In this document: positions 1 through 64,000 of the stretch, piece after piece
How positions within the stretch are numbered: position 1 is the first letter of the stretch
How the letters are laid out: each line of letters starts with the position of its first letter
From: Candidatus Versatilivorator sp.
GTDB lineage: Bacteria > Acidobacteriota > Terriglobia > Versatilivoradales > Versatilivoraceae
Direction of reading: 5' to 3'
Length of the DNA stretch: 64,000 nucleotides
Assembly: GCA_965207735.1 (NCBI GenBank)
Contig: OZ242296.1
Location: 2,464,001-2,528,000, forward strand
Made by a program: the position numbers and the translations under genes
Notes under the pieces: model-generated
What the model was told of the DNA's origin: nothing
What the model saw: the letters and a program-made list of their open reading frames with translations, nothing else
Databases searched by the model: none

Positions 1-1673
1 GCAACCACCTCCCCACTCGGAACAACCTGATCAACCTGCTCCGGGAGTTGTCGGCCCTGGGCGGGGAGCGCCTGCTGACCCGGATCGTGGAGACCGAAAA
101 GTATACGCCGGAGGCTCGCGAAGCCCAGGAGCGTTTCGACATCCGCCCCCGCCAGGTCCCGGCGTCCCGTCAGAGCACGGGAACTCCCGAGGAGATCTTC
201 CTGGGCATCGCCTTCAACTGCGGCGCCGAGGAATTCGTCATCCCCTTCCTGGATCCCGGACTGCCGGTAGAGTACGAGCTCATGCGCTCGATTCGGGTGG
301 TCTCGCGGGCGGAACGCAGAAGGGTGGGAGTCCTGGAGACGGGAGCCGGACTTTTCGGTGGATTCGACTTCCAGTCCCGCCAGCACTCGACCGACTGGGC
401 CATTGTGGCCGAGCTGCGCAAGCAGTACCAGGTGGAAAGGGTGCAGCCCGGCCAGAACTACCCGAAGAATCTGGACGCCTTGATGGTGGTGTTGCCCAAC
501 ACCCTGGAACAGGACCAGGTGGACCGGCTCACGGACTACGTCAAGGAGGGAAATCCGACCCTGATCCTGGTGGATCCCCTGCCGGCATTCAATCCCGAGC
601 TCTCGGCGCAGCCGATGCCTCAAGGCCCCTTTCGCCAGGGCCCGCCGCCCAGGAAGCCGGCCGACCTCCAGCCGCTGATGGAGGTGCTGGGAGTGGACTG
701 GGACCCGGGCCGCATTGCCTGGGACAAGTACAATCCCCATCCACAGTTCCGCTCCCTGCCTCCGGAAGTCATCTTTCTGGGCTCCGGGAGCGGCGAGAGT
801 CCTCCCTTCAATTCGGACGAGGCCATCACCTCCGGACTTCAGGAGCTGGTAGCCATCTATCCGGGGTCGATCAAGCTCGCGGCCGGCAGTCGCACGACGC
901 TGACCCCTCTGCTTCAAACCGGAGCCGATTCCGGCCTGACGGACTGGAATCGGCTGGTGCAACGCTCGCTGTTCGGATTGCAGTTGGCCGGCAATCTCCC
1001 CCACGAACCCGATCCCGAACGCTACACACTGGCGGCCCGCCTGACCGGCATAGGGCCGGATCATCCGGTCCGGGCCATCCTGATCACCGACGTCGACCTG
1101 ATGGGGGAGCAGTTCTTTTCCATCAGGCGCCAAGGCATTGAAACTCTGCAGTTCGACAACGTGACCTTCCTGCTGAACGCCGTGGACCAGCTGGTTGGCG
1201 ACGAGTCCTTCATCGCCCTGCGCAAGCGCCGGCGGCGGCATCGCACCCTGGAGGCCGTGGAATCCCGAACCAAGGTCTACGAGGAGCGGCGCCTGGACGA
1301 CACCCGGCAGGCCGAAACCACGGCCGCCCAGCGTCTGCAGGAAGCCCAGGCGCGGCTGGATCGGTCGGTAGAAGCACTGCGCCAGCGCCGGGACCTGGAC
1401 GAACAGACCAAGCGCATCATGATCTCCAACCAGGAAAAGGCCGAGAATCGGCGCCTGGCCGTGGCCCGCACCAACATCGAAGAGGAAAAACAGCGACTGA
1501 TCGGCAAGAGCCGCGCCGACATGGAATCTTCAATCCGGGACATCCAGAACGCCATCAAGTTCCTGGCGGCGGCCCTGCCGCCGGTTCCCGCCTTTGCGCT
1601 CTTCCTGGTGGTGTCGGTGCGCAGGCTGCGCCGGGAAAAGATCGGCGTGGCGGCCGACCGCCTGGTGGAATAG
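1..1673 (+). CDS. GldG-family ABC-type uncharacterized transport system auxiliary component (5' end outside window)
   Basis: Frame is open from position 3. Shows the 'EYELMRSI', 'ELRKQYQV' and 'FLLNAVDQLVGDESFIALR' motifs, a C-terminal coiled coil and a TM helix. Followed by a DUF4340 gene, the usual neighbour. Confidence 0.8.
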   Translation, partial: NHLPTRNNLINLLRELSALGGERLLTRIVETEKYTPEAREAQERFDIRPRQVPASRQSTGTPEEIFLGIAFNCGAEEFVIPFLDPGLPVEYELMRSIRVVSRAERRRVGVLETGAGLFGGFDFQSRQHSTDWAIVAELRKQYQVERVQPGQNYPKNLDALMVVLPNTLEQDQVDRLTDYVKEGNPTLILVDPLPAFNPELSAQPMPQGPFRQGPPPRKPADLQPLMEVLGVDWDPGRIAWDKYNPHPQFRSLPPEVIFLGSGSGESPPFNSDEAITSGLQELVAIYPGSIKLAAGSRTTLTPLLQTGADSGLTDWNRLVQRSLFGLQLAGNLPHEPDPERYTLAARLTGIGPDHPVRAILITDVDLMGEQFFSIRRQGIETLQFDNVTFLLNAVDQLVGDESFIALRKRRRRHRTLEAVESRTKVYEERRLDDTRQAETTAAQRLQEAQARLDRSVEALRQRRDLDEQTKRIMISNQEKAENRRLAVARTNIEEEKQRLIGKSRADMESSIRDIQNAIKFLAAALPPVPAFALFLVVSVRRLRREKIGVAADRLVE

Positions 1674-1724
1674 GCAAGGTCCAATGAGAAACTATTGCAA
1701 ACCCTCCCCCGAGGTAAGCCGGAC

Positions 1725-2984
1725 ATGAGCGAATGGTTGAGAACGGCGATTCTCTGCCTGGCTGCCCTGGCCGTTTCCACGGCGGCGGTACTGGTCGATC
1801 CCGGCAGAAGAACCCCCGGGATCTTCGACGATCAGGGAGAGCCCTTCTTCCCGGGATTTGACGACCCTCAGGCCCCCAAGACCATCGAGGTCATCGACTA
1901 CGACGCGGCCACCGCCACCGCCAGCCCCTTGAAGGTGGAGTTCAAGGACAACCGGTGGGGCATCCCCTCTCACCACGACTATCCGGCCGATGCCGAAAAC
2001 CGCCTGGCCGATACCGCGGCGGCGCTCATGGCCCTCAGAAAGGACATCGTGGTATCCGACCGCATCGAGGACCACGGCCGTTACGGGGTTGTCGACCCAC
2101 TCGACGACCGCACCGCCAGCCTGACCGGCCGCGGAAAACGAGTGACGCTCAAGGGCGAAAACGATCAGGTCCTGGCCGACTTCGTGATCGGCAAGCCGGC
2201 AGAGGGCAAGTCCGGTTACCGCTACATGCGGGTCCCCGCCCAGCGACGGATCTACTCGGTCAAGACCGACGCCCGGGTGTCTTCCAGGTTCGAAGATTGG
2301 ATCGAGACGGATCTGTTGAAGCTGGAGGCCGGGGACATCCGAAAGATCACCATCAACAGCTACTCCATCAACGAACGGCTGGGGAGGCTGGAGAATTCCG
2401 AGCGAACGATTCTCACCAAACGGAAGGACCGCTGGCTGCTGGGCCGCCGCAGGCTGCGGGGGAAGAAGATCGACGCCCTGACCGACGCGCTCGACAATCT
2501 GCGCATCGTCGATGTCCAACCCAAGCCCGAGAATCTGACCCGAGACCTCAAGACCCCCGAAGGCATCCGGCTGTCCATGGAGTCGGTCGTGTCACTGCGC
2601 CGGAAAGGCTTTTTCATCACTCCTTTGGGCCAGCTCCTTTCCAATGAAGGGGAGATCCTGGTGGAAACGGCCAACGGGATCCAATACACGCTGCGCTTCG
2701 GGGAGGTGGCGCCCGCAGGGACGGGTACTCTTGCAGCCCCCTCCGAGCAGGAAGGAGAGCAGGCATCCGAAACCAAGGGGACGGAGGAGCGCCGCTATCT
2801 GTTCATCACCGTCGACTACAGCGCCGCCCGGGCCCGAAAGTACGCCGACGGGAAAACTCCGGGCGAGGAGGGCCGGACCCTGGAGCGCGAGCTGCGCCAT
2901 CGCTTCGCCGACTGGTATTACATCATCTCGGGTGCGGATTTCGGCAATCTGCGACCCAGCCGGCGAGAACTCACCCGCGGCTAG
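1725..2984 (+). CDS. DUF4340 domain-containing protein
   Basis: N-terminal hydrophobic anchor; 'W.I.SHHDYPAD', 'YGVVDP' and 'IGK...YMR' pattern; lies downstream of the GldG-like gene. Confidence 0.75.
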   Translation: MSEWLRTAILCLAALAVSTAAVLVDPGRRTPGIFDDQGEPFFPGFDDPQAPKTIEVIDYDAATATASPLKVEFKDNRWGIPSHHDYPADAENRLADTAAALMALRKDIVVSDRIEDHGRYGVVDPLDDRTASLTGRGKRVTLKGENDQVLADFVIGKPAEGKSGYRYMRVPAQRRIYSVKTDARVSSRFEDWIETDLLKLEAGDIRKITINSYSINERLGRLENSERTILTKRKDRWLLGRRRLRGKKIDALTDALDNLRIVDVQPKPENLTRDLKTPEGIRLSMESVVSLRRKGFFITPLGQLLSNEGEILVETANGIQYTLRFGEVAPAGTGTLAAPSEQEGEQASETKGTEERRYLFITVDYSAARARKYADGKTPGEEGRTLERELRHRFADWYYIISGADFGNLRPSRRELTRG

Positions 2985-3078
2985 CCGTTCCGATGGGCTT
3001 CGGCAGGGTCGATCCGGCTGGATCCCTGGCGCCGAAATGGGCTAGACTCTAGCGATTTCGGCTGATGCGGCCAACGTA

Positions 3079-3420
3079 ATGAGTCAAAAAAAGCAGGTCT
3101 ACAAGATTACCTTTCTGAACGAAGGCAAGGTCTACGAGATCTACGCCAAGCGGGTGAGCCAGGGCGGACTGTTCGGCTTCGTCGAAGTGGAGCAGTTGCT
3201 ATTCGGTCAGAAAACCTCGGTGGTGGTCGACCCCTCCGAAGAAACGCTACGCACAGCATTCGAGGGAGTGCGGCGGACCTACATTCCTCTCCACTCGGTG
3301 ATCCGCATCGACGAAGTGGAAAAGAAAGGAACCGGCAAGATTCACGACCTGTCTGACAGGGACGGGAAGATTCACCAGTTGCCCACCGCCATCTATACGC
3401 CGGTGAAGAAGGATTCCTGA
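3079..3420 (+). CDS. DUF1820 family protein
   Basis: 'YKITFLNEGKVYEIYAK...LFGFVEVE...VVVDPSEE.L...F.GV.RTYIP.HSVIRIDEV' matches the family as I recall it. Confidence 0.8.
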   Translation: MSQKKQVYKITFLNEGKVYEIYAKRVSQGGLFGFVEVEQLLFGQKTSVVVDPSEETLRTAFEGVRRTYIPLHSVIRIDEVEKKGTGKIHDLSDRDGKIHQLPTAIYTPVKKDS

Positions 3421-3469
3421 GCATCATCCCCGAGACGCCAGCTTGGCCCTTATGCGGCTTGGGAGTCTG

Positions 3470-3900
3470 CCCCCCACCGCATCAGCCTTCGCCATTCGGC
3501 GCTGCCGTTCGGAGACGCCGCGTCTGCCCCCCTCCGCATCAGCCTTCGCCATTCGGCTCGGCTTCTGCGACTCCCCCTAAAGGGGGGAGTGATATCGTGT
3601 TATGCAGAGGGAATGGAGTTTATACATTAGACCGGGAACATGGTTTACATCCTGCCCAGCAATCGGGCAAGAAGCCATGTGCAGGCCTCAAGTATCACTC
3701 CCCCCTTGAGGGGGAGTCGGAGAGACAAGGGCGCAGCCCGCAGTCGATCCGGAGGGGGGCCAACGCGGCGTCCCGTGCGTGACTACCAAAGGGCGCAGCC
3801 CGCAGTCGATCCGGAGGGGGGCAGACGCGGCGTCCCGTGCGTGACTACCAAAAGGCGTAGCCCGCGGTCGATCCGGAGGGGGGCCAACGCGGCGTCCCGA
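3470..3900. repeat. REP-like composite repeat cluster (~230-bp unit with two CTCCCCCT..GGGGGAG palindromes, plus partial GATCCGGAGGGGGGC tandem copies)
   Basis: 3525-3760 is the reverse complement of 53297-53532 and 53716-53951. Confidence 0.85.
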
Positions 3901-4028
3901 AGCCCATTCCACCGGCGTTTGGCGAATCTTCTTTTCCGGTCATTTTCGAGACGACATTGGTTGACAGGCTCCGACCGGGTGAGATAGATTTAGAGTGCAT
4001 TTGTACATCTAATTGAGGAGCATTGTCG

Positions 4029-6866
4029 ATGAAATGGCGAGTGATTGCGGTATTGTTGGGATCGATTTCCGCTATTCTGGCCGGGAGCCATCTCCTGGGA
4101 GAGTCCCCGGTCGACTTTGAGAGGGACGTCCAGCCCCTTCTGCAGGAAAAGTGCCTCTCCTGTCACACTGCCGCCGCGCCCCAGAGCGCCCTGGTCATGG
4201 AATCGATCGAGGCCATGCTCGAGGGGGGCGAGAAAGCGGGGCCCTCGATCCTGGCCGGAGACAGCGCCGGCAGCCCCCTGGTCCGGCACTTGAGGGGAGA
4301 ACTCGAGCCCCGGATGCCGGTCGGAGGCGACCCGCTTCCGGAAGCCCAGATCGCCTTGATCGCCAGGTGGATCGACCAGATGGCTCCTCCGGCAGCCCCG
4401 GACGGAGCCGCCCAGGCCGCTTCCTCCCATGATTTCGAGGCCCAAGTCAGACCTCTGCTGGAGCAGAACTGCCTCGCTTGCCACAGCTCCCAGACCCACC
4501 AGAGCGGGTTGGTGGTGGAGACGGAGACGGCCCTTCTGAAGGGAGGCGCCATCCAGGGACCGGCCATCGTTGCCGGCAACAGCCAGGAGAGTCCTCTGAT
4601 CCAGCGCCTGCGAGGCACCCGAGCCCCTCGGATGCCCATGAACGGTCAGCCTCTTTCCGAGGAGCAGATCGAACGCATCGCCCACTGGATCGATCAGTTG
4701 GACCCTGCCCTGGCGTCCCAGACCGCGGAGGATTCCGGCAAGCCGGGTTGGCCCTGGACCCCCGTCGCCCAACCCGAGGTTCCCTCGGTCAAGAACCAGG
4801 AATGGGTGAGAAACCCGGTCGATGCCTTCGTGCTGGCCAAGCTGGAAAAACAGCAGTTGGAACCGGCCGCGCCGGTTTCTCCCCGCGGATTGCTGCGGCG
4901 CCTTTATTTCAGCCTGATCGGTCTTCCTCCCACCCCGGAAGAAATGGGGCGGTTCCTGGCCGATCCTTCTCCGGAGGCCTACAGGCTGGAGGTGGAAAGA
5001 CTGCTGGCCGATTCCCGCTACGGGGAACACTGGGGCCGGCACTGGCTCGACCTGGCCCGCTATTCCGACACCCGCGGCGGCGCCATCGACGACCCTCAAA
5101 CTCACCTGTGGCGGTATCGGGATTACGTCATTCGAGCTTTCAACCAGGATCGCCCCTACGACCGCTTCATCAAGGAGCAACTGGCGGGAGACGCCTTCAG
5201 GACCTATGGGGACGAGGGGAAGCTGGGACTGGGCTTTCTGGGTTTATGGGTCAAGGTTGAAGCCAATGGGCAACAGGGGCGGCGAAACTACATCACAGAC
5301 GTAGTCAACACCACCAGCTCGGTCTTCATGGGCCTGACCCTGGGATGCGCCCAATGCCATGACCACAAGTACGACCCGCTTCCTCAAGCGGATTACTTCC
5401 GGATCGAAGCCTTCTTCTCGCCGGTGAATTTCGACAAGCAGGATCTGGCCTTCCACCAGTACGAGATGCCGCTGCAGGACCCGGAGCGATGGGAAACCCG
5501 CAAGAAGGCCTGGAAGGAGCACCTCGAAAAGATCAAGAAGAACGCCGAGGCCTTCAGCAAGGAGCTGTCCCAAAGGGAAATCGAGCACCAGTTGCTGGTC
5601 GCCCCCCAGGACCTCAAGGACTGGGCCCACGCCGACCAGAAGATGATCCCCTTCCCCAAGGACACCCTGCGCACCGCGGAAGAGAAGGAACGGTCCCGCA
5701 AGATCTCCCTCATGACCGGCCGCTTCGCCAACCCCAACGTGGACGGTTACTACGACCCCAAGGCCTATGTGGTGAGAGACTCTCCCCTCCAGCACAACAT
5801 CGCCACCTACGTCCTGACCGGGGGCAACTGGAGACTGCGGGCCGATCAGGTCAAGCCCGGTTTCCTGAGCGCCATTACGGGGAACTCCGACCCGGTCGAC
5901 ATGGACGGCCTGGTGGGCAGCCGCCGGCAACTGCTGGCCAAGTGGATTGCCAACCGGGAAAATCCCCTGACGGCCCGGGTGATGGTCAACCGCATCTGGC
6001 AGTATCACTTCGGCAACGGCCTGGTGGCCACCCCCAGCGATTTCGGCTCCAACGGCAGCGGAACCGTCCATCAGGATCTGATCGACTGGCTGGCCTGGGA
6101 GTTCATGGAGAGCGGATGGAGCATCAAGGAAATCCACCGGCTGATCCTTGACTCCAACGTATATGCCCTATCGATGACCCATCCCCGGTCCGAGGAATAC
6201 GAGAAGGTGGATCCCGGCAACCGCTACTTCTGGGTCCGCGACCCGGTCCGCATCCCGGCGGAATCGCTGCGCGACACCATCCTGGCGGTCAGCGGCAAAA
6301 TGAATCCGTCCATGGGCGGACCGCCCTTCTTTCCAGAGGAAAACCTGGAGCAGATGGCCCGGGCGGGAACCTGGTGGATACCCTCCAGCCCGGAGGAGGT
6401 CAACCGGCGCACCCTCTACACGATCCAGAGCCGCTCCTATCCGATTCCGTTGATCAAGGTCTTCGACGGACCCAACCTGGACGAGAGCTGTGTCGACCGG
6501 GGGAATACCACGGTGACGCCCCAGGTCTTTTCGCTCTTCAACGGCAAATTCCCCCACCGGCAGAGCCGGGCCATGGCGGAGCGTATCCGGTCCGAGGTGG
6601 GACCCGACCCGCTCAAGCAGGTGGTCAGGGCCTTTCAACTGGCTTTCCAGCGCGATCCGTCACCAATGGAAAAGACCCGGAGCCTGGCCTTTCTGGGAGA
6701 ATCCGGCGGGGCGCCTGAGCACCGGGAGCGCCTCTCATTGAAACAGGTCTCTCTGGTGCAGAATCATGAGTCCGAACATGGAGGCATGGGTCAGGGAGAG
6801 ACGGGATCGCTTGCGGATCTCTGTCTCATTCTCATCAACTTGAACGAGTTTGTTTACCTGGAGTAG
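4029..6866 (+). CDS. PSD1/planctomycete cytochrome c protein (2x PSCyt1 + DUF1549 + DUF1553)
   Basis: Signal peptide; haem motifs CLSCH, CLACH and CAQCH; 'YGEHWGRHWLDLARYSD' and 'NPLTARVMVNRIWQYHFG'. Confidence 0.9.
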   Translation: MKWRVIAVLLGSISAILAGSHLLGESPVDFERDVQPLLQEKCLSCHTAAAPQSALVMESIEAMLEGGEKAGPSILAGDSAGSPLVRHLRGELEPRMPVGGDPLPEAQIALIARWIDQMAPPAAPDGAAQAASSHDFEAQVRPLLEQNCLACHSSQTHQSGLVVETETALLKGGAIQGPAIVAGNSQESPLIQRLRGTRAPRMPMNGQPLSEEQIERIAHWIDQLDPALASQTAEDSGKPGWPWTPVAQPEVPSVKNQEWVRNPVDAFVLAKLEKQQLEPAAPVSPRGLLRRLYFSLIGLPPTPEEMGRFLADPSPEAYRLEVERLLADSRYGEHWGRHWLDLARYSDTRGGAIDDPQTHLWRYRDYVIRAFNQDRPYDRFIKEQLAGDAFRTYGDEGKLGLGFLGLWVKVEANGQQGRRNYITDVVNTTSSVFMGLTLGCAQCHDHKYDPLPQADYFRIEAFFSPVNFDKQDLAFHQYEMPLQDPERWETRKKAWKEHLEKIKKNAEAFSKELSQREIEHQLLVAPQDLKDWAHADQKMIPFPKDTLRTAEEKERSRKISLMTGRFANPNVDGYYDPKAYVVRDSPLQHNIATYVLTGGNWRLRADQVKPGFLSAITGNSDPVDMDGLVGSRRQLLAKWIANRENPLTARVMVNRIWQYHFGNGLVATPSDFGSNGSGTVHQDLIDWLAWEFMESGWSIKEIHRLILDSNVYALSMTHPRSEEYEKVDPGNRYFWVRDPVRIPAESLRDTILAVSGKMNPSMGGPPFFPEENLEQMARAGTWWIPSSPEEVNRRTLYTIQSRSYPIPLIKVFDGPNLDESCVDRGNTTVTPQVFSLFNGKFPHRQSRAMAERIRSEVGPDPLKQVVRAFQLAFQRDPSPMEKTRSLAFLGESGGAPEHRERLSLKQVSLVQNHESEHGGMGQGETGSLADLCLILINLNEFVYLE

Positions 6867-6935
6867 GCGGCGGCGGACGCGGGAGTCCCCCTTCATCCAA
6901 CTTCGGAAGGAAGATTAAAAGGAGTAACGGTCATC

Positions 6936-8390
6936 ATGCGCAAGGGAGAGTTTGAATTCTGCGACCAGGTCGAGCGGCTCGATCCAAGGCTCGGCGAGAT
7001 GGGCCGGAGAGATTTTGTCTACCGGTTCGGCAAGGGACTGGGAAGCCTGGCCCTCACCTCGCTCCTCTACGGCGACGGTCGGCTGGCTGCCGCGGCCCGG
7101 GCCGAAAATCCCCTGCTCCCCAAGAAGCCTCACTTCACACCCAAGGCCAAGTCCTGCATTTTCATGTTCATGCAGGGAGCTCCCAGCCAGATGGACACCT
7201 TCGATCCCAAGCCCAAGTTGAACGAGCTCCACGGCAAGCCCATCCTTCGCAAGTACGGAAGCCTGGAAAAGCGGATGTACGTGGGCAGCCCCTTCAAGTT
7301 CAAGAGGCACGGGCAATCGGGAATCGAGATGTCCGACATGTTCACCGAACTTGGGACCTGCGCCGATGACATTGCGGTGGTGCGGGCCATGCACACCAGT
7401 TCGGAAGCCCATACCACGGCCACCTTTTTCATGAACACGGGCGTCACCATACCGGGCAGCCCCTCGGTGGGCGCCTGGACCATCTTCGGCCTGGGAACCG
7501 AGAATCAGAACCTGCCGGCCTTCGTGGTCCTGCCCGACACCCGGACCCGGATCTTCGGCGGTCCTATCAACTGGGCCAACGGCTACCTGCCTGCAGCCAC
7601 CCAGGGAACGCTGCTCAACTCGGAAGGGGACCCCATCGTCGACCTGAGTCCTCCGGCGGAAGTCACGACCCGGCGCCAGGAAAAGAATCTGGAGCTTTTG
7701 AACCAGCTCAATGCTCCCTACCTGGATGTCCATCCCAGGAATCCCAATCTCCTGGCCCGCATGAGGAACTACGAGCTGGCCTTCCGCATGCAGGCCGCGG
7801 TTCCCGAAAGCCTGGACCTCGGCAGCGAGCCCCGGAAGATTCGGGAAATGTACGGCCTCGACAACAAGATCAGCGAGCCCATGGCACGCAAGTGCCTGAT
7901 GGCTCGGCGCCTGGTGGAGCGCGGCGTGCGCTTCGTGCAGATTTACTGCAGCGGCTGGGATTCCCACGAGAACATCGCGGGAGAGCACAAGAAGCGGGGG
8001 ATGGAGACCGACAGGCCCATCGCCGCCCTGCTCAAGGACCTCAAGCAGCGGGGCCTGTTGGACCAGACCCTGGTGGTCTGGGGAGGTGAATTCGGAAGAA
8101 CCGCCGACAACACCATGGACTTCTTCCGCACCGGTCCCGGGCGCGACCACAACAAGAACGCCATGGTGATGTGGCTGGCCGGAGCCGGCATCAAGGGTGG
8201 GACTGTGGTCGGCGAGACCGATGAGCTGGGAATCAAGTGCGTCGAGGACGTCTACCACACCCATGACCTGCACGCCACCATGCTTGGGCTCATGGGTTTG
8301 GACGACATGCGCCTGACCTACTACCACTCCGGAAGATTCAAACGCCTCACCGACCTGGGCGGCAAGCAGATCAAGGAGATCCTGGCTTAA
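6936..8390 (+). CDS. DUF1501 family protein
   Basis: 'GAPSQMDTFDPKP', 'ARRLVERGVRFVQ', 'GWDSH', 'WGGEFGRT' and 'GRDH'; typical partner of DUF1553. Confidence 0.9.
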   Translation: MRKGEFEFCDQVERLDPRLGEMGRRDFVYRFGKGLGSLALTSLLYGDGRLAAAARAENPLLPKKPHFTPKAKSCIFMFMQGAPSQMDTFDPKPKLNELHGKPILRKYGSLEKRMYVGSPFKFKRHGQSGIEMSDMFTELGTCADDIAVVRAMHTSSEAHTTATFFMNTGVTIPGSPSVGAWTIFGLGTENQNLPAFVVLPDTRTRIFGGPINWANGYLPAATQGTLLNSEGDPIVDLSPPAEVTTRRQEKNLELLNQLNAPYLDVHPRNPNLLARMRNYELAFRMQAAVPESLDLGSEPRKIREMYGLDNKISEPMARKCLMARRLVERGVRFVQIYCSGWDSHENIAGEHKKRGMETDRPIAALLKDLKQRGLLDQTLVVWGGEFGRTADNTMDFFRTGPGRDHNKNAMVMWLAGAGIKGGTVVGETDELGIKCVEDVYHTHDLHATMLGLMGLDDMRLTYYHSGRFKRLTDLGGKQIKEILA

Positions 8391-8391
8391 C

Positions 8392-9531
8392 CTATCCCCA
8401 CTCCACCCGGAAGCGGCAGGCTCGGACGTGGGTGATGCCGTCCAGGGTGGCGTAATAGGTCATCAGCAGGCTGCCGTCGTCCAGGAGCACCAAGTCGGGC
8501 GTCCCGAAGGTGAAGCGGTCCAGGGCATCCCAAAGCCCTCCCGCATCAACGGCAGCTTCCTTCGCCGGGACCACCGGCTCTCCCACCATGCGGTTCGCGA
8601 CAGGATCCCACATCTGGATGGGACCCAACCCGGCCCAGGTCTCCCCGCCGTCCCGTGATCCCCATAGCCGGATACCTTCCGGCACCAGACGATAGTTGCT
8701 GGCCGCCACCACGGAGCCGTCGGGAAGCACGACCGGCGCTGTGACCTGGCCCACGAATCCGATGTCTTCTGGGGCCGTCCAGGTCTGTCCTCCGTCCGAG
8801 GACCAGGAGCGGCGGACCTCGATGGTCTCCTCGGTATCCTCACGGAAGGTCCAGATCAGCGCCAGGATCCGTCCGTCGGGCAGGATGTCGTAGCGGGCGT
8901 CGCAGAGGTTCAGCTCCCCCGAGTGATCGGCCGCCACAACGACGGAGGGATCGAAGGTCTGGCCGTGGTTCCGCGAGAAGATCATGGCCGACCCGTTGGG
9001 ACCGGTGGGAGCCAGCTTGTACTCCAGGGGTACACAGATCTTGCCGTCGGCCAGCGGGAAGGGACGGGAGGTGACTCCCGCCGTGGGCAAGGTAGGATGC
9101 GGAACCGGCCGGGGTTCCGACCAGCTTTGCCCCCCGTCGGCGCTTCGCGTCACCAGCAGCGGGTGCGGCAGAGCTCTCCCCTCCTGGCTGAACATGTAGA
9201 CGCCCGGCCTCAATCCCTCGATGGCTCCGAAAATCACCATCAAATGCCCATCGGCGGTCTGACACAGGCCAGGCGAGACCAACGTGGTGGGAGGGGTGCG
9301 CTTGAGTCCGTCAAACACCACCCGCGGAGCCGACCAGGTGTCGCCCAGATCCTCGGAGGTCTGCATGACCAACAGGCTGTCGACGCTGTGCTTGCTCGAT
9401 CCCTGCCGGTAGGCGCAGCAGACGGACCCGTCCTTGAGGCGCATGGAGAGCGGATAAGCGCAGGCGCTGTTGCTGTCGCCCGCAGCCAGGTTAGACGAAA
9501 CCGCTTGATCGGATAGAATGGTGACCTTCAT
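8392..9531 (-). CDS. Sialidase-like BNR/Asp-box beta-propeller protein
   Basis: Multiple Asp boxes: SEDLGDTW, SADGGQSW, SSDGGQTW, SRDGGETW. Confidence 0.8.
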   Translation of the reverse strand: MKVTILSDQAVSSNLAAGDSNSACAYPLSMRLKDGSVCCAYRQGSSKHSVDSLLVMQTSEDLGDTWSAPRVVFDGLKRTPPTTLVSPGLCQTADGHLMVIFGAIEGLRPGVYMFSQEGRALPHPLLVTRSADGGQSWSEPRPVPHPTLPTAGVTSRPFPLADGKICVPLEYKLAPTGPNGSAMIFSRNHGQTFDPSVVVAADHSGELNLCDARYDILPDGRILALIWTFREDTEETIEVRRSWSSDGGQTWTAPEDIGFVGQVTAPVVLPDGSVVAASNYRLVPEGIRLWGSRDGGETWAGLGPIQMWDPVANRMVGEPVVPAKEAAVDAGGLWDALDRFTFGTPDLVLLDDGSLLMTYYATLDGITHVRACRFRVEWG

Positions 9532-9557
9532 GGATAAAACCTCCTGGTTTGACCGGT

Positions 9558-11315
9558 TCAGGCGGACGTCAGGCTGCCGTCGGGCCTCACCTTCATGTAG
9601 TGTCCGCGAATGCGGGTCGGGGTGCGGTAGGCCTCATGGAAGACCACCAGCACCCGCCCGTCTTTCATCTCGGTCATCCCCATCATCCCCGAACAAAGGG
9701 AGACGCGGGTTTCCCGAGACCAGCTCCGGCCTTCGTCAATGCTGGTCTTCATGAAGATGCCCGAGCCCCGGCTGCCCATGATGAGCACCCCCGAGCTGTG
9801 ACGCAGCAGCTGGGGGCACTCGCCGGTGCAGTCGGAAGGCACCTGCCGGGACCAGGTGAGCCCCTTGTCCCCGGAGCGGCTCATCCACATGAAGGGAGCC
9901 CGCAGGGTCCGGGCGAAGGCCACGATGCTGCCGTCGCCGCATTCCACCCCCATGCACTCGTTGCTGTCGAAGTTCTCGGGGTCGAGGTAGTAGGGGCCCG
10001 TCCAGGTCAGGCCGTCGTCGGTGGAGCGAATGGCCAGCGAGCGGTCGCGCCGCTCGGCGTTCGACTCCACGCTTCCCCCCGCCACCGTTTGCAGGTGGTA
10101 GTAGAACTGAAGCAGGGTGCCGTCCGAGTAGCGGGTGATGGGGGAGTAGGGACCGATCTTTCCCTCCCCGGCCGCGGCCTGCAGAGGCTTCCCGCTCACC
10201 TCCAAGGGCTGGGCCGGAGTCCAGGTTCGCCCCGCATCCTCCGAAAAGGCGACCTTGGGGCCGGCAACTTCGGAGTCCCATTCGTAGGTGTAGAGGCAGG
10301 ACAGGCGACCGTCCCGATGGCCGAAGAAAAACCCCGGCCTGCCGCCGTCGGGCAACTTCTCAACCAGCACCGGCTCCCCCCAACTCCTTCCCTCGTCGCG
10401 AGACCGGACCAGCAGGAAGTCGTTGAAGTGATGCGGGGGCCCGTTGACGCTCATCCACACCAGCAGATCGCCTTCGGCCGTCCGGCAGACCCCGGGATAG
10501 GTCTGGTTGTCGCCGTAACCCTTGTCCGGGTCGGGGTAGGGATAGAAGTAGCCGGGATGCTCCTCGCCGGCGGCACTCCAGGGAGCGTCCAGGTGGCCTC
10601 TCCTTCCCTGTAGGGACAGGCGCCGCATCTTGACCGGGCCCCGGGCCATCACCCCCGCCCGACCGGCCCGCCAGGTCCCGTCCCGGACATCCAGCACCGG
10701 TTCCCCGTCCACCAAGACCTGAATCCGGTCCCCCTCGGCCAGGACGCGGGCCTTTATCCAGCCCGGGGTCGCTTCTTCCCACTCTTCGGGCCGGGGTCCG
10801 CGCTGCACCCAACGCTCGGGCAGCCCGGGATGGGGCGCAAAACCGCCGGCAATGTCCCGCCGGTAACCGGAACCGTCCTGGACAAAGAGGCGCACCGCAT
10901 ACTTGGCTCCCTTTCGCCCCATGTCGTCGAACTCGACGCAGTAGAACCGGCGATCGTCCTGCGCCCGCAAGACGATCGACAGGTTGGTCACCGACCAGTA
11001 GAAGGTCTGAAACTCCAGGCTCAGGTCCGTATCGCTCAAGACCTCCCGGGTGGGATAGGCGAAATCCTCTCGCTTCAGCAGGTCGCTGTAGCGGGCCTTT
11101 CTCTGGTTCCACACCGGTGAATAGAGGATGCCCCGACTGTCCTGGGACCAATCCTCACTACCGACGAAAGTCCAGGAGTCGCGGTCGCCGTTGAGCTGCG
11201 GCTGCAGGGATACTTCAATCGGGGAACCCCCGACGCAGCCGCTCAGGCCGCTCAGAGCCCCGACCATGGCGCCCTTGATGAATTCCCTTCTCGGCAAATT
11301 GCCACCGGTCGACAT
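9558..11315 (-). CDS. Tat lipoprotein with N-terminal beta-sandwich and sialidase-like BNR domain
   Basis: PRREFIK Tat motif and LSGC lipobox; Asp boxes SRDEGRSW, SEDAGRTW, STDDGLTW, SGDKGLTW. Confidence 0.8.
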   Translation of the reverse strand: MSTGGNLPRREFIKGAMVGALSGLSGCVGGSPIEVSLQPQLNGDRDSWTFVGSEDWSQDSRGILYSPVWNQRKARYSDLLKREDFAYPTREVLSDTDLSLEFQTFYWSVTNLSIVLRAQDDRRFYCVEFDDMGRKGAKYAVRLFVQDGSGYRRDIAGGFAPHPGLPERWVQRGPRPEEWEEATPGWIKARVLAEGDRIQVLVDGEPVLDVRDGTWRAGRAGVMARGPVKMRRLSLQGRRGHLDAPWSAAGEEHPGYFYPYPDPDKGYGDNQTYPGVCRTAEGDLLVWMSVNGPPHHFNDFLLVRSRDEGRSWGEPVLVEKLPDGGRPGFFFGHRDGRLSCLYTYEWDSEVAGPKVAFSEDAGRTWTPAQPLEVSGKPLQAAAGEGKIGPYSPITRYSDGTLLQFYYHLQTVAGGSVESNAERRDRSLAIRSTDDGLTWTGPYYLDPENFDSNECMGVECGDGSIVAFARTLRAPFMWMSRSGDKGLTWSRQVPSDCTGECPQLLRHSSGVLIMGSRGSGIFMKTSIDEGRSWSRETRVSLCSGMMGMTEMKDGRVLVVFHEAYRTPTRIRGHYMKVRPDGSLTSA

Positions 11316-11375
11316 GAAATATCTCCTTTGGGCATTCAATTGGCTTGCGTCCTTCTGACATCCACGCCCATCTGC

Positions 11376-11462
11376 TGTCGCCGCCTTCGCGGCTCGGGCA
11401 TTGAGCTATCGGTTTCCATGGGCTTACGCCCACGGCTAAGTGCTGCCGCCGCTTCGCGGCTC
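11376..11462. repeat. REP-like element (CCATGGGcttacgCCCACGG / GCCGCTTCGCGGC)
   Basis: Near-identical second copy at 48457-48505. Confidence 0.75.
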
Positions 11463-11528
11463 CACCGGACCCCCGCCAACGTACCGACGCGACGGAATCA
11501 CCTGGGAGCCCTCGTTCCATGACCTCGT

Positions 11529-11672
11529 CACACAAAGGACACGAAATTGCAGAAACATTTGGGTGCCGATTGTCATTGAAACAGGTCCGTCTGTCTGTGC
11601 TTATTCGTGTTGATTCGTGTGCATTCGTGGTTCGTCTTTACTAACGATCGGCTGTTTTTCCTCAAATGATCC
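11529..11672. repeat. 10-bp-period inverted repeat mini-element with a degenerate IS110-cassette right end
   Basis: ATTCGTG x3 at 10-bp spacing (11603-11630) faces CACAAA/CACGAA (11531-11546); followed by TGTTTTTC-CT-CAAATGATCCGC. Confidence 0.55.
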
Positions 11673-11693
11673 GCACGGAAGACCAGGCTTCGC

Positions 11694-12725
11694 CTAGGCC
11701 TCCCTCCCCACCGGACCTTCCAACACCACCACGTCCACATCCCGGCCCTCCAGCCTGATCTGCCCCGGTAGCCGAGCCAGGGGCTTCAGGCCGAATCGGC
11801 GGAAGCGTTCCTGCTTGCCCTCGTCCGAAGCCGCCACGTAGGCCTGGAGCTGCTCGACCCCGCGAGCCGCGGCCTCCGACAGCAGCCATTGCGTCAAGGA
11901 GTCCGCCCCCTCGGCGTAGTCATCGTGACTGCAGACGTCGATGACCGCCTTGTGGCGCCGATATTCCCCGGGTTCAGGGGTAATGGAGCCAAAGCCCAGA
12001 ACCCGATGGGCAGACTCACCCACCAGGACGCCCAGCACCCCGCCGCGCGGCGCCGCTTCTTCGTGAACCGCCGGAAAGTTGGAGACACACCGCTGCAACT
12101 TGACGTATTTCCCCGAAAGCAGGGCCCGCGGATAGTCCAACACCAGGGTGTTCCAGGGCTGAACCACGAAGCAGGCGAAGGCAGGCAGGTCCCCCCAACT
12201 GGACTGGCGAACCGAGATGGCTTGGCCCGGTGCGAAAAAGGACTCCTCGCACCCAGACGAATCCTCCCGCTCCAACCGCATGACGCCTCCGTTCCACCAG
12301 CGAAACCCGCAGCGGAGATAGACGTTCCGGGGATCTCGGGTGGCCCCCAGGTAGGACACCCGGCAGCCGGCCCGGAAGGAGAGATCCGCCACGGCGGAAG
12401 TCAGGGCTTCGGCCACTCCCAGTCTGCGGCAGTCCGGGTGGGTCAGGACCGATCCGACCACCGAGACTTCCGGTTCCCGGCAGGGAAAGCAGACCGAGGC
12501 CGTTCCGGCCGGACGGCCTTCGATGGTCCCCAGGACCGCCTGGATCCTGAGATGTTGGCTGTAGTCGCCGTTCATGGACCGCAGCCAGTCGTAGTCCCCC
12601 CCGGTCCACTCGGTCCGCCATAACCCGATGAGCGCGTTTTGGCGGGCGGAGTCGATGGGAAAGGTCAGGACCTCGATTTCCAGGCTGCGTCCGTCTCTCA
12701 GCGGGATGGAATATCGGTCTGCCAT
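11694..12725 (-). CDS. Tandem GNAT N-acetyltransferase
   Basis: 'VLTHPDCRRLGVA' acetyl-CoA motif; second GNAT-like C-terminal half. Confidence 0.75.
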   Translation of the reverse strand: MADRYSIPLRDGRSLEIEVLTFPIDSARQNALIGLWRTEWTGGDYDWLRSMNGDYSQHLRIQAVLGTIEGRPAGTASVCFPCREPEVSVVGSVLTHPDCRRLGVAEALTSAVADLSFRAGCRVSYLGATRDPRNVYLRCGFRWWNGGVMRLEREDSSGCEESFFAPGQAISVRQSSWGDLPAFACFVVQPWNTLVLDYPRALLSGKYVKLQRCVSNFPAVHEEAAPRGGVLGVLVGESAHRVLGFGSITPEPGEYRRHKAVIDVCSHDDYAEGADSLTQWLLSEAAARGVEQLQAYVAASDEGKQERFRRFGLKPLARLPGQIRLEGRDVDVVVLEGPVGREA

Positions 12726-12749
12726 CGGCATCTCCCCCAGGCGGGCCAA

Positions 12750-14222
12750 TCAACTCCCGGCCCGCTCCTCCAGTTGTTTCGCAAAGGGATCCCCGGTACG
12801 CCGCGACCAGGCCAGCAAGGCCTCCCTGAGGGTGCTCGCCGTCGAGGCCCGGTCGGACCGGGCCGCCAGGTTGGCCATTTCGCCGGGATCCTCGCCCAGG
12901 TGGTAGAGTTCGGTCTCGCCGTTCTCATGCAGCACGTACTTCCAGGGCCGGCGCACGATGGCCCGCCAGTTCTCCACCCCGTGCCAACCGGCAAAGTTGC
13001 GAGCCACGTTGTATTGCACGAAACAGTCGCGGGCCGCGGGCTCGGGCTCGGCGCCCCTCAAATAGGGAACCAGACTCTCTCCTTCCAAGCCCAGGGACTC
13101 GACCCCTACGCCGGCCAGGTCCAGCAGCGTAGCCGCCACGTCAACATGGCTGGCGTCCACTCGACACCGCCTGCCCGGCTTGAAGGCCGCCGGCCAGCGC
13201 ATGGCCCAGGGAACCCGGATGGCCTCCTCGTAGGGACAGAACTTTTGCCAAAGCCCGTGCTGTCCCATCATCTCGGCATGGTCGGAGAGCATCACCAGCA
13301 GAGTGTCGTCCAGCAGATCGCATGCTTCCAGGCGCTGGACAAACTGGCCGAATAGCCAGTCGATGTAAGTAGCGTATCCCCAGTAGACGGCGATGGACTT
13401 GCGCCAGGCCGAGAAGTCTTCCCCCCACTCGTTTCTCAAGCGGCGGTAGTAGCTTCCCTCCAGGAAGCCGGGCTCACCCGTGCCCGGATTCCAGTTGTCC
13501 GGTTCGGGGATGTCCTCGGGCTCGTAGAGGTGGTACCAGGGCTCGGGCACCACCAGGGGCGGATGGGGACCCTCCAGGCTGATCACCAGGAAAAAGGGCC
13601 TGTCGGGATCCCGCAGGCCGAACATCTCGAAGCCGTGGCCCAGGATCCAGCGGTTGTGCTCCTTGTCGGCGGGGATGTCCAGGATTCCGGTCTGAGGCAC
13701 CGTCATTCTCGGATAGTGTAAGGAACGATAGGGACCGCTGCGCTCGTCGTCGTGAAAGATGAAGCCGTCGGGGACTCCCTGCCAGCGGCACCACTCGGAG
13801 TAGGAACGGTCCCCATTGTCGCAGGCGCTGACCCAGTCGAACCAGCGCTGAACATTGCGAGTCCCCAGGTGCCATTTGCCGGCGTAGAGGCACTGGTATC
13901 CCTCCTCCCGCAGAAAGTGGGAGATCGGAGGCCGGGTGATCTCCATGTCCGGATACTCGTCCTCTTCTCCCACCCGAAGCGCCCCCAGGTAGGGCAGATG
14001 GGGCATCCCGGCCTGGTGGGGCTGGAACCCGGTAAAGAAGGAAGCCCGGGCCGGAGAGCAGATAGGGCTGGTTGTGCGCAGATTTTCCATCAGGACCCCT
14101 TCCCGGGCCACGCGGTCCCAGGTGGGAGTTCGGCAGGCGGTCCGTCCAAGGATTCCGAGGGTGTCCAATCGCTGATTGTCACTGATCAGGAGGACGATAT
14201 TGGGTCTGGAAGGGGTGCTCAT
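12750..14222 (-). CDS. Formylglycine-dependent sulfatase
   Basis: RPNIVLLISD, CSPAR (CxPxR), GKWHLG, PHPP and SDH motifs. Confidence 0.9.
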   Translation of the reverse strand: MSTPSRPNIVLLISDNQRLDTLGILGRTACRTPTWDRVAREGVLMENLRTTSPICSPARASFFTGFQPHQAGMPHLPYLGALRVGEEDEYPDMEITRPPISHFLREEGYQCLYAGKWHLGTRNVQRWFDWVSACDNGDRSYSEWCRWQGVPDGFIFHDDERSGPYRSLHYPRMTVPQTGILDIPADKEHNRWILGHGFEMFGLRDPDRPFFLVISLEGPHPPLVVPEPWYHLYEPEDIPEPDNWNPGTGEPGFLEGSYYRRLRNEWGEDFSAWRKSIAVYWGYATYIDWLFGQFVQRLEACDLLDDTLLVMLSDHAEMMGQHGLWQKFCPYEEAIRVPWAMRWPAAFKPGRRCRVDASHVDVAATLLDLAGVGVESLGLEGESLVPYLRGAEPEPAARDCFVQYNVARNFAGWHGVENWRAIVRRPWKYVLHENGETELYHLGEDPGEMANLAARSDRASTASTLREALLAWSRRTGDPFAKQLEERAGS

Positions 14223-14458
14223 GGCTCTGATTGGCTGTGGGAAGAGGTCCCGGCACCGGCGTTCCCGCGGGACCGGCCACTGCAAGAAAGGGGGACATTA
14301 TAGGTCGCCGGCAGACACGATCACAAGGTCCCTGCCCGATCCCCTGGCAAACCCCAACCCCGCTCTGCCGTGCGGACCATGCGACAGCGTGACAACGCAT
14401 TCTTATGGGCGATCGGGAGCAAGAACGATGTCCGGCTTGTCTGAAACAACCCCGCAGT

Positions 14459-15853
14459 TCAAGCGGCTGCGATTTGTGGAACCAGGTTGAAACCAAGAGA
14501 CTTAGCAGCATCTTTGAGGCCCGCGAGGCGTCGTCGCCGGAACCGGTCCTCGTAGCACGCTTCCCCGATGTCGATGTAGTCCTGGCCGTAGCGCAGCATG
14601 CGGTAGACGAGAACGGCCAGCCGGCGGGCCATGGAGAAGACGGCGACGGTCCATCCCTTGTGGCGGGCCTTGCGACGGAAGGCGGCCCCCAGAGCGGTCT
14701 TGGAGTGCTTCAGAGAGACGGCTGCCATGCGCAGGACGGCGGCGGCGCGAGTAGACCCGGTGCTGTTGGCCTTCTTGTAGTGGAGCGGCTTGCCTGCGGA
14801 GACGGCCGTTTTTGGAGCCAGGCGCAGCCAGGATACAAAGTGCTTCTCCGAGGGGAAGGCCGTCAGGTCGAGGCCGGCCTCAGTCAGCAGGGTCAGGGCC
14901 GCTTCGGTGCCGATGCCGTCGATGCGCGTCAGATCGACTCCGGCAAAGCGCCACAGTTCGGTGCGCAGGTGGTGCCCACCGCGGCGGCGAATCGCCTTTT
15001 CCTTGATCGCATTGGGATGCTTCGGCACGGGCTGGTCGTGGCGCTCCACCGGTTGCAGCGCCTGGATTTCCTCCAGGAAGCGGGCCTCATAGGCCGCAAT
15101 CTCGCGTTGAGTCATGTCGTAGAGCTTCAGCGCCGACTTGAGGTTGAACAGATGCTCTTCTCGCCAGTTGCCTCTGAGGTGCTCGGCAAACTCCCGGCTG
15201 GACTTCTTGCACCGTCGGTCCCGCAGACCCGCCAGACGGACCGGGTCCCGTTCTCCGTTGACAATCGCCCGCACGATCGCTATCCCCGTCTGACCGGTCA
15301 GATCGGTGACCGCACGATGGATCTGGACGTTCATCTGATCCAGCGCCTTCTGCATCCACTGCACAAAGCGGGTACTCTCGGCCCCCAGAGTGCTCAGTTG
15401 CCGGTGCAGGGTCCGAACCCGGACGATCGCCTCGTGCGGACGGAAGGATCCCCGCAGCAAGCCGCAACTGTGCAGCAACTGGATCCACTGGCAGTCCCGC
15501 ATGTCGGTCTTGCGGCCCGGAACGTAGCGCAACTGCCGGGCGTTGACCAGCAAGACCTCGATGCCGCAGGACTCCAGCAGTTCGTAGAGGGGAATCCAAT
15601 ACACGTTGGTGCTCTCCATCGCCACCGACTCCACCCCTTGCTCCAGCAACCAGTCGGCCAGTTGCTGCAGTTGCTCCATGGTGGTGCCGAAGGTGCGCAC
15701 GTTCGGCTTCCCTGGGGTCACCTCCAGAGCGCACACCCAGTGCTCCCGACTCCCCAGGTCGATCCCTGCCACCTCGGGGTGGATCCGCGACAAGGCTGTC
15801 GAACGGCTGCGCTTCTTCTTCGTCTTCGTGTTGACTTTCCTGCTCTTTTGCAT
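14459..15853 (-). CDS. IS110 family DEDD recombinase/transposase
   Basis: GIDLG, MEST and KTDMRD (DEDD); 'IDGIG' HhH and 'SAG' in the C-terminal domain; GAGGAGG RBS. Confidence 0.95.
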   Translation of the reverse strand: MQKSRKVNTKTKKKRSRSTALSRIHPEVAGIDLGSREHWVCALEVTPGKPNVRTFGTTMEQLQQLADWLLEQGVESVAMESTNVYWIPLYELLESCGIEVLLVNARQLRYVPGRKTDMRDCQWIQLLHSCGLLRGSFRPHEAIVRVRTLHRQLSTLGAESTRFVQWMQKALDQMNVQIHRAVTDLTGQTGIAIVRAIVNGERDPVRLAGLRDRRCKKSSREFAEHLRGNWREEHLFNLKSALKLYDMTQREIAAYEARFLEEIQALQPVERHDQPVPKHPNAIKEKAIRRRGGHHLRTELWRFAGVDLTRIDGIGTEAALTLLTEAGLDLTAFPSEKHFVSWLRLAPKTAVSAGKPLHYKKANSTGSTRAAAVLRMAAVSLKHSKTALGAAFRRKARHKGWTVAVFSMARRLAVLVYRMLRYGQDYIDIGEACYEDRFRRRRLAGLKDAAKSLGFNLVPQIAAA

Positions 15854-15859
15854 GAGATT

Positions 15860-16060
15860 GGCCTCCTCGGCGGCGATCACTCCGGCCCGAGTTGGCGTGG
15901 TCGTTCGGATTCTTGTCTTGAGGAGAGCTTCCCGGGAAGCCTCACTAATGAATGATGACCTGCTCGGACCCAGACTTGCCTTGGGGCACGGGGCACCAAT
16001 GCTGGAACGGGGCGTAGCTGCCGGAGTCTCGCCAGGTGCTTATTCTTTCACAATGATCCG
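15860..16060 (-). ncRNA. Putative IS110 bridge/seek RNA (non-coding leader)
   Basis: ~200-bp non-coding region upstream of the transposase, with hairpin GCTTCCCGGGAAGC and 7-8-nt matches to the inferred target halves. The location follows the known IS110-group layout; RNA ends are not determined. Confidence 0.55.
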
Positions 16061-16113
16061 TTGTTTCACCCTCGAATGATCCGCCCGTCGTGGGGGGCGG
16101 GGGCGGGACTTGT

Positions 16114-16441
16114 CTGAAACAACCGACAAAAGACAAAAGAAAAAGACTTATCCACGAAGGGGCGCGAAGGACCACGAAGGGCCACGAAGGCGCTGAGGTT
16201 GGCCGCGACGGGGTGCCAAGTTCGCGAAGGGTTGATCGATTTCCGATTGTTTCACTCTATGTATGATCCGCACGGCAGGGCGGGGACCCGGCTTGTCTGA
16301 AACAACCGACAAGAGACAAAAGAAAAAGACTTATCCACGAAGGGGCACGAAGAACGACGAAGGGGCACTAAGGCGCTGAGGTTGGCCGCGACGGGGTACC
16401 AAGTTCGCGAAGGGATGATCGTTTTCCGATTGTTTCACCCT
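16114..16441. mobile_element. Two tandem 145-bp non-autonomous cassettes with IS110 ends (16114-16258, 16297-16441)
   Basis: Each begins CTGAAACAACC and ends TGTTTCACYCT; each is flanked by CTTGT on the left and TGATCCG a few bp to the right. Confidence 0.75.
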
Positions 16442-16661
16442 CGTTTGATCCGCCCCGGGGTAGGGTGGCGTGGGCAGGGCTTGCGGGCAAAGGGCGCCGG
16501 TCGGCGTTCAGAGAAGTCGCCCGCCGGCAAGAAGTGCAAGTCTGCCAAGATCCGAGACGCTCGGCGATTGCCTGTGCTAAGCTTCCCTCCCGAATCGAAG
16601 CCGGAGTTGGCCAGCCCGAATCGCTCCGGAATTTTCGAGTCCCAACCCCGCGAGCAGTCCC

Positions 16662-17669
16662 GTGGCCCAGACATCCCGCAGGCGGTTCCTCTCGCAGTTG
16701 GCAGCCGGACAGAACCTGGGGCCGTCTCCCGGCTCTCGGCCCCGCCGGTCCCTGAACGACCTCCGCCAGGTGCTACGCGGTGTTCACAGCTACCTGCCAA
16801 CGCCCTTTCACGCCAATCTCGAGATCGACCCCGAGGGAATGCGACAAAACGCAGCCTTCTACGCCGAGGCTGGAGTCCAGCCGCTGAGCCTGGTGGTGGC
16901 GGCCGGACTGGGCGAGCTGTTCTCGCTCGGCTTCGAGGAACACCGGGAGGTGGTGGGCGCAGCGGCGGCGGGGGCCAACGGCCGGATTCCGGTGGTGGCC
17001 GGCGTTCGAGGGGGCTACCGGTTCGCCTTGCGGATGTCCCGCAACGCCGAGGAGTCCGGCGCCGACGCCATTCTGATCTTTCCTCCCCCCGGGGGGCCTC
17101 AGACCCTGGAGGGCCTGCGGCAGTATTTCACCGAGATTGCCCGCTCGGTAGGCATCGGCGTGCTGATCTACCCGCGGACGCAACAGGACGACTGGTCCAG
17201 TTTGCTGGAGGAGTTGGCGGACATGCCCAATGTACTGGGGTTCAAGGACGGCAGCCGTGGCATCGCCCTGGGCCGATCCCTGGAACCCCGGACTCGGAAG
17301 CGGCTCGTCTGGACGGCCCGGGGGGAAGAGCATGCGCTCCGGGCCCTGCCGGCCGGGGCCACCGCTTACGCCACCTCCTTCGCCTCACTGGCGCCCAAGG
17401 CTTGCCATGAATTCTGGAGGCTGGGCGCCAAGGGAGACGCCAAGGGCATGGAGAGTCTCTTCAGGAAGCGCATTGCGCCCCTGACCACCATCCGCCGTCG
17501 GCTCCCCCTGCCCGACCGCGCTCCGGGTTTCGGGGTCGCCGCCATCAAGGCGGCCCTGCAGGCCCTGGGACGGGCTGGAGGCAGCGTGCGCCCGCCCAAG
17601 CTTCAGGTCGGCGAAACGGCGGGGATCGCTGAGATTGCAGCCAAGTACTCGGAGTTGACCAAGGGATGA
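16662..17669 (+). CDS. DHDPS/NAL-family protein (5-dehydro-4-deoxyglucarate dehydratase-like)
   Basis: PTPF, GLGE, LIY and GFKDG (Schiff-base Lys); N-terminal SRRRFL without a clear h-region. Confidence 0.8.
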   Translation: MAQTSRRRFLSQLAAGQNLGPSPGSRPRRSLNDLRQVLRGVHSYLPTPFHANLEIDPEGMRQNAAFYAEAGVQPLSLVVAAGLGELFSLGFEEHREVVGAAAAGANGRIPVVAGVRGGYRFALRMSRNAEESGADAILIFPPPGGPQTLEGLRQYFTEIARSVGIGVLIYPRTQQDDWSSLLEELADMPNVLGFKDGSRGIALGRSLEPRTRKRLVWTARGEEHALRALPAGATAYATSFASLAPKACHEFWRLGAKGDAKGMESLFRKRIAPLTTIRRRLPLPDRAPGFGVAAIKAALQALGRAGGSVRPPKLQVGETAGIAEIAAKYSELTKG

Positions 17670-18685
17670 TGGAAAACAAGCGGCGCCGGTTCTTGACGAC
17701 CGTCGGCCTGCTGGCAGGAGGAACACTAGCCGCATCGGCAGGCTGTTCCCCAGTTCCCGGGCCCAGGCGTTCCATGGAGGAACTCACCCGGGCCTGCCGG
17801 GGAGTCCACAACTTCCTGACCACCCCCTTCCTGCCCGATGGGGCGCTGGACGTCGAGGGGCTTCGCGGCAACGTGGCCTACCACGCCGAACGGCATCCGG
17901 AGGACATGACCATCGTGGCGACCTGCAACCTGGGGGAGCTCTTCTCGCTCGACCTGGAGGAGCACCAGGCTGCCGGGCGGGCGGCGGTGGAGGGAGCCCA
18001 GGGAAAGATGCCGGTCATCCAGGGTGTGGCGGGCGGCTACCAACTGACCCTGGAGATGGCGCGCAACGCCGAGCGGGCCGGCGTGGACGCTCTCATGCTG
18101 TTTGCCCCCCCTTACGGCAGCTCGACCGCCCAAGGTGTCTACCAGTACATGCACCGGGTGGCCACGGCCGTGCCCATGGGCGTCTTCGTCAACATGTGGC
18201 ACGGCTACGCCGTAGCGGTCGAGGATTACTGGGCACAGGTGATCCGGGAACTCGCCAGGCTTCCCAACGTGATCGGCTTCCAGGACTCCAGCGGCGGCGT
18301 GGAGGTGGGCCACTCGCTGGGAGAGCTGATCCCCGATCGGTTTCTGTGGATTGCCCGAGGAGAAGGCCACGCCGTCAAGGCCCTTCCTGCCGGAGCCCGA
18401 GCCTACACGGCCGCTGTGGCCTGCCTGGCGCCGGAGGCTTGCCGAGCCTTCTGGAAAAAGGGCACCGCCGGCAACCTGGTCGAGATGAACCGGATCCTGG
18501 AGCAACGGATCGCTCCAATGGCCGCCGTGCGCAGCCTGCGGCCCGGCTACAGCGCCGCCGGCATCAAGGTGGCCCTGGAGACGGTGGGAAGAGCCGGAGG
18601 ACCCACCCGGCCTCCCATGGGCCAGGTGGCGTCCGAGGATCGACCCCGGATCGAGACGATCGTCGGGCGCCATGCGGAGTCCTGA
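17666..18685 (+). CDS. DHDPS-family paralogue lacking the catalytic Lys; Tat lipoprotein signal
   Basis: TTPF, NLGE, GFQDS (K to Q); KRRRFL...LAASAGC. Confidence 0.75.
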   Translation: MMENKRRRFLTTVGLLAGGTLAASAGCSPVPGPRRSMEELTRACRGVHNFLTTPFLPDGALDVEGLRGNVAYHAERHPEDMTIVATCNLGELFSLDLEEHQAAGRAAVEGAQGKMPVIQGVAGGYQLTLEMARNAERAGVDALMLFAPPYGSSTAQGVYQYMHRVATAVPMGVFVNMWHGYAVAVEDYWAQVIRELARLPNVIGFQDSSGGVEVGHSLGELIPDRFLWIARGEGHAVKALPAGARAYTAAVACLAPEACRAFWKKGTAGNLVEMNRILEQRIAPMAAVRSLRPGYSAAGIKVALETVGRAGGPTRPPMGQVASEDRPRIETIVGRHAES

Positions 18686-18749
18686 GGAGCGCCCCGCCGG
18701 AACGTTTCAATGCGTTATCCCGTATAAGCCCAACCCTCGAGGAGAAACC

Positions 18750-19412
18750 ATGCTCACCCCGGAACTGCGCCAGCGCCTGGCAAACCTGTCCCCGGCCCTT
18801 CTGGCCGACGCCCGCGTCCGGCTGAAGCTTCCCGAAAGCCACCTCGACCCCGGCATCCGGCCGGTGGTCCCCTTCACCACCATGACGGGGACGGCCGTCA
18901 CCGTGGAGCTGGAAGCGGTGGAAGACGAGGCCTCGGCCGACCTGACCCCGCTGCTGGATGCCTATCAGGCCCAGACCCGGCCCGGCTCCATCATGGTCAT
19001 CCAGATCCCCCGCTCCCTTCATGGCCACGGCATCTTTGGAGAGGGGGCCGCTTCCCTGGCGAGAAGACACGGCTTTGCAGGAGCCTTGATCGAGGGAGCG
19101 GTTCGTGACACGCCCGACCTGGCCAGGATGGAGTTTCCGGCCTGGTCGCGGACGGTGGCGCCCGGTTATATCGTGGGCAAGTCCAGGGTGGCCTCGGCCG
19201 GCCAGGCCGTGCGAATCGGCGGACGCACCATTCACCCGGGAGATGCCGTCGCGGCCGACAACGACGGCGTAATCGTCGTCCGGCCCGATGAGCTGGAAGC
19301 GGTGATCGCCCGGGCCGAAGCCATCAAGGAGTGGGAGCAGCGGGTCCACCAGGCAATGAGCGACGGGGCCGACTACCAGGAGATCCTGCGCCGTGCCGGC
19401 CCGATGCCCTGA
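18750..19412 (+). CDS. RraA/HMG aldolase family protein
   Basis: G.AVTV, FGEG, GAVRD and IHPGDAVAADNDGVIVV motifs. Confidence 0.85.
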   Translation: MLTPELRQRLANLSPALLADARVRLKLPESHLDPGIRPVVPFTTMTGTAVTVELEAVEDEASADLTPLLDAYQAQTRPGSIMVIQIPRSLHGHGIFGEGAASLARRHGFAGALIEGAVRDTPDLARMEFPAWSRTVAPGYIVGKSRVASAGQAVRIGGRTIHPGDAVAADNDGVIVVRPDELEAVIARAEAIKEWEQRVHQAMSDGADYQEILRRAGPMP

Positions 19413-19486
19413 CGGGTGCTGAAGTCGGGCACTTTCCGGGGTCACCCCAGCTTTCCGAAACTTTCAGCTACCAGGAGAAAGAGTCG

Positions 19487-20914
19487 ATGTCCGACAGAGA
19501 GATCTGTTTCCTGACCGCCACCGAGCTGAGCCGGCTCATACGGTCCCGGGAGCTTTCCGCCGGCGAGGTGCTGGAAGCCCACCTGGCTCAGATCGATCGT
19601 CTCAACCCCAAGGTCAACGCCATCGTGACCCTGGTGGCGGACCAAGCCAGGCAACAGGCCCGCGCCGCCGACCAGGCTCTGGCGGCCGGAAATGAAGTCG
19701 GTCCCCTCCACGGCCTTCCCGTGGCCCATAAGGACCTGGTGTGGACCCGGGGGATCCGCACCACCTTCGGCACCCTGGCTTGCAAGGATTTCGTGCCCGC
19801 CCGGGATGCGCTCATCGTGGAACGCCTCAAGCGGGCCGGGGCCGTCACCATCGGCAAGACCAACACCCCCGAATTCGGCGCCGGGTCCCAGACCTTCAAC
19901 CCGGTCTTTGGAGAGACCCTCAACCCCTACGACACTTCCAGGACCTGCGGCGGCAGCAGCGGCGGCGCCGCGGTAGCCCTGGCCTGCGGCATGCAACCCC
20001 TGGCCGACGGGAGCGACACCGGCGGGTCGCTCCGCAACCCGGCCAACTTCTGCAACGTGGTGGGACTGCGCCCCTCCCCGGGACGGGTTCCCATCTGGCC
20101 CAGCCAGGCGGGTTGGTACACCATCGGCGTTCAAGGCCCCATGGCCCGAACCGTCCGGGACGCCGCCCTGATGCTCAGCGCCATCGCGGGCCCCGACCGG
20201 CGCTCGCCCATCTCCATCGCCGAATCGGGAAGCCGATTCGGCGCACCCCTCGAGCGCGACTTCCGGGAGTGCCGCATTGCCTGGAGCCCCACCCTGGGCG
20301 GGTTGCCAGTCGATCCCCGAGTCACCCGGGTCCTCGAAGGCCAGCGGCAGGTCTTTGAGTCCCTGGGATGCCGGGTGGAGGAAGCCACGCCCGATCTCAA
20401 GGACGCCGAGGCGGTGTTCCGGGCCTGGCGGGCCTGGCGCTTCGAGCTCACGCTTTCGGCTTTGAATCCCACACAGCAGTCCCAACTCAAGGACACGCTG
20501 AAGCAGGAAATCGAAGGCGCCAGGAAGCTGAGCGGAGTCGATCTCTCCAGGGCCGAGCTCCAAAGAACCCAGCTCTACCATCGGGTCCGGGAATTCATGG
20601 AGACCTACGAGTTCCTGGTCTGTCCCGTCAACCAGGTCCCCCCTTTCGACGTCAAGAAACCCTACGTGGAGGAGATCAACGGCGTCAGGATGAACACCTA
20701 TATCGACTGGATGCAGTCCTGCTGGACCATTTCGGTGCTGGGCCTGCCGGCCATCTCGGTGCCGGCCGGCTTCACCCCGGAGGGGCTCCCGGTAGGCATC
20801 CAGATCGTGGGCCGCCACCAGGACGATTGGGGAGTGCTGCAACTGGCCCACGCCTACGAGCAGGCCACCGGACTCTGGAAGCGAAGACCGCCCCTGTGCT
20901 CGGACGGAAACTAG
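19487..20914 (+). CDS. Amidase (amidase-signature family)
   Basis: GPLHGLPVAHKD, GKTNTPEF, GGSSGG and GSDTGGSLRNPA. Confidence 0.95.
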   Translation: MSDREICFLTATELSRLIRSRELSAGEVLEAHLAQIDRLNPKVNAIVTLVADQARQQARAADQALAAGNEVGPLHGLPVAHKDLVWTRGIRTTFGTLACKDFVPARDALIVERLKRAGAVTIGKTNTPEFGAGSQTFNPVFGETLNPYDTSRTCGGSSGGAAVALACGMQPLADGSDTGGSLRNPANFCNVVGLRPSPGRVPIWPSQAGWYTIGVQGPMARTVRDAALMLSAIAGPDRRSPISIAESGSRFGAPLERDFRECRIAWSPTLGGLPVDPRVTRVLEGQRQVFESLGCRVEEATPDLKDAEAVFRAWRAWRFELTLSALNPTQQSQLKDTLKQEIEGARKLSGVDLSRAELQRTQLYHRVREFMETYEFLVCPVNQVPPFDVKKPYVEEINGVRMNTYIDWMQSCWTISVLGLPAISVPAGFTPEGLPVGIQIVGRHQDDWGVLQLAHAYEQATGLWKRRPPLCSDGN

Positions 20915-21813
20915 TCCCTCCGCCTCCATTCGAAGAAGCCGATCTTCTCCAGGCTCAGTTTTAGCTGGCGGGCGTCGTCGGAGGCGAGGGGAGGGTTGGG
21001 AGGGCGGGGGTCTCCCGAATCCATATCCAGCCACTTGAGAATCTGCTTGAGGGCGCCCAGGACGTTGAATCCGGCCAGCACCCGGACCGTGCGGTTGATG
21101 CCACGCTGCAGTTCCAGGCCCCGCTCCCAGTCGCGGTCCAGGAAGGCGCGGTAGAGGTTCACGAACACCTTCAGCATCACCGGATAGGTGGAACCGATCC
21201 CGCCCACGCAGCCGGCCATCAAGCCGTACCAGAGCACCTGGTCCTCGCCGTTGAACACGATGATCCTGCCATCGTCGATGGCGGCGGTCAGGGTAATCTG
21301 GGACAGATTGCCGCTGGAATCCTTGAGGCCGACCACTCCCGGTATGCGGATGAGCCGCTCGAAGATCCGGGTGTCCAGGTTGAGGGGAATGCGGCCGGGA
21401 ATGTTGTAGGTCAGCACCGGCCGCTCGGCCGCCTCGGCCACCTGCCGGTAGAACTGGACCAGGCCGTCCAGGTCGGGCTGATAGAAATAGGCCGGGGGCA
21501 TGCTGGCCACGGCGTCGGCTCCCGCCCGGCCGGCGTGACGGGCCAGGCTCACCGCGTCGGGAATCTGAAAGGCCCCCACGTGGGCAATGACCGGGACCTT
21601 CCCCTTGACGGCATCCAGGACGATTTCGAGCACCTGCTGCCGCTCGGGCACCGTCAGCAGCAGACCTTCGCCTCCTCCCCCGCAAACGTAAAAGCCGTTC
21701 ACGCCAACGTCCAGGGCGTGCCGAACCAGTTTGCGCAGCCCGGACTCGCTGACGCCGCCCTGGGCGTCAAACGGGGTCATGATGGCCGGATAGATTCCCT
21801 TGAGCTCCTTCAT
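20911..21813 (-). CDS. DHDPS/N-acetylneuraminate lyase family aldolase
   Basis: GIYPAIMTPF, GGGGE, YNIP and GLKDS. Confidence 0.85.
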   Translation of the reverse strand: MKELKGIYPAIMTPFDAQGGVSESGLRKLVRHALDVGVNGFYVCGGGGEGLLLTVPERQQVLEIVLDAVKGKVPVIAHVGAFQIPDAVSLARHAGRAGADAVASMPPAYFYQPDLDGLVQFYRQVAEAAERPVLTYNIPGRIPLNLDTRIFERLIRIPGVVGLKDSSGNLSQITLTAAIDDGRIIVFNGEDQVLWYGLMAGCVGGIGSTYPVMLKVFVNLYRAFLDRDWERGLELQRGINRTVRVLAGFNVLGALKQILKWLDMDSGDPRPPNPPLASDDARQLKLSLEKIGFFEWRRRD

Positions 21814-21850
21814 GGGTGAGTTACCTCCTTGTCCGCTGCTCCTCGGAGGA

Positions 21851-24703
21851 TCAGCGGTAGTCGACGGACACGGAACGCAGCACCGGGGCGCCGGTGCCGT
21901 TGGGGCCGACCAGCGTTGCCTTGAACTGCAGGAAGCGGGTCGGGGTACCCATTTCTTTCAGCGAAACTCGGCGGCCGGCGTAGAGACTGCCTTCGCCGTC
22001 CGGCCCCCTCCAACCGGCTTGGTGTAGGGCTTCGATGCTGTCGGCCCCTCTCACCTGGAACTCGATGGCCGAGGCAAAGGGCGTTTCCCCTTCCCAACCG
22101 AGGGTCTCGAAGCGCACCGGCGTGCCGGCGTCGAAGACTTCTGAAATGTAGTCGTAGCGGTCCCCTCGATCGGCGACGTGCCCCACGTCCACCCCGGCCA
22201 GGAAATGGGGCCCGAGTCCCGGCAAAAGCTGGCGCCGCTCGGTCGAGAAGCCCTGGGGACTCCCCTCGTAGAGAAAGGACTCGTTGCGGTGGGCGCTCTT
22301 CACCTTGTGGCAGGCGAACAGCAGATCGGTGAGGCCGTCGTTGTTGAAATCGGCGGCCATCACACCCGAACCGGACTGGGTGGGGATGTGGGTGACGCGG
22401 GACCCGTCGAACTCGCCGTCGGCGTTCCAGTAGATGTAAGAGGGGTGGGAGCGGGTCTCGCCCGCATGATAGCTGGTGGCCACGATATCCAGGAGGCCGT
22501 CCCCGTTGAGGTCGGCCACGGCCACCCCTTCCGGTCCCATGGCGGGCAGCCGCGTCACCCGTTCCGCCTCATATCCGCCGACCGCCCCCCAGTAGACGAG
22601 CACGTCGCTCTCGCGGCCTCCCTCGGCTGACATCAGGTTGGTCGCCAGCACCTCCAGCCAGCCGTCCCCGTTGAGGTCGGCGATCTCGGTGGCCACCGCC
22701 AGGCCGGCGGGCAGGGTCTTCCGGTTGCCGTTATCGAAGCCGTCGGGACCGTTCCAGAAGATCACCAGCTCGCGGTTTACCGTCGGAAACACTACGTCCA
22801 GCCAGCCGTCTCGATTGAGATCTGCAATGCTGTGGCAGCGGACACCATCGATCTGAAAAGTGAAGCGATGGTTGTCGGCAAACCCCATGGGACCGCCCCA
22901 GTAGAGGTCGGTTCCATGGCTGGCGGCATATTCGCTGAGGAGCAGGTCCAGGTAGCCGTCCCGATTGAAGTCGGCCGGCCGGGCCGAAAAGGCCATCTCG
23001 GAGGAGACCACGGTCTTGCGGGCCGAGCTGAAGCCCTGGGGCGAACCCCAGTAGACCGCCGATTCAGGACCTCCCATGTAGATGTCCACCCACCCGTCGT
23101 TGTCCAGATCGGCGGAGGAATACCCCTCCCCCGGAGAGCCGAAGGGGTGGTAGAGATCCAGGCGCTGGTCCACGCTGTATTTCCCCTGCTCGTTGCCCCA
23201 GTAGACGTAGGCCGGCACCGGGTCCCCGGCGGATCCGTCGATGCGATTCACGAAGACCAGGTCCTTCTTGCCGTCCCGATCGAAGTCGGCGCTGCCGGCG
23301 GCGGCGGCCCCCAGGGTGGTCAACTCCAGCCGGCGGGCCGTATCGAACCCCGCCGGGCCGCCCCAGTAGACATAGGAGGGCGCCCGGTGGGAACGGGCAT
23401 TGTGCTCGTTGCTGAAGACCAGGTCGGAATGACCGTCACCGTTCAGATCCTCGATGAGACAGTCGGTGGGATTCAGGGTGGGTAGAACGGTTCGGCGGTG
23501 AGGCTCGAATCCCTCGGGGCTGTTCCAGAAGATGGGGGAGCCGCTCCCCGGACCGGGGGCGGCATGGCCGGACTTCTGGGGGCCGTTGGCAAAGACCAGG
23601 TCCGGCATCCCGTCCTTGTCGAGATCTCCCACCGCCACGCTGCTGGCCGCCACGGTGGGCAGCTCCAGGCGGCGCTCGGCGCTGTAGCCCTGGCTGGATC
23701 CCCAGTAGACGAATGAAGGAATGGATTCGCTGTCGACATCGGTATCCCACTCGCTGCGGTCGTCGGGCTCACGCATGAGCGGACGGTAGCGGTTGGCCAG
23801 AACGATCTCGGGGACCTGGTCGCCGTTGAGGTCGGCCAGGGCCACGGCCGAGCTGCGCTGCCCGGGCAGCAGAGTACGCCGGTCTGCAGAATAATTTCCG
23901 CCGGCGCCGCCCCAATAGATCATGGCGCCGCCGAGCTGTGCGCCCTTCCCCTCGTTGGAAAAGACGATCTCGGGAGTTCCGTCCCGGTCGAGGTCGGCGA
24001 CGGCCACACCTGTGGCCGCGGCGGTGGGCAGGGACTGCCGCCGTTCGATGGAAAACCCCTCCTTGGAACCCCAATAGAGAAAGGAGGCGTTCTCGGGTCC
24101 GGATGGCCGTCCGCCGGCCCAGGCGCTGTTGGCGAAGACGATCTCCGGGTAGCCGTCTCCATTGAGGTCGGCGATGGCAGCCGCCATGCCTCCCAGAGTG
24201 GGCAGCTCGGTTCTTCGCCCGGTGTCAAAGCCCTGGGCTCCGCCCCAGTAGATGAAGCTGTCCAGGTTGCTCTTGATCCCGTTGCGTCCATTGACCACCA
24301 CCAGGTCGATGAAGCCGTCCCGGTTGAGGTCGCCCAGGGCCTGGCCGGTTCCGCCGCCGCTGGGAAGACGGGTGCGGCGCCCGACGTGGTTCTCATCCAC
24401 GCCCCAGTAGATGAAGAGATCGATCTGCTCGTTGTTGTCGTGGGTGTTGGGGAGGACGATGTCGATGAAACCGTCGCGGTTGAGGTCCCAGAGGTTGATG
24501 AGCTTCACCTCGCCGGCCGCGGTGACGTAAGTGTTGGCGCCGGCGTCGCCCAGGCTTCCCCGGCTGAAGTCCAGGAAACTGGAGACGGTCCAGCGCTTGG
24601 CGGCGGTTGTGTCTTGGGACCGGTGTCGAGACCCGCCCCACACCAACAGGGCACAGAAAACCACAAGACCCGAAAACATCATTCTCTTAGATGTTGCAGA
24701 CAT
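21851..24703 (-). CDS. Secreted FG-GAP/VCBS repeat protein
   Basis: More than ten D-L-N/D-x-D-G repeats each followed by YWG; N-terminal hydrophobic segment. Confidence 0.9.
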   Translation of the reverse strand: MSATSKRMMFSGLVVFCALLVWGGSRHRSQDTTAAKRWTVSSFLDFSRGSLGDAGANTYVTAAGEVKLINLWDLNRDGFIDIVLPNTHDNNEQIDLFIYWGVDENHVGRRTRLPSGGGTGQALGDLNRDGFIDLVVVNGRNGIKSNLDSFIYWGGAQGFDTGRRTELPTLGGMAAAIADLNGDGYPEIVFANSAWAGGRPSGPENASFLYWGSKEGFSIERRQSLPTAAATGVAVADLDRDGTPEIVFSNEGKGAQLGGAMIYWGGAGGNYSADRRTLLPGQRSSAVALADLNGDQVPEIVLANRYRPLMREPDDRSEWDTDVDSESIPSFVYWGSSQGYSAERRLELPTVAASSVAVGDLDKDGMPDLVFANGPQKSGHAAPGPGSGSPIFWNSPEGFEPHRRTVLPTLNPTDCLIEDLNGDGHSDLVFSNEHNARSHRAPSYVYWGGPAGFDTARRLELTTLGAAAAGSADFDRDGKKDLVFVNRIDGSAGDPVPAYVYWGNEQGKYSVDQRLDLYHPFGSPGEGYSSADLDNDGWVDIYMGGPESAVYWGSPQGFSSARKTVVSSEMAFSARPADFNRDGYLDLLLSEYAASHGTDLYWGGPMGFADNHRFTFQIDGVRCHSIADLNRDGWLDVVFPTVNRELVIFWNGPDGFDNGNRKTLPAGLAVATEIADLNGDGWLEVLATNLMSAEGGRESDVLVYWGAVGGYEAERVTRLPAMGPEGVAVADLNGDGLLDIVATSYHAGETRSHPSYIYWNADGEFDGSRVTHIPTQSGSGVMAADFNNDGLTDLLFACHKVKSAHRNESFLYEGSPQGFSTERRQLLPGLGPHFLAGVDVGHVADRGDRYDYISEVFDAGTPVRFETLGWEGETPFASAIEFQVRGADSIEALHQAGWRGPDGEGSLYAGRRVSLKEMGTPTRFLQFKATLVGPNGTGAPVLRSVSVDYR

Positions 24704-24888
24704 GGGCTTACTCCTTGCCGGAAACAGACCAGACCTTGTCAGCCGTCAACTGGGTAGAATCCTCGAATGATCGGGCTCCGTCATTCAGTAGCAAGCCTTC
24801 CCGTTTGTCAATAGAATTTCTCAAGTGCCGCCCCTATAATCGGACAAGGAATTCGCTCCTCAGTGGTGCATTTGATCCCAAGCGATCT

Positions 24889-24963
24889 ATGGATCGTGAC
24901 GCCCCACATATCGTGGACATCCTTGGGTCCGCGCGGCTGGTGTAGAGCTACCTCGAAGGGTAA
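24889..24963 (+). pseudogene. Possible N-terminal remnant of a DUF86/HepT-like toxin
   Basis: MDRDAPHIVDILGSARLV*SYLEG* resembles DUF86 N-termini; in-frame stop. Confidence 0.4.
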
Positions 24964-25019
24964 AATAATTCCCAACACCACCGTCAACCACTTCACGGTC
25001 AACTATCAGGAGTCTTCCC

Positions 25020-26198
25020 ATGGAAGAAGCCCGCCCCGTCCGGCCGGAGGAACTTGACCAGGCTCTGACCCTGGTGAACAAGGTCTTCAGGACCGGTGTC
25101 GATCAGGACATGTCCACCGACTACCCCCTGGTTTTTGCGCCGGGGAACCTCGACAACCTTCGGGTGGTGTCGGAGGGCGGCCGCATCTTCAGCCATGCGG
25201 CCATGGCGCACCGGGAACTGCGTGAGCACGGCTGCGCGCTTCCCATCAGCATGATTTGCGCCGTGGCCACCGATCCGGAACGCCGGCGGCGCGGTGCCGC
25301 CAGCAGAATCATGGAGGACGCCACCCAGGCCATGGCCGCTCGGGGCGACGCCTTCGGGCTGCTGTGGACCGGACCTGCCAGGGACTTCTACCGTCGCCTG
25401 GGCTGGGAGGTGGTGGGGTCCAACGGCTGGGCCTACCAGGTGGAACCCCGACTGGCCGGCCGGTTCGAGCAGGCTCTGACCGTCCGAGCATTTCAAGCCG
25501 AGACAGACCTGGAACGGATCATCGAGATTCACGAGGCCCAACCCCGCCGGTTGACCCGACCGCAGGCGGAATACCGGACGCTGCTGGGCCTTCCCAATTC
25601 GGAAGTTTGGGTGGCGGTAGAGAAAGGGCAGCCGGAGGGTTATCTGGTAGTTGCCCGGGCTCACAACAAGTCGGGCGTGGTGGAGTGGGGCGGGACCTCA
25701 CGGGCCCTGTCCTCGCTGCTGGCCCGGGTGCTTCCCGAGCCCGCGGGCGAACGGATGCAGGTGTTCGTGCCCCTGCCCGACAATCCCATGACGGAGCTGT
25801 TGACCGGCCGAGGGTGCCACACACGCATCCCCATGGAGGTAGCCGACGGCTGCGGTCTCAAGATGGTGAGAATTCTTTCCCTGGCAAACCTGATGCGGCA
25901 GCTCTCTCCCCATCTGGAGAAGCGCCTGACCGGATGCTCCGGCCAGGTGAGCCTGCGGGTCCGTGAAACGGGCGAGCGCGTGGACTTGAAGTGGGATGGG
26001 GACAACCTGGAGGTTGGTGGCGGCCGGTCTCGCGACCCTCGGAACGGCGCGCAGGAGCTTTCTCTTCGCCAGGCGGCGCGCCTGGTCTTCGGACCCGAAA
26101 AGCCGTCGCAGGTACTCGACCTTTCCAACGAAGCCGGCCAGGGCCTGGACCGGGCCTTCCCCTTCGGTTTCCACATCTGGATGCTGGACTACGTGTGA
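25020..26198 (+). CDS. Eis-like GNAT acetyltransferase
   Basis: VATDPERRRRGAAS and FYRRLGWE; ~390-aa three-domain layout. Confidence 0.8.
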   Translation: MEEARPVRPEELDQALTLVNKVFRTGVDQDMSTDYPLVFAPGNLDNLRVVSEGGRIFSHAAMAHRELREHGCALPISMICAVATDPERRRRGAASRIMEDATQAMAARGDAFGLLWTGPARDFYRRLGWEVVGSNGWAYQVEPRLAGRFEQALTVRAFQAETDLERIIEIHEAQPRRLTRPQAEYRTLLGLPNSEVWVAVEKGQPEGYLVVARAHNKSGVVEWGGTSRALSSLLARVLPEPAGERMQVFVPLPDNPMTELLTGRGCHTRIPMEVADGCGLKMVRILSLANLMRQLSPHLEKRLTGCSGQVSLRVRETGERVDLKWDGDNLEVGGGRSRDPRNGAQELSLRQAARLVFGPEKPSQVLDLSNEAGQGLDRAFPFGFHIWMLDYV

Positions 26199-26208
26199 GT
26201 TCCGGAGG

Positions 26209-26964
26209 CTATCCCGGCCTGACCGAGGCGACCCTGTCCAGGTAGGCGCGACCGGCCTGCTCAAGCCAGGCGTTGTAGTTGGTCAGAAAGAACCGCACTC
26301 CCAAATCGTAGTAGTGCTGCAGTTTGTCCTCGAAACCCAGCGCGCCCGCCGTCCTTCCCGAAGCCGCGATCTGTCGCATCGCCCCTTCGACCACCGCTTC
26401 CACCTTGGGGTCCCTGTGCCTGCCGGCCATGCCCATGGTCTGGGCCAGATCCCCGGGTGCGACGAAAAAGACATCGATGTGGTCGACCGACAGGATTTCG
26501 TCCAGATTCTCCACCGCCTGCATCTCTTCGATCAGGACGATGACCAGGGTCTCCAGATTGGCCTGCCCAAAATAGTCGGAGCCGCCGTAGGACCTCCTCC
26601 CTGAAAAGATGCCGCGCCGGCCAACCGGCGCAAAATAGGCCGACTCCACCACCTGCTCCGCCTCGGCCCGGGTGCTGACGTGGGGGACCACGATGCCGTT
26701 GGCGCCCAGGTCCAGGGTGCGCGTGATCACTCCGGGATCGTTCTGGTGCAGGCGGGCCACCGAAGCCATTCCCCACAGGTCACAGGCCCTGGAGAGATCG
26801 CCGATTCCTCCCCAGTTCACCGAACCGTGCTCCCCCTCCAGCCAGATCCCGTCAAAGCCCATAGGACCCAGAAAGTCGATGGTGTCGCTGGTATTGCTGT
26901 GCCCTCCGACGGCAATGGCCACCTCACCCTTGTTGAGCTTCTCCTTGACTCGATTCCCTCGCAT
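26209..26964 (-). CDS. HpcH/HpaI aldolase family protein
   Basis: GFDGIWLEGEHG, LDLGANGIVVPHV, LIEE, ENLDEILSV and APGDL. Confidence 0.9.
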   Translation of the reverse strand: MRGNRVKEKLNKGEVAIAVGGHSNTSDTIDFLGPMGFDGIWLEGEHGSVNWGGIGDLSRACDLWGMASVARLHQNDPGVITRTLDLGANGIVVPHVSTRAEAEQVVESAYFAPVGRRGIFSGRRSYGGSDYFGQANLETLVIVLIEEMQAVENLDEILSVDHIDVFFVAPGDLAQTMGMAGRHRDPKVEAVVEGAMRQIAASGRTAGALGFEDKLQHYYDLGVRFFLTNYNAWLEQAGRAYLDRVASVRPG

Positions 26965-27222
26965 GCTCTTTTCGTCTCCTTGGTTGCTCGGTTGGACCTC
27001 CCCGGATGGATCTCTTCCGCAAGGCGGCCAGCCTATGGCCACGGCCCAGGCTGGTGACGATATCCCAAGACCGCACCAGCGGCAACAGAACGTTTCTTGC
27101 AGAACGTTTTGCGATGGACAATTAACATCGATGAACAGGATATACAGGATTATTGGTCGATGGTCTGGGCTGCAGGTACCGAGACCGCAGAGTGCATCCG
27201 GTGTGTTCGACCATCCCCTTGC

Positions 27223-27500
27223 CTTGTCTGAAACAACCCTGTTTCACCCTCGGATGATCTGCCCCGTCGTGGGGGGCAGGGGCGCCCCTTGCCTGAAACA
27301 AACGACAAGAGACGAAAGACAAAAGACTTATCCACGAAGGGGCACGAAGAACGACGAAGGGACACTAAGGCGTTGAGGTTAACCGCGACGGGATACCAAG
27401 GTCACAAAGGGATTATCGATTTCTGATTGTTTGACTCTCGAATGATCCGCACGACAGGGCGGGGGCGGGACTTGTCTGAAACAACCGAAAAAAGACAAAA
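27223..27500. mobile_element. Second array of IS110-end cassettes: 23-bp minimal unit (27228-27250), 146-bp unit (27293-27438), and left part of a split unit (27476-27500)
   Basis: Same ends and GC-rich hairpin spacers as at 16084-16452. Confidence 0.75.
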
Positions 27501-27544
27501 GAGCCTTTTGCAAAATTCCGCAGCCAACCGTTTTATGGAGGCTC
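27501..27544. repeat. Mini-unit with the IR of the IS at 35602-37088
   Basis: GAGCCTTTTGCAAAATTC ... GAGGCTC. Confidence 0.55.
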
Positions 27545-27819
27545 GGAACAGGTTTTGATTCACATGGATGCACAGGATGCACAGGATTTGTTCAGGAAAC
27601 GCCCAGTTTCCATTCTTGAGCATCCGCAATCCCGCCTCTCATCATTGCCGGAGCCGGCTTCTCGTGCAGAAACCGCCTTACCAATTCCAGTAACGTTTAC
27701 TCTCGTCCATTGCAGTCCATAAATGTATATAAATTCAGAGTCTTACACGATTCTCGCAACTACTTGGCCGACTCGAAACATCCCTTGCGATCCACTGCCA
27801 TCCCCCATATAATTAGGGG

Positions 27820-29046
27820 ATGATTAATGTAACCAACACCACCCGCCTGCTACGTAAGACGAAACCCAAGGGCCGCCATCCCCAAAAAGCCCTCTCGGCT
27901 GCCTTCATCCGCTCCGCTCCGCCCGGAAGACACGCCGATGGGAACGGATTGTACCTCTTCGTCCAACCCAGCGGAACCCGCAGCTGGATTCAGCGCCTTC
28001 TCGTCCGCGGTCGCCGCCGTGAGCTCGGACTCGGCAGCGTTGCCCTGGTCCCGTTGGCCGAGGCCCGGGAGAAGGCGCTCGCCTACCGCAAGCTCGCCCG
28101 CCAGGGCGGGGACCCGCTCGCCGAGAAGCGACGTAGCCAGGGCATTCCCACCTTCGCCGAAGCCGCCATGCGTGTGCTGGAGCAGAAGCGGGACGGCTGG
28201 CGCAATCCAAAACACTCCCGCGAGTGGCTGTCGAGCCTGAGTCGGTTCGCCTTCCCCCGCATCGGCAAGATGCCGGTCTCCGAGGTCACCAGCGCCGATC
28301 TGCTTGAGATCCTCACGCCCCTCTGGCACCGGAAGGTGGCCACGGCCAAGCGGGTGCGCCAGCGCCTGCGGGCGGTCCTGGAATGGGCGGTGGCCATGGA
28401 GTACCGCCTTGACAACCCCTGTGACCGGATCGGTCCGGTGCTGGGTTCCCAACAGGACGTGACCGAGCACATGCAGGCCGTGCCCCATCGGGAGGCGGGT
28501 GCGGTGATACGTAGGGTGCGGGCATCGGCAGCGCTGCCGGGCGTCAAGTTGGCTCTTGAGTTCCTGGTGCTGACGGCAGCCAGGTGGGGCGAGGTGCGGT
28601 GGGCCGAGTGGAAGGAGATCGATCGGGACGGGAGGGTGTGGACCGTCCCGGCCAGACGGGCAAAGACGAACCGCCGGCACCGGGTGCCTCTGTGTGGCCG
28701 CGCCCTGGAGATTCTCGAAGTGGCCCGAGCACTCGAAGAGGGAGACGGTCCGCTGGTGTTCACCCATGGGGGCGGGAAGCCTCTCCATGACAGCATGCTG
28801 CGGCGCCTGTTGCGCAGACTTGGGATTGCGGCGGTGCCGCACGGGTTCCGCTCGACATTCCGGGACTGGGCGGGGGAGGAAACGGATCATCCCCGGGAGG
28901 TAATCGAGGCGGCCTTGGCGCATGTGGTCCGGAACCGGGTGGAGGCGGCCTATGCCCGCTCGGACCTGTTTGAGCGCCGGCGCATCCTGATGGACGACTG
29001 GGCGCGGTACTTGGCCCAAGGGACGGCTACGGACTCGGAGGCCTGA
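27820..29046 (+). CDS. P4-type tyrosine integrase (Arm-DNA-binding domain)
   Basis: GRHADGNGLYL, LAEAREKA; catalytic R (TAARWGE), K, HGFR, LAH and AAY. Confidence 0.95.
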   Translation: MINVTNTTRLLRKTKPKGRHPQKALSAAFIRSAPPGRHADGNGLYLFVQPSGTRSWIQRLLVRGRRRELGLGSVALVPLAEAREKALAYRKLARQGGDPLAEKRRSQGIPTFAEAAMRVLEQKRDGWRNPKHSREWLSSLSRFAFPRIGKMPVSEVTSADLLEILTPLWHRKVATAKRVRQRLRAVLEWAVAMEYRLDNPCDRIGPVLGSQQDVTEHMQAVPHREAGAVIRRVRASAALPGVKLALEFLVLTAARWGEVRWAEWKEIDRDGRVWTVPARRAKTNRRHRVPLCGRALEILEVARALEEGDGPLVFTHGGGKPLHDSMLRRLLRRLGIAAVPHGFRSTFRDWAGEETDHPREVIEAALAHVVRNRVEAAYARSDLFERRRILMDDWARYLAQGTATDSEA

Positions 29047-29979
29047 TTGCCAAGCGGCGATTTTTGAATCATCCATTGACATCTCTCTCGCTCGCCTTCC
29101 ACAGAGGGGAGAGAGAGTGTGTGCCAGTCTCCAAGCGCGGGAGAACAGCCGGACCATCGCCCTCTTCGACACGCTGAAAGCCTTCAGCAAGCGTGAAGCT
29201 GGGGGCATGGAGACCCCATGCCCAAGACCAGGGAAACCATGATTGCCCACCTGCAGGGACGAGAAAAACTGCTGGAGTATATTGGCTTCCACCGGCAACA
29301 GGCCGAATGGATCACCCTCGTCTGCCTGCACTCGGGTCTGTTCACCCGAGACCAGCTCGCCTTCTACCTGCAGGGGGCCAACCGCTTCTACGTCCGGCGA
29401 TGCGTCAAGGCCCTGCTCGATTGCCGGGTCTCGTCCCGCCCGTTCGCCGACGAACAAGTCATAGACGGCCGGCTCATCTGTCGCATCTTCGGCAAGCAGA
29501 TCTACGAAGTGCTGGAGACCCCTCACGTCCGTCACCGCCGGGAGGCCTCGCTTGAAGTAATCGGGAGGCGACTATTGTCTCTTGACTTCGTGCTGGATCA
29601 TCTGGATTTGCCCTGGTTGACGACCGAGCAGGAGAAGGTCTCCTGCTTCGAGCAGCTCGGGATCGAGCGAGACCTGCTGCCCCTCAGGATCTACTCCGGC
29701 CATGCCAAGGGGCTGATCCACTATTTCCCCCTCAAGACGCCGGTTGCCGTGGGGCCGGAGGCGGCCGTATTTGTCTACGTCGACCCCGGCATGGGAACCC
29801 GTAGTGAGCTGGACTCCTGGGGAGAGGCCCACCGGCGACTTTGGGAGAAGCTCCGCAGGTCGGGCCGGCGCGTCGAGGTGGTTGCGGTCGCCTGGGAGCA
29901 GGTCCTGCTGGACCGTGCCGGTCGGAGACTCCGATCCTGGGTAGCCGAAAAGATGAGCGAGGACGAAAAAGAAGCCCTA

Positions 29980-31679
29980 GCCCGCATTTCTCACCAGAGG
30001 TAGGAAGCATCGGTTCTCGGAATCTGGTAAAATACTCTTGTCTAAGGAGTTAACCAGATTCTTAAAGGAGAACCGATGCCGACACAGTGTAACACCAAAC
30101 CCCTGGAGTTTGAACCCCACGGCCGCCGCCGCGTGGTGGCTGATTTCGACGGCGGTCCCATCACTTCCGATGCCGGCTCCCTGCTGTTGCGCCGGGTGGA
30201 TCGGGGCTTATCTCTCTCCGACCAGGTGGCCGACTGTTTCACCGATCACCGCGACCCCAAGCGGACCCAATACAGCCTGCGCACCCTCATCGCTCAGCGC
30301 ATCCGTGGCATCGCCCTCGGCTACGAGGATCTCATCGACCACGACCAACTCCGTCACGATCCCCTCATGGCCTTGTTTTCAGAGAAAGGCCGTCGTGGCG
30401 ACTCGCCTCCCCTGGCAGGCAAGAGCACCCTCAACCGACTCGAACACGCCCCCACCCAAGGCCCCACCCGCTACCACAAGATTGACCACGACCCCGAGGC
30501 CTTGCAAGCCCTCCTGGTGAAACTGTTTCTGCAAGCCCATCCCCAACCCCCCGATGAGATCATCCTCGACCTCGACGCCACTGACGATCCCCTCCACGGG
30601 GAACAAGAGGACCGCTTCTTCCACGGCTACTACCGAGGCTACTGCTACCTGCCCCTCTACATCTTCTCGGGCCGCCATCTGCTCTCGGCCCTGCTCAGAC
30701 CCGCCAACATCGATGCCTCCGCCGGCGCTCTGGAGCAGGTCCAGCGCATCGTCTCCCGCCTACGGCGTGTCTGGCCTCAGGTCAAGATCCTGCTGCGGGC
30801 CGACTCCGGCTTTGCCCGTGAGGAGCTGATGGGGTGGTGTGAGCAGCATCAGGTCGACTATCTCTTCGGCCTGGCCCGCAACTCCCGCCTCCAAGACGCC
30901 ATCGCCCCCGAGTTGGCTCAGGCCCAGGCCCTCTCAGACCAGCAACAGCAGCCCGCCCGGATCTTCACCGACCTCTCCTACCGCACTCACAAGAGCTGGT
31001 CCCACGAGCGCCGCCTGGTCGCCAAAGCCGAGGTCCTGCCCCGCGGCCCCAACCCCCGCTTCGTCGTCACCTCTCTGTCGGTCCAGGACTACCCCGCCCA
31101 GTTCCTCTATGAGAAGATCTACTGTGCCCGCGGTGAGATGGAAAACCGCATCAAGGAGCAGCAACTCGACCTGTTTGCCGATCGCACCTCCACCCACTCC
31201 TTCCGGGCGAATCAGCTCCGGCTCCTGATGACCTCTTTCGCCTATGTGCTGGTGGAGGGCTTGCGCCGGCGGGCGCTGCAATCCACCTGCCTGGCCCGGG
31301 CCACCGTCGGTTCCATCAGACTCAAACTGCTCAAGATCGGCGCTCAGGTCACCATCTCGGTCCGTCGCATCAAGGTCGCCATGGCTTCCGGATGTCCTTA
31401 CCAGAGGGAGTTCCGCATCGCTTGGGCTCACCTGCCGCCCTGAGGTGCCCTGACCCGACCGTCACTCCTGGCCCTTGAAGACGCGGCCACCAGGCCCGAT
31501 GGCAGAGGTGTCGCTGTTTTCGAGGGAAAATGCCGCCTGAGGTTCCTCGGAGAGCCTCAGAAGCCTCCGCTGTTGGCCTTTGCCTACCGATCCAGCCACC
31601 AACGTTGTTAAACTCGGCCTCAAATGCCTCCATGGCCCCTTTTACCGCTCCTGTGCGAACTCTGGTGAGAAATGCGGGC
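29980..31679 (+). mobile_element. IS1380-family insertion sequence
   Basis: 20-bp IR GCCCGCATTTCTCACCAGAG / CTCTGGTGAGAAATGCGGGC; flanked by TA on both sides. Confidence 0.95.
30076..31443 (+). CDS. IS1380 family transposase
   Basis: FDGGPITSDAG, LDLDATDD..HGEQE, LRADSGF and YCARGEMENRIKEQ. Confidence 0.95.
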   Translation: MPTQCNTKPLEFEPHGRRRVVADFDGGPITSDAGSLLLRRVDRGLSLSDQVADCFTDHRDPKRTQYSLRTLIAQRIRGIALGYEDLIDHDQLRHDPLMALFSEKGRRGDSPPLAGKSTLNRLEHAPTQGPTRYHKIDHDPEALQALLVKLFLQAHPQPPDEIILDLDATDDPLHGEQEDRFFHGYYRGYCYLPLYIFSGRHLLSALLRPANIDASAGALEQVQRIVSRLRRVWPQVKILLRADSGFAREELMGWCEQHQVDYLFGLARNSRLQDAIAPELAQAQALSDQQQQPARIFTDLSYRTHKSWSHERRLVAKAEVLPRGPNPRFVVTSLSVQDYPAQFLYEKIYCARGEMENRIKEQQLDLFADRTSTHSFRANQLRLLMTSFAYVLVEGLRRRALQSTCLARATVGSIRLKLLKIGAQVTISVRRIKVAMASGCPYQREFRIAWAHLPP

Positions 31680-32539
31680 TAATGCTTCGCCAAGCCATCG
31701 CTGAGACCGATTTTGACACCGTCGAACGCCATGGCGGCTTCAATGCTGTCGTAGAGAAAGTCCTCCGATGGGAGCGGGAAAACCCGGCGCCCAAGGGCCG
31801 CGAAACGATCGACGATTTCCGCCTCTGGGGGTCACGCAGATGCCGTCGTATGGGTGGCCACCTTACAAAGGGGGGGTGGCGCAAGTAGGTGGTGCACGAT
31901 TGTGGCAATTACAAATCTGCACTATCAGAGGGCAAAGCCCTCGCTGTTGTGGTCCAGGCTGTGTCCGGGAATCCGCATTGGAAGCGGGTTGGCACGGATT
32001 CCCCAAATCGTCTGGGGTAAAGCGCAGTGCGGCGCCGCGCCAGGGTGTCCCCGCCTCGCACGGCGCGTCGTGGCGCCGCACGGGAGGGGGAGGAAGTGGA
32101 GGGAGCGACCCCCTGTTTTTTGCCGCTGGTGCGGCACCGGGCAGGGGTAGGTGGTGCGCCCCAATGGTCACACCATCTCCCCTCCCCGGCGGGGGTCACT
32201 CCCTCCACAGTGATCCCTGCGGAATTCATCTGTCATTTACGTAACACGTTGTATAAAACGGAGTTATTGATTTTCAGACGGTGTCCTGCCCCCCATTATG
32301 CCCCCCAGAAAAAAACAGATTTCCCTGGCTCTTGGTGGCCGTACCGGGACGATTCGACCACCGGGCTGCGACCACGGAACCGCTGAGCGAGCCGACCATT
32401 CCGGTTTCCCCACAGGCGGCGGGACCTGCGGTCCCTGAGAGGGAAATTGGTCCAGGAGGCGTTTCGGGGTGCTCTGCTATGCCAGGGAGTGAGAAAGTCC
32501 AGCCTGCCCGGCAAAGCTCGCGGATTCAGGGTGCAGGAG

Positions 32540-33060
32540 GACACCGTCGAACGCCATGGCGGCCTCGGTGTCGTCATGGAGAAGATCGACCATTGGGAGC
32601 AGGAAAGCCCGGCTTCCAACGGCCGCGACATGATCGACGATTTCCGCCTCCGGGGGTCAAGGACGTGCCGTGGTATGGACGCGCCACTGAGAAACAAGGG
32701 GTGGCGCACGGAGGTGGCGCGCGTGGTGGCGCGTCCCCTCAACAACCCCAACGCTCCACTCTCAGAGGGCGAAGCCCTCGCCGTCGTGGTCCAGGCTGAT
32801 CCCGGAAACCCGCATTGGACGCGGGCTGGCACGGATTGCCCAAATCCTGTGGGGTAAAGCCCCGTGGGGCGTCGGCATCGCGTGTCCACCCCCTCGCACG
32901 CCGCGTCGTGGCGCCGCACAGGAGGGGGAGGAAGTGGAGGGAGCGACCCCCCTCTTTTTGCCGCTGGTGCGGCACCGGGGAGTGTTTACCGGCGCGTACA
33001 GTGGCGCGCGGTCAACCCTCCCCTTTGGGGGTCGCTCCCTCCACAGTGATCCCTGGCGGG
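32540..33060 (+). repeat. Diverged copy of 31715-32222 (3' end of the hypothetical gene plus conserved non-coding region)
   Basis: DTVERHGG...IDDFRL is present in both copies, followed by shared non-coding blocks. Confidence 0.85.
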
Positions 33061-33083
33061 AAGGCCATCGAGCGCTGCCGAGG

Positions 33084-33395
33084 TCAGGGCCGATCAACCG
33101 ATCGGTCCGGCCCTCGACTCCCGGCGGCCAGGTAGCCGGCCCAGTCATCCATAAGCCGGCGCCGACGCTCGAACAGGTCCGGGCGCCGGTAGGCCGCCTC
33201 GATCTGGCTGCGGACCTTGTGCGTCAGGGCAGCCTCCGCCACCTCGCGAGGATGATCGGTCTCTTCGGCCGCCCAGTCCCGGAAGCTCGACAGGAAGCCG
33301 TGCGGCACGGCCGCGGCGTTCAACTTCCGGAGCAGTTCCGACAGCGTCGTGTTCGCGATCGGCTTCCCCCCAACGCCGGGAAACACCAAGGGAGC
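33084..33395 (-). pseudogene. Duplicated C-terminal integrase fragment
   Basis: Near-identical to the C-terminus of the adjacent integrase; HGFR has become HGFL. Confidence 0.85.
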
Positions 33396-34774
33396 GGCGG
33401 GGGTGATGGAGGGGCCAGGGGAGCGCTCTCCCCGGTCGGGGGTTCGAAGGGGCCGGAGCCCCTCGCCAGCCCCAATGTATTACATTGGGTAGGCTGGCTC
33501 CCCGGCAGGCGCCGGCCCCGCTGTCCCCGCCCCGCACGGCCATCGAGCGCTGCTTCGGCCTGCGGCCCTCGGCTCGGGCCGGCCAGGTAGCCGGCCCAGT
33601 CATCCATGAGCCTGCGGCGACGCTCGAACAGGTCCGAGCGCCGGTAGGCCGCCTCGATCTGGCTGCGGACCTTGTGCGCCAGGGCAGCCTCCGCCACCTC
33701 GCGAGGATGATCCGTTTCTTCGGCCGCCCAGTCCCGAAAGCTCGACCGGAAGCCGTGCGGCACCGCCGCGATCTTCAACTCCCTGAGCAGTTCCGACAGC
33801 GTCGTGATCGCGAACGGCTTGCCCCTAACGCTCGGAAACACCAGCGGACTGCTGCGAGAGAGCGCCCGCGCCTCCTCCAGGATCTCCAGGGCGCGCCGGC
33901 ACAGCGGGACCCGGTGCTTGCGATTCCCCTTCGTGCGCGGGGCCGGGATGCTCCACACGCCCTGGTCGCAGTCCATCTCGGTCCAGACCGCCCCGCTAAC
34001 CTCGCCGGAGCGTGCCGCCGTGAGCACCAGGAACTCGAAGGCCAGCTTCACCGCCGGCCTCGCCCTCGACGCCCGCACCGTCTCGATCGCCGACGCCACC
34101 TCGGGATGCGGCAAGGCCCGCCTGTGGCGCACGCCGTTGCCCTGTGCGCCCAGCACCGGGCCGATCCGGTCGCAGGGGTTGTCGGGCCGCAGGTCCATCG
34201 CCACCGCCCATTCCATGACCGCCCGGATGCGCTGGCGCAGCTTCCGGGCCGTGGGCGCCGTCTCGTGCCAGATCGGAGACAGAATCCCCACCACATCGGC
34301 ACTGGACACCTCGGAAACCGGCATTCCGCCGATGCGAGGCAGGGCGTAGCGCTCCAGGCTGCTGAGCCAGAGCTGGGCATGCTGAGGGGAGCGCCAGCCC
34401 GGCCGCAGCTGATTGTAGACCTGGTAGGTCGCCTCGGCAAAGGTGGGTGTCGACTCGGACCGCCGCTTCTCCGAGAGGGGATCGCCGCCCTCCCGGGCCA
34501 GCTTCCGGTTGGCGAAGGCCTTCTCCCGGGCTTCCTTCAGCGAGACCAGGGGGAATCCGCCCAGCCCGAGCTCGGCGCGGCGGCCACGGATGGTGAGGCG
34601 CTGGATCCAGCCCCGGCTGCCGGAGGGACGCACGTCGAGATAGAGCCCCTGGCCGTCACAATAGCGTCCGGACTGGCTCACGCTGCGGACAAAGAGGGGC
34701 GTGAGGGCGTTGTCGGGATGCTGGCTGCGGGGCTTGCGGTGCGGAGGGCGTTTGGGAAGCATCATACCCCCCAT
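33320..34774 (-). CDS. P4-type tyrosine integrase (second copy; reads through into a non-conserved tail)
   Basis: GRYCDGQGLYL, TAARSGE, HGFRSSFRDW, LAH and AAY; paralogue of 27820-29046. Confidence 0.9.
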   Translation of the reverse strand: MGGMMLPKRPPHRKPRSQHPDNALTPLFVRSVSQSGRYCDGQGLYLDVRPSGSRGWIQRLTIRGRRAELGLGGFPLVSLKEAREKAFANRKLAREGGDPLSEKRRSESTPTFAEATYQVYNQLRPGWRSPQHAQLWLSSLERYALPRIGGMPVSEVSSADVVGILSPIWHETAPTARKLRQRIRAVMEWAVAMDLRPDNPCDRIGPVLGAQGNGVRHRRALPHPEVASAIETVRASRARPAVKLAFEFLVLTAARSGEVSGAVWTEMDCDQGVWSIPAPRTKGNRKHRVPLCRRALEILEEARALSRSSPLVFPSVRGKPFAITTLSELLRELKIAAVPHGFRSSFRDWAAEETDHPREVAEAALAHKVRSQIEAAYRRSDLFERRRRLMDDWAGYLAGPSRGPQAEAALDGRAGRGQRGRRLPGSQPTQCNTLGLARGSGPFEPPTGESAPLAPPSPPPLPWCFPALGGSRSRTRRCRNCSGS

Positions 34775-35033
34775 TATACTCCCCTAAATAGGTGGGATGC
34801 AAGGGTATGGTGCGGGACGCTATGGGAATGGATGGATGCTCAAGTATGCTCATAACAGACTGTATCTAAGTCGATTATGTACACTATGGGACCTAGTTGG
34901 AAGATCAGTCCATTCTGAAGAGGCATTCCCTGCGGGAAGGCATCCGAGCGTCCTTTCGCGCTCACGGAGGATGAGTGGCTCTCCCGTGTAGCCTTGTGAC
35001 CTGCTTGTCACTCTATGTGTTATTGTGTGTCTT

Positions 35034-35440
35034 ATGTTGCACCGTGTTCCACTTCATATCCGTGTCTCTCCCGAAACCCGTCAACGCCTCCAGCTCATCC
35101 GCACCCGCCGGCACCTCAACGCCGGCTCCTGGCTGCGCGCCCTCATCGATGAGGCCCTCGACCGCGAGTTTGGTCCCGCTCCCACGGACGCGAATGAGCT
35201 GGTCGCGTCGCTCAAGGCCGCGTCCCCGGAACCCATCCCTGGATGGACCCCGGCCAGGCTGAAGGGTGGTATCTGGGGAGCTTGCTTCCAAGGGGACACC
35301 CGCACCCTCCCTCCCGACCGACCTCGACGGCCTCACCATCGCCGTCGCGACTCGCTCTGGAGACTCCTGAAACGCAACCGCCACCGAGGTCCTCGAGCGT
35401 TCCTCGAATCTCGTCCTGGTCCATGCCCCAAGACTCCATC
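35034..35440 (+). pseudogene. Small ribbon-helix-helix-like protein, frameshifted
   Basis: LHIRVSPETRQRL...WLRALIDEALDR; after a frameshift near 35315 it continues DLDGLTIAVATRSGDS*NATATEVLER. Confidence 0.4.
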
Positions 35441-35601
35441 AATGAGCCTATTCAGCTAAACCGGATTTGGGCCGGGTCCGCACCAGACCCTTGGGCCACA
35501 CTTGCCCTGTGTTGCATCTTCTCGAGCCGTCAGAAATTCACTGACTTGGTGGACCAATAAATGGGCCCCTTGATTTAGAAAACGGAATATCCAAGATTAA
35601 G

Positions 35602-37088
35602 GAGCCTTTTGCAAAATTCGGAATCGGGCATGACATTGGGCTGGCAACAGTGATGTTCCGGCGGTGACTACCCAGCTGCAAAGACCCTTTTGAAGGAAAA
35701 AGCCCGAATCTGATGGCCGGATGGCCAGCGGTCGCCGGACGCAGGCACAGCTTACCCTCTCCCGGCCTTGAGGCGGGCGAACCTGCTGTGCGGTTGGGGG
35801 TGGCAACCCGGTCTTCAGAGCGTCAGGCGCATCAACTGATCCACCGTCAGGGCCAGAATGCCGAACATCAGGTGGCACCTCACCTTGTCGGGGCCGCGAA
35901 CCCTCACCTGCCTCCCGCCAAACTCCTCCTTGAGCCGTCCGTTGACCCGCTCCACCGTCGAGCGTTCCCGGTAGCGCCGCGCCTCGGGAGTCACTTGGCC
36001 GATACAGCGCCGGGCCAGTGCCTCCCGCTTCCGCTCGGCTTTCAAGGTAGCTCTTCGGCGGGGGTTGACGTCAATAATCGGCACATGCCCCAGCTTCTCA
36101 CTGAAGGCCCGGATCTCCGGCGCATCGTAGGCGCTGTCCATCAAGTCGTAGAGACTCTCGACCCGCCTTGCCGTCAGCGTCGCCAGCGGAATGGCTGCCT
36201 GAGAGTCATGCACCGAGGCCGAGGTCAGCAGACAACTGACCGGAATCCCGCCGTCAATGGCGTCGAGGTGTAGCTTGTAGCCGGTCCAGCTCTCCTGATG
36301 CCCCTTGGCGTTGCGCTTGACGCCGATGTCGCAGGCCTTGGGCAACTCCTTCAACATTTCCTCCAGCGTCATCGACCCCTGCCGCTCCAGCCGGCTCAAC
36401 CGCTTGGGCCGTCGCTCGCCCTTCGGCGGCCGGCCCCGCCGGCGTTTCCGCTTGGCCTCCGGCGCAGCCTTGGCCGCTGGCTTTTCCCGTCCCGCAATCG
36501 CCGTCGAGTCCCTCGACACATGCCCCGCCAAGTGGCCCTTCAGCGTCTCCTCCAGCAATGCCTCGTGCAAACGCCCCGGCAGGTCGCTCTCAGCGAATTC
36601 CGCAAAGGCCCGCGAGAAGGTCGACTCGCTCGGTACCTCCCACGCCCTCTCCCAGCCGCACAGCCGCCGCAGCCTCCCCTCACTCCTCAGCCGCTCCACC
36701 AATCCCCGCGTGGTCGCCACCTCCAGCATCGACTTCGCCAGATAGGCTCGCGCCAGCACTGCCCGATCCTCCAGCGGCCGGCCACGCCAGCCCCGACTGT
36801 AAGGCAGCAACTCCTCCACCCGCACCAACTCCAATACCTGCACCAGCCGCTGGTAACGCTCTCCCAGAGGCCCCAAAACTTCCTCCAGCAGGGGAAACAG
36901 CTCTCGTTGAAACCGGAACCAGTGTCGTGATAGGGTTTCCCTAAGGGGCAAGTTCCACCTCCGTTCATCATGTGGTTCAGACACCTTCATGATACAACAG
37001 ACAGTGGTCTTGCCCCTCCTTCCACCTGCCCTCCTTGATCTTTCCCCACGTGAAAATTCCCGCTATCTGCGAATTTTGCAAAAGGCTC
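35602..37088 (-). mobile_element. IS5/IS1182-like insertion sequence
   Basis: Perfect 19-bp IR GAGCCTTTTGCAAAATTCG; TAAG duplicated on both sides. Confidence 0.9.
35815..36990 (-). CDS. DDE transposase (DUF772 + DDE_Tnp_1-like)
   Basis: VPSESTFSR, RDSTAI, GYKLHL, HDS, MDSAYD and RSTVERVNGRLK. Confidence 0.9.
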   Translation of the reverse strand: MKVSEPHDERRWNLPLRETLSRHWFRFQRELFPLLEEVLGPLGERYQRLVQVLELVRVEELLPYSRGWRGRPLEDRAVLARAYLAKSMLEVATTRGLVERLRSEGRLRRLCGWERAWEVPSESTFSRAFAEFAESDLPGRLHEALLEETLKGHLAGHVSRDSTAIAGREKPAAKAAPEAKRKRRRGRPPKGERRPKRLSRLERQGSMTLEEMLKELPKACDIGVKRNAKGHQESWTGYKLHLDAIDGGIPVSCLLTSASVHDSQAAIPLATLTARRVESLYDLMDSAYDAPEIRAFSEKLGHVPIIDVNPRRRATLKAERKREALARRCIGQVTPEARRYRERSTVERVNGRLKEEFGGRQVRVRGPDKVRCHLMFGILALTVDQLMRLTL

Positions 37089-37171
37089 TAAGGTCTTAAC
37101 ATATAGAGAGGTGGGGTTTGGACACTTTCCGATATAGTCCCCTAATCAAGGATGTGGGGTTCTCTCGCAGG

Positions 37172-38983
37172 TCATGGAACGTAGTGGGGGAGCTGGAACT
37201 GAGATAGTTTCCCGTCGCAGAATTCAAGGACCAGCGCGGTCGCTTCTCCAGTAATTCTTAACTGTCCCTGGGTTCGTCTGAGATTCGACAGCTTATCTTT
37301 CAATGAGAATGCGGAATGGTAAAGTGACCCAAGGTTGACACTTCCCATTGATTCCAGGTTGTAATCTATAGCCTCGATCGTAACTTCCTCTCCAGTCCCG
37401 GCGATTGCTACTCCTAAATCGCAAGGGTTCCCGTACTCCAGGGTGAAAACCAGTCCTTTAGGTGTCATCTTCTGTAGAGGGATGGTGGAGCGAAATGTCT
37501 CTCCGGAGCGGTGGAATTGCTTGTATGTCGTGTCGACTGCAATGCAGCCGCCCCCATTGTCTACAACATAGCCGTACCCTTGGATAAGTTCTCCCTTGAG
37601 ATTGTGCAGGAGGAAGGAGTGGGTGTCCTTCCCTTCCATGGGGTCATCCCCGTTGTGCATACCGATGTAACGATCATCTGAGTCGTCTGCAAAGTCAAAC
37701 CCCTGCAGGTCCCCGTTGTCATCACGCAGATCGATGTCGTAAGTCACTGGATAGTCGCAGGTGTTCAGGACGTGGATCAGAGTCCCCCAGCCCAGCCCTT
37801 GGGCAATGTGGGGAATGTGCCGTCCAGAGGGGGAAAGTGAGACGGGAGAGAGCGGTGTGGTGGCGGCCACCGTGCCTGACCAGGAAGAGCCTTTAATATG
37901 GTCTTCGGTGTTGTAGGCTCGAATCCGGTAACTGTAGGTTGTTTGGGGGGATGCACTACCGTCGATAAACTCCAAACTAGGTACGAATTGATTGACTAAA
38001 TAGGACCATCTCGCCACAGCCTCTCTTCTATCTATAACGTACCCGTAAGCGTTATCCCCATTGGGATTGGACCATTTTAGTGAGACTCTGTGCGGACCCA
38101 ATGCAGTGGCAGTCAAAGATGGGGCTGTCAGAGTGATCGTCTCATCGTCGCCTCCGCCTCCGCCAGTGCCGGAGACATACCCGTAGATCCAGCTATAGTG
38201 CAGGGAGGTCTGCACGTAAGTTCCGGGGAATCCGACAAGTTCCGGGTCGATACTCCCAAGAGAGGCCACGCCGACTTGTCCCCATTCGCTTCCAGTTCTT
38301 ACTAGCAAAGGACCTCCGCTGTCCCCGCCGCGAATCCCCTCTGCCGCAGTGCCAGCACAGAACGTTCCAATTGCTTGAGTGAAGCCAAAGCGACCAAGCC
38401 GCTCCTGACAGTCTGACCGACTATATAGGGGTATGCTGACCTTTTGGAGAATGCCCGGGAACTCTCCGTCTTCATTTCTCCCCCACCCCACGGCAACAGA
38501 GGTGCTTCCTGAAGGAGCATACAGGGACTCTTGTACATTGGTAAGAACCGTTACGGTTGTATTGGAAAGGGATGCTGAGAGTTGTAGGAGCGCGAGATCG
38601 TTGGTTCCCAGAATGCTTGTAGAGTACCGCGGCTGCACAATGATCCTTTGTACTGTTCGTTTTTCTTCCAAGGCTTGGGAGTTAACCCCGGTATAGACAG
38701 AAACGTCGCTGGCAGCAGCTAATTCTCCAACTTCGTTGTAGACACAGTGGGCGGCCGTCAGCACCCAATCAGCTGCCAGCAAGGATCCCGTGCATCTATA
38801 TCCACGATTGTTTTCCCTGTCGGTCACTTGCCATACCAGGACAACAAAGGGAAACTCGCCGCGAATGACATTTTCCCCACGAGCAATCAGGTGCTCTTCT
38901 CGGTCGCGACTCTTGGATGAACCTGAGAGGGTTAGCAATAAGGTACGCGCAATGACACAAATCAAACGGATGGGTGGATACAT
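37172..38983 (-). CDS. Trypsin-like serine protease with fibronectin type III domain
   Basis: TAAHC, DLALL and GDSGGP triad; FN3 'YSYRIRAYN'; visibly lower GC than the flanks. Confidence 0.9.
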   Translation of the reverse strand: MYPPIRLICVIARTLLLTLSGSSKSRDREEHLIARGENVIRGEFPFVVLVWQVTDRENNRGYRCTGSLLAADWVLTAAHCVYNEVGELAAASDVSVYTGVNSQALEEKRTVQRIIVQPRYSTSILGTNDLALLQLSASLSNTTVTVLTNVQESLYAPSGSTSVAVGWGRNEDGEFPGILQKVSIPLYSRSDCQERLGRFGFTQAIGTFCAGTAAEGIRGGDSGGPLLVRTGSEWGQVGVASLGSIDPELVGFPGTYVQTSLHYSWIYGYVSGTGGGGGDDETITLTAPSLTATALGPHRVSLKWSNPNGDNAYGYVIDRREAVARWSYLVNQFVPSLEFIDGSASPQTTYSYRIRAYNTEDHIKGSSWSGTVAATTPLSPVSLSPSGRHIPHIAQGLGWGTLIHVLNTCDYPVTYDIDLRDDNGDLQGFDFADDSDDRYIGMHNGDDPMEGKDTHSFLLHNLKGELIQGYGYVVDNGGGCIAVDTTYKQFHRSGETFRSTIPLQKMTPKGLVFTLEYGNPCDLGVAIAGTGEEVTIEAIDYNLESMGSVNLGSLYHSAFSLKDKLSNLRRTQGQLRITGEATALVLEFCDGKLSQFQLPHYVP

Positions 38984-39750
38984 TTCTTGCTTCCTTTTCT
39001 CACTTGTGGGCAGTTTGGTTGGAAAGAGGGTGCCGGGTCTTATGATGGCAAGAGATCGTCATTCGTCTTCTGGGTAAGGAAGAGTGCGTGATTCGTTTTG
39101 CTACGGAAAAGCACGTGCAAGGCTTCGCATAAATATACCCCAGTTTGCAGAAGCACGCATCAGAGCCACGACTGACGCCAAGTGTCCCTTGAGCTTCGGA
39201 TGTCCGAACTCTAAAGTGCATCAGCAACGATGCTGACTTCGGCGATGTCCAGATGACAGGACATGATTCAGTCGTTTTAGCTCGTCGAGAACCCCATAAT
39301 GAGAGGGGAAGGGCAGCTTGCCACTCCACTTGACGGCACCCGACGAAGTGCCCCCCTTTCACCTCCACGGGATGGAGACCCAGAGCCGAGAAGCGGCCCG
39401 TGGTTGTCGGAACGATACAGTCGGATCGCGTGATGCGTAAGGACTTCGCGGCTGACGATCATCTGCCGTTATCCTGTCCGCAGGAGGTCTTGCCGCAGCG
39501 ACGGGTGGTTCAAGCCCGACAGCAACCCAAAGGGAATTGATCGCTACGGAGAGGATGCCGTTCCGACCGCTCCACGACGGTCTGACCGAACGGTTACGTC
39601 CGCCAACATCCTGGAGGGGCCAGTGGAGTCCTTTTCACAAAGAGGGATATAATGAGGGAACTGCAACCAGCTGATTTGTATTAAGTCTATTATAAGCAGT
39701 GGGTTACAATCGATAGGATGCAGTTCGTGCAGCAGCGTCCCGTACTGGTT

Positions 39751-39804
39751 ATCCTGTGCATCCTGTGCATCCTGTGCATCCTGTGCATCCTGTGCATCCA
39801 TGTT
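39751..39804. repeat. (ATCCTGTGC)5 ATCCATGTT array; inverted partner of 27561-27587
   Basis: Read directly from the sequence; reverse complement of ACATGGATGCACAGGATGCACAGGAT. Confidence 0.9.
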
Positions 39805-39810
39805 CATTAT

Positions 39811-40048
39811 GAGCCTTTTGCAAATTTCGCAATCGGGAATGACATTGAGGCGGCAAGGATGATGTGCTGCAGGCTCCAGCATTCGCCACGATAAGCACAA
39901 GAGACAACAGAAACCACAAAAAGCACAAAAGGCACAAAACGAGTTTCTTGATTTCGAGACGTGCCCATCCGATGGTTCTTTTTGTGTTTTTGTGCCTTTT
40001 GTGGCCATTCCCGGCAAAGGTCCCGCTGCCGAATTTTGCAAACGCCTC
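39811..40048. mobile_element. MITE derived from the 35602-37088 IS, containing a nested 9-bp-period inverted array (39914-40005)
   Basis: First ~60 bp are homologous to 35602 onward; the end TCCCGCT..CGAATTTTGCAAACGCCTC is homologous to 37058-37088. Confidence 0.8.
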
Positions 40049-40428
40049 CAAAGAAAAAGAGTTATCCACGAAGGACCGATAAGAGTCATCCACAGAGGAA
40101 AACGGCGAACCGCGAATGGACAGGATGAACAGGATTATTGGGCAAGAGTTTCCACCGTCTCGAGTTCAACTATCGCCCATGCTTCAACAAGGATTCCAAA
40201 ACCCGCTTCCATCCTCATGGAATACCTCGAACACGAACCGATCATTAAGAAGCCCGCTTCCTGTGCCGCAGCGTCTCTTCCTGTTAATCCTGTCCATCCT
40301 GTCTATCCATGTTCCCTAATGCGACAAATCGAATTAGCGGAACATGCCCTACACCCGATACGCCAAGAAAGTCCCCTGTTGCACCCTCGTGTGATCCGCC
40401 TCGTTATGAGGGGCGGGGGCTGAACTTG
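40049..40428. repeat. Right part of the split IS110-end cassette, with a nested 9-bp-period element (40116-40313)
   Basis: AAAGAAAAAGAGTTATCCACGAAGG continues the cassette broken at 27500; right end TGTTGCACC-CT-CGTGTGATCCGC at 40377-40399. Confidence 0.65.
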
Positions 40429-40658
40429 CCTGTAATCCTCATCCTGCCTGGGGGTAGCACGATGTCTGTTGCCAGCTTTGAAGGATCGGAGTTTGCGCCT
40501 TGACCCGGCAGGAGCTTTGTCATAGGCTCGTTTCCCGGACATTCCGTGATCAGGCCGTATCTTCATTCTGATTCGCGCTGGTGGAAACAACCTCGAAGCC
40601 GGAGGCCGCCGGTCCCCTCTTTCCGCCTGGACCGCCGCAGACAAGAGGAACTTGCAGC

Positions 40659-41861
40659 ATGAATATGGACCGCAGGAAGTTTCTGAGTCAGTCTCTGGCA
40701 GCTTCCGCCGGCTTGGCGGGACTGCCTTCCCTGGCCGGCGGCCGCCCTTCCAAAGAGAGACTTCGTGTCGGCATCATCGGCTGCGGCCGCATGGGACAGT
40801 ACTTCGCCGAGGTCTATCGGGCTCTGCCCGACACCGAGTTGGTGGCTATCGCCGAGTGGAATCCGGATCGGCGCAAGATTGTGGGAGAGCGCTTCGGAGT
40901 CAAGGCGCTCTTCAAGGATGTCAACGCCATGTTGAAGGACGTCGTTCCCGACCTGGCCGCGGTCATCACCCCCAGCAAGTATATGAAGGAAGCCGTCATC
41001 GCCTGTGCCGAAGCCGGGGTCAAGGGTGTCTCCACCGACAAGCCCGTGGCCGCCAGGCTGGCGGATGCCGACGCCATGGTCGAAGCCTGCCGGAAACGGG
41101 GAGTCGTTTTTGCAGGCGGCAATTTGCAGCGCGCCATGCCCGAGGTTCAGGAAGCCGGCCAACGCTTGAACGCGGGTCGATACGGCCAGCCCCTGGGAAT
41201 GGCCGTGCACGGATTCGGCGGGGAGATCTCCGGCGGCGGTTGCCAGCACATTTCCGTGCTGCGTCTGTTTGCCGGCGCCGAGGTCGAAGAGGTCATGGCC
41301 TGGGCCGGGCCTCCGGAGGCCCTCGAGCAAAAGGACGACAAGGGCCTCAACGTCAATGCCCTGTTCCGCATGAGCCGCGGGCCCGATTGCCAGGTCTTCG
41401 GGCTCACCCAACCCTACGGGACCCGACAGCTCAGCGGGGTGGACGTTTGGAGTGAGGACACCCTGGTCCGCTGGAAGTGGTCGAAGCCCGAAATTTATCA
41501 GGGGACCGGCGGCGGCGGCTCCCGGCGGCTCGTTGATGCAAAATATCGCCCCTTCACCTGGCGCCGCATCCTGGATGAGGTTCCCGGTCTGCGAAAGAGT
41601 GACAACTACCTGGTGGCCTCCATCCGTTCCTTTGTGGATGCCGTCAGAGGGGGGAGCGAGTTGTGGATCTCGGGCCATGATCTCAGGCAGGCTCTCGAGG
41701 TGGCCATTGCCTGCAAGGTATCGGCTCTGCGAGGCAATCGTCCCGTGAAGCTTCCTCTGAATGACCGGTCGCTGGCGTTGTATCCGAGGCCCTACCGCTG
41801 GCTGGGGGGAGACGCCACCGAGAACCCGCAATCGATTGAAGACGCGGCTGGAGGGACCTAG
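40659..41861 (+). CDS. Gfo/Idh/MocA oxidoreductase with Tat signal
   Basis: DRRKFL; LRVGIIGCGRMG; DKP motif. Confidence 0.9.
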   Translation: MNMDRRKFLSQSLAASAGLAGLPSLAGGRPSKERLRVGIIGCGRMGQYFAEVYRALPDTELVAIAEWNPDRRKIVGERFGVKALFKDVNAMLKDVVPDLAAVITPSKYMKEAVIACAEAGVKGVSTDKPVAARLADADAMVEACRKRGVVFAGGNLQRAMPEVQEAGQRLNAGRYGQPLGMAVHGFGGEISGGGCQHISVLRLFAGAEVEEVMAWAGPPEALEQKDDKGLNVNALFRMSRGPDCQVFGLTQPYGTRQLSGVDVWSEDTLVRWKWSKPEIYQGTGGGGSRRLVDAKYRPFTWRRILDEVPGLRKSDNYLVASIRSFVDAVRGGSELWISGHDLRQALEVAIACKVSALRGNRPVKLPLNDRSLALYPRPYRWLGGDATENPQSIEDAAGGT

Positions 41862-43435
41862 TGAAACCTGCCCTGAATCGCCGACAATTTCTGGGAGGAG
41901 CCGCCCTGGCGGCCCCGGGCCTGCTGGCCCCCGGCGGAGCTGCTTCGGCGGCGGGGCCGCGGCCCCAGCCCAAGCGGGCAGCCAAGCCGCGCCGCACCAT
42001 GTACTTCAACGACGCCCGCCACTACTACCTCTACGCCTTCGAGCCGCCCATGACCATGGAGGACGCCTGGCGTCCGGTGGACGAACTGGTGGAGACTTCG
42101 GTCGACACCCTGATCTACGGCGTGGAAACCGGAGGCGGACTGTTCAGCGACACCAAGGTGGGCGTGCGGGCCATGTCGCAGACGCGCCCCATCGACAGCG
42201 CCCATTACTGGCGGGCCTGGTACAACATGCAGAGCCTGATCGACCGGGGGCTGGACCCCTTGCAGGTGCTGATCGACCGGTCCCACGAACGCCAACTGGA
42301 CTTCATCATCAGCATGCGGATGGGCGGCGCGCCCCGGGACCCTCGCTATGTCATCGGCACATCCGGACCGGCCGCCGGAGGCGGAGGCCGCCTGGAGAAC
42401 AACATGGACTTCGCCCATCCCTGGGTCAGGGACACGCAGTTCTCCTGGATGGAGGAATTGGCAAGCTACCCGGCCGAAGGCATCGAGTACGATTTCGCCT
42501 TCACTCCCTACTATTTCAAGCCGAGCGAGGTCGAGCGGCACACCCCCCTGATGACCGCCTACGTGCGCCGGCTGTCGGAGATGATTCGAAGCAAGGGGGA
42601 AAACCGGATCGTGGGCGCCCGGGTCTTTCCGACCGAGGCCATGAATCGATCCCTGGGGCTGGACGTAAAGACCTGGGTGGAAGAGAAGCTGGTCGACTAC
42701 CTGGCGCCCCTCTACTACGGATACTTCCTGCTGGATCCCAATCTGCCGTTCGAGTCGCTGGTCGAGTTGGCCCGGCCGGCCGGGGCCGAGGTCTACCCCG
42801 TCTTGCAGCCCTACTTCATGCAACACGAGAAGCATGCCAGCCCGGCCATGCTGCGGGCGGCCATCGCCAACTATTGGGCCAAGGGGGCGGACGGCCTGAT
42901 CGTAGCCCCCTGGTTTCACTGGCCCTTCCGGGAGGAGGAACGGGCGTTGCTGACCGACATCGGCGACCCCGAGGCCGTCAAGGAACGGACCAAGCACCAC
43001 TTTGTCTCCCCACGGCAGGAGGATGCCGCCGCCCTGGGTTACGGCCACCCGCTTCCCTTGCAGTTGGAGGGCAAAAGCCCACGGAGCTCATCCGTTCCCT
43101 TTTATATCGCGGACGACTGCCGGTCGGACCGGGTGGCGCGAACGAGGCTGCTGTTGAGAGTGCGGAACCTGGTGACCGCCGACAACCTGGAGTTGAGCCT
43201 CAACGGGAGCTCGCTGGCTGGAGAGCCCATGCGGCGCACCAGCCACCGCTACGACTTCCAATGGCTGGAGTACACCCTGAGCAAGGTGCTTCCCCGCCCC
43301 GGGGAGAACGTGCTGTCTGCCCGTCTGGCCTCGCGGCCGGAGGGACTGGGCGGAGGGGTCACCGTTGACCAAATGGAGATCCTGGTCGAATACGCGGGTC
43401 CCCAGTCCATTTCCGACCGACCGGATATGCTCTAA
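41861..43435 (+). CDS. GHL10-like (DUF187-related) TIM-barrel glycoside hydrolase-like protein, Tat signal
   Basis: NRRQFL; YFND, SMRMG, DFAHPWVR, EGIEYDF and GADG. Confidence 0.65.
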   Translation: MKPALNRRQFLGGAALAAPGLLAPGGAASAAGPRPQPKRAAKPRRTMYFNDARHYYLYAFEPPMTMEDAWRPVDELVETSVDTLIYGVETGGGLFSDTKVGVRAMSQTRPIDSAHYWRAWYNMQSLIDRGLDPLQVLIDRSHERQLDFIISMRMGGAPRDPRYVIGTSGPAAGGGGRLENNMDFAHPWVRDTQFSWMEELASYPAEGIEYDFAFTPYYFKPSEVERHTPLMTAYVRRLSEMIRSKGENRIVGARVFPTEAMNRSLGLDVKTWVEEKLVDYLAPLYYGYFLLDPNLPFESLVELARPAGAEVYPVLQPYFMQHEKHASPAMLRAAIANYWAKGADGLIVAPWFHWPFREEERALLTDIGDPEAVKERTKHHFVSPRQEDAAALGYGHPLPLQLEGKSPRSSSVPFYIADDCRSDRVARTRLLLRVRNLVTADNLELSLNGSSLAGEPMRRTSHRYDFQWLEYTLSKVLPRPGENVLSARLASRPEGLGGGVTVDQMEILVEYAGPQSISDRPDML

Positions 43436-43451
43436 AAAGGAGTGAATAACC

Positions 43452-45152
43452 ATGCGACGACGAAGCTTCCTTTCAAGAACTCTGGCCGGCGCCGCCTCAC
43501 TGGGGCTGCTGGGTTCCAGAAAAGCCGCGGCCGGGGCGGCCCCGCAACCGGCGGCCACTCACGCATCCGGCCGAAAACCCACCATGATGTTCTACCACGA
43601 TGGACGTCACCCCCTCATCTACATGTACGAACCTCCCATGCAGAAGGAAGAGTACGAGACGGCCGTGGACGAGCTGCTGGGAACCCCCATCGAAGCCATC
43701 ATGTTCACCATGGGAGACGGACGGACGGTGCTGCACGACACCAAGGTAGGCGAGCTGTGGGGACACAACGTCAAGAAGTGGCCGCACCTGATCTTCCGTC
43801 GGGCTCACCAGAACGCCCGGGCGCTCATCGATGCCGGACACGATCCGCTGCGCGTCGTTTGCGACCGGGCCAAGGCCAAGGGAATGCTGATCTATCCGGT
43901 GCTGCTGGTTCAGCAAGGCACCGGCAAGCGGGGAACAGACACCCGCGGCTCGGACTTTCGATTCGATAACACCCATCTTGAAATAGGGGCCGGCGGCGGG
44001 GTTGATCCCGAGTTCCCGGGCTTCCACGGGCTGGACTTCAAACTCGAAGAAGTGCGCAATGAGCGGTTCGCCCTGGTGGAGGAGACCGTGAACCGCTACC
44101 CGGTGGACGGCTTCGAGCTTCAGCTCGACTACATGCCCTACTACTTCCGGCCGGACGAGGTGGATACCGGTCGCCCCATCATGACCGAGTGGATCGCCCG
44201 GGTCCACCGCGCCGTCAAGCAGAGCGGAGCCCAGCGGGAGCTTGCCATCCGCATTCCCACCAGCCTCGAAGGCTGCTATTCGGTGGGGCTCGACGTCAGG
44301 GAATGGATTCGTCAGGGTATCGTGGACGTGCTCATCGGCCAGAACTTCTCGGGTCCCGAGCTGGTGGACCAAAACGCCGACTTCCGCCCCTTGGTGGCAG
44401 CCGCCAAGGAGTCGCCGTGCCGGGTCCACGCGGCCATCCACAGCCATATCGACTCCGATCGGCTGGGCGAGGCCACCGTCAAGATGATTCGGGCCGCGGC
44501 CTGCAACTACTGGGACCAGGGCGTCGACGGGCTCTACGTGGCTCATTGGTTCAGCAACTGGCCCTACGAGGGAGATTTCTACGAGAAGCTGCGCGAACTC
44601 CCCTATCCCGAGGTGATGGCCCCCAAGGACAAGACCTACTTCGTGACCACCATGACCGGCCGTTACCCCAGGCCTTCCACCGAGCCCGGACTCTCCATGC
44701 AGTTGCCGGCCGATCTCAAGGTCAACCAGCCGGTCAAGCTGGAGATGACCGTCAGCGACGACCTGCTCCGCTGGCACAAGGACGGCCGGGTCCATGAAGT
44801 CCTCCTGCGGGCCAGAATGATCAATTCGACCGAGCTGGACCGGTTCAGCGTCCGGCTGAACGGCAAGGCCCTTCCCCAATCCGGCTTGCGCAAGATCAAT
44901 CAGCTCTACCGCATGGTGGCGCCGCGCTACCGGGTCAACAACTGCTACTGGCACATCTACCGGCTGGACAGCAGCCACTGGCCGCGCAAGGGGAGCAACA
45001 CCGTGGAAATCACCCTGACCCGGCGAGATCCCGACATCACTCCCCAGATCTTCCTGAGAGACCTGGAGCTGGACATCAAGTACCTGATGGGCAAGAACTT
45101 TCACCGAGGACAGGACCCTGACCTGGGTGAAGTCCAGTCCCTGACCGACTGA
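43452..45152 (+). CDS. GHL10-like TIM-barrel protein, Tat signal
   Basis: RRRSFL; FYHDG, LDF..EEVR, YPVDGFEL and GVDGLY. Confidence 0.65.
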   Translation: MRRRSFLSRTLAGAASLGLLGSRKAAAGAAPQPAATHASGRKPTMMFYHDGRHPLIYMYEPPMQKEEYETAVDELLGTPIEAIMFTMGDGRTVLHDTKVGELWGHNVKKWPHLIFRRAHQNARALIDAGHDPLRVVCDRAKAKGMLIYPVLLVQQGTGKRGTDTRGSDFRFDNTHLEIGAGGGVDPEFPGFHGLDFKLEEVRNERFALVEETVNRYPVDGFELQLDYMPYYFRPDEVDTGRPIMTEWIARVHRAVKQSGAQRELAIRIPTSLEGCYSVGLDVREWIRQGIVDVLIGQNFSGPELVDQNADFRPLVAAAKESPCRVHAAIHSHIDSDRLGEATVKMIRAAACNYWDQGVDGLYVAHWFSNWPYEGDFYEKLRELPYPEVMAPKDKTYFVTTMTGRYPRPSTEPGLSMQLPADLKVNQPVKLEMTVSDDLLRWHKDGRVHEVLLRARMINSTELDRFSVRLNGKALPQSGLRKINQLYRMVAPRYRVNNCYWHIYRLDSSHWPRKGSNTVEITLTRRDPDITPQIFLRDLELDIKYLMGKNFHRGQDPDLGEVQSLTD

Positions 45153-45201
45153 GGTCTCCAACTCGCTCGGATCCTGACACCCCGGAGTGGTGAACCAACC
45201 C

Positions 45202-46896
45202 ATGAAACGGCACGGTTTCTTCCAAACAGCTGCTGCAGCGGGCCTGGCCGCAGGGCTGGCCTCCCCTTCCCCGCGAGCGCGGCAGGCGCAAGCCTCCCCT
45301 TCGGGTGCCGGCGGGACGACCCGCAAGCCCCGCATCATGTTCTACCACGACGGCCGTCATCCCCTGATCTACATGTACGAGCCACCCATGCAAAAGGAGG
45401 AGTTCGAATCGGCCGTGAACGAATTGCTGGGGACCCCGGTGGAAGCCCTGATGTTCACCATGGGAGACGGCCGCACGGTGTTGCACGACACCCGGGTGGG
45501 CGAGCTCTGGGGAGACCACCTCAGAAACAAGAAGTGGCCCCACCTCATCTTCCGCCGCGCCTACCAGAACGCCAAGGGCCTGATCCAGGCCGGCCAGGAC
45601 CCGCTCCGTGTCGTCTTTGACCGGGCCCACCGGCGGGGGATGCTGGTCTACCCGGTGCTGCTGGTTCAGCAGGGGACCGGAAAGCGCGGGGAGGACACCC
45701 GCGCCTCGGAATTCCGCCTCGACCACCGCCACCTGGAAATCGGCGCCGAGGGCGGGGTCGATCCGGCCTTCCCCGGTTTCCATGGCCTGGACTTCAAGCA
45801 CGAGGCGGTGCGCCGGGAGCGGTTCGCCCTGATCGAAGAAACCCTTCAGCGCTACCCGGTGGACGGCTTCGAGCTGCAGCTCAACTACATGCCCTACTAC
45901 TTCCGTCCCGACGAGGTCGAGCCCGGACGCCGGACCATGACCGAGTGGATCCGGCGGGTTTTCCAGGCGGTGAAGCGGAGCGGAGAGGGACGCGAGCTGG
46001 TCCTGCGGGTGCCGGCCAGCCTGGAGCAGTGTGAATCGGTGGGGCTGGACATCCGGGAATGGCTGCGAGAAGGCATTGTGGACGTACTCATCCCGCAGGG
46101 CCCCGGCCGCTTCGATCAGATGCTGGACCTGGGGCCGATGGTGTCGGCCGCGCGAGGATCCGGCTGCCGCATACACGGCTACCTTCCCAGCACCGTGGAT
46201 TCCGACCGCCTGATGGAGTCCACCCTCCCCATCACCCGGGCAGGCGCCTGCAATCTGTGGGACCAGGGAGTGGACGGGCTCTACGTGGCCCAGTGGTTCA
46301 GCAAATGGCCCTACGGGAGTTCCTTTTACGAGCGGTTGCGGGAGCTGCCCCATCCCGAAGTCATGGCTCCCCGGGACAAACACTACTTTCTGCAGACGAC
46401 AACGGGACGCTACCCCGACCGGGCCGGGCGGCAGCTTCCGGCGGAGTTGGAAGTCGACCGGCCGGTGAGCCTGGAATTCAAGATCAGCGACGAACTGCCC
46501 CGTTGGGCCAAGACGGGTCGGGTCCACCAGGTCCTCTTGCGAGTCCGGCTGTCCAATACCACCGAGCTGGACCGCATCGTCTTCCGGCTGAACGGAAAGC
46601 CCCTTCCCGATTCGAGCTTGCGCAAGATCAACCAAATGTTTAAGCTCAAGATTCCGCGTTTCTTCCAGTTCGGTTACTGGTATGTTTACAAGCTGGACAC
46701 GGACCATTGGCCGACCAGGGGTCTGAACCTCCTGGAGGTGGAGTTGAAGCAGCGGGATCCGGAGATCACGCCTCAGATCGCCGTCAGCAACCTGGAACTG
46801 CAGATCAAATACCTGCTGGGAAAGCACATGAGGCGGGACTCGGAGACGGACCTGGGGGCTCGGGAGAGCCGCAACGACAGACATGGAAACGCATGA
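45202..46896 (+). CDS. GHL10-like TIM-barrel protein (close tandem paralogue of the previous gene)
   Basis: Long identical stretches with 43452-45152; degenerate Tat motif KRHGFF. Confidence 0.65.
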   Translation: MKRHGFFQTAAAAGLAAGLASPSPRARQAQASPSGAGGTTRKPRIMFYHDGRHPLIYMYEPPMQKEEFESAVNELLGTPVEALMFTMGDGRTVLHDTRVGELWGDHLRNKKWPHLIFRRAYQNAKGLIQAGQDPLRVVFDRAHRRGMLVYPVLLVQQGTGKRGEDTRASEFRLDHRHLEIGAEGGVDPAFPGFHGLDFKHEAVRRERFALIEETLQRYPVDGFELQLNYMPYYFRPDEVEPGRRTMTEWIRRVFQAVKRSGEGRELVLRVPASLEQCESVGLDIREWLREGIVDVLIPQGPGRFDQMLDLGPMVSAARGSGCRIHGYLPSTVDSDRLMESTLPITRAGACNLWDQGVDGLYVAQWFSKWPYGSSFYERLRELPHPEVMAPRDKHYFLQTTTGRYPDRAGRQLPAELEVDRPVSLEFKISDELPRWAKTGRVHQVLLRVRLSNTTELDRIVFRLNGKPLPDSSLRKINQMFKLKIPRFFQFGYWYVYKLDTDHWPTRGLNLLEVELKQRDPEITPQIAVSNLELQIKYLLGKHMRRDSETDLGARESRNDRHGNA

Positions 46897-47690
46897 ATCG
46901 ACGTCACTTCTTACAGGGAGCTGGAATCCTCTTGACGGGCGGTAGCGGTTTCGACCGGGAAGCTCAGGCTTCCTCCCAAGACGAGCGCCGCATCCTGATC
47001 ACCAGCGGTGAGACGGAGTTGGCCCAGGTCATTGCCGATCACCTCAGCCGCGACCGCGACGTCCGGCTCACCGGTCTGACGGCTGTCCCAAGCCGTTTCC
47101 CCTTCACTGCTTGCCAACTGGATCACGACTCGGCCACCGACGAACTGGTGCGGGGGGTGGAGGCCATCGTCCACGTGGCTGAGCCGCCTTCGGGCGCGGA
47201 CGATCGGGAACAGATCGATCACCTGACCCGCAGGACCTACAACCTGGCGAGAGCGGCAGTGGACGCCGGGGTCGACCGTCTTCTCTTTCTCAGCACACTG
47301 GAGCTGATGACGGGCTACGACGAGGACTTCCTGGTCAGCGAACGCTGGCGGCCGCTTCCCACCACCCGGCCGTCCGTGCTGGCCAAGCACCTGGGCGAGT
47401 ACACCTGCCGGGAGTTTGCCCGGGAACAAAAGCTGCAGGTGATGGTTCTTCGACTCGGCAAGGTGGTCAAGGCCGTGGCCGTCAAGGGACAAACCGCCGA
47501 TCCCCTATGGGTGGAGGAGCGAGAAGTGGCCCAGGCCGTCGCCGGCGCCCTGGATGCCAAGCTTACCGACCACGCCCAGGGAGTGGGCCGCTGGAGAGTC
47601 TTCAACGTGCAGTCGGAGTTTCCCGGGTCTCGCTTCCCGGTCGCCAACGCCAAGGGGGCTTTGGGTTATCGACCCTGGTTCAAGCCCTGA
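46893..47690 (+). CDS. NAD-dependent epimerase/dehydratase-like protein, Tat signal, degenerate motifs
   Basis: NRRHFL; ILITSGETELA in place of TGxxGxxG; AIVHVA; VLAKHLGE in place of YxxxK. Confidence 0.65.
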   Translation: MNRRHFLQGAGILLTGGSGFDREAQASSQDERRILITSGETELAQVIADHLSRDRDVRLTGLTAVPSRFPFTACQLDHDSATDELVRGVEAIVHVAEPPSGADDREQIDHLTRRTYNLARAAVDAGVDRLLFLSTLELMTGYDEDFLVSERWRPLPTTRPSVLAKHLGEYTCREFAREQKLQVMVLRLGKVVKAVAVKGQTADPLWVEEREVAQAVAGALDAKLTDHAQGVGRWRVFNVQSEFPGSRFPVANAKGALGYRPWFKP

Positions 47691-47711
47691 GGAGAATGGC
47701 AGGTTAAATCC

Positions 47712-48440
47712 ATGAAAGTGCTCATCATCGGAGCCACCGGCTATCTGGGACCTCACGTGGTCAAGGCGCTGGAAGACCACTACGAGCTCCTGCTCACCGA
47801 TATCAAACCGCCCAAGGAGAACACGCGCCATCCCTTCCAGAGGGTGGATGTCAGCTCCATGGAGCAGGTCCAGCGGGCCGCCGAGGGAATGGATGCCATC
47901 CTCAACCTTTCGGTGCTGCGGGAGCACCGGCGGATCGCCTTCGACGTGAACGCCCTGGGATGCTACAACATCATGCGGGCAGCCGTGGACCATGGAATTC
48001 GCCGGGTCATCAACACCGGGCCCCACTTCACCATCACCGGTCCGCTCTACGAGGGCATCGACCACGGCATCACGCCCGACGTCCCTCCCCACCCCAGCAC
48101 CATCCTCTACGCCTTGACCAAATCCCTGGGCCAGGAGATCTGCCGGGTGTTCAGCCGGCACCACGACGTCTACGTGCTGGACTACCTGTTCTACAACTTT
48201 CGCGACCCCAAACAGGTGAAGCGGGGCTCGGGAGGAGTGCCCTTCATCGTCTCCTGGGATGACGCCGGAGAGGCCTTCCGGCTCGGCCTGGAGATCGAAC
48301 TGGACCGGCTGCCCTCTCGCTGTGAAATCTTCTTCATCTCCGGGGACATGCCCCAAGGGAAGTTTCTCAACGAAAAGACCAAACGCGTGCTGGGCTTCAA
48401 GCCCAAGGACGATTTGGCCTTCCTTTGGCAGCGGCCCTGA
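47712..48440 (+). CDS. NAD-dependent epimerase/uronate dehydrogenase-like SDR
   Basis: GATGYLG and YALTK (YxxxK). Confidence 0.85.
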   Translation: MKVLIIGATGYLGPHVVKALEDHYELLLTDIKPPKENTRHPFQRVDVSSMEQVQRAAEGMDAILNLSVLREHRRIAFDVNALGCYNIMRAAVDHGIRRVINTGPHFTITGPLYEGIDHGITPDVPPHPSTILYALTKSLGQEICRVFSRHHDVYVLDYLFYNFRDPKQVKRGSGGVPFIVSWDDAGEAFRLGLEIELDRLPSRCEIFFISGDMPQGKFLNEKTKRVLGFKPKDDLAFLWQRP

Positions 48441-48456
48441 CCGGCTGCGACTCTGG

Positions 48457-48505
48457 TTCCATGGGTTTACGCCCACGGCTACCTGCTGGCGCCGCTTCGC
48501 GGCTC
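48457..48505. repeat. REP-like element
   Basis: Copy of 11414-11462. Confidence 0.7.
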
Positions 48506-48557
48506 GTCTCCAACCCACGGGCTGCCGCCCGAGAAATGACTATTCACGGATAAAGCC

Positions 48558-49937
48558 ATGATCCATCGCCGTCGTTTATTGAAGACTGCCGCCCTGGGAG
48601 CGGGGCTGGCTCCTTTTTCCCTATCCATGCTGGCCGAGGTGCGGAAAAGGATGAAGATCGTCGAGATCGAGGAGCACGAAGTGGTTGCTCCCTATCAGGA
48701 CTACAACGCCGAGGCGCTCTTTCGGTATCACGGACTCTCCTTGCAGAGACGTGTCATCTACGTGGTCAAGACCGACCTGGGGCTGGAGGGTTACGGAGAG
48801 AGCGGGGGCCCGCTGCGGGAGGGACGTTACAAGGACTACCTGGGCAGCGATCCGTTCGACTGGATGGCCGACACCAAGAACCTGCCCATGAACATGGCCG
48901 TCTACGACCTCATGGGGAAATATCTGGGTCTGCCCGCCTGGAAGCTCCTGGGACCCAAGGTGCGCTCCTGGATTCCGGTGGCGGCCTGGACCGTCTCCCG
49001 GCCTCCGGATGAAATGGCGGAAGAAGTGATCGACGTATCCCGGCGGGGCTACCACTGGCTCAAGTACCACGTGGACGTGCTGCAGAACGCCATCGATCAG
49101 ACCGAGGCCATGCAGAAGGTCGCTCCCCCCGGGTTCAAAATCCACTACGACTTCAATGAGGACTCCAACTTCGAAGCCGTCTACCCGGTGCTGCGGGAGC
49201 TGGAAAAGTTTCCCGTCGCCGGACGGATCGAGGATCCCATCCGTTCCGAAGATCGCGACGGCTATCGCCTGCTGCGGGAGAAGTGCTCCATCCCCATCCT
49301 CATTCACCACGGCCCTCACGACGTCTTCATGAGAGACGGCCTCTGCGACGGTTTCATGGGCGGCCACGCTGCGGTGGGCCATGCCATGAAGCTGTCGGCC
49401 ATGGCGGAGTCGACCAATACGCCTTTCATGCTCCAGCAGACGGGCGGCATCATCAACCAGGCCTTCCTGGCTCATGAAGTGGCCGTGTTTCCCATGGCCG
49501 TCCTGGACCACGTCAACGGGTGCCATCTCTGGAAGGAGCAGGTCACCCGCGAGGACATGCCCGTGGTGGGGGGAAGCGTCGCGCTCCCGGAAGGGCCCGG
49601 GCTGGGAATCAGCCTTGACCGGGAGAAACTGAAGCGGCTGGCCCAAGCCCCGCGGCCCAAACAAACCCGCTTCCTGGTGCGTGTCCGCTATGAAGACGGC
49701 CTCAGCATCTACTTCCGGTTCGACCCCGATCTTCCCGGGGCCAACGTGAGATTCCTCAATCCCCCCGGATTCGGGCAACGAAACTCAGGCTTCGGACCGG
49801 ATGTCCCCGGGCCGGTTCCGGGTTATGCCAACCCGGTGGTCAGCGACTTTTGGGATGAAACCGGTTCTCCGGAATTCGAGGCCATGTGGGAACGCGCGGC
49901 GGAAGGTCCGGTCTGGGAGCAAACCGGCAAGCCCTGA
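48558..49937 (+). CDS. Mandelate racemase/muconate lactonizing enzyme (enolase superfamily), Tat signal
   Basis: HRRRLLK; TD.GLEGYGE, MAVYDLMGK, DFN, IEDP and PEGPGLGI. Confidence 0.85.
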   Translation: MIHRRRLLKTAALGAGLAPFSLSMLAEVRKRMKIVEIEEHEVVAPYQDYNAEALFRYHGLSLQRRVIYVVKTDLGLEGYGESGGPLREGRYKDYLGSDPFDWMADTKNLPMNMAVYDLMGKYLGLPAWKLLGPKVRSWIPVAAWTVSRPPDEMAEEVIDVSRRGYHWLKYHVDVLQNAIDQTEAMQKVAPPGFKIHYDFNEDSNFEAVYPVLRELEKFPVAGRIEDPIRSEDRDGYRLLREKCSIPILIHHGPHDVFMRDGLCDGFMGGHAAVGHAMKLSAMAESTNTPFMLQQTGGIINQAFLAHEVAVFPMAVLDHVNGCHLWKEQVTREDMPVVGGSVALPEGPGLGISLDREKLKRLAQAPRPKQTRFLVRVRYEDGLSIYFRFDPDLPGANVRFLNPPGFGQRNSGFGPDVPGPVPGYANPVVSDFWDETGSPEFEAMWERAAEGPVWEQTGKP

Positions 49938-49975
49938 CCGATGCGGTCAGTGGATTCCAATCGTGAGGAGACGCC

Positions 49976-51643
49976 ATGAGACGAAGACGGTTTCTTAAGA
50001 CAGCCGCCGGCAGCCTGTTGGCCGGCCCTTGGCTGGGAGGCTTGACCTCGGCCTTCCTGAGTCCGGGCTGGAGCCAACCGATTCCCGAAGCTCGAAAAGG
50101 ACGCCGCATGCTGTCCAACCACGACGGCGCCATCATGGGAAGCGATCCTCCGCTCACCGCCGAGCACTTCCGCCAGGTAGTCAGAAGCTATCAGGGGACG
50201 CCGGTGGACACCATCTGCTTCTGTCTGGGCGACCGTGAGGTCTACCACTACGAGACCGAAGTCGCCGAGGTGATCGGCCGCCGGCACGGAACCTTCAAGA
50301 GCGACTGGGACTGGCGCGTCTATGAAAATACCAGGCGGCTCATCGAATCGGGCAAGGGCCCCCTGGCGACCTTTGCCGAGGTGTGCCGGGAGGAAGGCAT
50401 GGGCCTGTTCGGCTCTTTCCGAATGAACAGCCACTACGGAGTGGATCCAGCCTCCCCCCACCACAGCGAGTTTCGGCTCAAACACCCCCAATGGCTGATC
50501 GGGCACCCCGCCGGCTATTCCAAGGAGAGCAAGGAATTCGGAATCCGGATGGGCTTGAACTACGCCATCCCGGAAGTTCGCGAGCACATGGCGGCCACCA
50601 TCGTGGAGGTCTTCACCCGATTTCAGGTGGACGGCGTGGAACTGGATTTCATGCGGCACCCGGCCTTTTTCAAGCTGCACGAGGCGGTGGAGAATCACCA
50701 CCACATGACCGACATGCTGCGGCACATCAAACGCCGCCGGGACCAGGTCAGCCGTGAGACCGGCCGGAAGATCGAACTCGCGATGCGGGTTCCGCCGACC
50801 TTCCCCGATGCCCTGCGGGTGGGCCTGGACGTGCGCACCTGGATCCGGGAGGGCCTGGTGGACCTTCTCATCGCGGGAGGGGGTTTCATTCCCTTCGACA
50901 TGCCCTTCGAATCGTTCGTGGAGGCGGCCCGCGGCACCGACTGCCAAGTGTTGGGCGGACTGGAACTGCTCCGTTTCATGACCGGACCCACTCCCGACCT
51001 GGACATCAATCGAGCCATCGCCATGCGCTTCTGGCAGGGCGGGGCCGACGGACTGCAACTGTTCAACTACTTCGCCCAGGAAACGGATTGGAAGCGGCAG
51101 TTGTTCCAGGAAATCGGCGACCCTGAGCGGCTGGCGACGCTGGACAAACGCTATCAGATGGACAAGCGACGCTGGTTCCCCGGCGGATGGAACAACCACG
51201 GCGCCGCCTTTTCATCGGCGGTGCCGGCGGTGCAGCTCCCGGTAGACCTCACCGAGACGCCGTCCGCAGGCGGCCCCCGCCTGCGATTCAGGATTTCCGA
51301 TGACCTGGAATCGGCCACACGCAAGGGCATCCTGGACAGCGTCAAACTTCGGCTCCTGTTCGAGAACCGCACTCTCGAGGACCAGGTGGAGGTCCATCTC
51401 AACGGGGAACGCCTGCCCGACAAGCATCCTGGAACCTTCGATCTGGTCTCCTACTGGAACAGGACTCGCGGTCCCTACCAGGGAGAGTATCTGACGGGGA
51501 CTCTGGAATACGACGTCGCCTGCCCGCCCCTGAAACAGGGAATCAATGTCATCCAGGTTCGACTGGTCAAACGAACCCCCAACCTGACCTCGCCCCTGAG
51601 ACTGGGCCTGGTGGAGGCGTCGGTTCATTACAAGTCCGGTTGA
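49976..51643 (+). CDS. GHL10-like TIM-barrel protein, Tat signal
   Basis: RRRRFLK; NHDG, SFRMN, LNYAIPEVR, VDGVELDFMRH and GADGLQLFN. Confidence 0.75.
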   Translation: MRRRRFLKTAAGSLLAGPWLGGLTSAFLSPGWSQPIPEARKGRRMLSNHDGAIMGSDPPLTAEHFRQVVRSYQGTPVDTICFCLGDREVYHYETEVAEVIGRRHGTFKSDWDWRVYENTRRLIESGKGPLATFAEVCREEGMGLFGSFRMNSHYGVDPASPHHSEFRLKHPQWLIGHPAGYSKESKEFGIRMGLNYAIPEVREHMAATIVEVFTRFQVDGVELDFMRHPAFFKLHEAVENHHHMTDMLRHIKRRRDQVSRETGRKIELAMRVPPTFPDALRVGLDVRTWIREGLVDLLIAGGGFIPFDMPFESFVEAARGTDCQVLGGLELLRFMTGPTPDLDINRAIAMRFWQGGADGLQLFNYFAQETDWKRQLFQEIGDPERLATLDKRYQMDKRRWFPGGWNNHGAAFSSAVPAVQLPVDLTETPSAGGPRLRFRISDDLESATRKGILDSVKLRLLFENRTLEDQVEVHLNGERLPDKHPGTFDLVSYWNRTRGPYQGEYLTGTLEYDVACPPLKQGINVIQVRLVKRTPNLTSPLRLGLVEASVHYKSG

Positions 51644-51670
51644 TCGCCCTTCCGGGTTCAAGGGGAGTAG

Positions 51671-51779
51671 GGGACGTTGTTGAATTACTGGAATAACCGG
51701 GATCGGCTATTCCTGAATTCCTGATATTCGACAACGTCCCCTAACCGCACAAGTTATTCCAGTAATTCAACAACGTCCC
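51671..51779. repeat. Mini-element with a perfect 27-bp inverted repeat
   Basis: GGGACGTTGTTGAATTACTGGAATAAC (51671-51697) and its reverse complement (51753-51779); partial third copy inside. Confidence 0.9.
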
Positions 51780-51805
51780 TTGGTGTCACTTTCTCAGGAG
51801 GCGTC

Positions 51806-53185
51806 ATGGCTCTCGTTCACCGGCGCCGTTTTCTTCGTCAGACCGGGTTGGCCGCGGCCGGCCTGCCCTTCTGGTCGTCGTCGCTGTTTTCGCAGTTGGC
51901 CCGCAAGATCAGGATCACCGAGATCGAAGCCCACGAGATCCTCCCCCCCTACCACGACTACCATGCCGAATGGCTGTTTCGCTACCAGGGGCTGAACAGC
52001 CGGTTGCGGACCGTCTACATCGTCAAGACCGATGCAGGCATCGAGGGCTACGGGGAGAATTGGGGATCTCCATGGAGCGACTTCGAGGACTATCTGGGCA
52101 CCACTCCCTTCGACTGGATCAACGATCCTCGGAATCTGCCGATGAACATGGCAGTCTACGACCTGATGGGCAAGGCGTTGGGACTGCCCGCCTGGAAACT
52201 GATTGGGCCTCGGGTGCGGTCCTGGATCCCCATCGCCGCCTGGACGATGTCGCAACCTCCCCGGCAAATGGCGGAAGAAGTCAGGCAACTGTCGAAACGC
52301 GGTTATCGCTGGATGAAATACCACGTGGACGTCCTGCAGAACGTGGTCGATCAGACTGCCGCCATGCAGGAGGCGGCGCCCCGTGGATTTCGCGTCCACT
52401 ACGACTTCAACGAGGATTCCAATTTCGAAGCTGTCTATCCCGTCCTGAAGGAATTGGAACGATTTCCCATTGCAGGGCGGATCGAAGATCCCATCCGATC
52501 CATCGACCAGGACGGCTACCGGCTGCTACGAGAAAAGTGTGCCATTCCGATCCTGATTCACCACGGCCCGGCCGACGTCTTCATGCTCAAGGGGCTTTCC
52601 GACGGGTTCATGTCCAGCCATGCGGGCATCGGCTCAGCCAGGAAGCTGGCGGCCATGGCGGAAAGCACCAACACTCCCTTCCTGTTGCAGATGGCCGGCG
52701 GCACCATCAACCAGGCCTTCCTGGCGCATCAAGCGTCCGTCTTTCCCATGGCTACCCTGGCCCATATAGACCTGTGCAACGTCTGGGCGGAAGACGTGAC
52801 CGTCGAAGCCATGCCGGTGGTGGGCGGCAGCGTGGCGGTTCCGAAGGGACCCGGTCTCGGGGTGCGCATAGACCGGAAAAAGCTGGAGCGGCTGGCCCAA
52901 GCGCCTCGACCCAAACAGACGCGCTTCCTGGTCAGGGTACGCTACCGTCCGGGACCGCACCTCTATTTCCGTTACGACCCCGATGCCGAGGGCGCTAACA
53001 TCAAGTTCCTGAGTCCGCCGGGATTCGGGCGGCGGTACTCCGGACACGGTCCCCACGTGCCGGGACCGGTCCCGGGCTATGCCAATCCGGTGGAGACCGA
53101 CTTCTGGGATGAAGTGGGCACGGTGGAGTTCGAACGGATGTGGAAACGGACCGAAGCCGGCCCCTTCTGGACGGGGGGGGCATGA
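51806..53185 (+). CDS. Mandelate racemase/MLE-family protein, Tat signal (paralogue of 48558-49937)
   Basis: HRRRFL; same motifs and high similarity. Confidence 0.85.
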   Translation: MALVHRRRFLRQTGLAAAGLPFWSSSLFSQLARKIRITEIEAHEILPPYHDYHAEWLFRYQGLNSRLRTVYIVKTDAGIEGYGENWGSPWSDFEDYLGTTPFDWINDPRNLPMNMAVYDLMGKALGLPAWKLIGPRVRSWIPIAAWTMSQPPRQMAEEVRQLSKRGYRWMKYHVDVLQNVVDQTAAMQEAAPRGFRVHYDFNEDSNFEAVYPVLKELERFPIAGRIEDPIRSIDQDGYRLLREKCAIPILIHHGPADVFMLKGLSDGFMSSHAGIGSARKLAAMAESTNTPFLLQMAGGTINQAFLAHQASVFPMATLAHIDLCNVWAEDVTVEAMPVVGGSVAVPKGPGLGVRIDRKKLERLAQAPRPKQTRFLVRVRYRPGPHLYFRYDPDAEGANIKFLSPPGFGRRYSGHGPHVPGPVPGYANPVETDFWDEVGTVEFERMWKRTEAGPFWTGGA

Positions 53186-53234
53186 GAGGTGGTGGTTAGA
53201 ACCATTTCTCACCAGACTGCCAACCCTCACTCTC

Positions 53235-53951
53235 GAGGCGCCGCGCTTGCCCCCCTCCGGATCGACTGCGGGCGGGCCCCCTCGCGACGCCGAGTTTGCC
53301 CCCCTCCGGATCGACTGCGGGCTTCGCCCTTGTCTCTCCGACTCCCCCTCAAGGGGGGAGTGATACTTGAGGCTTGCAGGGGGCACCTTGCCTGATTCCC
53401 GGGCAGGATGTAAACCATGTTCCCGGTCTAACGTATAAACTCCGTTCCCTCTTCATAACACGGGTATCACTCCCCCCTTGAGGGGGAGTCGCAGAAGTCG
53501 AGCCGAATGGCGAAGGCTGATGCGGTGGGGGGTTCGCACAAGGCGAGCCAAGGGCGAGATCTTGTGCGCCGTAGCGGTAACCGCCGGCGTGCGTCGGCTG
53601 CGGCGGGGGGTGGACGCCGGCGCAGCTTTGGGGCAACGCGTGCCGTTGGAGCAGGTCCGTCTCGCTTTGTGGCTCTGTGAGTGCCGCTGGTCGGCTCTTA
53701 CGGGACGCCGAGTTTGCCCCCCTCCGAATCGACTGCGGGCGGAGCCCTTGTCTCTCCGACTGCCCCTCAAGGGGGGAGTGATACTTGAGGCTTGCATGGA
53801 GCGCCTTGCCCGATTCCCGGGCAGGATGTAAACCATGTTCCCGGTCTACCGCATAAACTCCGTTCCCTCTTCATAACACGGGTATCACTCCCCCCTTGAG
53901 GGGGAGTCGCAGAAGCCGAGCCGAATGGCGAAGGCTGATGCGGTGGGGGGC
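53235..53951. repeat. REP-like composite repeat cluster (two ~235-bp direct copies)
   Basis: 53297-53532 and 53716-53951 are near-identical; inverse of 3525-3760. Confidence 0.85.
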
Positions 53952-53980
53952 CAACGCCAGGCTGGCTCGAGAGCCGCTGG

Positions 53981-55228
53981 TCAGAACCGTCCCAGACGCA
54001 GGGGTTCCAAGGGCAGGGAGAGCGGTTCCCCGCAGATCATTTCGGCCATAAGCTTGCCGCTGATGGGGCCGTGGGTATATCCCAGCATGGCATGGCCGGT
54101 GGAGAGGTAGACGTGAGGATGGCGGGGAAGCCGGTCGATGATGGGCAGCCCGTCCGGCGTGCAGGGACGCAAGCCGCACCAGCGCTCCACGTTGGTGGGG
54201 TTTTCGGCCCCCGAGAGCACCTCCAGAGCTCCCCTCTGGATGGCCTCGGTGCGGGTCGGGTTCAAGCTCAGATCGATCCCGGCAAACTCCATGGTTCCCG
54301 CAAACCGCAGGCGATTGCCGATGGGAGTCACTCCGACTTTTCTTTCCGCGTGGATGAAGGGAATCTTCGGGCTCAGCGCCGGCCGGTCCATGGTCAGGCT
54401 GTACCCCTTTCCAGCCTGAACCGGAACCCTGACTCCCAGCTCGCGGGCCAGCATGGGTGTCCAGGACCCCATGGCCAGGACGATTTCCCGGGCGCGAAAG
54501 TCTCCCCGGTCGGTTCGGACTCCGGCAGGCCGGCCTCCCTCCAGCAACCAGCCTGTCACCTCGGTTCCGGTTCTGACGTCCACCCCGTGCTTTCCCAGGG
54601 CTTCTCCCAGGCTTGTCACGAATCGATAGGAGTCGCCATGGCCGTCCTCGGCGGAATAAAGAGCCCCCACCACACTCCGATTGAGCGCAGGCTCCAGTTC
54701 CCGGGCCTGGTCCCCCGACAGAACCGTGAGATCCAGGTCGTGCCTGGCCATGATCTCGGCCTCCTCTCTCCCCTCGTCCATTCCGGCCGCCGTGGTGTAT
54801 ACGCTCATGAGTCCCCGCTGCTCGAAGTCGAAGCTCAGGTCTTCCGAGGCGGCCAACTCCGTAAACAGGAGCAGGCTGGCGCGACCCAGGTCCCTCAAAA
54901 CGGGAATGGCTCGCTCCATGGGCCGGTGGCGGCAGAAGACGGCGAACTGCAGCAGCCAGGAAAAGAGCCGCCAGTCCACCCGGGGCCGAATCAGCAGGGG
55001 GCTGTCTTCCTTGAGCATCCACTTCAGGGACTTGCCGACGACTCCCGGCGCCGGCACCGGCATGGCATGGCTGGGCACGATCATGCAGGCGTTGCCGTAG
55101 GAGCAACCGGAACAGATCTCGCCCTTCTCGATCAAGGTGACCCGGCAGCCCTTCCGGGCCAGGTAGTAGGCCGTGCAGACGCCTACCGACCCACCGCCAA
55201 TCACGAGAACATCCGATTTTTCCGCCAT
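53981..55228 (-). CDS. FAD-dependent D-amino acid dehydrogenase (DadA-like)
   Basis: GGGSVG, CSYGNA, KGYS, W.GLRPCTPDGLP and GHAMLG. Confidence 0.9.
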   Translation of the reverse strand: MAEKSDVLVIGGGSVGVCTAYYLARKGCRVTLIEKGEICSGCSYGNACMIVPSHAMPVPAPGVVGKSLKWMLKEDSPLLIRPRVDWRLFSWLLQFAVFCRHRPMERAIPVLRDLGRASLLLFTELAASEDLSFDFEQRGLMSVYTTAAGMDEGREEAEIMARHDLDLTVLSGDQARELEPALNRSVVGALYSAEDGHGDSYRFVTSLGEALGKHGVDVRTGTEVTGWLLEGGRPAGVRTDRGDFRAREIVLAMGSWTPMLARELGVRVPVQAGKGYSLTMDRPALSPKIPFIHAERKVGVTPIGNRLRFAGTMEFAGIDLSLNPTRTEAIQRGALEVLSGAENPTNVERWCGLRPCTPDGLPIIDRLPRHPHVYLSTGHAMLGYTHGPISGKLMAEMICGEPLSLPLEPLRLGRF

Positions 55229-55287
55229 CGCCTCGACCTGACTGGAAACCTGGACTGAAACAGGAACAACGGGAATGAACTGCGCTA

Positions 55288-56869
55288 GGAGTCTGCGCCG
55301 CAGGACGATTTCGGAAAGTTCAAGAGCGAGAGGCTACTGCGCAAGGCCGGTTCCAAGGAGTGCTTGGGAGCCACTTGGGCGTTGATAGAGTCTCAAGCGT
55401 CCTGTGGGCTCCCACAATGGGCGGTTGAGGACCTCCGTGGCCCTGGGTATTGGGTGGAAATCCCTTGCTTCAGGCCGCCATCAACGCACTCATCCTCTTG
55501 ATGTTGAGGGCCAGACACACCAAGTCCCACTCCCCCTGCACTGATTGCAAGCCCCGCAGACTGAACCGTCGGAATCCCAGCCCCTCCTTGATCCACCCAT
55601 GAGGGGCTTCGGCAATCCACTTCCTCCGCCGATACTCCACCTGACCGGCTAGGCTGGCCAGCTTCTTCCTCATACGACTCTTGGCCGGATGCTTCCTGGG
55701 ATCGATCTCTACCGCCCGCTTCCCCTCGCGCCCCAGCGCAACATAACCGTCCACTCCTCTCTCTTCCAGGGCCTGCAAGTCCTCCTCATTGCAGTAGCCC
55801 GCATCCGCCAGCACCTGTTTCGGTATCTCCTGGAAGCTCTCCTCCACCTCCTCCAGCAACTCCATCATCTGCCCCTGATCGCTCGCCTGCGCCGTTACCT
55901 CGGTGGCCACAATGATCTGGTGCTCTCCGTCCACCGCCACCTGCGCGTTGTAGCATTGCTGGAACCCCTCGGTGGAAGTCTTCATGATCCGGCTTTCCGG
56001 ATCGGTGAAATTACTCTGCGCCTTCTCCTCCGGTTCTCCGTAGGCCCGCTTGTAGGGCCGTCGTGCTTTCGGGTTGCGGTCCTGTCCCGGTTTGCGCCCC
56101 CGCTCCTCATCGGCCTCCCGCTGGGCCGCCTCCAGCCGCTGCTTGGCCGCCTCGATCGCCGCCAGCCGGTCCTCCCGCCGCCGCAACTCCTCGGGCAACT
56201 CATCCCCACGCCGGTCTTCCCCGTACCGCTCATCTTCCTCCCGGTCCTCCCGCCGCGCCTTCTTCAACAACTCATGGATCTCTGCCTTCAGTTGCCGCTC
56301 CCGCTCCTTCATCCGACCATAGCTCATCGCCTTGCGCCGGCTCGCGTTCGCCCGCACCTTCGTCCCGTCGATCCCCAATCGCCCCAACCCCACCATCCCC
56401 ATCTCCCGCGCCAAGCTCACCACCTGTACGAACAGCTGCTTGAAGTCCTTCAAATGCCGGCGGCGAAACTCGCACAACGTCCGATGCTGCGGAAAGTTCC
56501 CCGCCGCCAGCATCCGAAACGCCACGTCTTCCTCCAGCTTCCTCGCGATCTTGCGCGACGAGAACACCCCTGTCGCATAGGCGTAAATCAACACCTTCAC
56601 CATCATCCGCGGCTCGTAGGGCGAGTTGCGCCTCCCGTCCTCTTCATAGGGCCGGTAAAACGCTCTCAACTCCAGCCCATCCACCAACTCACTCACCTGA
56701 TGGGCCAAGTGCCCTTCCGGTACCCACTCCCCCAGGTCCGGCGGCAACATCAACAGTTGCTTCGGCTGATACGGGCGAAACCTTGTCCCCATCCACCACC
56801 TCCTATGATGTCTCTAAGCCCGTTATTGTATCATTCAGCCCTGCCCGGGTTTTCTGCGGCGCAGACTCC
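55288..56869 (-). mobile_element. IS1182-family insertion sequence
   Basis: 16-bp IR GGAGTCTGCGCCGCAG; CTAG at both junctions. Confidence 0.9.
55470..56792 (-). CDS. IS1182 family transposase
   Basis: YEPRMMVKVLIYAY..GVFSSRKI, IDGTKVRANAS, NFTDPESRIMK, YNAQ and LADAGY. Confidence 0.95.
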   Translation of the reverse strand: MGTRFRPYQPKQLLMLPPDLGEWVPEGHLAHQVSELVDGLELRAFYRPYEEDGRRNSPYEPRMMVKVLIYAYATGVFSSRKIARKLEEDVAFRMLAAGNFPQHRTLCEFRRRHLKDFKQLFVQVVSLAREMGMVGLGRLGIDGTKVRANASRRKAMSYGRMKERERQLKAEIHELLKKARREDREEDERYGEDRRGDELPEELRRREDRLAAIEAAKQRLEAAQREADEERGRKPGQDRNPKARRPYKRAYGEPEEKAQSNFTDPESRIMKTSTEGFQQCYNAQVAVDGEHQIIVATEVTAQASDQGQMMELLEEVEESFQEIPKQVLADAGYCNEEDLQALEERGVDGYVALGREGKRAVEIDPRKHPAKSRMRKKLASLAGQVEYRRRKWIAEAPHGWIKEGLGFRRFSLRGLQSVQGEWDLVCLALNIKRMSALMAA

Positions 56870-56871
56870 TA

Positions 56872-57985
56872 GCCCGCATTTCTCACCAGGGGGCATGATC
56901 ATGGCGCAGGATTTTTCCCTTCAGGGCGTGCTCGCGACCGAAGAGCGTAGCGGTCACTACGCGCGAGGGAGCATGTGCGCGCTGAAGGGAAAAAGACAAG
57001 CCAGGGCATGCCCAGCGCTGTCTGTTACCCGCAAGCCCTTACCATGGAGCCAATCTAAGTACTGAAGATAAACTACTTTTCGGCATGGCACCAGCGACCT
57101 GGGTAGAGTCGAGGACTGGCGCGTTGACTATAGGGTCCGGTGGCTATTCCGTCGCTTTCGCTTCGGGCCTCAGTCCGGCTCCCTTATCACGTTTCCAGTC
57201 CCCGCTCTCCGAACCGGACGTGCGGTTTTCCCGCATCTCGGCTCTCCAGTGGGATCATGCGTCTCGCACACAGGTCCCCGCTCGCATCCGTGGACGACTC
57301 CTATGGGATTGGCACCCGTCCCCCACTCCATCCACTTCCGCTCCCGGGTTGCCGCCAGGCCTGTTGATGCCCTGACGACGCCGTCCTCCTCCGACGACCC
57401 TTTCACTTTTGCATGTGATGCTTCCGGAGTCTCCGGCCCTTTTTTGGTCGGGGTTTCAGGCTTTCGCCACTCCCGGGACCCTTCCCCCTTCGGTCACCGC
57501 TCCTCACCTGAGGCCCCTTCCCTCCACCGGTATTACCCGGCTTCTCCGGTACTACAGGCCTCTCCGCCACCCTGTCGGCCTAGACTGACTCTCGCGAGCT
57601 TCCGGTTCGGTGCGTGCCTCACCACCCACAGGGCTTCCCATGTTGCTGCCTTCTTCCCCTTCCATGCGTGCCAGCGCCACTACCCCGGCGGGTCCAAAGG
57701 GGTGCCCGCGTCGCTCGCTTCCCCCTCCGTCTTCGGCCTTCCCCATTTCTCAGGTGGGTCGGCCCCCGCATTGCCCGTTTCGAGGCCTGCTCGACGTTCA
57801 CTCGCGTTCCGGCCCGCATGCTCGCTGAACCGCCTTAAGCGGCCCTTTGACACCAGAGGGCTTCAGACCATATCGTTACCTCCATGATCCGCCCTGGCTG
57901 CTACCAACCGGAGCGACAGTTGTTGGACGGGTTTCGCACCCGTTGGAAGAAGGCGCCTTTCCATGGCGCACTGAGAAATGCGGGC
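56872..57985. mobile_element. IS1380-type MITE (~245 bp without the intron), right IR split by a group II intron
   Basis: Left IR is identical to the IS1380 IR (56872-56889); CTGG|TGAGAAATGCGGGC is restored on intron removal; internal hairpin TTTTTCCCTTCAG...CTGAAGGGAAAAA. Confidence 0.9.
57103..57971 (-). ncRNA. ORF-less group II intron (869 nt, IIB-like)
   Basis: 5' GTGCG at 57971; 34-nt domain V GAGCCGAGATGCGGGAAAACCGCACGTCCGGTTC (57244-57211); 3' end ...ACTCTAC at 57103; EBS1/EBS2 complementary to the 5' exon. Confidence 0.92.
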
Positions 57986-58103
57986 TAGGGGTATTGCTCA
58001 GGGACTCGACTTCATACGCGGCAAGGCCCGGACGCACCGGGCGGAGGGCCACCCCCGGGCGCCAACTCGGAGGGCGATGCGAAAGGCGCGGGGGGACGGC
58101 GGA

Positions 58104-59834
58104 CTACACGGCGGCGCGGCTGATGGTCCGGGCCTCCGACATGCGGGTGATCAGCTCGACCCGCCTGATCCTAAGAGGCTTGTCCGAGCCGGGACCCCGG
58201 TAGTTCAGCCGAATGGACACCGGGTTGCGGCCACTCTTGAGGGCCGCGATGGGAACCCGAAACCTCAAGGCCTTGAAATGCATGTCGAAGGGCTTGTCGG
58301 CAGGAAATCCGATCATGCCGTTGCCGGGCAAGGGAGCGATTCGATACCCCACGTTTTCCCAGTTGGCGGCCACATCCACTCCGGAGGGTTCCAGGACCGT
58401 GTCACCCATCGAGACCGTCAAACGATCCCCCGGCTTGGAATAATCCAGCGCCAGCCAGAGCTCGGCTGTCTTGGGCTTGCTGGTCTTGAAGTCGTCGGCC
58501 ACCGGCATGTAAAACGACTTGGCGCCATCGGCCACGTTCAAGTTGAAGGGGACCGGCGCTCCCTTGGAGACCGTGTTGTAGCGCACGTAGTCGGCGCCCG
58601 GGGCCCGGGGACTGGCTTCGAACCGCTGAACGGCCGTGTAGTGCTTGTCCTTCTTCCTCATGCGCTTGGGGTCGGCGATCTCGTTCAGCAGGTGCTTGCG
58701 CCAACTGCCGTATAGATACCAGTTGAAGGTGTAAATGCCGTCGGCTCCGTCTCGCCACAGGTTGGCCGCGCTCCCTCGAATGACCTCGTCCGGGCTGACG
58801 CGGTAGCTGTTTCCATAACTGTAGAGGCTGGGATAGATGGGAAGCCGGCGCGCCTTCATCAGGCCTCGAAACTCATTCAGCGTCGGCAACTCGGTCAATC
58901 CCTGCCCCAGGATCAGCATGTCCGCCAGGTCCTCTTCGATCCACTTCTCGATTTCGAAACCGCCCAGTTGGCACCACTCCAGCTTCTCCGGGATGCGGAC
59001 GGCAATCTCGATGGGACGGCCCCGGCGGCTGGCCTTCTGGTTGAGGCTCTTGCGGATGGCGCGCATGAACTCGGTCAGGTATTTGCCGTTCTCTCGCTCG
59101 GTGCCGCGCTGGAAGTAGAGCGTATGGCGCAGCCAGTCCAACTCGATGCCGTCGAAATCCCAGCGATCGAAAAACTCCTCGGCCACTTTGAGCTTCAGGG
59201 CCCGGACTCTGGGATGGGCGAAGTTCAGGGCCGTCCACCAGTCGAGATCGTCCACCAGCCAGTCGGGATTGATCCGCTTGAAGGTGGGCAGCTCCGGGTT
59301 GGGCAAGGTGCCCTTGGCGTGCTGGCCGTCATGGGTGTCATTCATCCTGAGGGAAACGAAGGCATCCAGGCCTCGCTTGCGGCACTCCTCCACGATCACC
59401 TTGGGAGGATTGTGGCCGGCGTCCGCCAGGCTCTTGGGGTTGAGGTACTGGTCCTTGGGATCGACTTCGATTCCGCCGTGCCAGGTCTTGCTCTCCGGGA
59501 ACTTGAACCGGTCGGCCTCGCCCGGCCACTCCAGCACGTTGCTCTGGTATTCGGCCACGTTGCCGCTGCCGAAGCTGAACATCAGCGTGTCCACGCCGGT
59601 GTTCTCAATCGGATTGAAGACCAGCGAGGTGAACTGCTCCCGCGTGAGGGGGCCATAGGAATGGGGCAGGGCCGTCCGGCCCCAGCAGTGAATCATGGAC
59701 CCGTCCCAATTGAACAGCAGCCGCCGTTTCTTGCCGGAGGCTCCGGCCCGCTTGGGCTTGGGGCCGGCATGCAGCAACTGAGCGAGCCCACCGGCTCCCA
59801 CGATCATGAAGCTTCGTCTGGTTATCGATTGCAT
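58104..59834 (-). CDS. GHL10-like TIM-barrel protein, Tat signal
   Basis: TRRSFM; NWDG, SLRMND, LNFAHPRVR, FDGIELDWLRH and GADGIYTFN. Confidence 0.75.
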   Translation of the reverse strand: MQSITRRSFMIVGAGGLAQLLHAGPKPKRAGASGKKRRLLFNWDGSMIHCWGRTALPHSYGPLTREQFTSLVFNPIENTGVDTLMFSFGSGNVAEYQSNVLEWPGEADRFKFPESKTWHGGIEVDPKDQYLNPKSLADAGHNPPKVIVEECRKRGLDAFVSLRMNDTHDGQHAKGTLPNPELPTFKRINPDWLVDDLDWWTALNFAHPRVRALKLKVAEEFFDRWDFDGIELDWLRHTLYFQRGTERENGKYLTEFMRAIRKSLNQKASRRGRPIEIAVRIPEKLEWCQLGGFEIEKWIEEDLADMLILGQGLTELPTLNEFRGLMKARRLPIYPSLYSYGNSYRVSPDEVIRGSAANLWRDGADGIYTFNWYLYGSWRKHLLNEIADPKRMRKKDKHYTAVQRFEASPRAPGADYVRYNTVSKGAPVPFNLNVADGAKSFYMPVADDFKTSKPKTAELWLALDYSKPGDRLTVSMGDTVLEPSGVDVAANWENVGYRIAPLPGNGMIGFPADKPFDMHFKALRFRVPIAALKSGRNPVSIRLNYRGPGSDKPLRIRRVELITRMSEARTISRAAV

Positions 59835-59970
59835 CCTGGTTTCCCCCGGCGATGTGGCTTTATTGGTGAAAGGAACCCTCGAATGATAGCAAGTCGCGGG
59901 CCGAAAAGATAGATCCCAGGAAAGGTTTCCTCCAAGCCGGACCGGAAGCGCCCGAAAGGAGTGATCCCCT

Positions 59971-60171
59971 TCAGATCGATCCCCGGCGTCCTTTGCGAAC
60001 CAGGGAAAGAACCAGATCGAATGCGTACCAGGTGGCCAGAAAAGCCAGACACTCGAGGCTGAAACTTCCGAACTTGTAGAAGATCTCGGCCACGATCAGC
60101 GCTCCGGCGGCCGCGGGGAGCTGTTCCAATGCGATTCGGGAAAGAGGGAGGGAGTGTAACAGGGTATACAT
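59971..60171 (-). CDS. Small membrane protein
   Basis: 66 aa with two hydrophobic helices; AEIFYKFGSFSLECLAFLATW resembles a conserved hypothetical motif; GAGGA upstream. Confidence 0.6.
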   Translation of the reverse strand: MYTLLHSLPLSRIALEQLPAAAGALIVAEIFYKFGSFSLECLAFLATWYAFDLVLSLVRKGRRGSI

Positions 60172-60339
60172 GGCGGATCCGGTTCCTCGTCAGCCCTGGG
60201 CCCGGTAGTGGTCCCCCACGGACCGGGGCCTTCCGGCAACTATCTCCAATGCCAGGGGATGCGGGTTCACGGCTGCATTCGCCGCACCGGCCCCGGCGGT
60301 CAAGACAGCCTATCATAAACCATTGACCGATAAATCGGA

Positions 60340-61359
60340 TCAGTTGCCGGCATTTTGCTCCAGTTGGACCAGCAGGCTGGCGGCCCTGGCGCGTTTTGCC
60401 GGGTCGACGTCCCGGGCGACGATGCGTTGCAGGACCGAGCGGGCCCGGGAGTCGCCGGCTGCACCCAACTCCAGACCCAAGCGGTCCCGCTTCTCGAAAT
60501 AGCTGGGATCGAAAGGTTGGATCTTGAGCGGAAACTTCCGCCAATAGTATTTCAAGGGGCTGTCCGGAGGCCAATCCGCATATACCTGTTCCCAGTTGCG
60601 AACTTCCCTGCCGTGGGGCTCCAGGCTTCCGGGCGCGATGGGTTGGTCGACACTCTGGAACCGGGCGTCCATGGAGAGGCGCAGCCGGTCGCTTCGGTTG
60701 GCGACGCCCTTGTGGACCATCTGGCTGTGAAAAAACAGCACGTCGCCCTGCTCCACCGCGTTGTGTACCCAATCCCCTTCCAGCTTGTCCGTCACTTCCA
60801 TGCCACCGGCGCCCAGCGCGGGGCGGAATTCGTAAATGCCGCCCCGATGGGAACCGGTAGAGAGCTGCAAGCCCCCCATCTCCCCGGCCAGGTCACTCAC
60901 GGGGAACCAGGCCGTGTAGGTCTCCGAGGTCCCCTGAATGGGGACCCAGTCCTGATGCGGCGGGGTGGTGTACTCCACTTTTTGGGGAAAGATGGTCCGC
61001 CCGATCAAACGTGGATGGGGCAGGACCATACCGCCTACCAGCCGCTCCACCACGGCCAGCAGGTCCGGATGGTGCTGGATGGCCTGGAACTGCATGATCG
61101 ACAACACCCGGGTCATGACCTCCATGTAGGGCCGTTCGGGCTCCACACAGAATGCCTTCAGGTTGGCGATGCCTTCCTGACCGGCCCCGTCCTTCACCCA
61201 ACCGACTTCCTCCAGGACCCCGAGCCACTTCAGGCGCAACTCCTCCAGTAGTTCCCGGGGCAACAGGCCTCTGACGTACAGATAGCCATCCCGGTCCATA
61301 CGCCGTCTCAGTTCCGTACCATCGCCGACAATGCCGGTGGAATCCACAAATGGCTTCAC
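60340..61359 (-). CDS. Phytanoyl-CoA dioxygenase (PhyH) family Fe/2OG enzyme
   Basis: RDGYLYVRG, PPHQD, GGLQ...GSH and GDVLFFH...VH. Confidence 0.9.
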   Translation of the reverse strand: MKPFVDSTGIVGDGTELRRRMDRDGYLYVRGLLPRELLEELRLKWLGVLEEVGWVKDGAGQEGIANLKAFCVEPERPYMEVMTRVLSIMQFQAIQHHPDLLAVVERLVGGMVLPHPRLIGRTIFPQKVEYTTPPHQDWVPIQGTSETYTAWFPVSDLAGEMGGLQLSTGSHRGGIYEFRPALGAGGMEVTDKLEGDWVHNAVEQGDVLFFHSQMVHKGVANRSDRLRLSMDARFQSVDQPIAPGSLEPHGREVRNWEQVYADWPPDSPLKYYWRKFPLKIQPFDPSYFEKRDRLGLELGAAGDSRARSVLQRIVARDVDPAKRARAASLLVQLEQNAGN

Positions 61360-61379
61360 GAGAGCCTCCGTTGATCAGG

Positions 61380-63356
61380 TTAGTCGGGACCACCCTGCGG
61401 GTGGGTCCCCGGTGTCAGTTCAAACACGCCCATCGAGGTCCCGGCGAAGAGACGAACCGAACCGGAACCGGCCATGGCCAGGGTGTGGAACCGGCCTGCA
61501 GGCAAGCCGCTTGCTCCCTGACCCGGCCCTGCCGACTCCAGGGCCTTCCAGTTGGCCCCTGCGTCCACACTCCTGAAGAGGCCGCGGCGCAGTGCGGCAT
61601 AGAGAACGGAGGGAGCGGAGGGATCGACCAGCAGAGCCCGGACCACCGGGTATGCCGGCAATCCCCGGTTGGCCGCCGACCAGGTCGCGCCTCCGTCGCT
61701 GCTCTTGAACACCCCATCCCCGTAGGAACCGGCGTAGAGAATGGGGGAAGAGGCCGGACCGACCGCCAAAGCGTCGATCATCAGGCCGGGCAGACCTCCG
61801 GCATCGTTCTTCCAGGTCTGGCCTCCGTCGACCGACTTGAACACGCCCGAGCCGTCGGTGGCCGCGTAAAGAGTGCCGGCTGCAACCGGATCCATGGCCA
61901 GAGCCCGCACACTCTTTTCCGTAAGTCCCCGGTTGACCGACTTCCAGGAAGCAGCGTCGTCCTCGGTCTTGAATATACCTGCCCCGTCAACGGCGGCATA
62001 CAGCACCGATGGATTGGAAGGATCCGCCAGCAGCGACCGGATCAGGCTCACCGGCGGCAAGCCTCCTCTGGCCGCGGCCCAACTGGCTCCCCCGTCGGTG
62101 GACTTGAACACGCCTCCGCCAAAGGTGCCTGCATACACCCTTTCGGGGTCGGAAGGATGGATCAGCAGGGTCTCGACCCGGGACTCGGTGAGGCCCTGAT
62201 TGGAGGACTCCCACTTGTGGCCACCGTCCGAACTCTTGAATATCCCGGAACCCAGGGTGCCCGCGTAGGCGAGTTCCGGATTGGCGGGATCGAACGCCAG
62301 GGCCTGCACCTGGACATCGGTCAACCCTTGATTCAAGTGCTTCCAACCGGCTCCCCCGTCGGTGCTCAGGAAAACGCCCGCGCCGGCCGTGCCGGCCAGC
62401 AGGGTGGAGTCGTCCCCGGGAAGTGCGATGAGCGCCGTCACCGGGAACAGATCGGGCAGGCCCCCCTTGATCGCCTCCCACTTTTCGCCCCCGTCAGCGG
62501 TCTTCAGCAATCCCTCGTTGAGGGTGCCGGCAAATGCGGTGGCCGGACCGGACCCGGTCAGGATCAGGCTGAGGACCACGGCCCCTTTCTTGACCCGCTT
62601 CCAGGTTTCGCCGCCGTCCGGGCTCCTGTAGACCATGCCGCCCAGATTGTCGTCGGTGGTGACATAGAGGACCACGGGGTCGGTCGGGTCCACCGCCGCC
62701 GCGGTAATCCAACGATCGTTCAAGCCACTGGGCTTCCAGGTTTGCCCTCCATCCAGGCTCTTGAAAAGACCCTTGCGGTGAGTGCCGGCGTAAAGCGTCC
62801 TCGGCGCCCGCGGATCCATGGCCAGGACTTCCACCCGACTTCCCGTCAAGCCCCGGTTGCTCGCCTTCCAGGTTCTCCCGCCGTTGCTTGTCTTGAACAC
62901 GCCCCCGCCAAAAGTGCCCGCATAGGCGATGGAGGCCTTGCGGGGATCGACCAGCAGGGCCTTGACGGCCCGACCGGGCAACCCGTGAATTCGGGCGTTC
63001 CAGGAGGCGCCCCGGTCGGAACTCCTGAAGACCGAGCCGGCGGCGCTGCCCAGGTAGAGGACGCGAGGATCGGAAGGAGCCACCGCCAGAGCCTCGACGG
63101 GGCTGCCGGACAGCCCCCGGCCGCCGGGTTTCCAGCTGCGGCCTCCATCGCTGCTGGTGAACAGGCTTCCTCGAGTGGTTGCCAGGTAGAGCCTCCGGGA
63201 ATCTTCCGGATCGACAGCCAGGCAGGAGACGTCGGCGCCGAATGGACCCTGGGGCGCCGAAGGCTCGCTCGCCGCCCCAGAGGCAGACGAACTGACGGCC
63301 ATGCTGGTCACGAGTGTGAAAACGCTGATACACGGGAACCTAAAATGATTCATCAT
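61380..63356 (-). CDS. Secreted BNR/sortilin-like repeat beta-propeller protein
   Basis: About 13 repeats of 'YAGT.GGGVFKS.DGG.TW'; N-terminal signal peptide. Confidence 0.9.
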   Translation of the reverse strand: MMNHFRFPCISVFTLVTSMAVSSSASGAASEPSAPQGPFGADVSCLAVDPEDSRRLYLATTRGSLFTSSDGGRSWKPGGRGLSGSPVEALAVAPSDPRVLYLGSAAGSVFRSSDRGASWNARIHGLPGRAVKALLVDPRKASIAYAGTFGGGVFKTSNGGRTWKASNRGLTGSRVEVLAMDPRAPRTLYAGTHRKGLFKSLDGGQTWKPSGLNDRWITAAAVDPTDPVVLYVTTDDNLGGMVYRSPDGGETWKRVKKGAVVLSLILTGSGPATAFAGTLNEGLLKTADGGEKWEAIKGGLPDLFPVTALIALPGDDSTLLAGTAGAGVFLSTDGGAGWKHLNQGLTDVQVQALAFDPANPELAYAGTLGSGIFKSSDGGHKWESSNQGLTESRVETLLIHPSDPERVYAGTFGGGVFKSTDGGASWAAARGGLPPVSLIRSLLADPSNPSVLYAAVDGAGIFKTEDDAASWKSVNRGLTEKSVRALAMDPVAAGTLYAATDGSGVFKSVDGGQTWKNDAGGLPGLMIDALAVGPASSPILYAGSYGDGVFKSSDGGATWSAANRGLPAYPVVRALLVDPSAPSVLYAALRRGLFRSVDAGANWKALESAGPGQGASGLPAGRFHTLAMAGSGSVRLFAGTSMGVFELTPGTHPQGGPD

Positions 63357-63379
63357 TCATCACTCATAATTCATCATTC
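63349..63379. repeat. 7-bp-period array (TTCATCA)4
   Basis: TTCATCA TTCATCA CTCATAA TTCATCA. Confidence 0.7.
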
Positions 63380-63599
63380 CTTAAGCCGCATTGTACAACA
63401 TCCCGCTGGTAGGCTTGAATGGGGTTTGGGCTTCCTTGGGAATACGCTCTTCGGACACCGCCAATTGCTGCAAATCCTTTACAAATTCTCATTGGGAGTG
63501 GTAAATTTCCTTAAATCAGAGGCAATTGATCTCCTGGCCATGCCGGGAGAACCACTCACCCCGGGTGCACTCCGACTCGGGAAACGGGGGCAAGGGACG

Positions 63600-64000
63600 A
63601 TGCTCACCATCCATGGAAGCCAGCAACGGCTTTGCGACGGGATCCACCGGCGTAACTTCATCAAGATCGGGGCTTTGGGCATGGGGGGACTGTCCATGCC
63701 TCAACTGCTGCGGGCGGAGCGCCAGTCCGGCTTGGGCAAGTCCGGCAAAGCCATCATCATGATCTATCTGCCGGGCGGCCCGCCGCACCAGGACATGTAC
63801 GAGCTCAAGATGGATGCCCCCTCTGAGATTCGCGGGGAGTTCAAGCCCATCCCCACCAACGTCTCCGGCATTCAGATCTGCGAGCATCTCCCCCGGCTGG
63901 CCAAGATCACCGACAAGCTGGTGCTGCTGCGAACCATCGTCGGCGCCAAGGACCGGCACTCCTCCCATCAATGCATGACCGGACGCCTGAATGACGACCC
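63600..64000 (+). CDS. DUF1501 family protein (3' end outside window)
   Basis: MLTIHG...CDGIHRRNFIKIGALG...IMIYLPGGPPHQDMYELK...IRGEFKPI. Confidence 0.85.
   Translation, partial: MLTIHGSQQRLCDGIHRRNFIKIGALGMGGLSMPQLLRAERQSGLGKSGKAIIMIYLPGGPPHQDMYELKMDAPSEIRGEFKPIPTNVSGIQICEHLPRLAKITDKLVLLRTIVGAKDRHSSHQCMTGRLNDD

Follow-up and report, generated by a model that had tools for sequence, protein, structure and literature searches.

An IS110 element with an ISPpu9-like layout whose predicted target guide matches its own right end, and a genome-wide family of putative passenger units

We analysed a 64,000-nucleotide stretch of DNA (the window) from a Candidatus Versatilivorator sp., corresponding to positions 2,464,001 to 2,528,000 of contig OZ242296.1 in assembly GCA_965207735.1. 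The genome as a whole, referred to as G000, measures 5.26 Mb at 62% GC. The window contains a full-length IS110 element of 1,673 bp, counted CT to CT, and several short gene-less units in two arrays, all of them on the minus strand. The end of the element near the stop codon (CT-TGYCTGAAACAA on the plus strand) is termed the B box, and the opposite end the A box. The features are given below.

14436..14437, minus strand: core dinucleotide at the IS right end, CT on the plus strand and AG in the transposase sense; flank conservation begins there in 10/10 copies
14436..14451, minus strand: B box, the IS right end, with a layout matching the B box of ISPpu9 (PMC12288879, Table S2)
14436-14442, minus strand: 7-nt donor word AGACAAG within the B box
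14442-14450, minus strand: subterminal repeat GTTGTTTCA within the B box
14459..15853, minus strand: IS110-family recombinase, 464 aa (PF01548, PF02371, NF033542)
15854..16059, minus strand: upstream non-coding region, predicted bridge RNA scaffold, with scaffold words conserved among homologues
15912..15918, minus strand: AGACAAG, predicted as the bridge RNA's left donor guide; it matches the element's own end
15975..15981, minus strand: AGGCAAG, predicted as the left target guide; it differs from the donor guide by one transition and tracks the insertion site
16060..16110, minus strand: A box, the IS left end, with subterminal repeat TGAAACAAC, a GC hairpin (16081-16100) and the core CT at 16109-16110
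16109..16291, minus strand: 183-bp gene-less unit of the a182 family (array 1)
16292..16481, minus strand: 188-bp gene-less unit of the a182 family (array 1), closing CT at 16480-16481
27223..27287, minus strand: 65-bp minimal unit (array 2), consisting of a B box and an A box alone
27288..27470, minus strand: 183-bp gene-less unit of the a182 family (array 2)
27471..27500, minus strand: B-box part of a split a182-type unit
27501..40048, no strand assigned: 12.5-kb block inside the split unit, with inverted ends of an unrelated IS5/IS1182-like family, outside the IS110 system
40049..40426, minus strand: remainder of the split unit, containing nested repeats; its A box spans 40377-40424 and the unit closes with the CT at 40425-40426

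An earlier note on this DNA had located the motifs CTTGT-CT-GAAACAACC at 14436 and GTTGTTTCACCCT at 16060-16072, and units at 16114-16258, 16297-16441, 27228-27250 and 27293-27438 together with a split copy (27476...40387). A sequence check found these positions correct as motif locations, and the cassettes are indeed gene-less units with both ends common to the IS110. Their boundaries were misplaced, since the real units start at the CT of CTTG and end with the CT that follows the hairpin. The 12.5-kb block bounded by IS5/IS1182-like ends is missing from the orthologous site in a second genome, G002, and the right part of the split unit holds additional inserted repeats.

The 464-amino-acid protein matches PF01548 and PF02371 and scores 215.5 bits against NF033542 (cut-off 140). 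Residues D32, E80, D117, D120 and S352 were invariant or nearly so among 30 homologues compared, and we take the first four to be those of the DEDD RuvC-like domain and S352 to be the catalytic serine. By profiles and conserved residues the protein has the DEDD RuvC-like domain and the C-terminal Tnp domain with its serine that mark the IS110 family. G000 carries 10 copies of the IS at 97-100% identity, and no further PF01548 gene was found in that genome. The nearest named relative of the recombinase belongs to a Terriglobia genome; a plasmid search returned only relatives below 60% identity and no named IS, and phmmer found 0 related solved structures. The leader region upstream of the gene is confined to the 10 IS copies within G000, and its scaffold words are kept in homologues down to ~52% protein identity. 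The leader (15854..16059) gave no Rfam match and a single-sequence folding z of 0.91, and a sigma-70 promoter scan over 15850-16500 gave 0 sites.

The position of the crossover followed from comparing copies. The ends described in the earlier note are carried by all 10 G000 copies. Past its right-hand CT, however, 10/10 copies run on through an identical hairpin to GGGA-CT. A one-base hairpin variant follows the IS sub-lineage, and the A box differs among the copies only by one C linked to lineage and one change immediately beyond the core. On the other side, conservation begins at the CT of CTTG, and upstream positions carry at most 0.33 bits (137 first boxes). Where another B box follows and closes the unit (92 cases), the variant of the hairpin goes with the left-hand unit (p=0.0002) and shows no dependence on the right-hand one (p=0.88). 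Because of the filled and empty alleles described below and of the window's orthologous site in G002, we place the core in array 1 at the CTs at 14436-37, 16109-10, 16292-93 and 16480-81, which read AG in the transposase sense. The inner CT core proposed earlier (14441/16071) is thereby replaced by the CTs at 14436-37, which lies 5 nt outward, and 16109-10. The hairpin, which had been read as the target, is the element's own left end: it co-segregates with the sub-lineage and is missing from clean empty alleles. The compensatory change reported within it is real (C-G 134, T-A 30, C-A 13, T-G 6 and other 12 among 195 scored hairpins), counts in which the copies are kin and may reflect a single event. 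The smallest unit measures 60-65 bp, made up of about 16 and 43-48 nt, rather than the ~11 bp per end that had been suggested.

We compared array sites in G000 with 1.6 of the 5.1 Mb of G002, which is ~95% identical. Array starts numbered 136 in G000 and 46 in G002, a unique orthologous left flank was available for 35 and 36, and 21 and 20 of these were occupied in both genomes; of the other 30, 14 filled/unfilled pairs were inspected. Three insertions are precise at the CT with the hairpin inside the insert, namely G000:2555334 (161 bp), L310 (171 bp) and L289 (a 2,235-bp array), and a fourth of 184 bp at G000:1603888 is near-precise. Insertion thus occurs at a 2-nt core with no other target duplication, as in the IS110 family. 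The remaining inspected pairs, most of the 14, have altered right flanks or are occupied in a shifted register. In one pair outside the inspected set (L276), the G000 allele keeps a degenerate A box on its own. The G002 site orthologous to array 1 lacks the IS and has a cassette immediately at the 14436-37 CT, and G004 has no array there (3/11 loci could be anchored). Array 2 is absent at the G002 site, as are ~97 bp upstream of its first CT. In sequencing run X8 a contig from the left flank enters the B box and most of the IS is uncovered; these read data for array 1 are contigs, which break at repeats.

The leader contains two similar 7-nt words, AGACAAG (15912-18) and AGGCAAG (15975-81). 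The variable base of AGACAAG matches the element's own end in 10/10 G000 copies and in 14/15 intact copies of relatives, the exception being the L014 copy, whose donor word is discordant with its own end. We extended the comparison to 41 lineages parsed from 208 transposase hits, many of the hits being duplicate loci or too distant. Of 5 variable positions, the donor word shared 4.82 with the right end of its own element (n=38 lineages; 2.95 when shuffled). The target word shared 4.44 of 5 with the bases preceding the left core (n=39 lineages; 1.97 when shuffled), a match inflated by scoring the best AG within a 13-nt window. The lineages are kin and p-values therefore overstate the effect; many different guide words were matched nonetheless. 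Positions to the right of the core agreed at 0.54 and 0.47 of 2, equal to shuffles, and in every parsed lineage the outer AG marks the end of the guides. Within G000, only 7/10 copies have the target base that the variable position of their target guide predicts. The non-coding region thus has left guides matching target and donor, as is characteristic of IS110 elements, with no covariation on the right. The predicted order, target loop then donor loop, fits that of IS621 (PMC11208158).

Within the clade of G000 the two guide words agree with each other at 6-7 of 7 positions, and full-length copies sit at a B box in 26/26 cases (10 in G000 and 16 in G002, G004, G005 and G013; 23 exact, 3 variant). 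Guide matches do not account for this preference by themselves. CTTGYCT occurs 1,459 times in G000 and continues with GAAAC at 205 of these sites, and yet all copies lie at B boxes, which indicates that the subterminal repeat adds specificity. This added specificity likely acts through the protein.

If donor-loop recombination were sufficient for insertion at B boxes, then any clade with the same donor word should insert there. Such an explanation, in which arrays grow by donor-donor or half-match reactions and the likeness of the target guide is incidental, has precedent: IS621 performs donor-donor recombination (PMC11208158), half-match reactions are known for it (10.64898/2026.08.31.748434), and the boundaries of repeat units beside IS110 elements retain left-donor matches only (10.64898/2026.08.14.744561). 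In the G000 clade, moreover, the two loops are indistinguishable by sequence. A sister clade with 79% protein identity separates them. It has kept the donor word and its target word is AGGTCAG; its copies sit at CT-RACC in 9/9 cases, following the target word, and at a B box in 0/9, although its hosts G008 and G013 contain 17 and 19 exact B boxes and G013 carries both clades. That the site follows the changed target word despite available B boxes argues that the target loop, and not donor-donor recombination, sets the insertion site. We therefore regard the donor-loop account as unlikely, while donor-donor recombination may contribute to array growth as well. Across the parsed lineages, location at an end motif was scored in 6/33 outside the clade, among them arrays of an Opitutales genome, and in 12/39 in all.

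The boxes are abundant in G000. A search for the B box returned 275 matches, compared with 0-2 in reversed or complemented controls, and the A box gave 226 (controls 9-12) or, with a second A-box pattern, 217 (controls 1-3). The boxes form 212 clusters, built with gaps of up to 2.3 kb allowed and some thus non-contiguous. As proposed before, the units pile up as arrays, with at least two B boxes in 69 clusters and a maximum of 7. Typed by downstream sequence, 209 B boxes belong to a182-type units, 19 to minimal units, 15 to a ~390-bp type, 10 to the IS and 22 to others. The a182 profile has 191 nhmmer matches of at least 140 nt in G000, and its matches span ~45 kb, or 0.9% of the genome. These units are diverged, with a mean identity of 84%. 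Adjacent units are 0.847 alike (n=23) compared with 0.841 for distant ones (n=2,963), though a few neighbours reach 95-97%. Local tandem duplication as the main source of the arrays was rejected on this ground; neighbours no more alike than distant units fit separate insertions. Minimal units of 60-65 bp start at 22 places in G000, some of them degenerate, and are found first in an array, inside an array or alone. They consist of a B box and an A box, and the 23-bp unit of the earlier note is in fact one of these. In 12/14 closed copies the minimal unit has its own T-A hairpin variant.

The interiors of the units differ in their likeness to the IS. In G002 a family of 141-bp units retains 68 nt of the IS right end (0/500 shuffles) and, judged by this match, is a deletion derivative of the IS. 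The same derivation was rejected for a182, where 308/500 shuffles score as well, and for b345 (152/500), and no IS-derived interior was found in the ~390-bp family. We also rejected a182 as a structured RNA, since mean folding z values were +0.95 and +0.30, there was no Rfam match, and no conserved fold extends beyond the end hairpin. In G000 no copy of the bridge RNA was found in passenger units, that is, outside the 10 IS copies. Some of the other units contain nested REP-like arms.

Because of their shared ends and precise insertions, we infer that the a182 and other units are moved by the IS110 transposase. The idea of MITE-like passengers put forward in the earlier note accordingly stands as regards shared ends, precise insertions and arrays, and falls as regards the core, the hairpin target and the 11-bp ends. 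One might suppose that the short units form a REP/REPIN-like family instead, that a different enzyme or homologous recombination spread them, and that the IS110 captured their ends and now targets them. The a182 interior without IS similarity, the nested arms, the divergence of many units (mean 84%), and two box-rich genomes with no full-length match to the transposase, G009 (262 A boxes) and G011 (70), would all be in keeping with such an origin. REP/REPIN sequences pair short palindromes in inverted orientation and are spread by RAYT-type enzymes; the units here are directional, arranged head-to-tail and bounded by IS110 ends. Members of the transposase subfamily share the arrangement of A box and B box around an AG core throughout, in hosts from several phyla; the units insert precisely at this core, and the 141-bp family of G002 derives from the IS by deletion. 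In addition, G001 has no A or B boxes and no match to the transposase, and G000 has no other PF01548 gene. We consider an independent REP/REPIN-like origin improbable, somewhat more so than growth through the donor loop.

The original proposal of an inner CT core, 11-bp ends and a chromosomal hairpin repeat as target is very improbable: the inner CT does flank both subterminal repeats, and 18/137 first boxes follow CTTGN (15 of them CTTGY), some arrays starting with CTTGY-CTTGY doublets, which hint at occasional use of a second CT, but a search of the 5.26 Mb for its empty target CTTGY-CT-CGNNTGATC gave 0 exact matches (5 with one mismatch, of which 3 resemble the prediction and continue into hairpin-like sequence) beside more than 200 filled sites, its circle junction TGTTTCACC-CT-GAAACAAC has 0 matches in the genome with up to one mismatch allowed, and the behaviour of the hairpin and the guides ending at the outer AG contradict it.

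Returning to insertion through the target loop, we consider it probable that this is an IS110 element with an ISPpu9-like layout, that its predicted target guide copies its own right end, and that insertion of the element and its passengers at the AG cores of existing units builds head-to-tail arrays. The ends, the core position, the precise filled/empty pairs, the covariation of guide with site and the site preference on which this reading builds are established. In the proposed mechanism a unit would be copied or excised as a circle joined at the AG (B box-AG-A box). The donor loop would read the last 7 nt of its B box and the target loop the identical 7 nt on another unit. Since target and donor share the left half, recombination would leave a B box on each side, and the target would survive every insertion and be reusable. 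A target rebuilt at each insertion would explain the arrays, and the match between target guide and right end, which the earlier note had overlooked, is their likely cause. Right-hand guides would contribute nothing beyond the core, with the subterminal repeat and hairpin presumably read by the protein; ends read in this way would account both for the preference for B boxes over sites with a guide match alone and for the ~60 bp kept by the smallest passenger. New arrays would be founded at chance genomic look-alikes, CT-TRYYTG. This is the sequence seen at array ends, with a minority of CT-RACC (105 scored), in a founder-site logo whose terminal CT was chosen by expected spacing and for which 43/226 A boxes have no CT at that place. 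The CT-RACC founder sites were perhaps left by a sister-type guide.

The closest known system is ISPpu9/MITEPpu9 of Pseudomonas putida KT2440 (the ssr9 module), in which a MITE shares the boxes of an IS110 element, forms circles and occurs in tandem copies (PMC12288879). Common to ISPpu9 and the element described here are the upstream non-coding region, the AG core, a 43-nt A box with a GC hairpin ending in AAACA and a 16-nt B box with TGTTT (PMC12288879), a likeness of end layout. With MITEPpu9 the units share the form of gene-less modules that carry the A and B boxes of the autonomous IS110 and occur alone or in tandem with the IS or with themselves; the circles are those of MITEPpu9. ISPpu9 targets the host REP and 8 MITE copies carry an sRNA gene (PMC12288879), whereas here the target is the element's own B box. 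The present case further differs from MITEPpu9 in having ~200 passengers in several families without a bridge-RNA copy, arrays of up to 7 B boxes, and an interior-less 60-bp unit.

Hu et al. described the build-up of tandem non-coding units beside an IS110 transposase (n=468 in their Fig. 4B), with left-donor matches alone at the boundaries, and explained it by half-matches (10.64898/2026.08.14.744561), and Xie et al. reported donor-only reactions for IS621 (10.64898/2026.08.31.748434). The present case differs from that of Hu et al. in that the element's end is matched by the target guide itself, that the target would be regenerated on insertion, and that the units lie scattered through the genome away from the IS. 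IS621 and the present element share a leader RNA with the target loop preceding the donor loop, left guides that include the 2-nt core, and REP-like repeated targets (PMC11208160, PMC11208158). IS621 has a CT core, 9-nt left and 4-nt right guides and another target and donor (PMC11208160, PMC11208158), whereas here the core is AG, the left guides are ~7 nt and right-guide specificity was undetected. Subterminal inverted repeats are shared with the IS1111 group, in which they are 11-13 bp long at a distance of 7 and 3 bp from the ends, with a non-coding region that is mostly downstream (PMC11187229). The element falls outside that group: its repeat measures 9 bp and is separated from the left core by about 40 bp and from the right one by 4-5 bp, and its non-coding region lies upstream. 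As in ISPpu10 (10.64898/2026.03.19.712850), a GC-rich DNA stem-loop by the crossover may add specificity beyond the guide; that of ISPpu10 belongs to the target, whereas here it is the element's left end, and 7/10 G000 copies inserted without a hairpin on the target side.

The passenger principle is already known; to it the present case adds its scale, the 60-bp unit, left-only guides and a target guide that matches the element itself. A literature search, with subscription papers and preprint supplements outside its scope (those of Hu et al. may include this clade), found no description of an element whose target guide corresponds to its own end. We lean slightly towards a broader reading, in which an ISPpu9-like branch combines left-only 7-nt guides with ends read by the protein, and in which the target guide was reprogrammed several times to right ends of its own kind. 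The result would be a self-renewing landing site that stacks, in order and in integron-like fashion, any DNA held between a 16-nt B box and a 43-nt A box, and it would be the main source of one genus-wide repeat class.

The element would represent a natural case of a bridge recombinase whose target and donor guides coincide, and insertion that rebuilds the target would run contrary to the usual picture of IS110. A large dispersed and tandem repeat family would be accounted for as IS110 passengers, a putative minimal mobile unit of 60 bp is defined, and the sister clades offer a natural guide swap that is directly testable. For genome engineering, a site that survives insertion would permit serial stacking of cargo, and 7-nt left-only guides would limit specificity.

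By a crude measure the setting of the boxes points to intergenic sites: long stop-free frames contain 37% of the B boxes and 27% of the A boxes, compared with 86% of the genome, although such frames are an unreliable stand-in for genes at 62% GC. In 12/13 other genomes of the genus the A-box pattern is found 31-328 times, and loci in Opitutales contain mixed arrays of IS copies and short units. A related strain is present in a run labelled as a sponge metagenome.

Both arrays in the window were found between divergently oriented genes, array 1 (region 12750-16662) between sulfatase and DHDPS-like genes and array 2 (region 26209-40581) between HpcH aldolase and Gfo/Idh oxidoreductase genes, and because of this placement both could affect shared promoters. 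In array 2, a unit of the a182 type (about 182 bp, gene-less, sharing the IS110 ends) is split by a large block with the following content.

27501-40048: 12.5-kb block inside the split a182-type unit
27820-29046, + strand: first of two P4-like tyrosine integrase genes in the block
30076-31443: IS1380 transposase
33320-34774, - strand: second P4-like tyrosine integrase gene
35602-37088: IS5/IS1182-like element, ends GAGCCTTTTGCAAAA
37172-38983, - strand: trypsin-like protease gene

Comparison of this genome (G000) with G002, another genome of the genus, showed that the G002 site is without the block. The IS5/IS1182-like element, here part of the block's content, is present in 43 full, near-identical copies in G000, most of them with 4-bp duplications. 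Of these copies, 13 are located within or at an a182 unit, with the A-rich tract as the usual position. The 390-bp units (e.g. G000 C1:1324523) have REP-like arms nested within them, paired in inverted orientation (ATGGATGCACAGGAT ... ATCCTGTGCATCCAT), and free copies of these arms are found in the genome as well.

At the array starts of G000, 15 of 137 first B boxes (the right end of the IS110) carry a CTTGY-CTTGY doublet, as at window 27218-27227. CTTGYCTTG is the extended form of both the target and the donor guide, and the doublets are possibly a footprint of recombination at a second CT. Three further repeat modules often come after the last A box (the left end) of G000 arrays (e.g. C1:2914157, C1:3164733, C1:1216512). 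This position is occupied by 11/11 copies of CT-TACCTGAGAATATGC, 21/39 of CT-TGTTAGCAATTG and 9/44 of CT-CGCGGACAAAC. The modules may be sites at which arrays are preferentially founded; alternatively, they may be old units whose B boxes are worn.

The complete genomes G009 and G011 contain 262 and 70 A boxes, and a search of both with the window's IS110 transposase as query returned no full-length match; passengers may outlast their master. In three Opitutales loci (L064, L066, L067), related IS110 copies stand in tandem with one another and with short A/B-box units, and target guides differ between neighbouring copies. The sister clade, a related IS110 group (L026-L030, L137-L139), is inserted in heptamer repeats arranged in tandem (TGRTCAG). 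Next to one of its copies lies a minimal unit of about 60 bp that is particular to this clade.

What the first reader, a model, noticed from the sequence alone, without database searches (positions are those of the whole stretch)
56872..57987. ORF-less group II intron programmed against the IS1380 terminal inverted repeat and sitting in an IS1380 MITE
Seen: the intron (57971 to 57103) splits the MITE right IR exactly (CTGG|TGAGAAATGCGGGC). Its 5' exon is gCCCGCA-t-TTCTCA. The intron carries UGCGGG (EBS2, 57770-57765) followed by UGAGAA in a stem loop (EBS1, 57752-57747), giving canonical IBS2/IBS1 pairing. Domain V is intact. The RT is deleted; only an 'EASHAKVK'-like N-terminal vestige remains near 57424-57401. 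Three unoccupied perfect targets exist in this window (29980, 31679, 56872). Inference: this is a three-tier hyperparasite, a non-autonomous intron needing an RT in trans that homes into every IR of a multicopy IS/MITE family. Insertion would also disable that end, so it could act as a brake on IS1380 transposition.
Basis: partly seen in the sequence, partly recalled or inferred. Interest (0 to 1): 0.78.

Follow-up and report, generated by a model that had tools for sequence, protein, structure and literature searches.

The report
Protein-less intron colonising transposon ends
A group II intron (an RNA-guided jumping element) that has lost its own enzyme gene sits in 28 copies in this bacterial genome, always at one position of a sequence that forms the end-repeats of IS1380-type transposons; it likely borrows its enzyme from full-length relatives and likely swaps its target-reading half with them, a new combination of two habits already known from other bacteria.

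Summary
An 869-nt ORF-less group II intron (57971-57103, minus) splits the right 17-bp inverted repeat (IR) of a 243-bp IS1380-type MITE after base 13. The genome holds 28 near-identical copies: 19 in MITE ends, 6 in IS1380 ends, 3 at IR-like sites. 24 of 28 lie on the lagging-strand template. EBS1 and EBS3 covary with targets across relatives. Fifteen RT-encoding relatives are present, one with the same guides in an IS1380 end. The ORF-less intron is a mosaic: domain I groups with RT-encoding introns of the same specificity, the 3' half with an old ORF-less lineage (AU p 3e-63). A brake on IS1380 is not shown. IR targeting (RmInt2) and ORF-less spread in trans (T. elongatus) are published, and this scan found the same kind before, in this genome and others. 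The domain I swap was not found in my searches. New variant of a known kind.

The parts
57103..57971 (-). ORF-less group II intron, 869 nt; one of 28 near-identical genome copies (22 identical)
57747..57752 (-). EBS1 (UGAGAA) in the terminal loop of the ID3 stem
   Evidence: covariation; fold; stem pairs
57773..57777 (-). EBS2 as reassigned here (CGGGC); pairs with exon -14..-10
   Evidence: same position pairs 4 of 5 with the exon in Ni.ha.I1 (read)
57765..57769 (-).
57680..57680 (-). EBS3 (G, intron nt 292); pairs with the first 3'-exon base
   Evidence: best column, complementary to +1 in 26 of 30 introns
57401..57424 (-). Vestige of the RT N-terminus in domain IV
   Evidence: weak, E 0.004
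57209..57246 (-). Domain V, with AGC triad and 5-nt loop
57105..57203 (-). Long domain VI with bulged branch A
57972..57977 (-). IBS1 (IR bases 8-13)
57981..57985 (-). IBS2: last base of the CTAG duplication plus IR bases 1-4
57102..57102 (-). IBS3 (C, IR base 14)
56873..57984 (.). IS1380-type MITE, 243 bp without the intron; right IR split into 57984-57972 and 57102-57099
56873..56889 (+). Intact left IR of the MITE, an empty target on the disfavoured strand
56869..56872 (.). CTAG target duplication, left; shared with the IS1182 insertion
57985..57988 (.). CTAG target duplication, right
55289..56868 (-). IS1182-family element (transposase 56792-55470) inserted in the CTAG next to the MITE left IR
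29981..31678 (+). IS1380 element, 1698 bp (transposase 30076-31443), both IRs empty

Best explanation
This is an ORF-less group II intron of class F-like build, present in 28 copies at one position of the IS1380/MITE end sequence, that likely spreads by retrohoming with a reverse transcriptase borrowed from co-resident full-length introns. Shown: the copies, their sites, the covariation of EBS1, EBS2 (CGGGC) and EBS3 with exon -6..-1, -14..-10 and +1, the strand bias, 14 intact RT ORFs of one lineage, and conflicting trees for domain I and the 3' half. Inferred steps: (1) transcription from outside the element gives a precursor, here probably read-through from the co-directional gene ending at 58104; (2) an endonuclease-free RT/maturase from one of the 14 intact ORFs aids splicing; (3) the RNP reverse-splices into single-stranded lagging-strand template at the fork, pairing with the IR and the adjoining duplication base; (4) each new IS or MITE insertion makes two opposite targets, one on the favoured strand; (5) recombination near nt 400-415 exchanges domain I, and with it the target specificity, between the ORF-less scaffold and RT-encoding introns.
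For: 28 copies, 22 identical. 27 at the exact 13-mer, 1 at a one-mismatch site; +1 = C in 28 of 28, and 0 of 9 exact sites with another +1 base are filled. Host ends are varied: 19 MITE ends of distinct haplotypes, 6 IS1380 ends (left and right), 3 others, as expected from independent homing. 24 of 28 on the lagging-strand template vs 45 of 129 empty sites, Fisher p 1e-6, with origin at dnaA and terminus at the skew maximum; 23 of 28 with the antipodal terminus or local skew. EBS covariation. RT sibling with the same guides: 1996 nt, 446 aa, TIGR04416 333 bits over the 300 cut-off, in an IS1380 left IR. Mosaic: domain I 95% to that sibling and 88% to other ORF-less introns; last 165 nt 69% to the sibling and 96-100% to the ORF-less introns of the genus. 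AU test rejects ORF-less monophyly in domain I (p 2.9e-63) and rejects same-guide monophyly in the 3' part (p 0.025). Breakpoint profile. The same ORF-less intron is in 5 of 13 congeneric genomes as a full-length match.
Against: No splicing or homing was observed. No contig of six metatranscriptomes showed the exon-exon joint among the listed joints (contigs only, tables cut). The ORF-less domain IV-VI is far from that of every local RT intron (about 69-71% in the last 165 nt), so recognition by these RTs is assumed, not shown. 4-5 of 28 copies lie on the disfavoured strand, and GC skew is irregular between 2.8 and 4.5 Mb. EBS2 position -14 shows no selection in this genome: G in 23 of 28 filled vs 100 of 120 empty sites. 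Groups for the AU tests were chosen after seeing the identity matrix; the 3' alignment is short (177 columns); the direction of the swaps is not established.
Confidence: 0.8

Rival explanations
1. The intron spread mainly as cargo: it entered a few ends once and the IS1380 transposase then moved intron-bearing MITEs and ISs as units.
For: The outer 13 IR bases and the duplication stay at the element tip. One pair of MITE+intron composites is identical at different loci (genome 5027596 and 5213340) and another pair differs by 2 bases.
Against: Identical introns sit in both MITE ends, both IS ends and three other sites. 54 of 55 pairs of same-end intron-bearing MITEs differ, by 7.3 bases on average. 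The strand bias affects filled sites, not the elements. It can explain a minority of copies only.
Confidence: 0.08
2. The intron works as a brake on IS1380: splitting an IR stops that element moving, and this effect helps keep the intron in the genome. This is compatible with retrohoming; the question is the effect.
For: 7 of 21 IS1380 and 19 of 40 MITEs have one IR split after base 13 of 17. RmInt1 is argued to limit ISRm2011-2 (PMC4238363 abstract; PMC5894124 passage).
Against: 14 of 21 IS copies are free and 19 copies are at least 99.9% identical, a recent burst despite the intron. 19 of 28 copies sit in MITEs, which encode no transposase. One identical composite pair hints that a split end can still move. 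IS1380-family elements such as ISEcp1 use degenerate ends (recalled, not checked).
Confidence: 0.3
3. The copies were made or homogenised by DNA-level recombination or gene conversion among repeats, not by RNA-based homing; the intron is a dead passenger.
For: Duplications mismatch in 14 of 40 MITEs and 1 of 21 ISs and skew is irregular, which suggests recombination between repeats. The domain I swaps show that recombination among introns occurs.
Against: Precise insertion at one junction in unrelated flanks, a replication-strand bias, EBS1/2/3 covariation, and intact DV/DVI in all copies.
Confidence: 0.05
4. The apparent mosaic is convergence: ORF-less and RT introns reached the same guides by point mutation, as in T. 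elongatus, where each EBS family is its own clade.
For: EBS divergence by mutation is the published route (PMC2882425 passages). EBS loops are variable here (26 distinct EBS1).
Against: The shared signal covers all of domain I, not only the loops: ORF-less L034 differs from RT intron L033 by 0-2 bases per 40 columns up to about nt 397, then by 8 and 12. AU p 2.9e-63.
Confidence: 0.05

Closest known systems
RmInt2 of Sinorhizobium meliloti GR4 (PMC4615759, passages read; PMC5894124, passages)
   Same: Endonuclease-free intron with all copies in the left and right IRs of one IS (ISRm17); lagging-strand-template bias; IBS2 at -14..-10 with CTAG just upstream or overlapping; tolerates an EBS2 mismatch; related IEPs complement each other.
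   Different: RmInt2 is class D, encodes its own IEP and has 7 copies. This one is class F-like, ORF-less, has 28 copies, sits mostly in MITEs, and targets an IS1380-family IR (the family of ISRm17 was not stated in the passages I saw).
ORF-less TeI3 introns of Thermosynechococcus elongatus (PMC2882425, passages read)
   Same: ORF-less introns outnumber RT-encoding ones, keep ORF remnants, sit at well-paired sites and are mobilised by a driver IEP in trans; families differ in EBS.
   Different: TeI introns are CL/IIB1 with an endonuclease domain, and each EBS family is a clade. Here the same guide module occurs on both ORF-less and RT-encoding bodies, pointing to recombination, and the target is a transposon end.
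Class F sensu lato introns, e.g. Ni.ha.I1 (g3) (PMC3552965 parts 1-3 of 4 and Table S2 read; PMC3753933 passages)
   Same: Sibling IEP is RT-X only, 446 aa, 45% identical to Ni.ha.I1 over its length against 29% to Sr.me.I2, g1. Domain I is 71% identical to Ni.ha.I1 over 180 nt. 5-nt DV loop and long DVI.
   Different: No ORF; the subgroup (g3, g4 or basal F) was not resolved; the introns listed in Table S2 all carry ORFs or ORF fragments.
RmInt1 in ISRm2011-2 (PMC4238363, abstract only)
   Same: An intron living in an IS and proposed to limit its spread.
   Different: RmInt1 interrupts the IS itself and is argued to act through poor splicing. Here the IR is split at DNA level, so splicing cannot restore the end.

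Membership tests
Group II intron ribozyme | 5' GUGYG and 3' AY ends | tested here: met
Group II intron ribozyme | Domain V with catalytic triad; domain VI with bulged A | tested here: met
   Rfam Intron_gpII over gathering; fold z -4.8
Group II intron ribozyme | EBS1, EBS2, EBS3 complementary to the exons | tested here: met
   (EBS2 is CGGGC, not UGCGGG)
Group II intron ribozyme | Splices in vitro or in vivo | not testable with these tools
   no exon-exon joint among the listed joints of RNA contigs; contigs cannot show absence
Class F sensu lato (IIF; g2-g4 and basal F) | IEP of RT-X type without endonuclease | tested here: met
   sibling IEP 446 aa aligns end to end with Ni.ha.I1, listed as RT-X; no HNH-specific scan was run
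Class F sensu lato (IIF; g2-g4 and basal F) | 5-nt DV loop (classes E and F) and long structured DVI (class F) | tested here: met
   against the description in PMC3753933
Class F sensu lato (IIF; g2-g4 and basal F) | Phylogenetic placement of the IEP among classes C, D, E, F, g1-g4 | tested here: inconclusive
   only two named references compared, 45% (g3) and 29% (g1); B.th.I3 record not held; no tree
RmInt2-type IR-targeting intron | Copies in both left and right IRs of an IS | tested here: met
   ORF-less copies in 2 left and 4 right IS1380 ends, and in both MITE ends
RmInt2-type IR-targeting intron | Lagging-strand-template bias | tested here: met
   24 of 28 vs 45 of 129
RmInt2 itself / class D | Class D IEP encoded in domain IV | tested here: not met
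   no ORF in the intron; works like RmInt2 but is not filed as one
ORF-less mobile introns (TeI3 type) | ORF lost, many near-identical copies at well-paired sites, related IEP in the genome | tested here: met
ORF-less mobile introns (TeI3 type) | Mobilisation by an IEP in trans shown by assay | not testable with these tools
   needs a homing assay
IS1380 family (resident IS) | IS1380 transposase, terminal IRs, short target duplication | tested here: met
   NF033539 410.6 bits over 180; 1698 bp; 17-bp IRs; 4-bp duplication matches in 20 of 21
IS1380-type MITE | Short, multicopy, same IRs and duplication type as the IS | tested here: met
   243 bp; 40 paired copies; IR match 17 of 17; duplication matches in 26 of 40
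IS1380-type MITE | Internal deletion derivative of the resident IS1380 | tested here: not met
   no similarity beyond the IR; mobilisation by this transposase is inferred

The most novel reading that the evidence does not exclude
An old ORF-less intron scaffold reprograms itself by capturing whole domain I guide modules (EBS1+2+3) from whichever RT-encoding intron shares its genome, through crossovers near nt 400-415. One protein-less RNA chassis thus appears with at least three target programmes in this genus (IS1380 IR, a REP-like repeat, a second repeat). In the IS1380 programme it reads the IS/target-duplication junction, outnumbers its matched RT donor 28 to 1, and fills IRs next to an IS1182 that favours the same junction.
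Probability: 0.5. Interest if true: 0.62.

Novelty: new variant of a known kind. Interest (0 to 1): 0.42.

Why it matters
The core biology has precedents, so this is not a new principle. It is a large, clean natural data set: 44 full-length introns of one lineage in a closed genome, with filled and empty targets countable on both strands. It fixes EBS2 for this lineage by covariation, which any targetron design from it would need. The conflicting trees suggest that guide modules move between ORF-less and RT-encoding introns by recombination, a route to new specificity beside the point-mutation route described in T. elongatus. It also makes testable whether an intron in an IR silences a transposon end.

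Tried and rejected
UGCGGG as EBS2: rejected. The EBS2 tally used a register off by one and was redone. Upstream hairpins as the cause of site choice: no difference, mean -3.7 vs -3.4 kcal/mol, p 0.62, 18 filled vs 86 empty sites. tblastn of the RT against the ORF-less intron gave no significant hit (best E 0.045). Automatic IR finding around 49 IS1380 loci of relatives was mostly uninformative: it found ends close to this IR in one G009 and one G047 locus and other CCCG-starting ends in G005 and G011, none matching the intron targets in G048, G053, G056 or G055. So those targets are not shown to be IS1380 ends; for three of them a partner IR lies 175-240 bp away. In G005, G009 and G011, 12 of 21 intron sites had a partner IR within about 2 kb. 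Sequencing runs: contigs of six metatranscriptomes (three studies) cover the intron with strain differences, but they are contigs, depth is no measure of expression, and no spliced joint was listed; not used as evidence either way. The promoter scan found no outward promoter at the IS1182 end and one consensus match inside the intron on the + strand. 26 of 130 introns did not fit the pattern used and were left out; head-to-tail copies were dropped before the covariation counts. Simon et al. 2008 (ORF-less introns, classes E and F) is not held and may already list such introns. Searches for prior reports: intron with IS1380 or terminal IR; intron chimeras or recombination; IS1182 at IS1380 ends. 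Most hits were seen as listings only; passages were read from PMC12584367, PMC8632793, PMC2504315 and PMC8643678. None described domain I exchange between ORF-less and RT introns, but subscription papers are largely missing from the library.

Full report
What is there. On the minus strand, 57971-57103 is an 869-nt group II intron with canonical ends. Rfam finds its domain I (group-II-D1D4-4, 80.8 bits) and domains V-VI (Intron_gpII, 41.2 bits). DV-DVI folds far better than shuffles (z -4.8), with a 5-nt DV loop, a long DVI and a bulged A. There is no RT ORF; a weak vestige of the RT start remains at 57424-57401. The intron sits after base 13 of the 17-bp right IR of a 243-bp MITE (56873-57984) flanked by CTAG. 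That IR is the IR of the IS1380 at 29981-31678 (NF033539, 410.6 bits). An IS1182 (55289-56868) occupies the CTAG at the other MITE end. The host is probably an Acidobacteriota, inferred from an Acido-Lenti-1 RNA in the window and the labels of the nearest RT relatives.

Genome census. The 5.26-Mb single contig holds 28 near-identical copies, 22 of them identical. All 28 follow the same 13-mer (27 exact, one with a mismatch) and precede C. Nineteen are in MITE-type ends, six in IS1380 ends (two left, four right), three at other IR-like sites. Of 156 exact sites 27 are filled; 0 of 9 exact sites with a non-C next base are filled. Of 21 paired IS1380 copies, 14 are free and 7 carry an intron at one end (one of them RT-encoding). 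Of 40 paired MITEs, 20 are free, 19 carry it at one end and one carries a scar. None of the 61 has two, though one MITE in relative G011 does. With the origin at dnaA (3.54 Mb) and the terminus at the skew maximum, 24 of 28 copies lie on the lagging-strand template against 45 of 129 empty sites (p 1e-6); other models give 22-24 of 28. This is the published signature of endonuclease-free retrohoming (PMC4615759).

Source of RT. Fifteen 2-kb introns of the same lineage are present, 14 with intact 446-449 aa ORFs; tblastn found no other group II RT apart from one weak fragment. One (genome 5004992) has the same EBS1, EBS2 and EBS3 and sits in the left IR of a diverged IS1380. Thirteen have another EBS1 and sit mostly in a REP-like repeat; one has a third EBS1 and sits in a 14-copy repeat. 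Which RT serves the ORF-less intron is not known.

Target recognition. EBS1 covaries with exon -6..-1 (4.10 vs 2.42 pairs of 6, 42 combinations). Intron nt 292 is the best EBS3 column (26 of 30). The 5-mer after GAAA covaries (p 0.0002). Here it is CGGGC and pairs with the last base of the duplication plus the first four IR bases. In G011 the five copies with CGGGU all sit at sites with A at -14. RmInt2's selected IBS2 is also -14..-10. Against strictness: 5 of 28 copies here have a mismatch at -14, the same share as empty sites. Kin are not independent in these tallies; one row per distinct guide was used to lessen that.

Mosaic. Domain I of the window intron is 95% identical to the RT sibling and 88% to ORF-less introns with other guides. 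Its last 165 nt are 69% identical to the sibling, 96-100% to the ORF-less introns of the genus and 90% to one in another family. In the domain I tree the ORF-less introns are scattered (monophyly rejected, p 2.9e-63); in the 3' tree they are one clade (100/99) and the same-guide group is rejected (p 0.025) (21 rows; three shorter ORF-less introns from G047 and G055 left out). ORF-less L034 follows RT intron L033 to about nt 397 and then switches; L058 does the same against L088. So guide modules have been exchanged between bodies more than once. Direction is unresolved, and groups were named after seeing identities.

Relatives. Full-length ORF-less matches occur in 5 of 13 congeneric genomes: G005, G009 and G011 at the same IR sequence, G004 and G008 at the REP-like repeat. 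RT relatives across several phyla (72 loci) have many targets; 2 of 72 loci have a close IS1380 transposase directly behind the intron, besides same-genus copies at this IR. IR targeting is thus one programme of the lineage, not all of it.

The brake. Splitting an IR may well cripple that end, but nothing here shows it. Fourteen of 21 IS copies are free, 19 are at least 99.9% identical, most introns sit in MITEs, and one identical MITE+intron pair at two loci hints that a split end may still move or be copied. I put a real brake at about 0.3.

Unexplained. IS1182 favours the same junction: 10 of 13 copies abut an IR, while 85 of 1718 CTAG sites do. Exact IRs beside IS1182 are filled in 7 of 9 cases against 18 of 104 others (p 3e-4), and 7 of 7 against 17 of 62 on the favoured strand. 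Possible causes, untested: a split end frees the CTAG from bound IS1380 transposase, or the IS1182 end improves the distal exon or opens the DNA.

Comparison and verdict. IR homing with strand logic is published for RmInt2 (PMC4615759, passages). ORF-less spread by a driver IEP is published for T. elongatus, where EBS families are clades that arose by mutation (PMC2882425, passages). The ribozyme and sibling IEP are class F-like, subgroup unresolved. Earlier notes of this scan reported the same kind in this and other genomes. My searches found no paper on the last two, but Simon et al. 2008 and most subscription papers were not available. New variant of a known kind; interest 0.42.

Noticed in passing
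window 55289-56868; genome-wide: IS1182-family element, 13 copies, duplicates CTAG; 10 of 13 abut an IS1380-type IR, and adjacent IRs are enriched for the intron.
   Followed up: partly
G000:C1 409328 and 12 more copies (L032): 13 RT-encoding introns with another EBS1, mostly in a REP-like repeat (about 200 motif matches); IS1380 also inserts into that repeat.
   Followed up: partly
G000:C1 4589468, 1135573, 4261108 (L033, L034): Third target programme: one RT intron, one ORF-less chimera and a 121-nt internally deleted remnant, all in a 14-copy hairpin-rich repeat; an empty copy lies near window 33470.
   Followed up: partly
G000:C1 572756 and 331226: Intron-loss scars at IR-type sites: only the first few intron bases, or a short 5' stub, remain.
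   Followed up: no
L046 (G011): A 242-bp MITE with both IRs occupied by two different ORF-less intron variants, duplication intact.
   Followed up: no
L156, L180, L188, L189, L191, L199: Head-to-tail tandem arrays of RT-encoding introns of this lineage, up to at least five starts in one locus.
   Followed up: no
G000:C1 2.8-4.5 Mb: GC skew is irregular and dnaA (3.54 Mb) is far from the skew minimum (4.51 Mb); mismatched duplications at some elements suggest inversions between repeats.
   Followed up: no
window 11416-11461: Acido-Lenti-1 RNA, Rfam RF01687, 46.4 bits.
   Followed up: no
window 27820-29046: Phage-type integrase just upstream of the IS1380, suggesting an island edge.
   Followed up: no
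genome-wide: About 105 further empty IR-like sites outside the IS1380 and main MITE types, and a 38-bp element made of little more than two IRs at 2315632.
   Followed up: no
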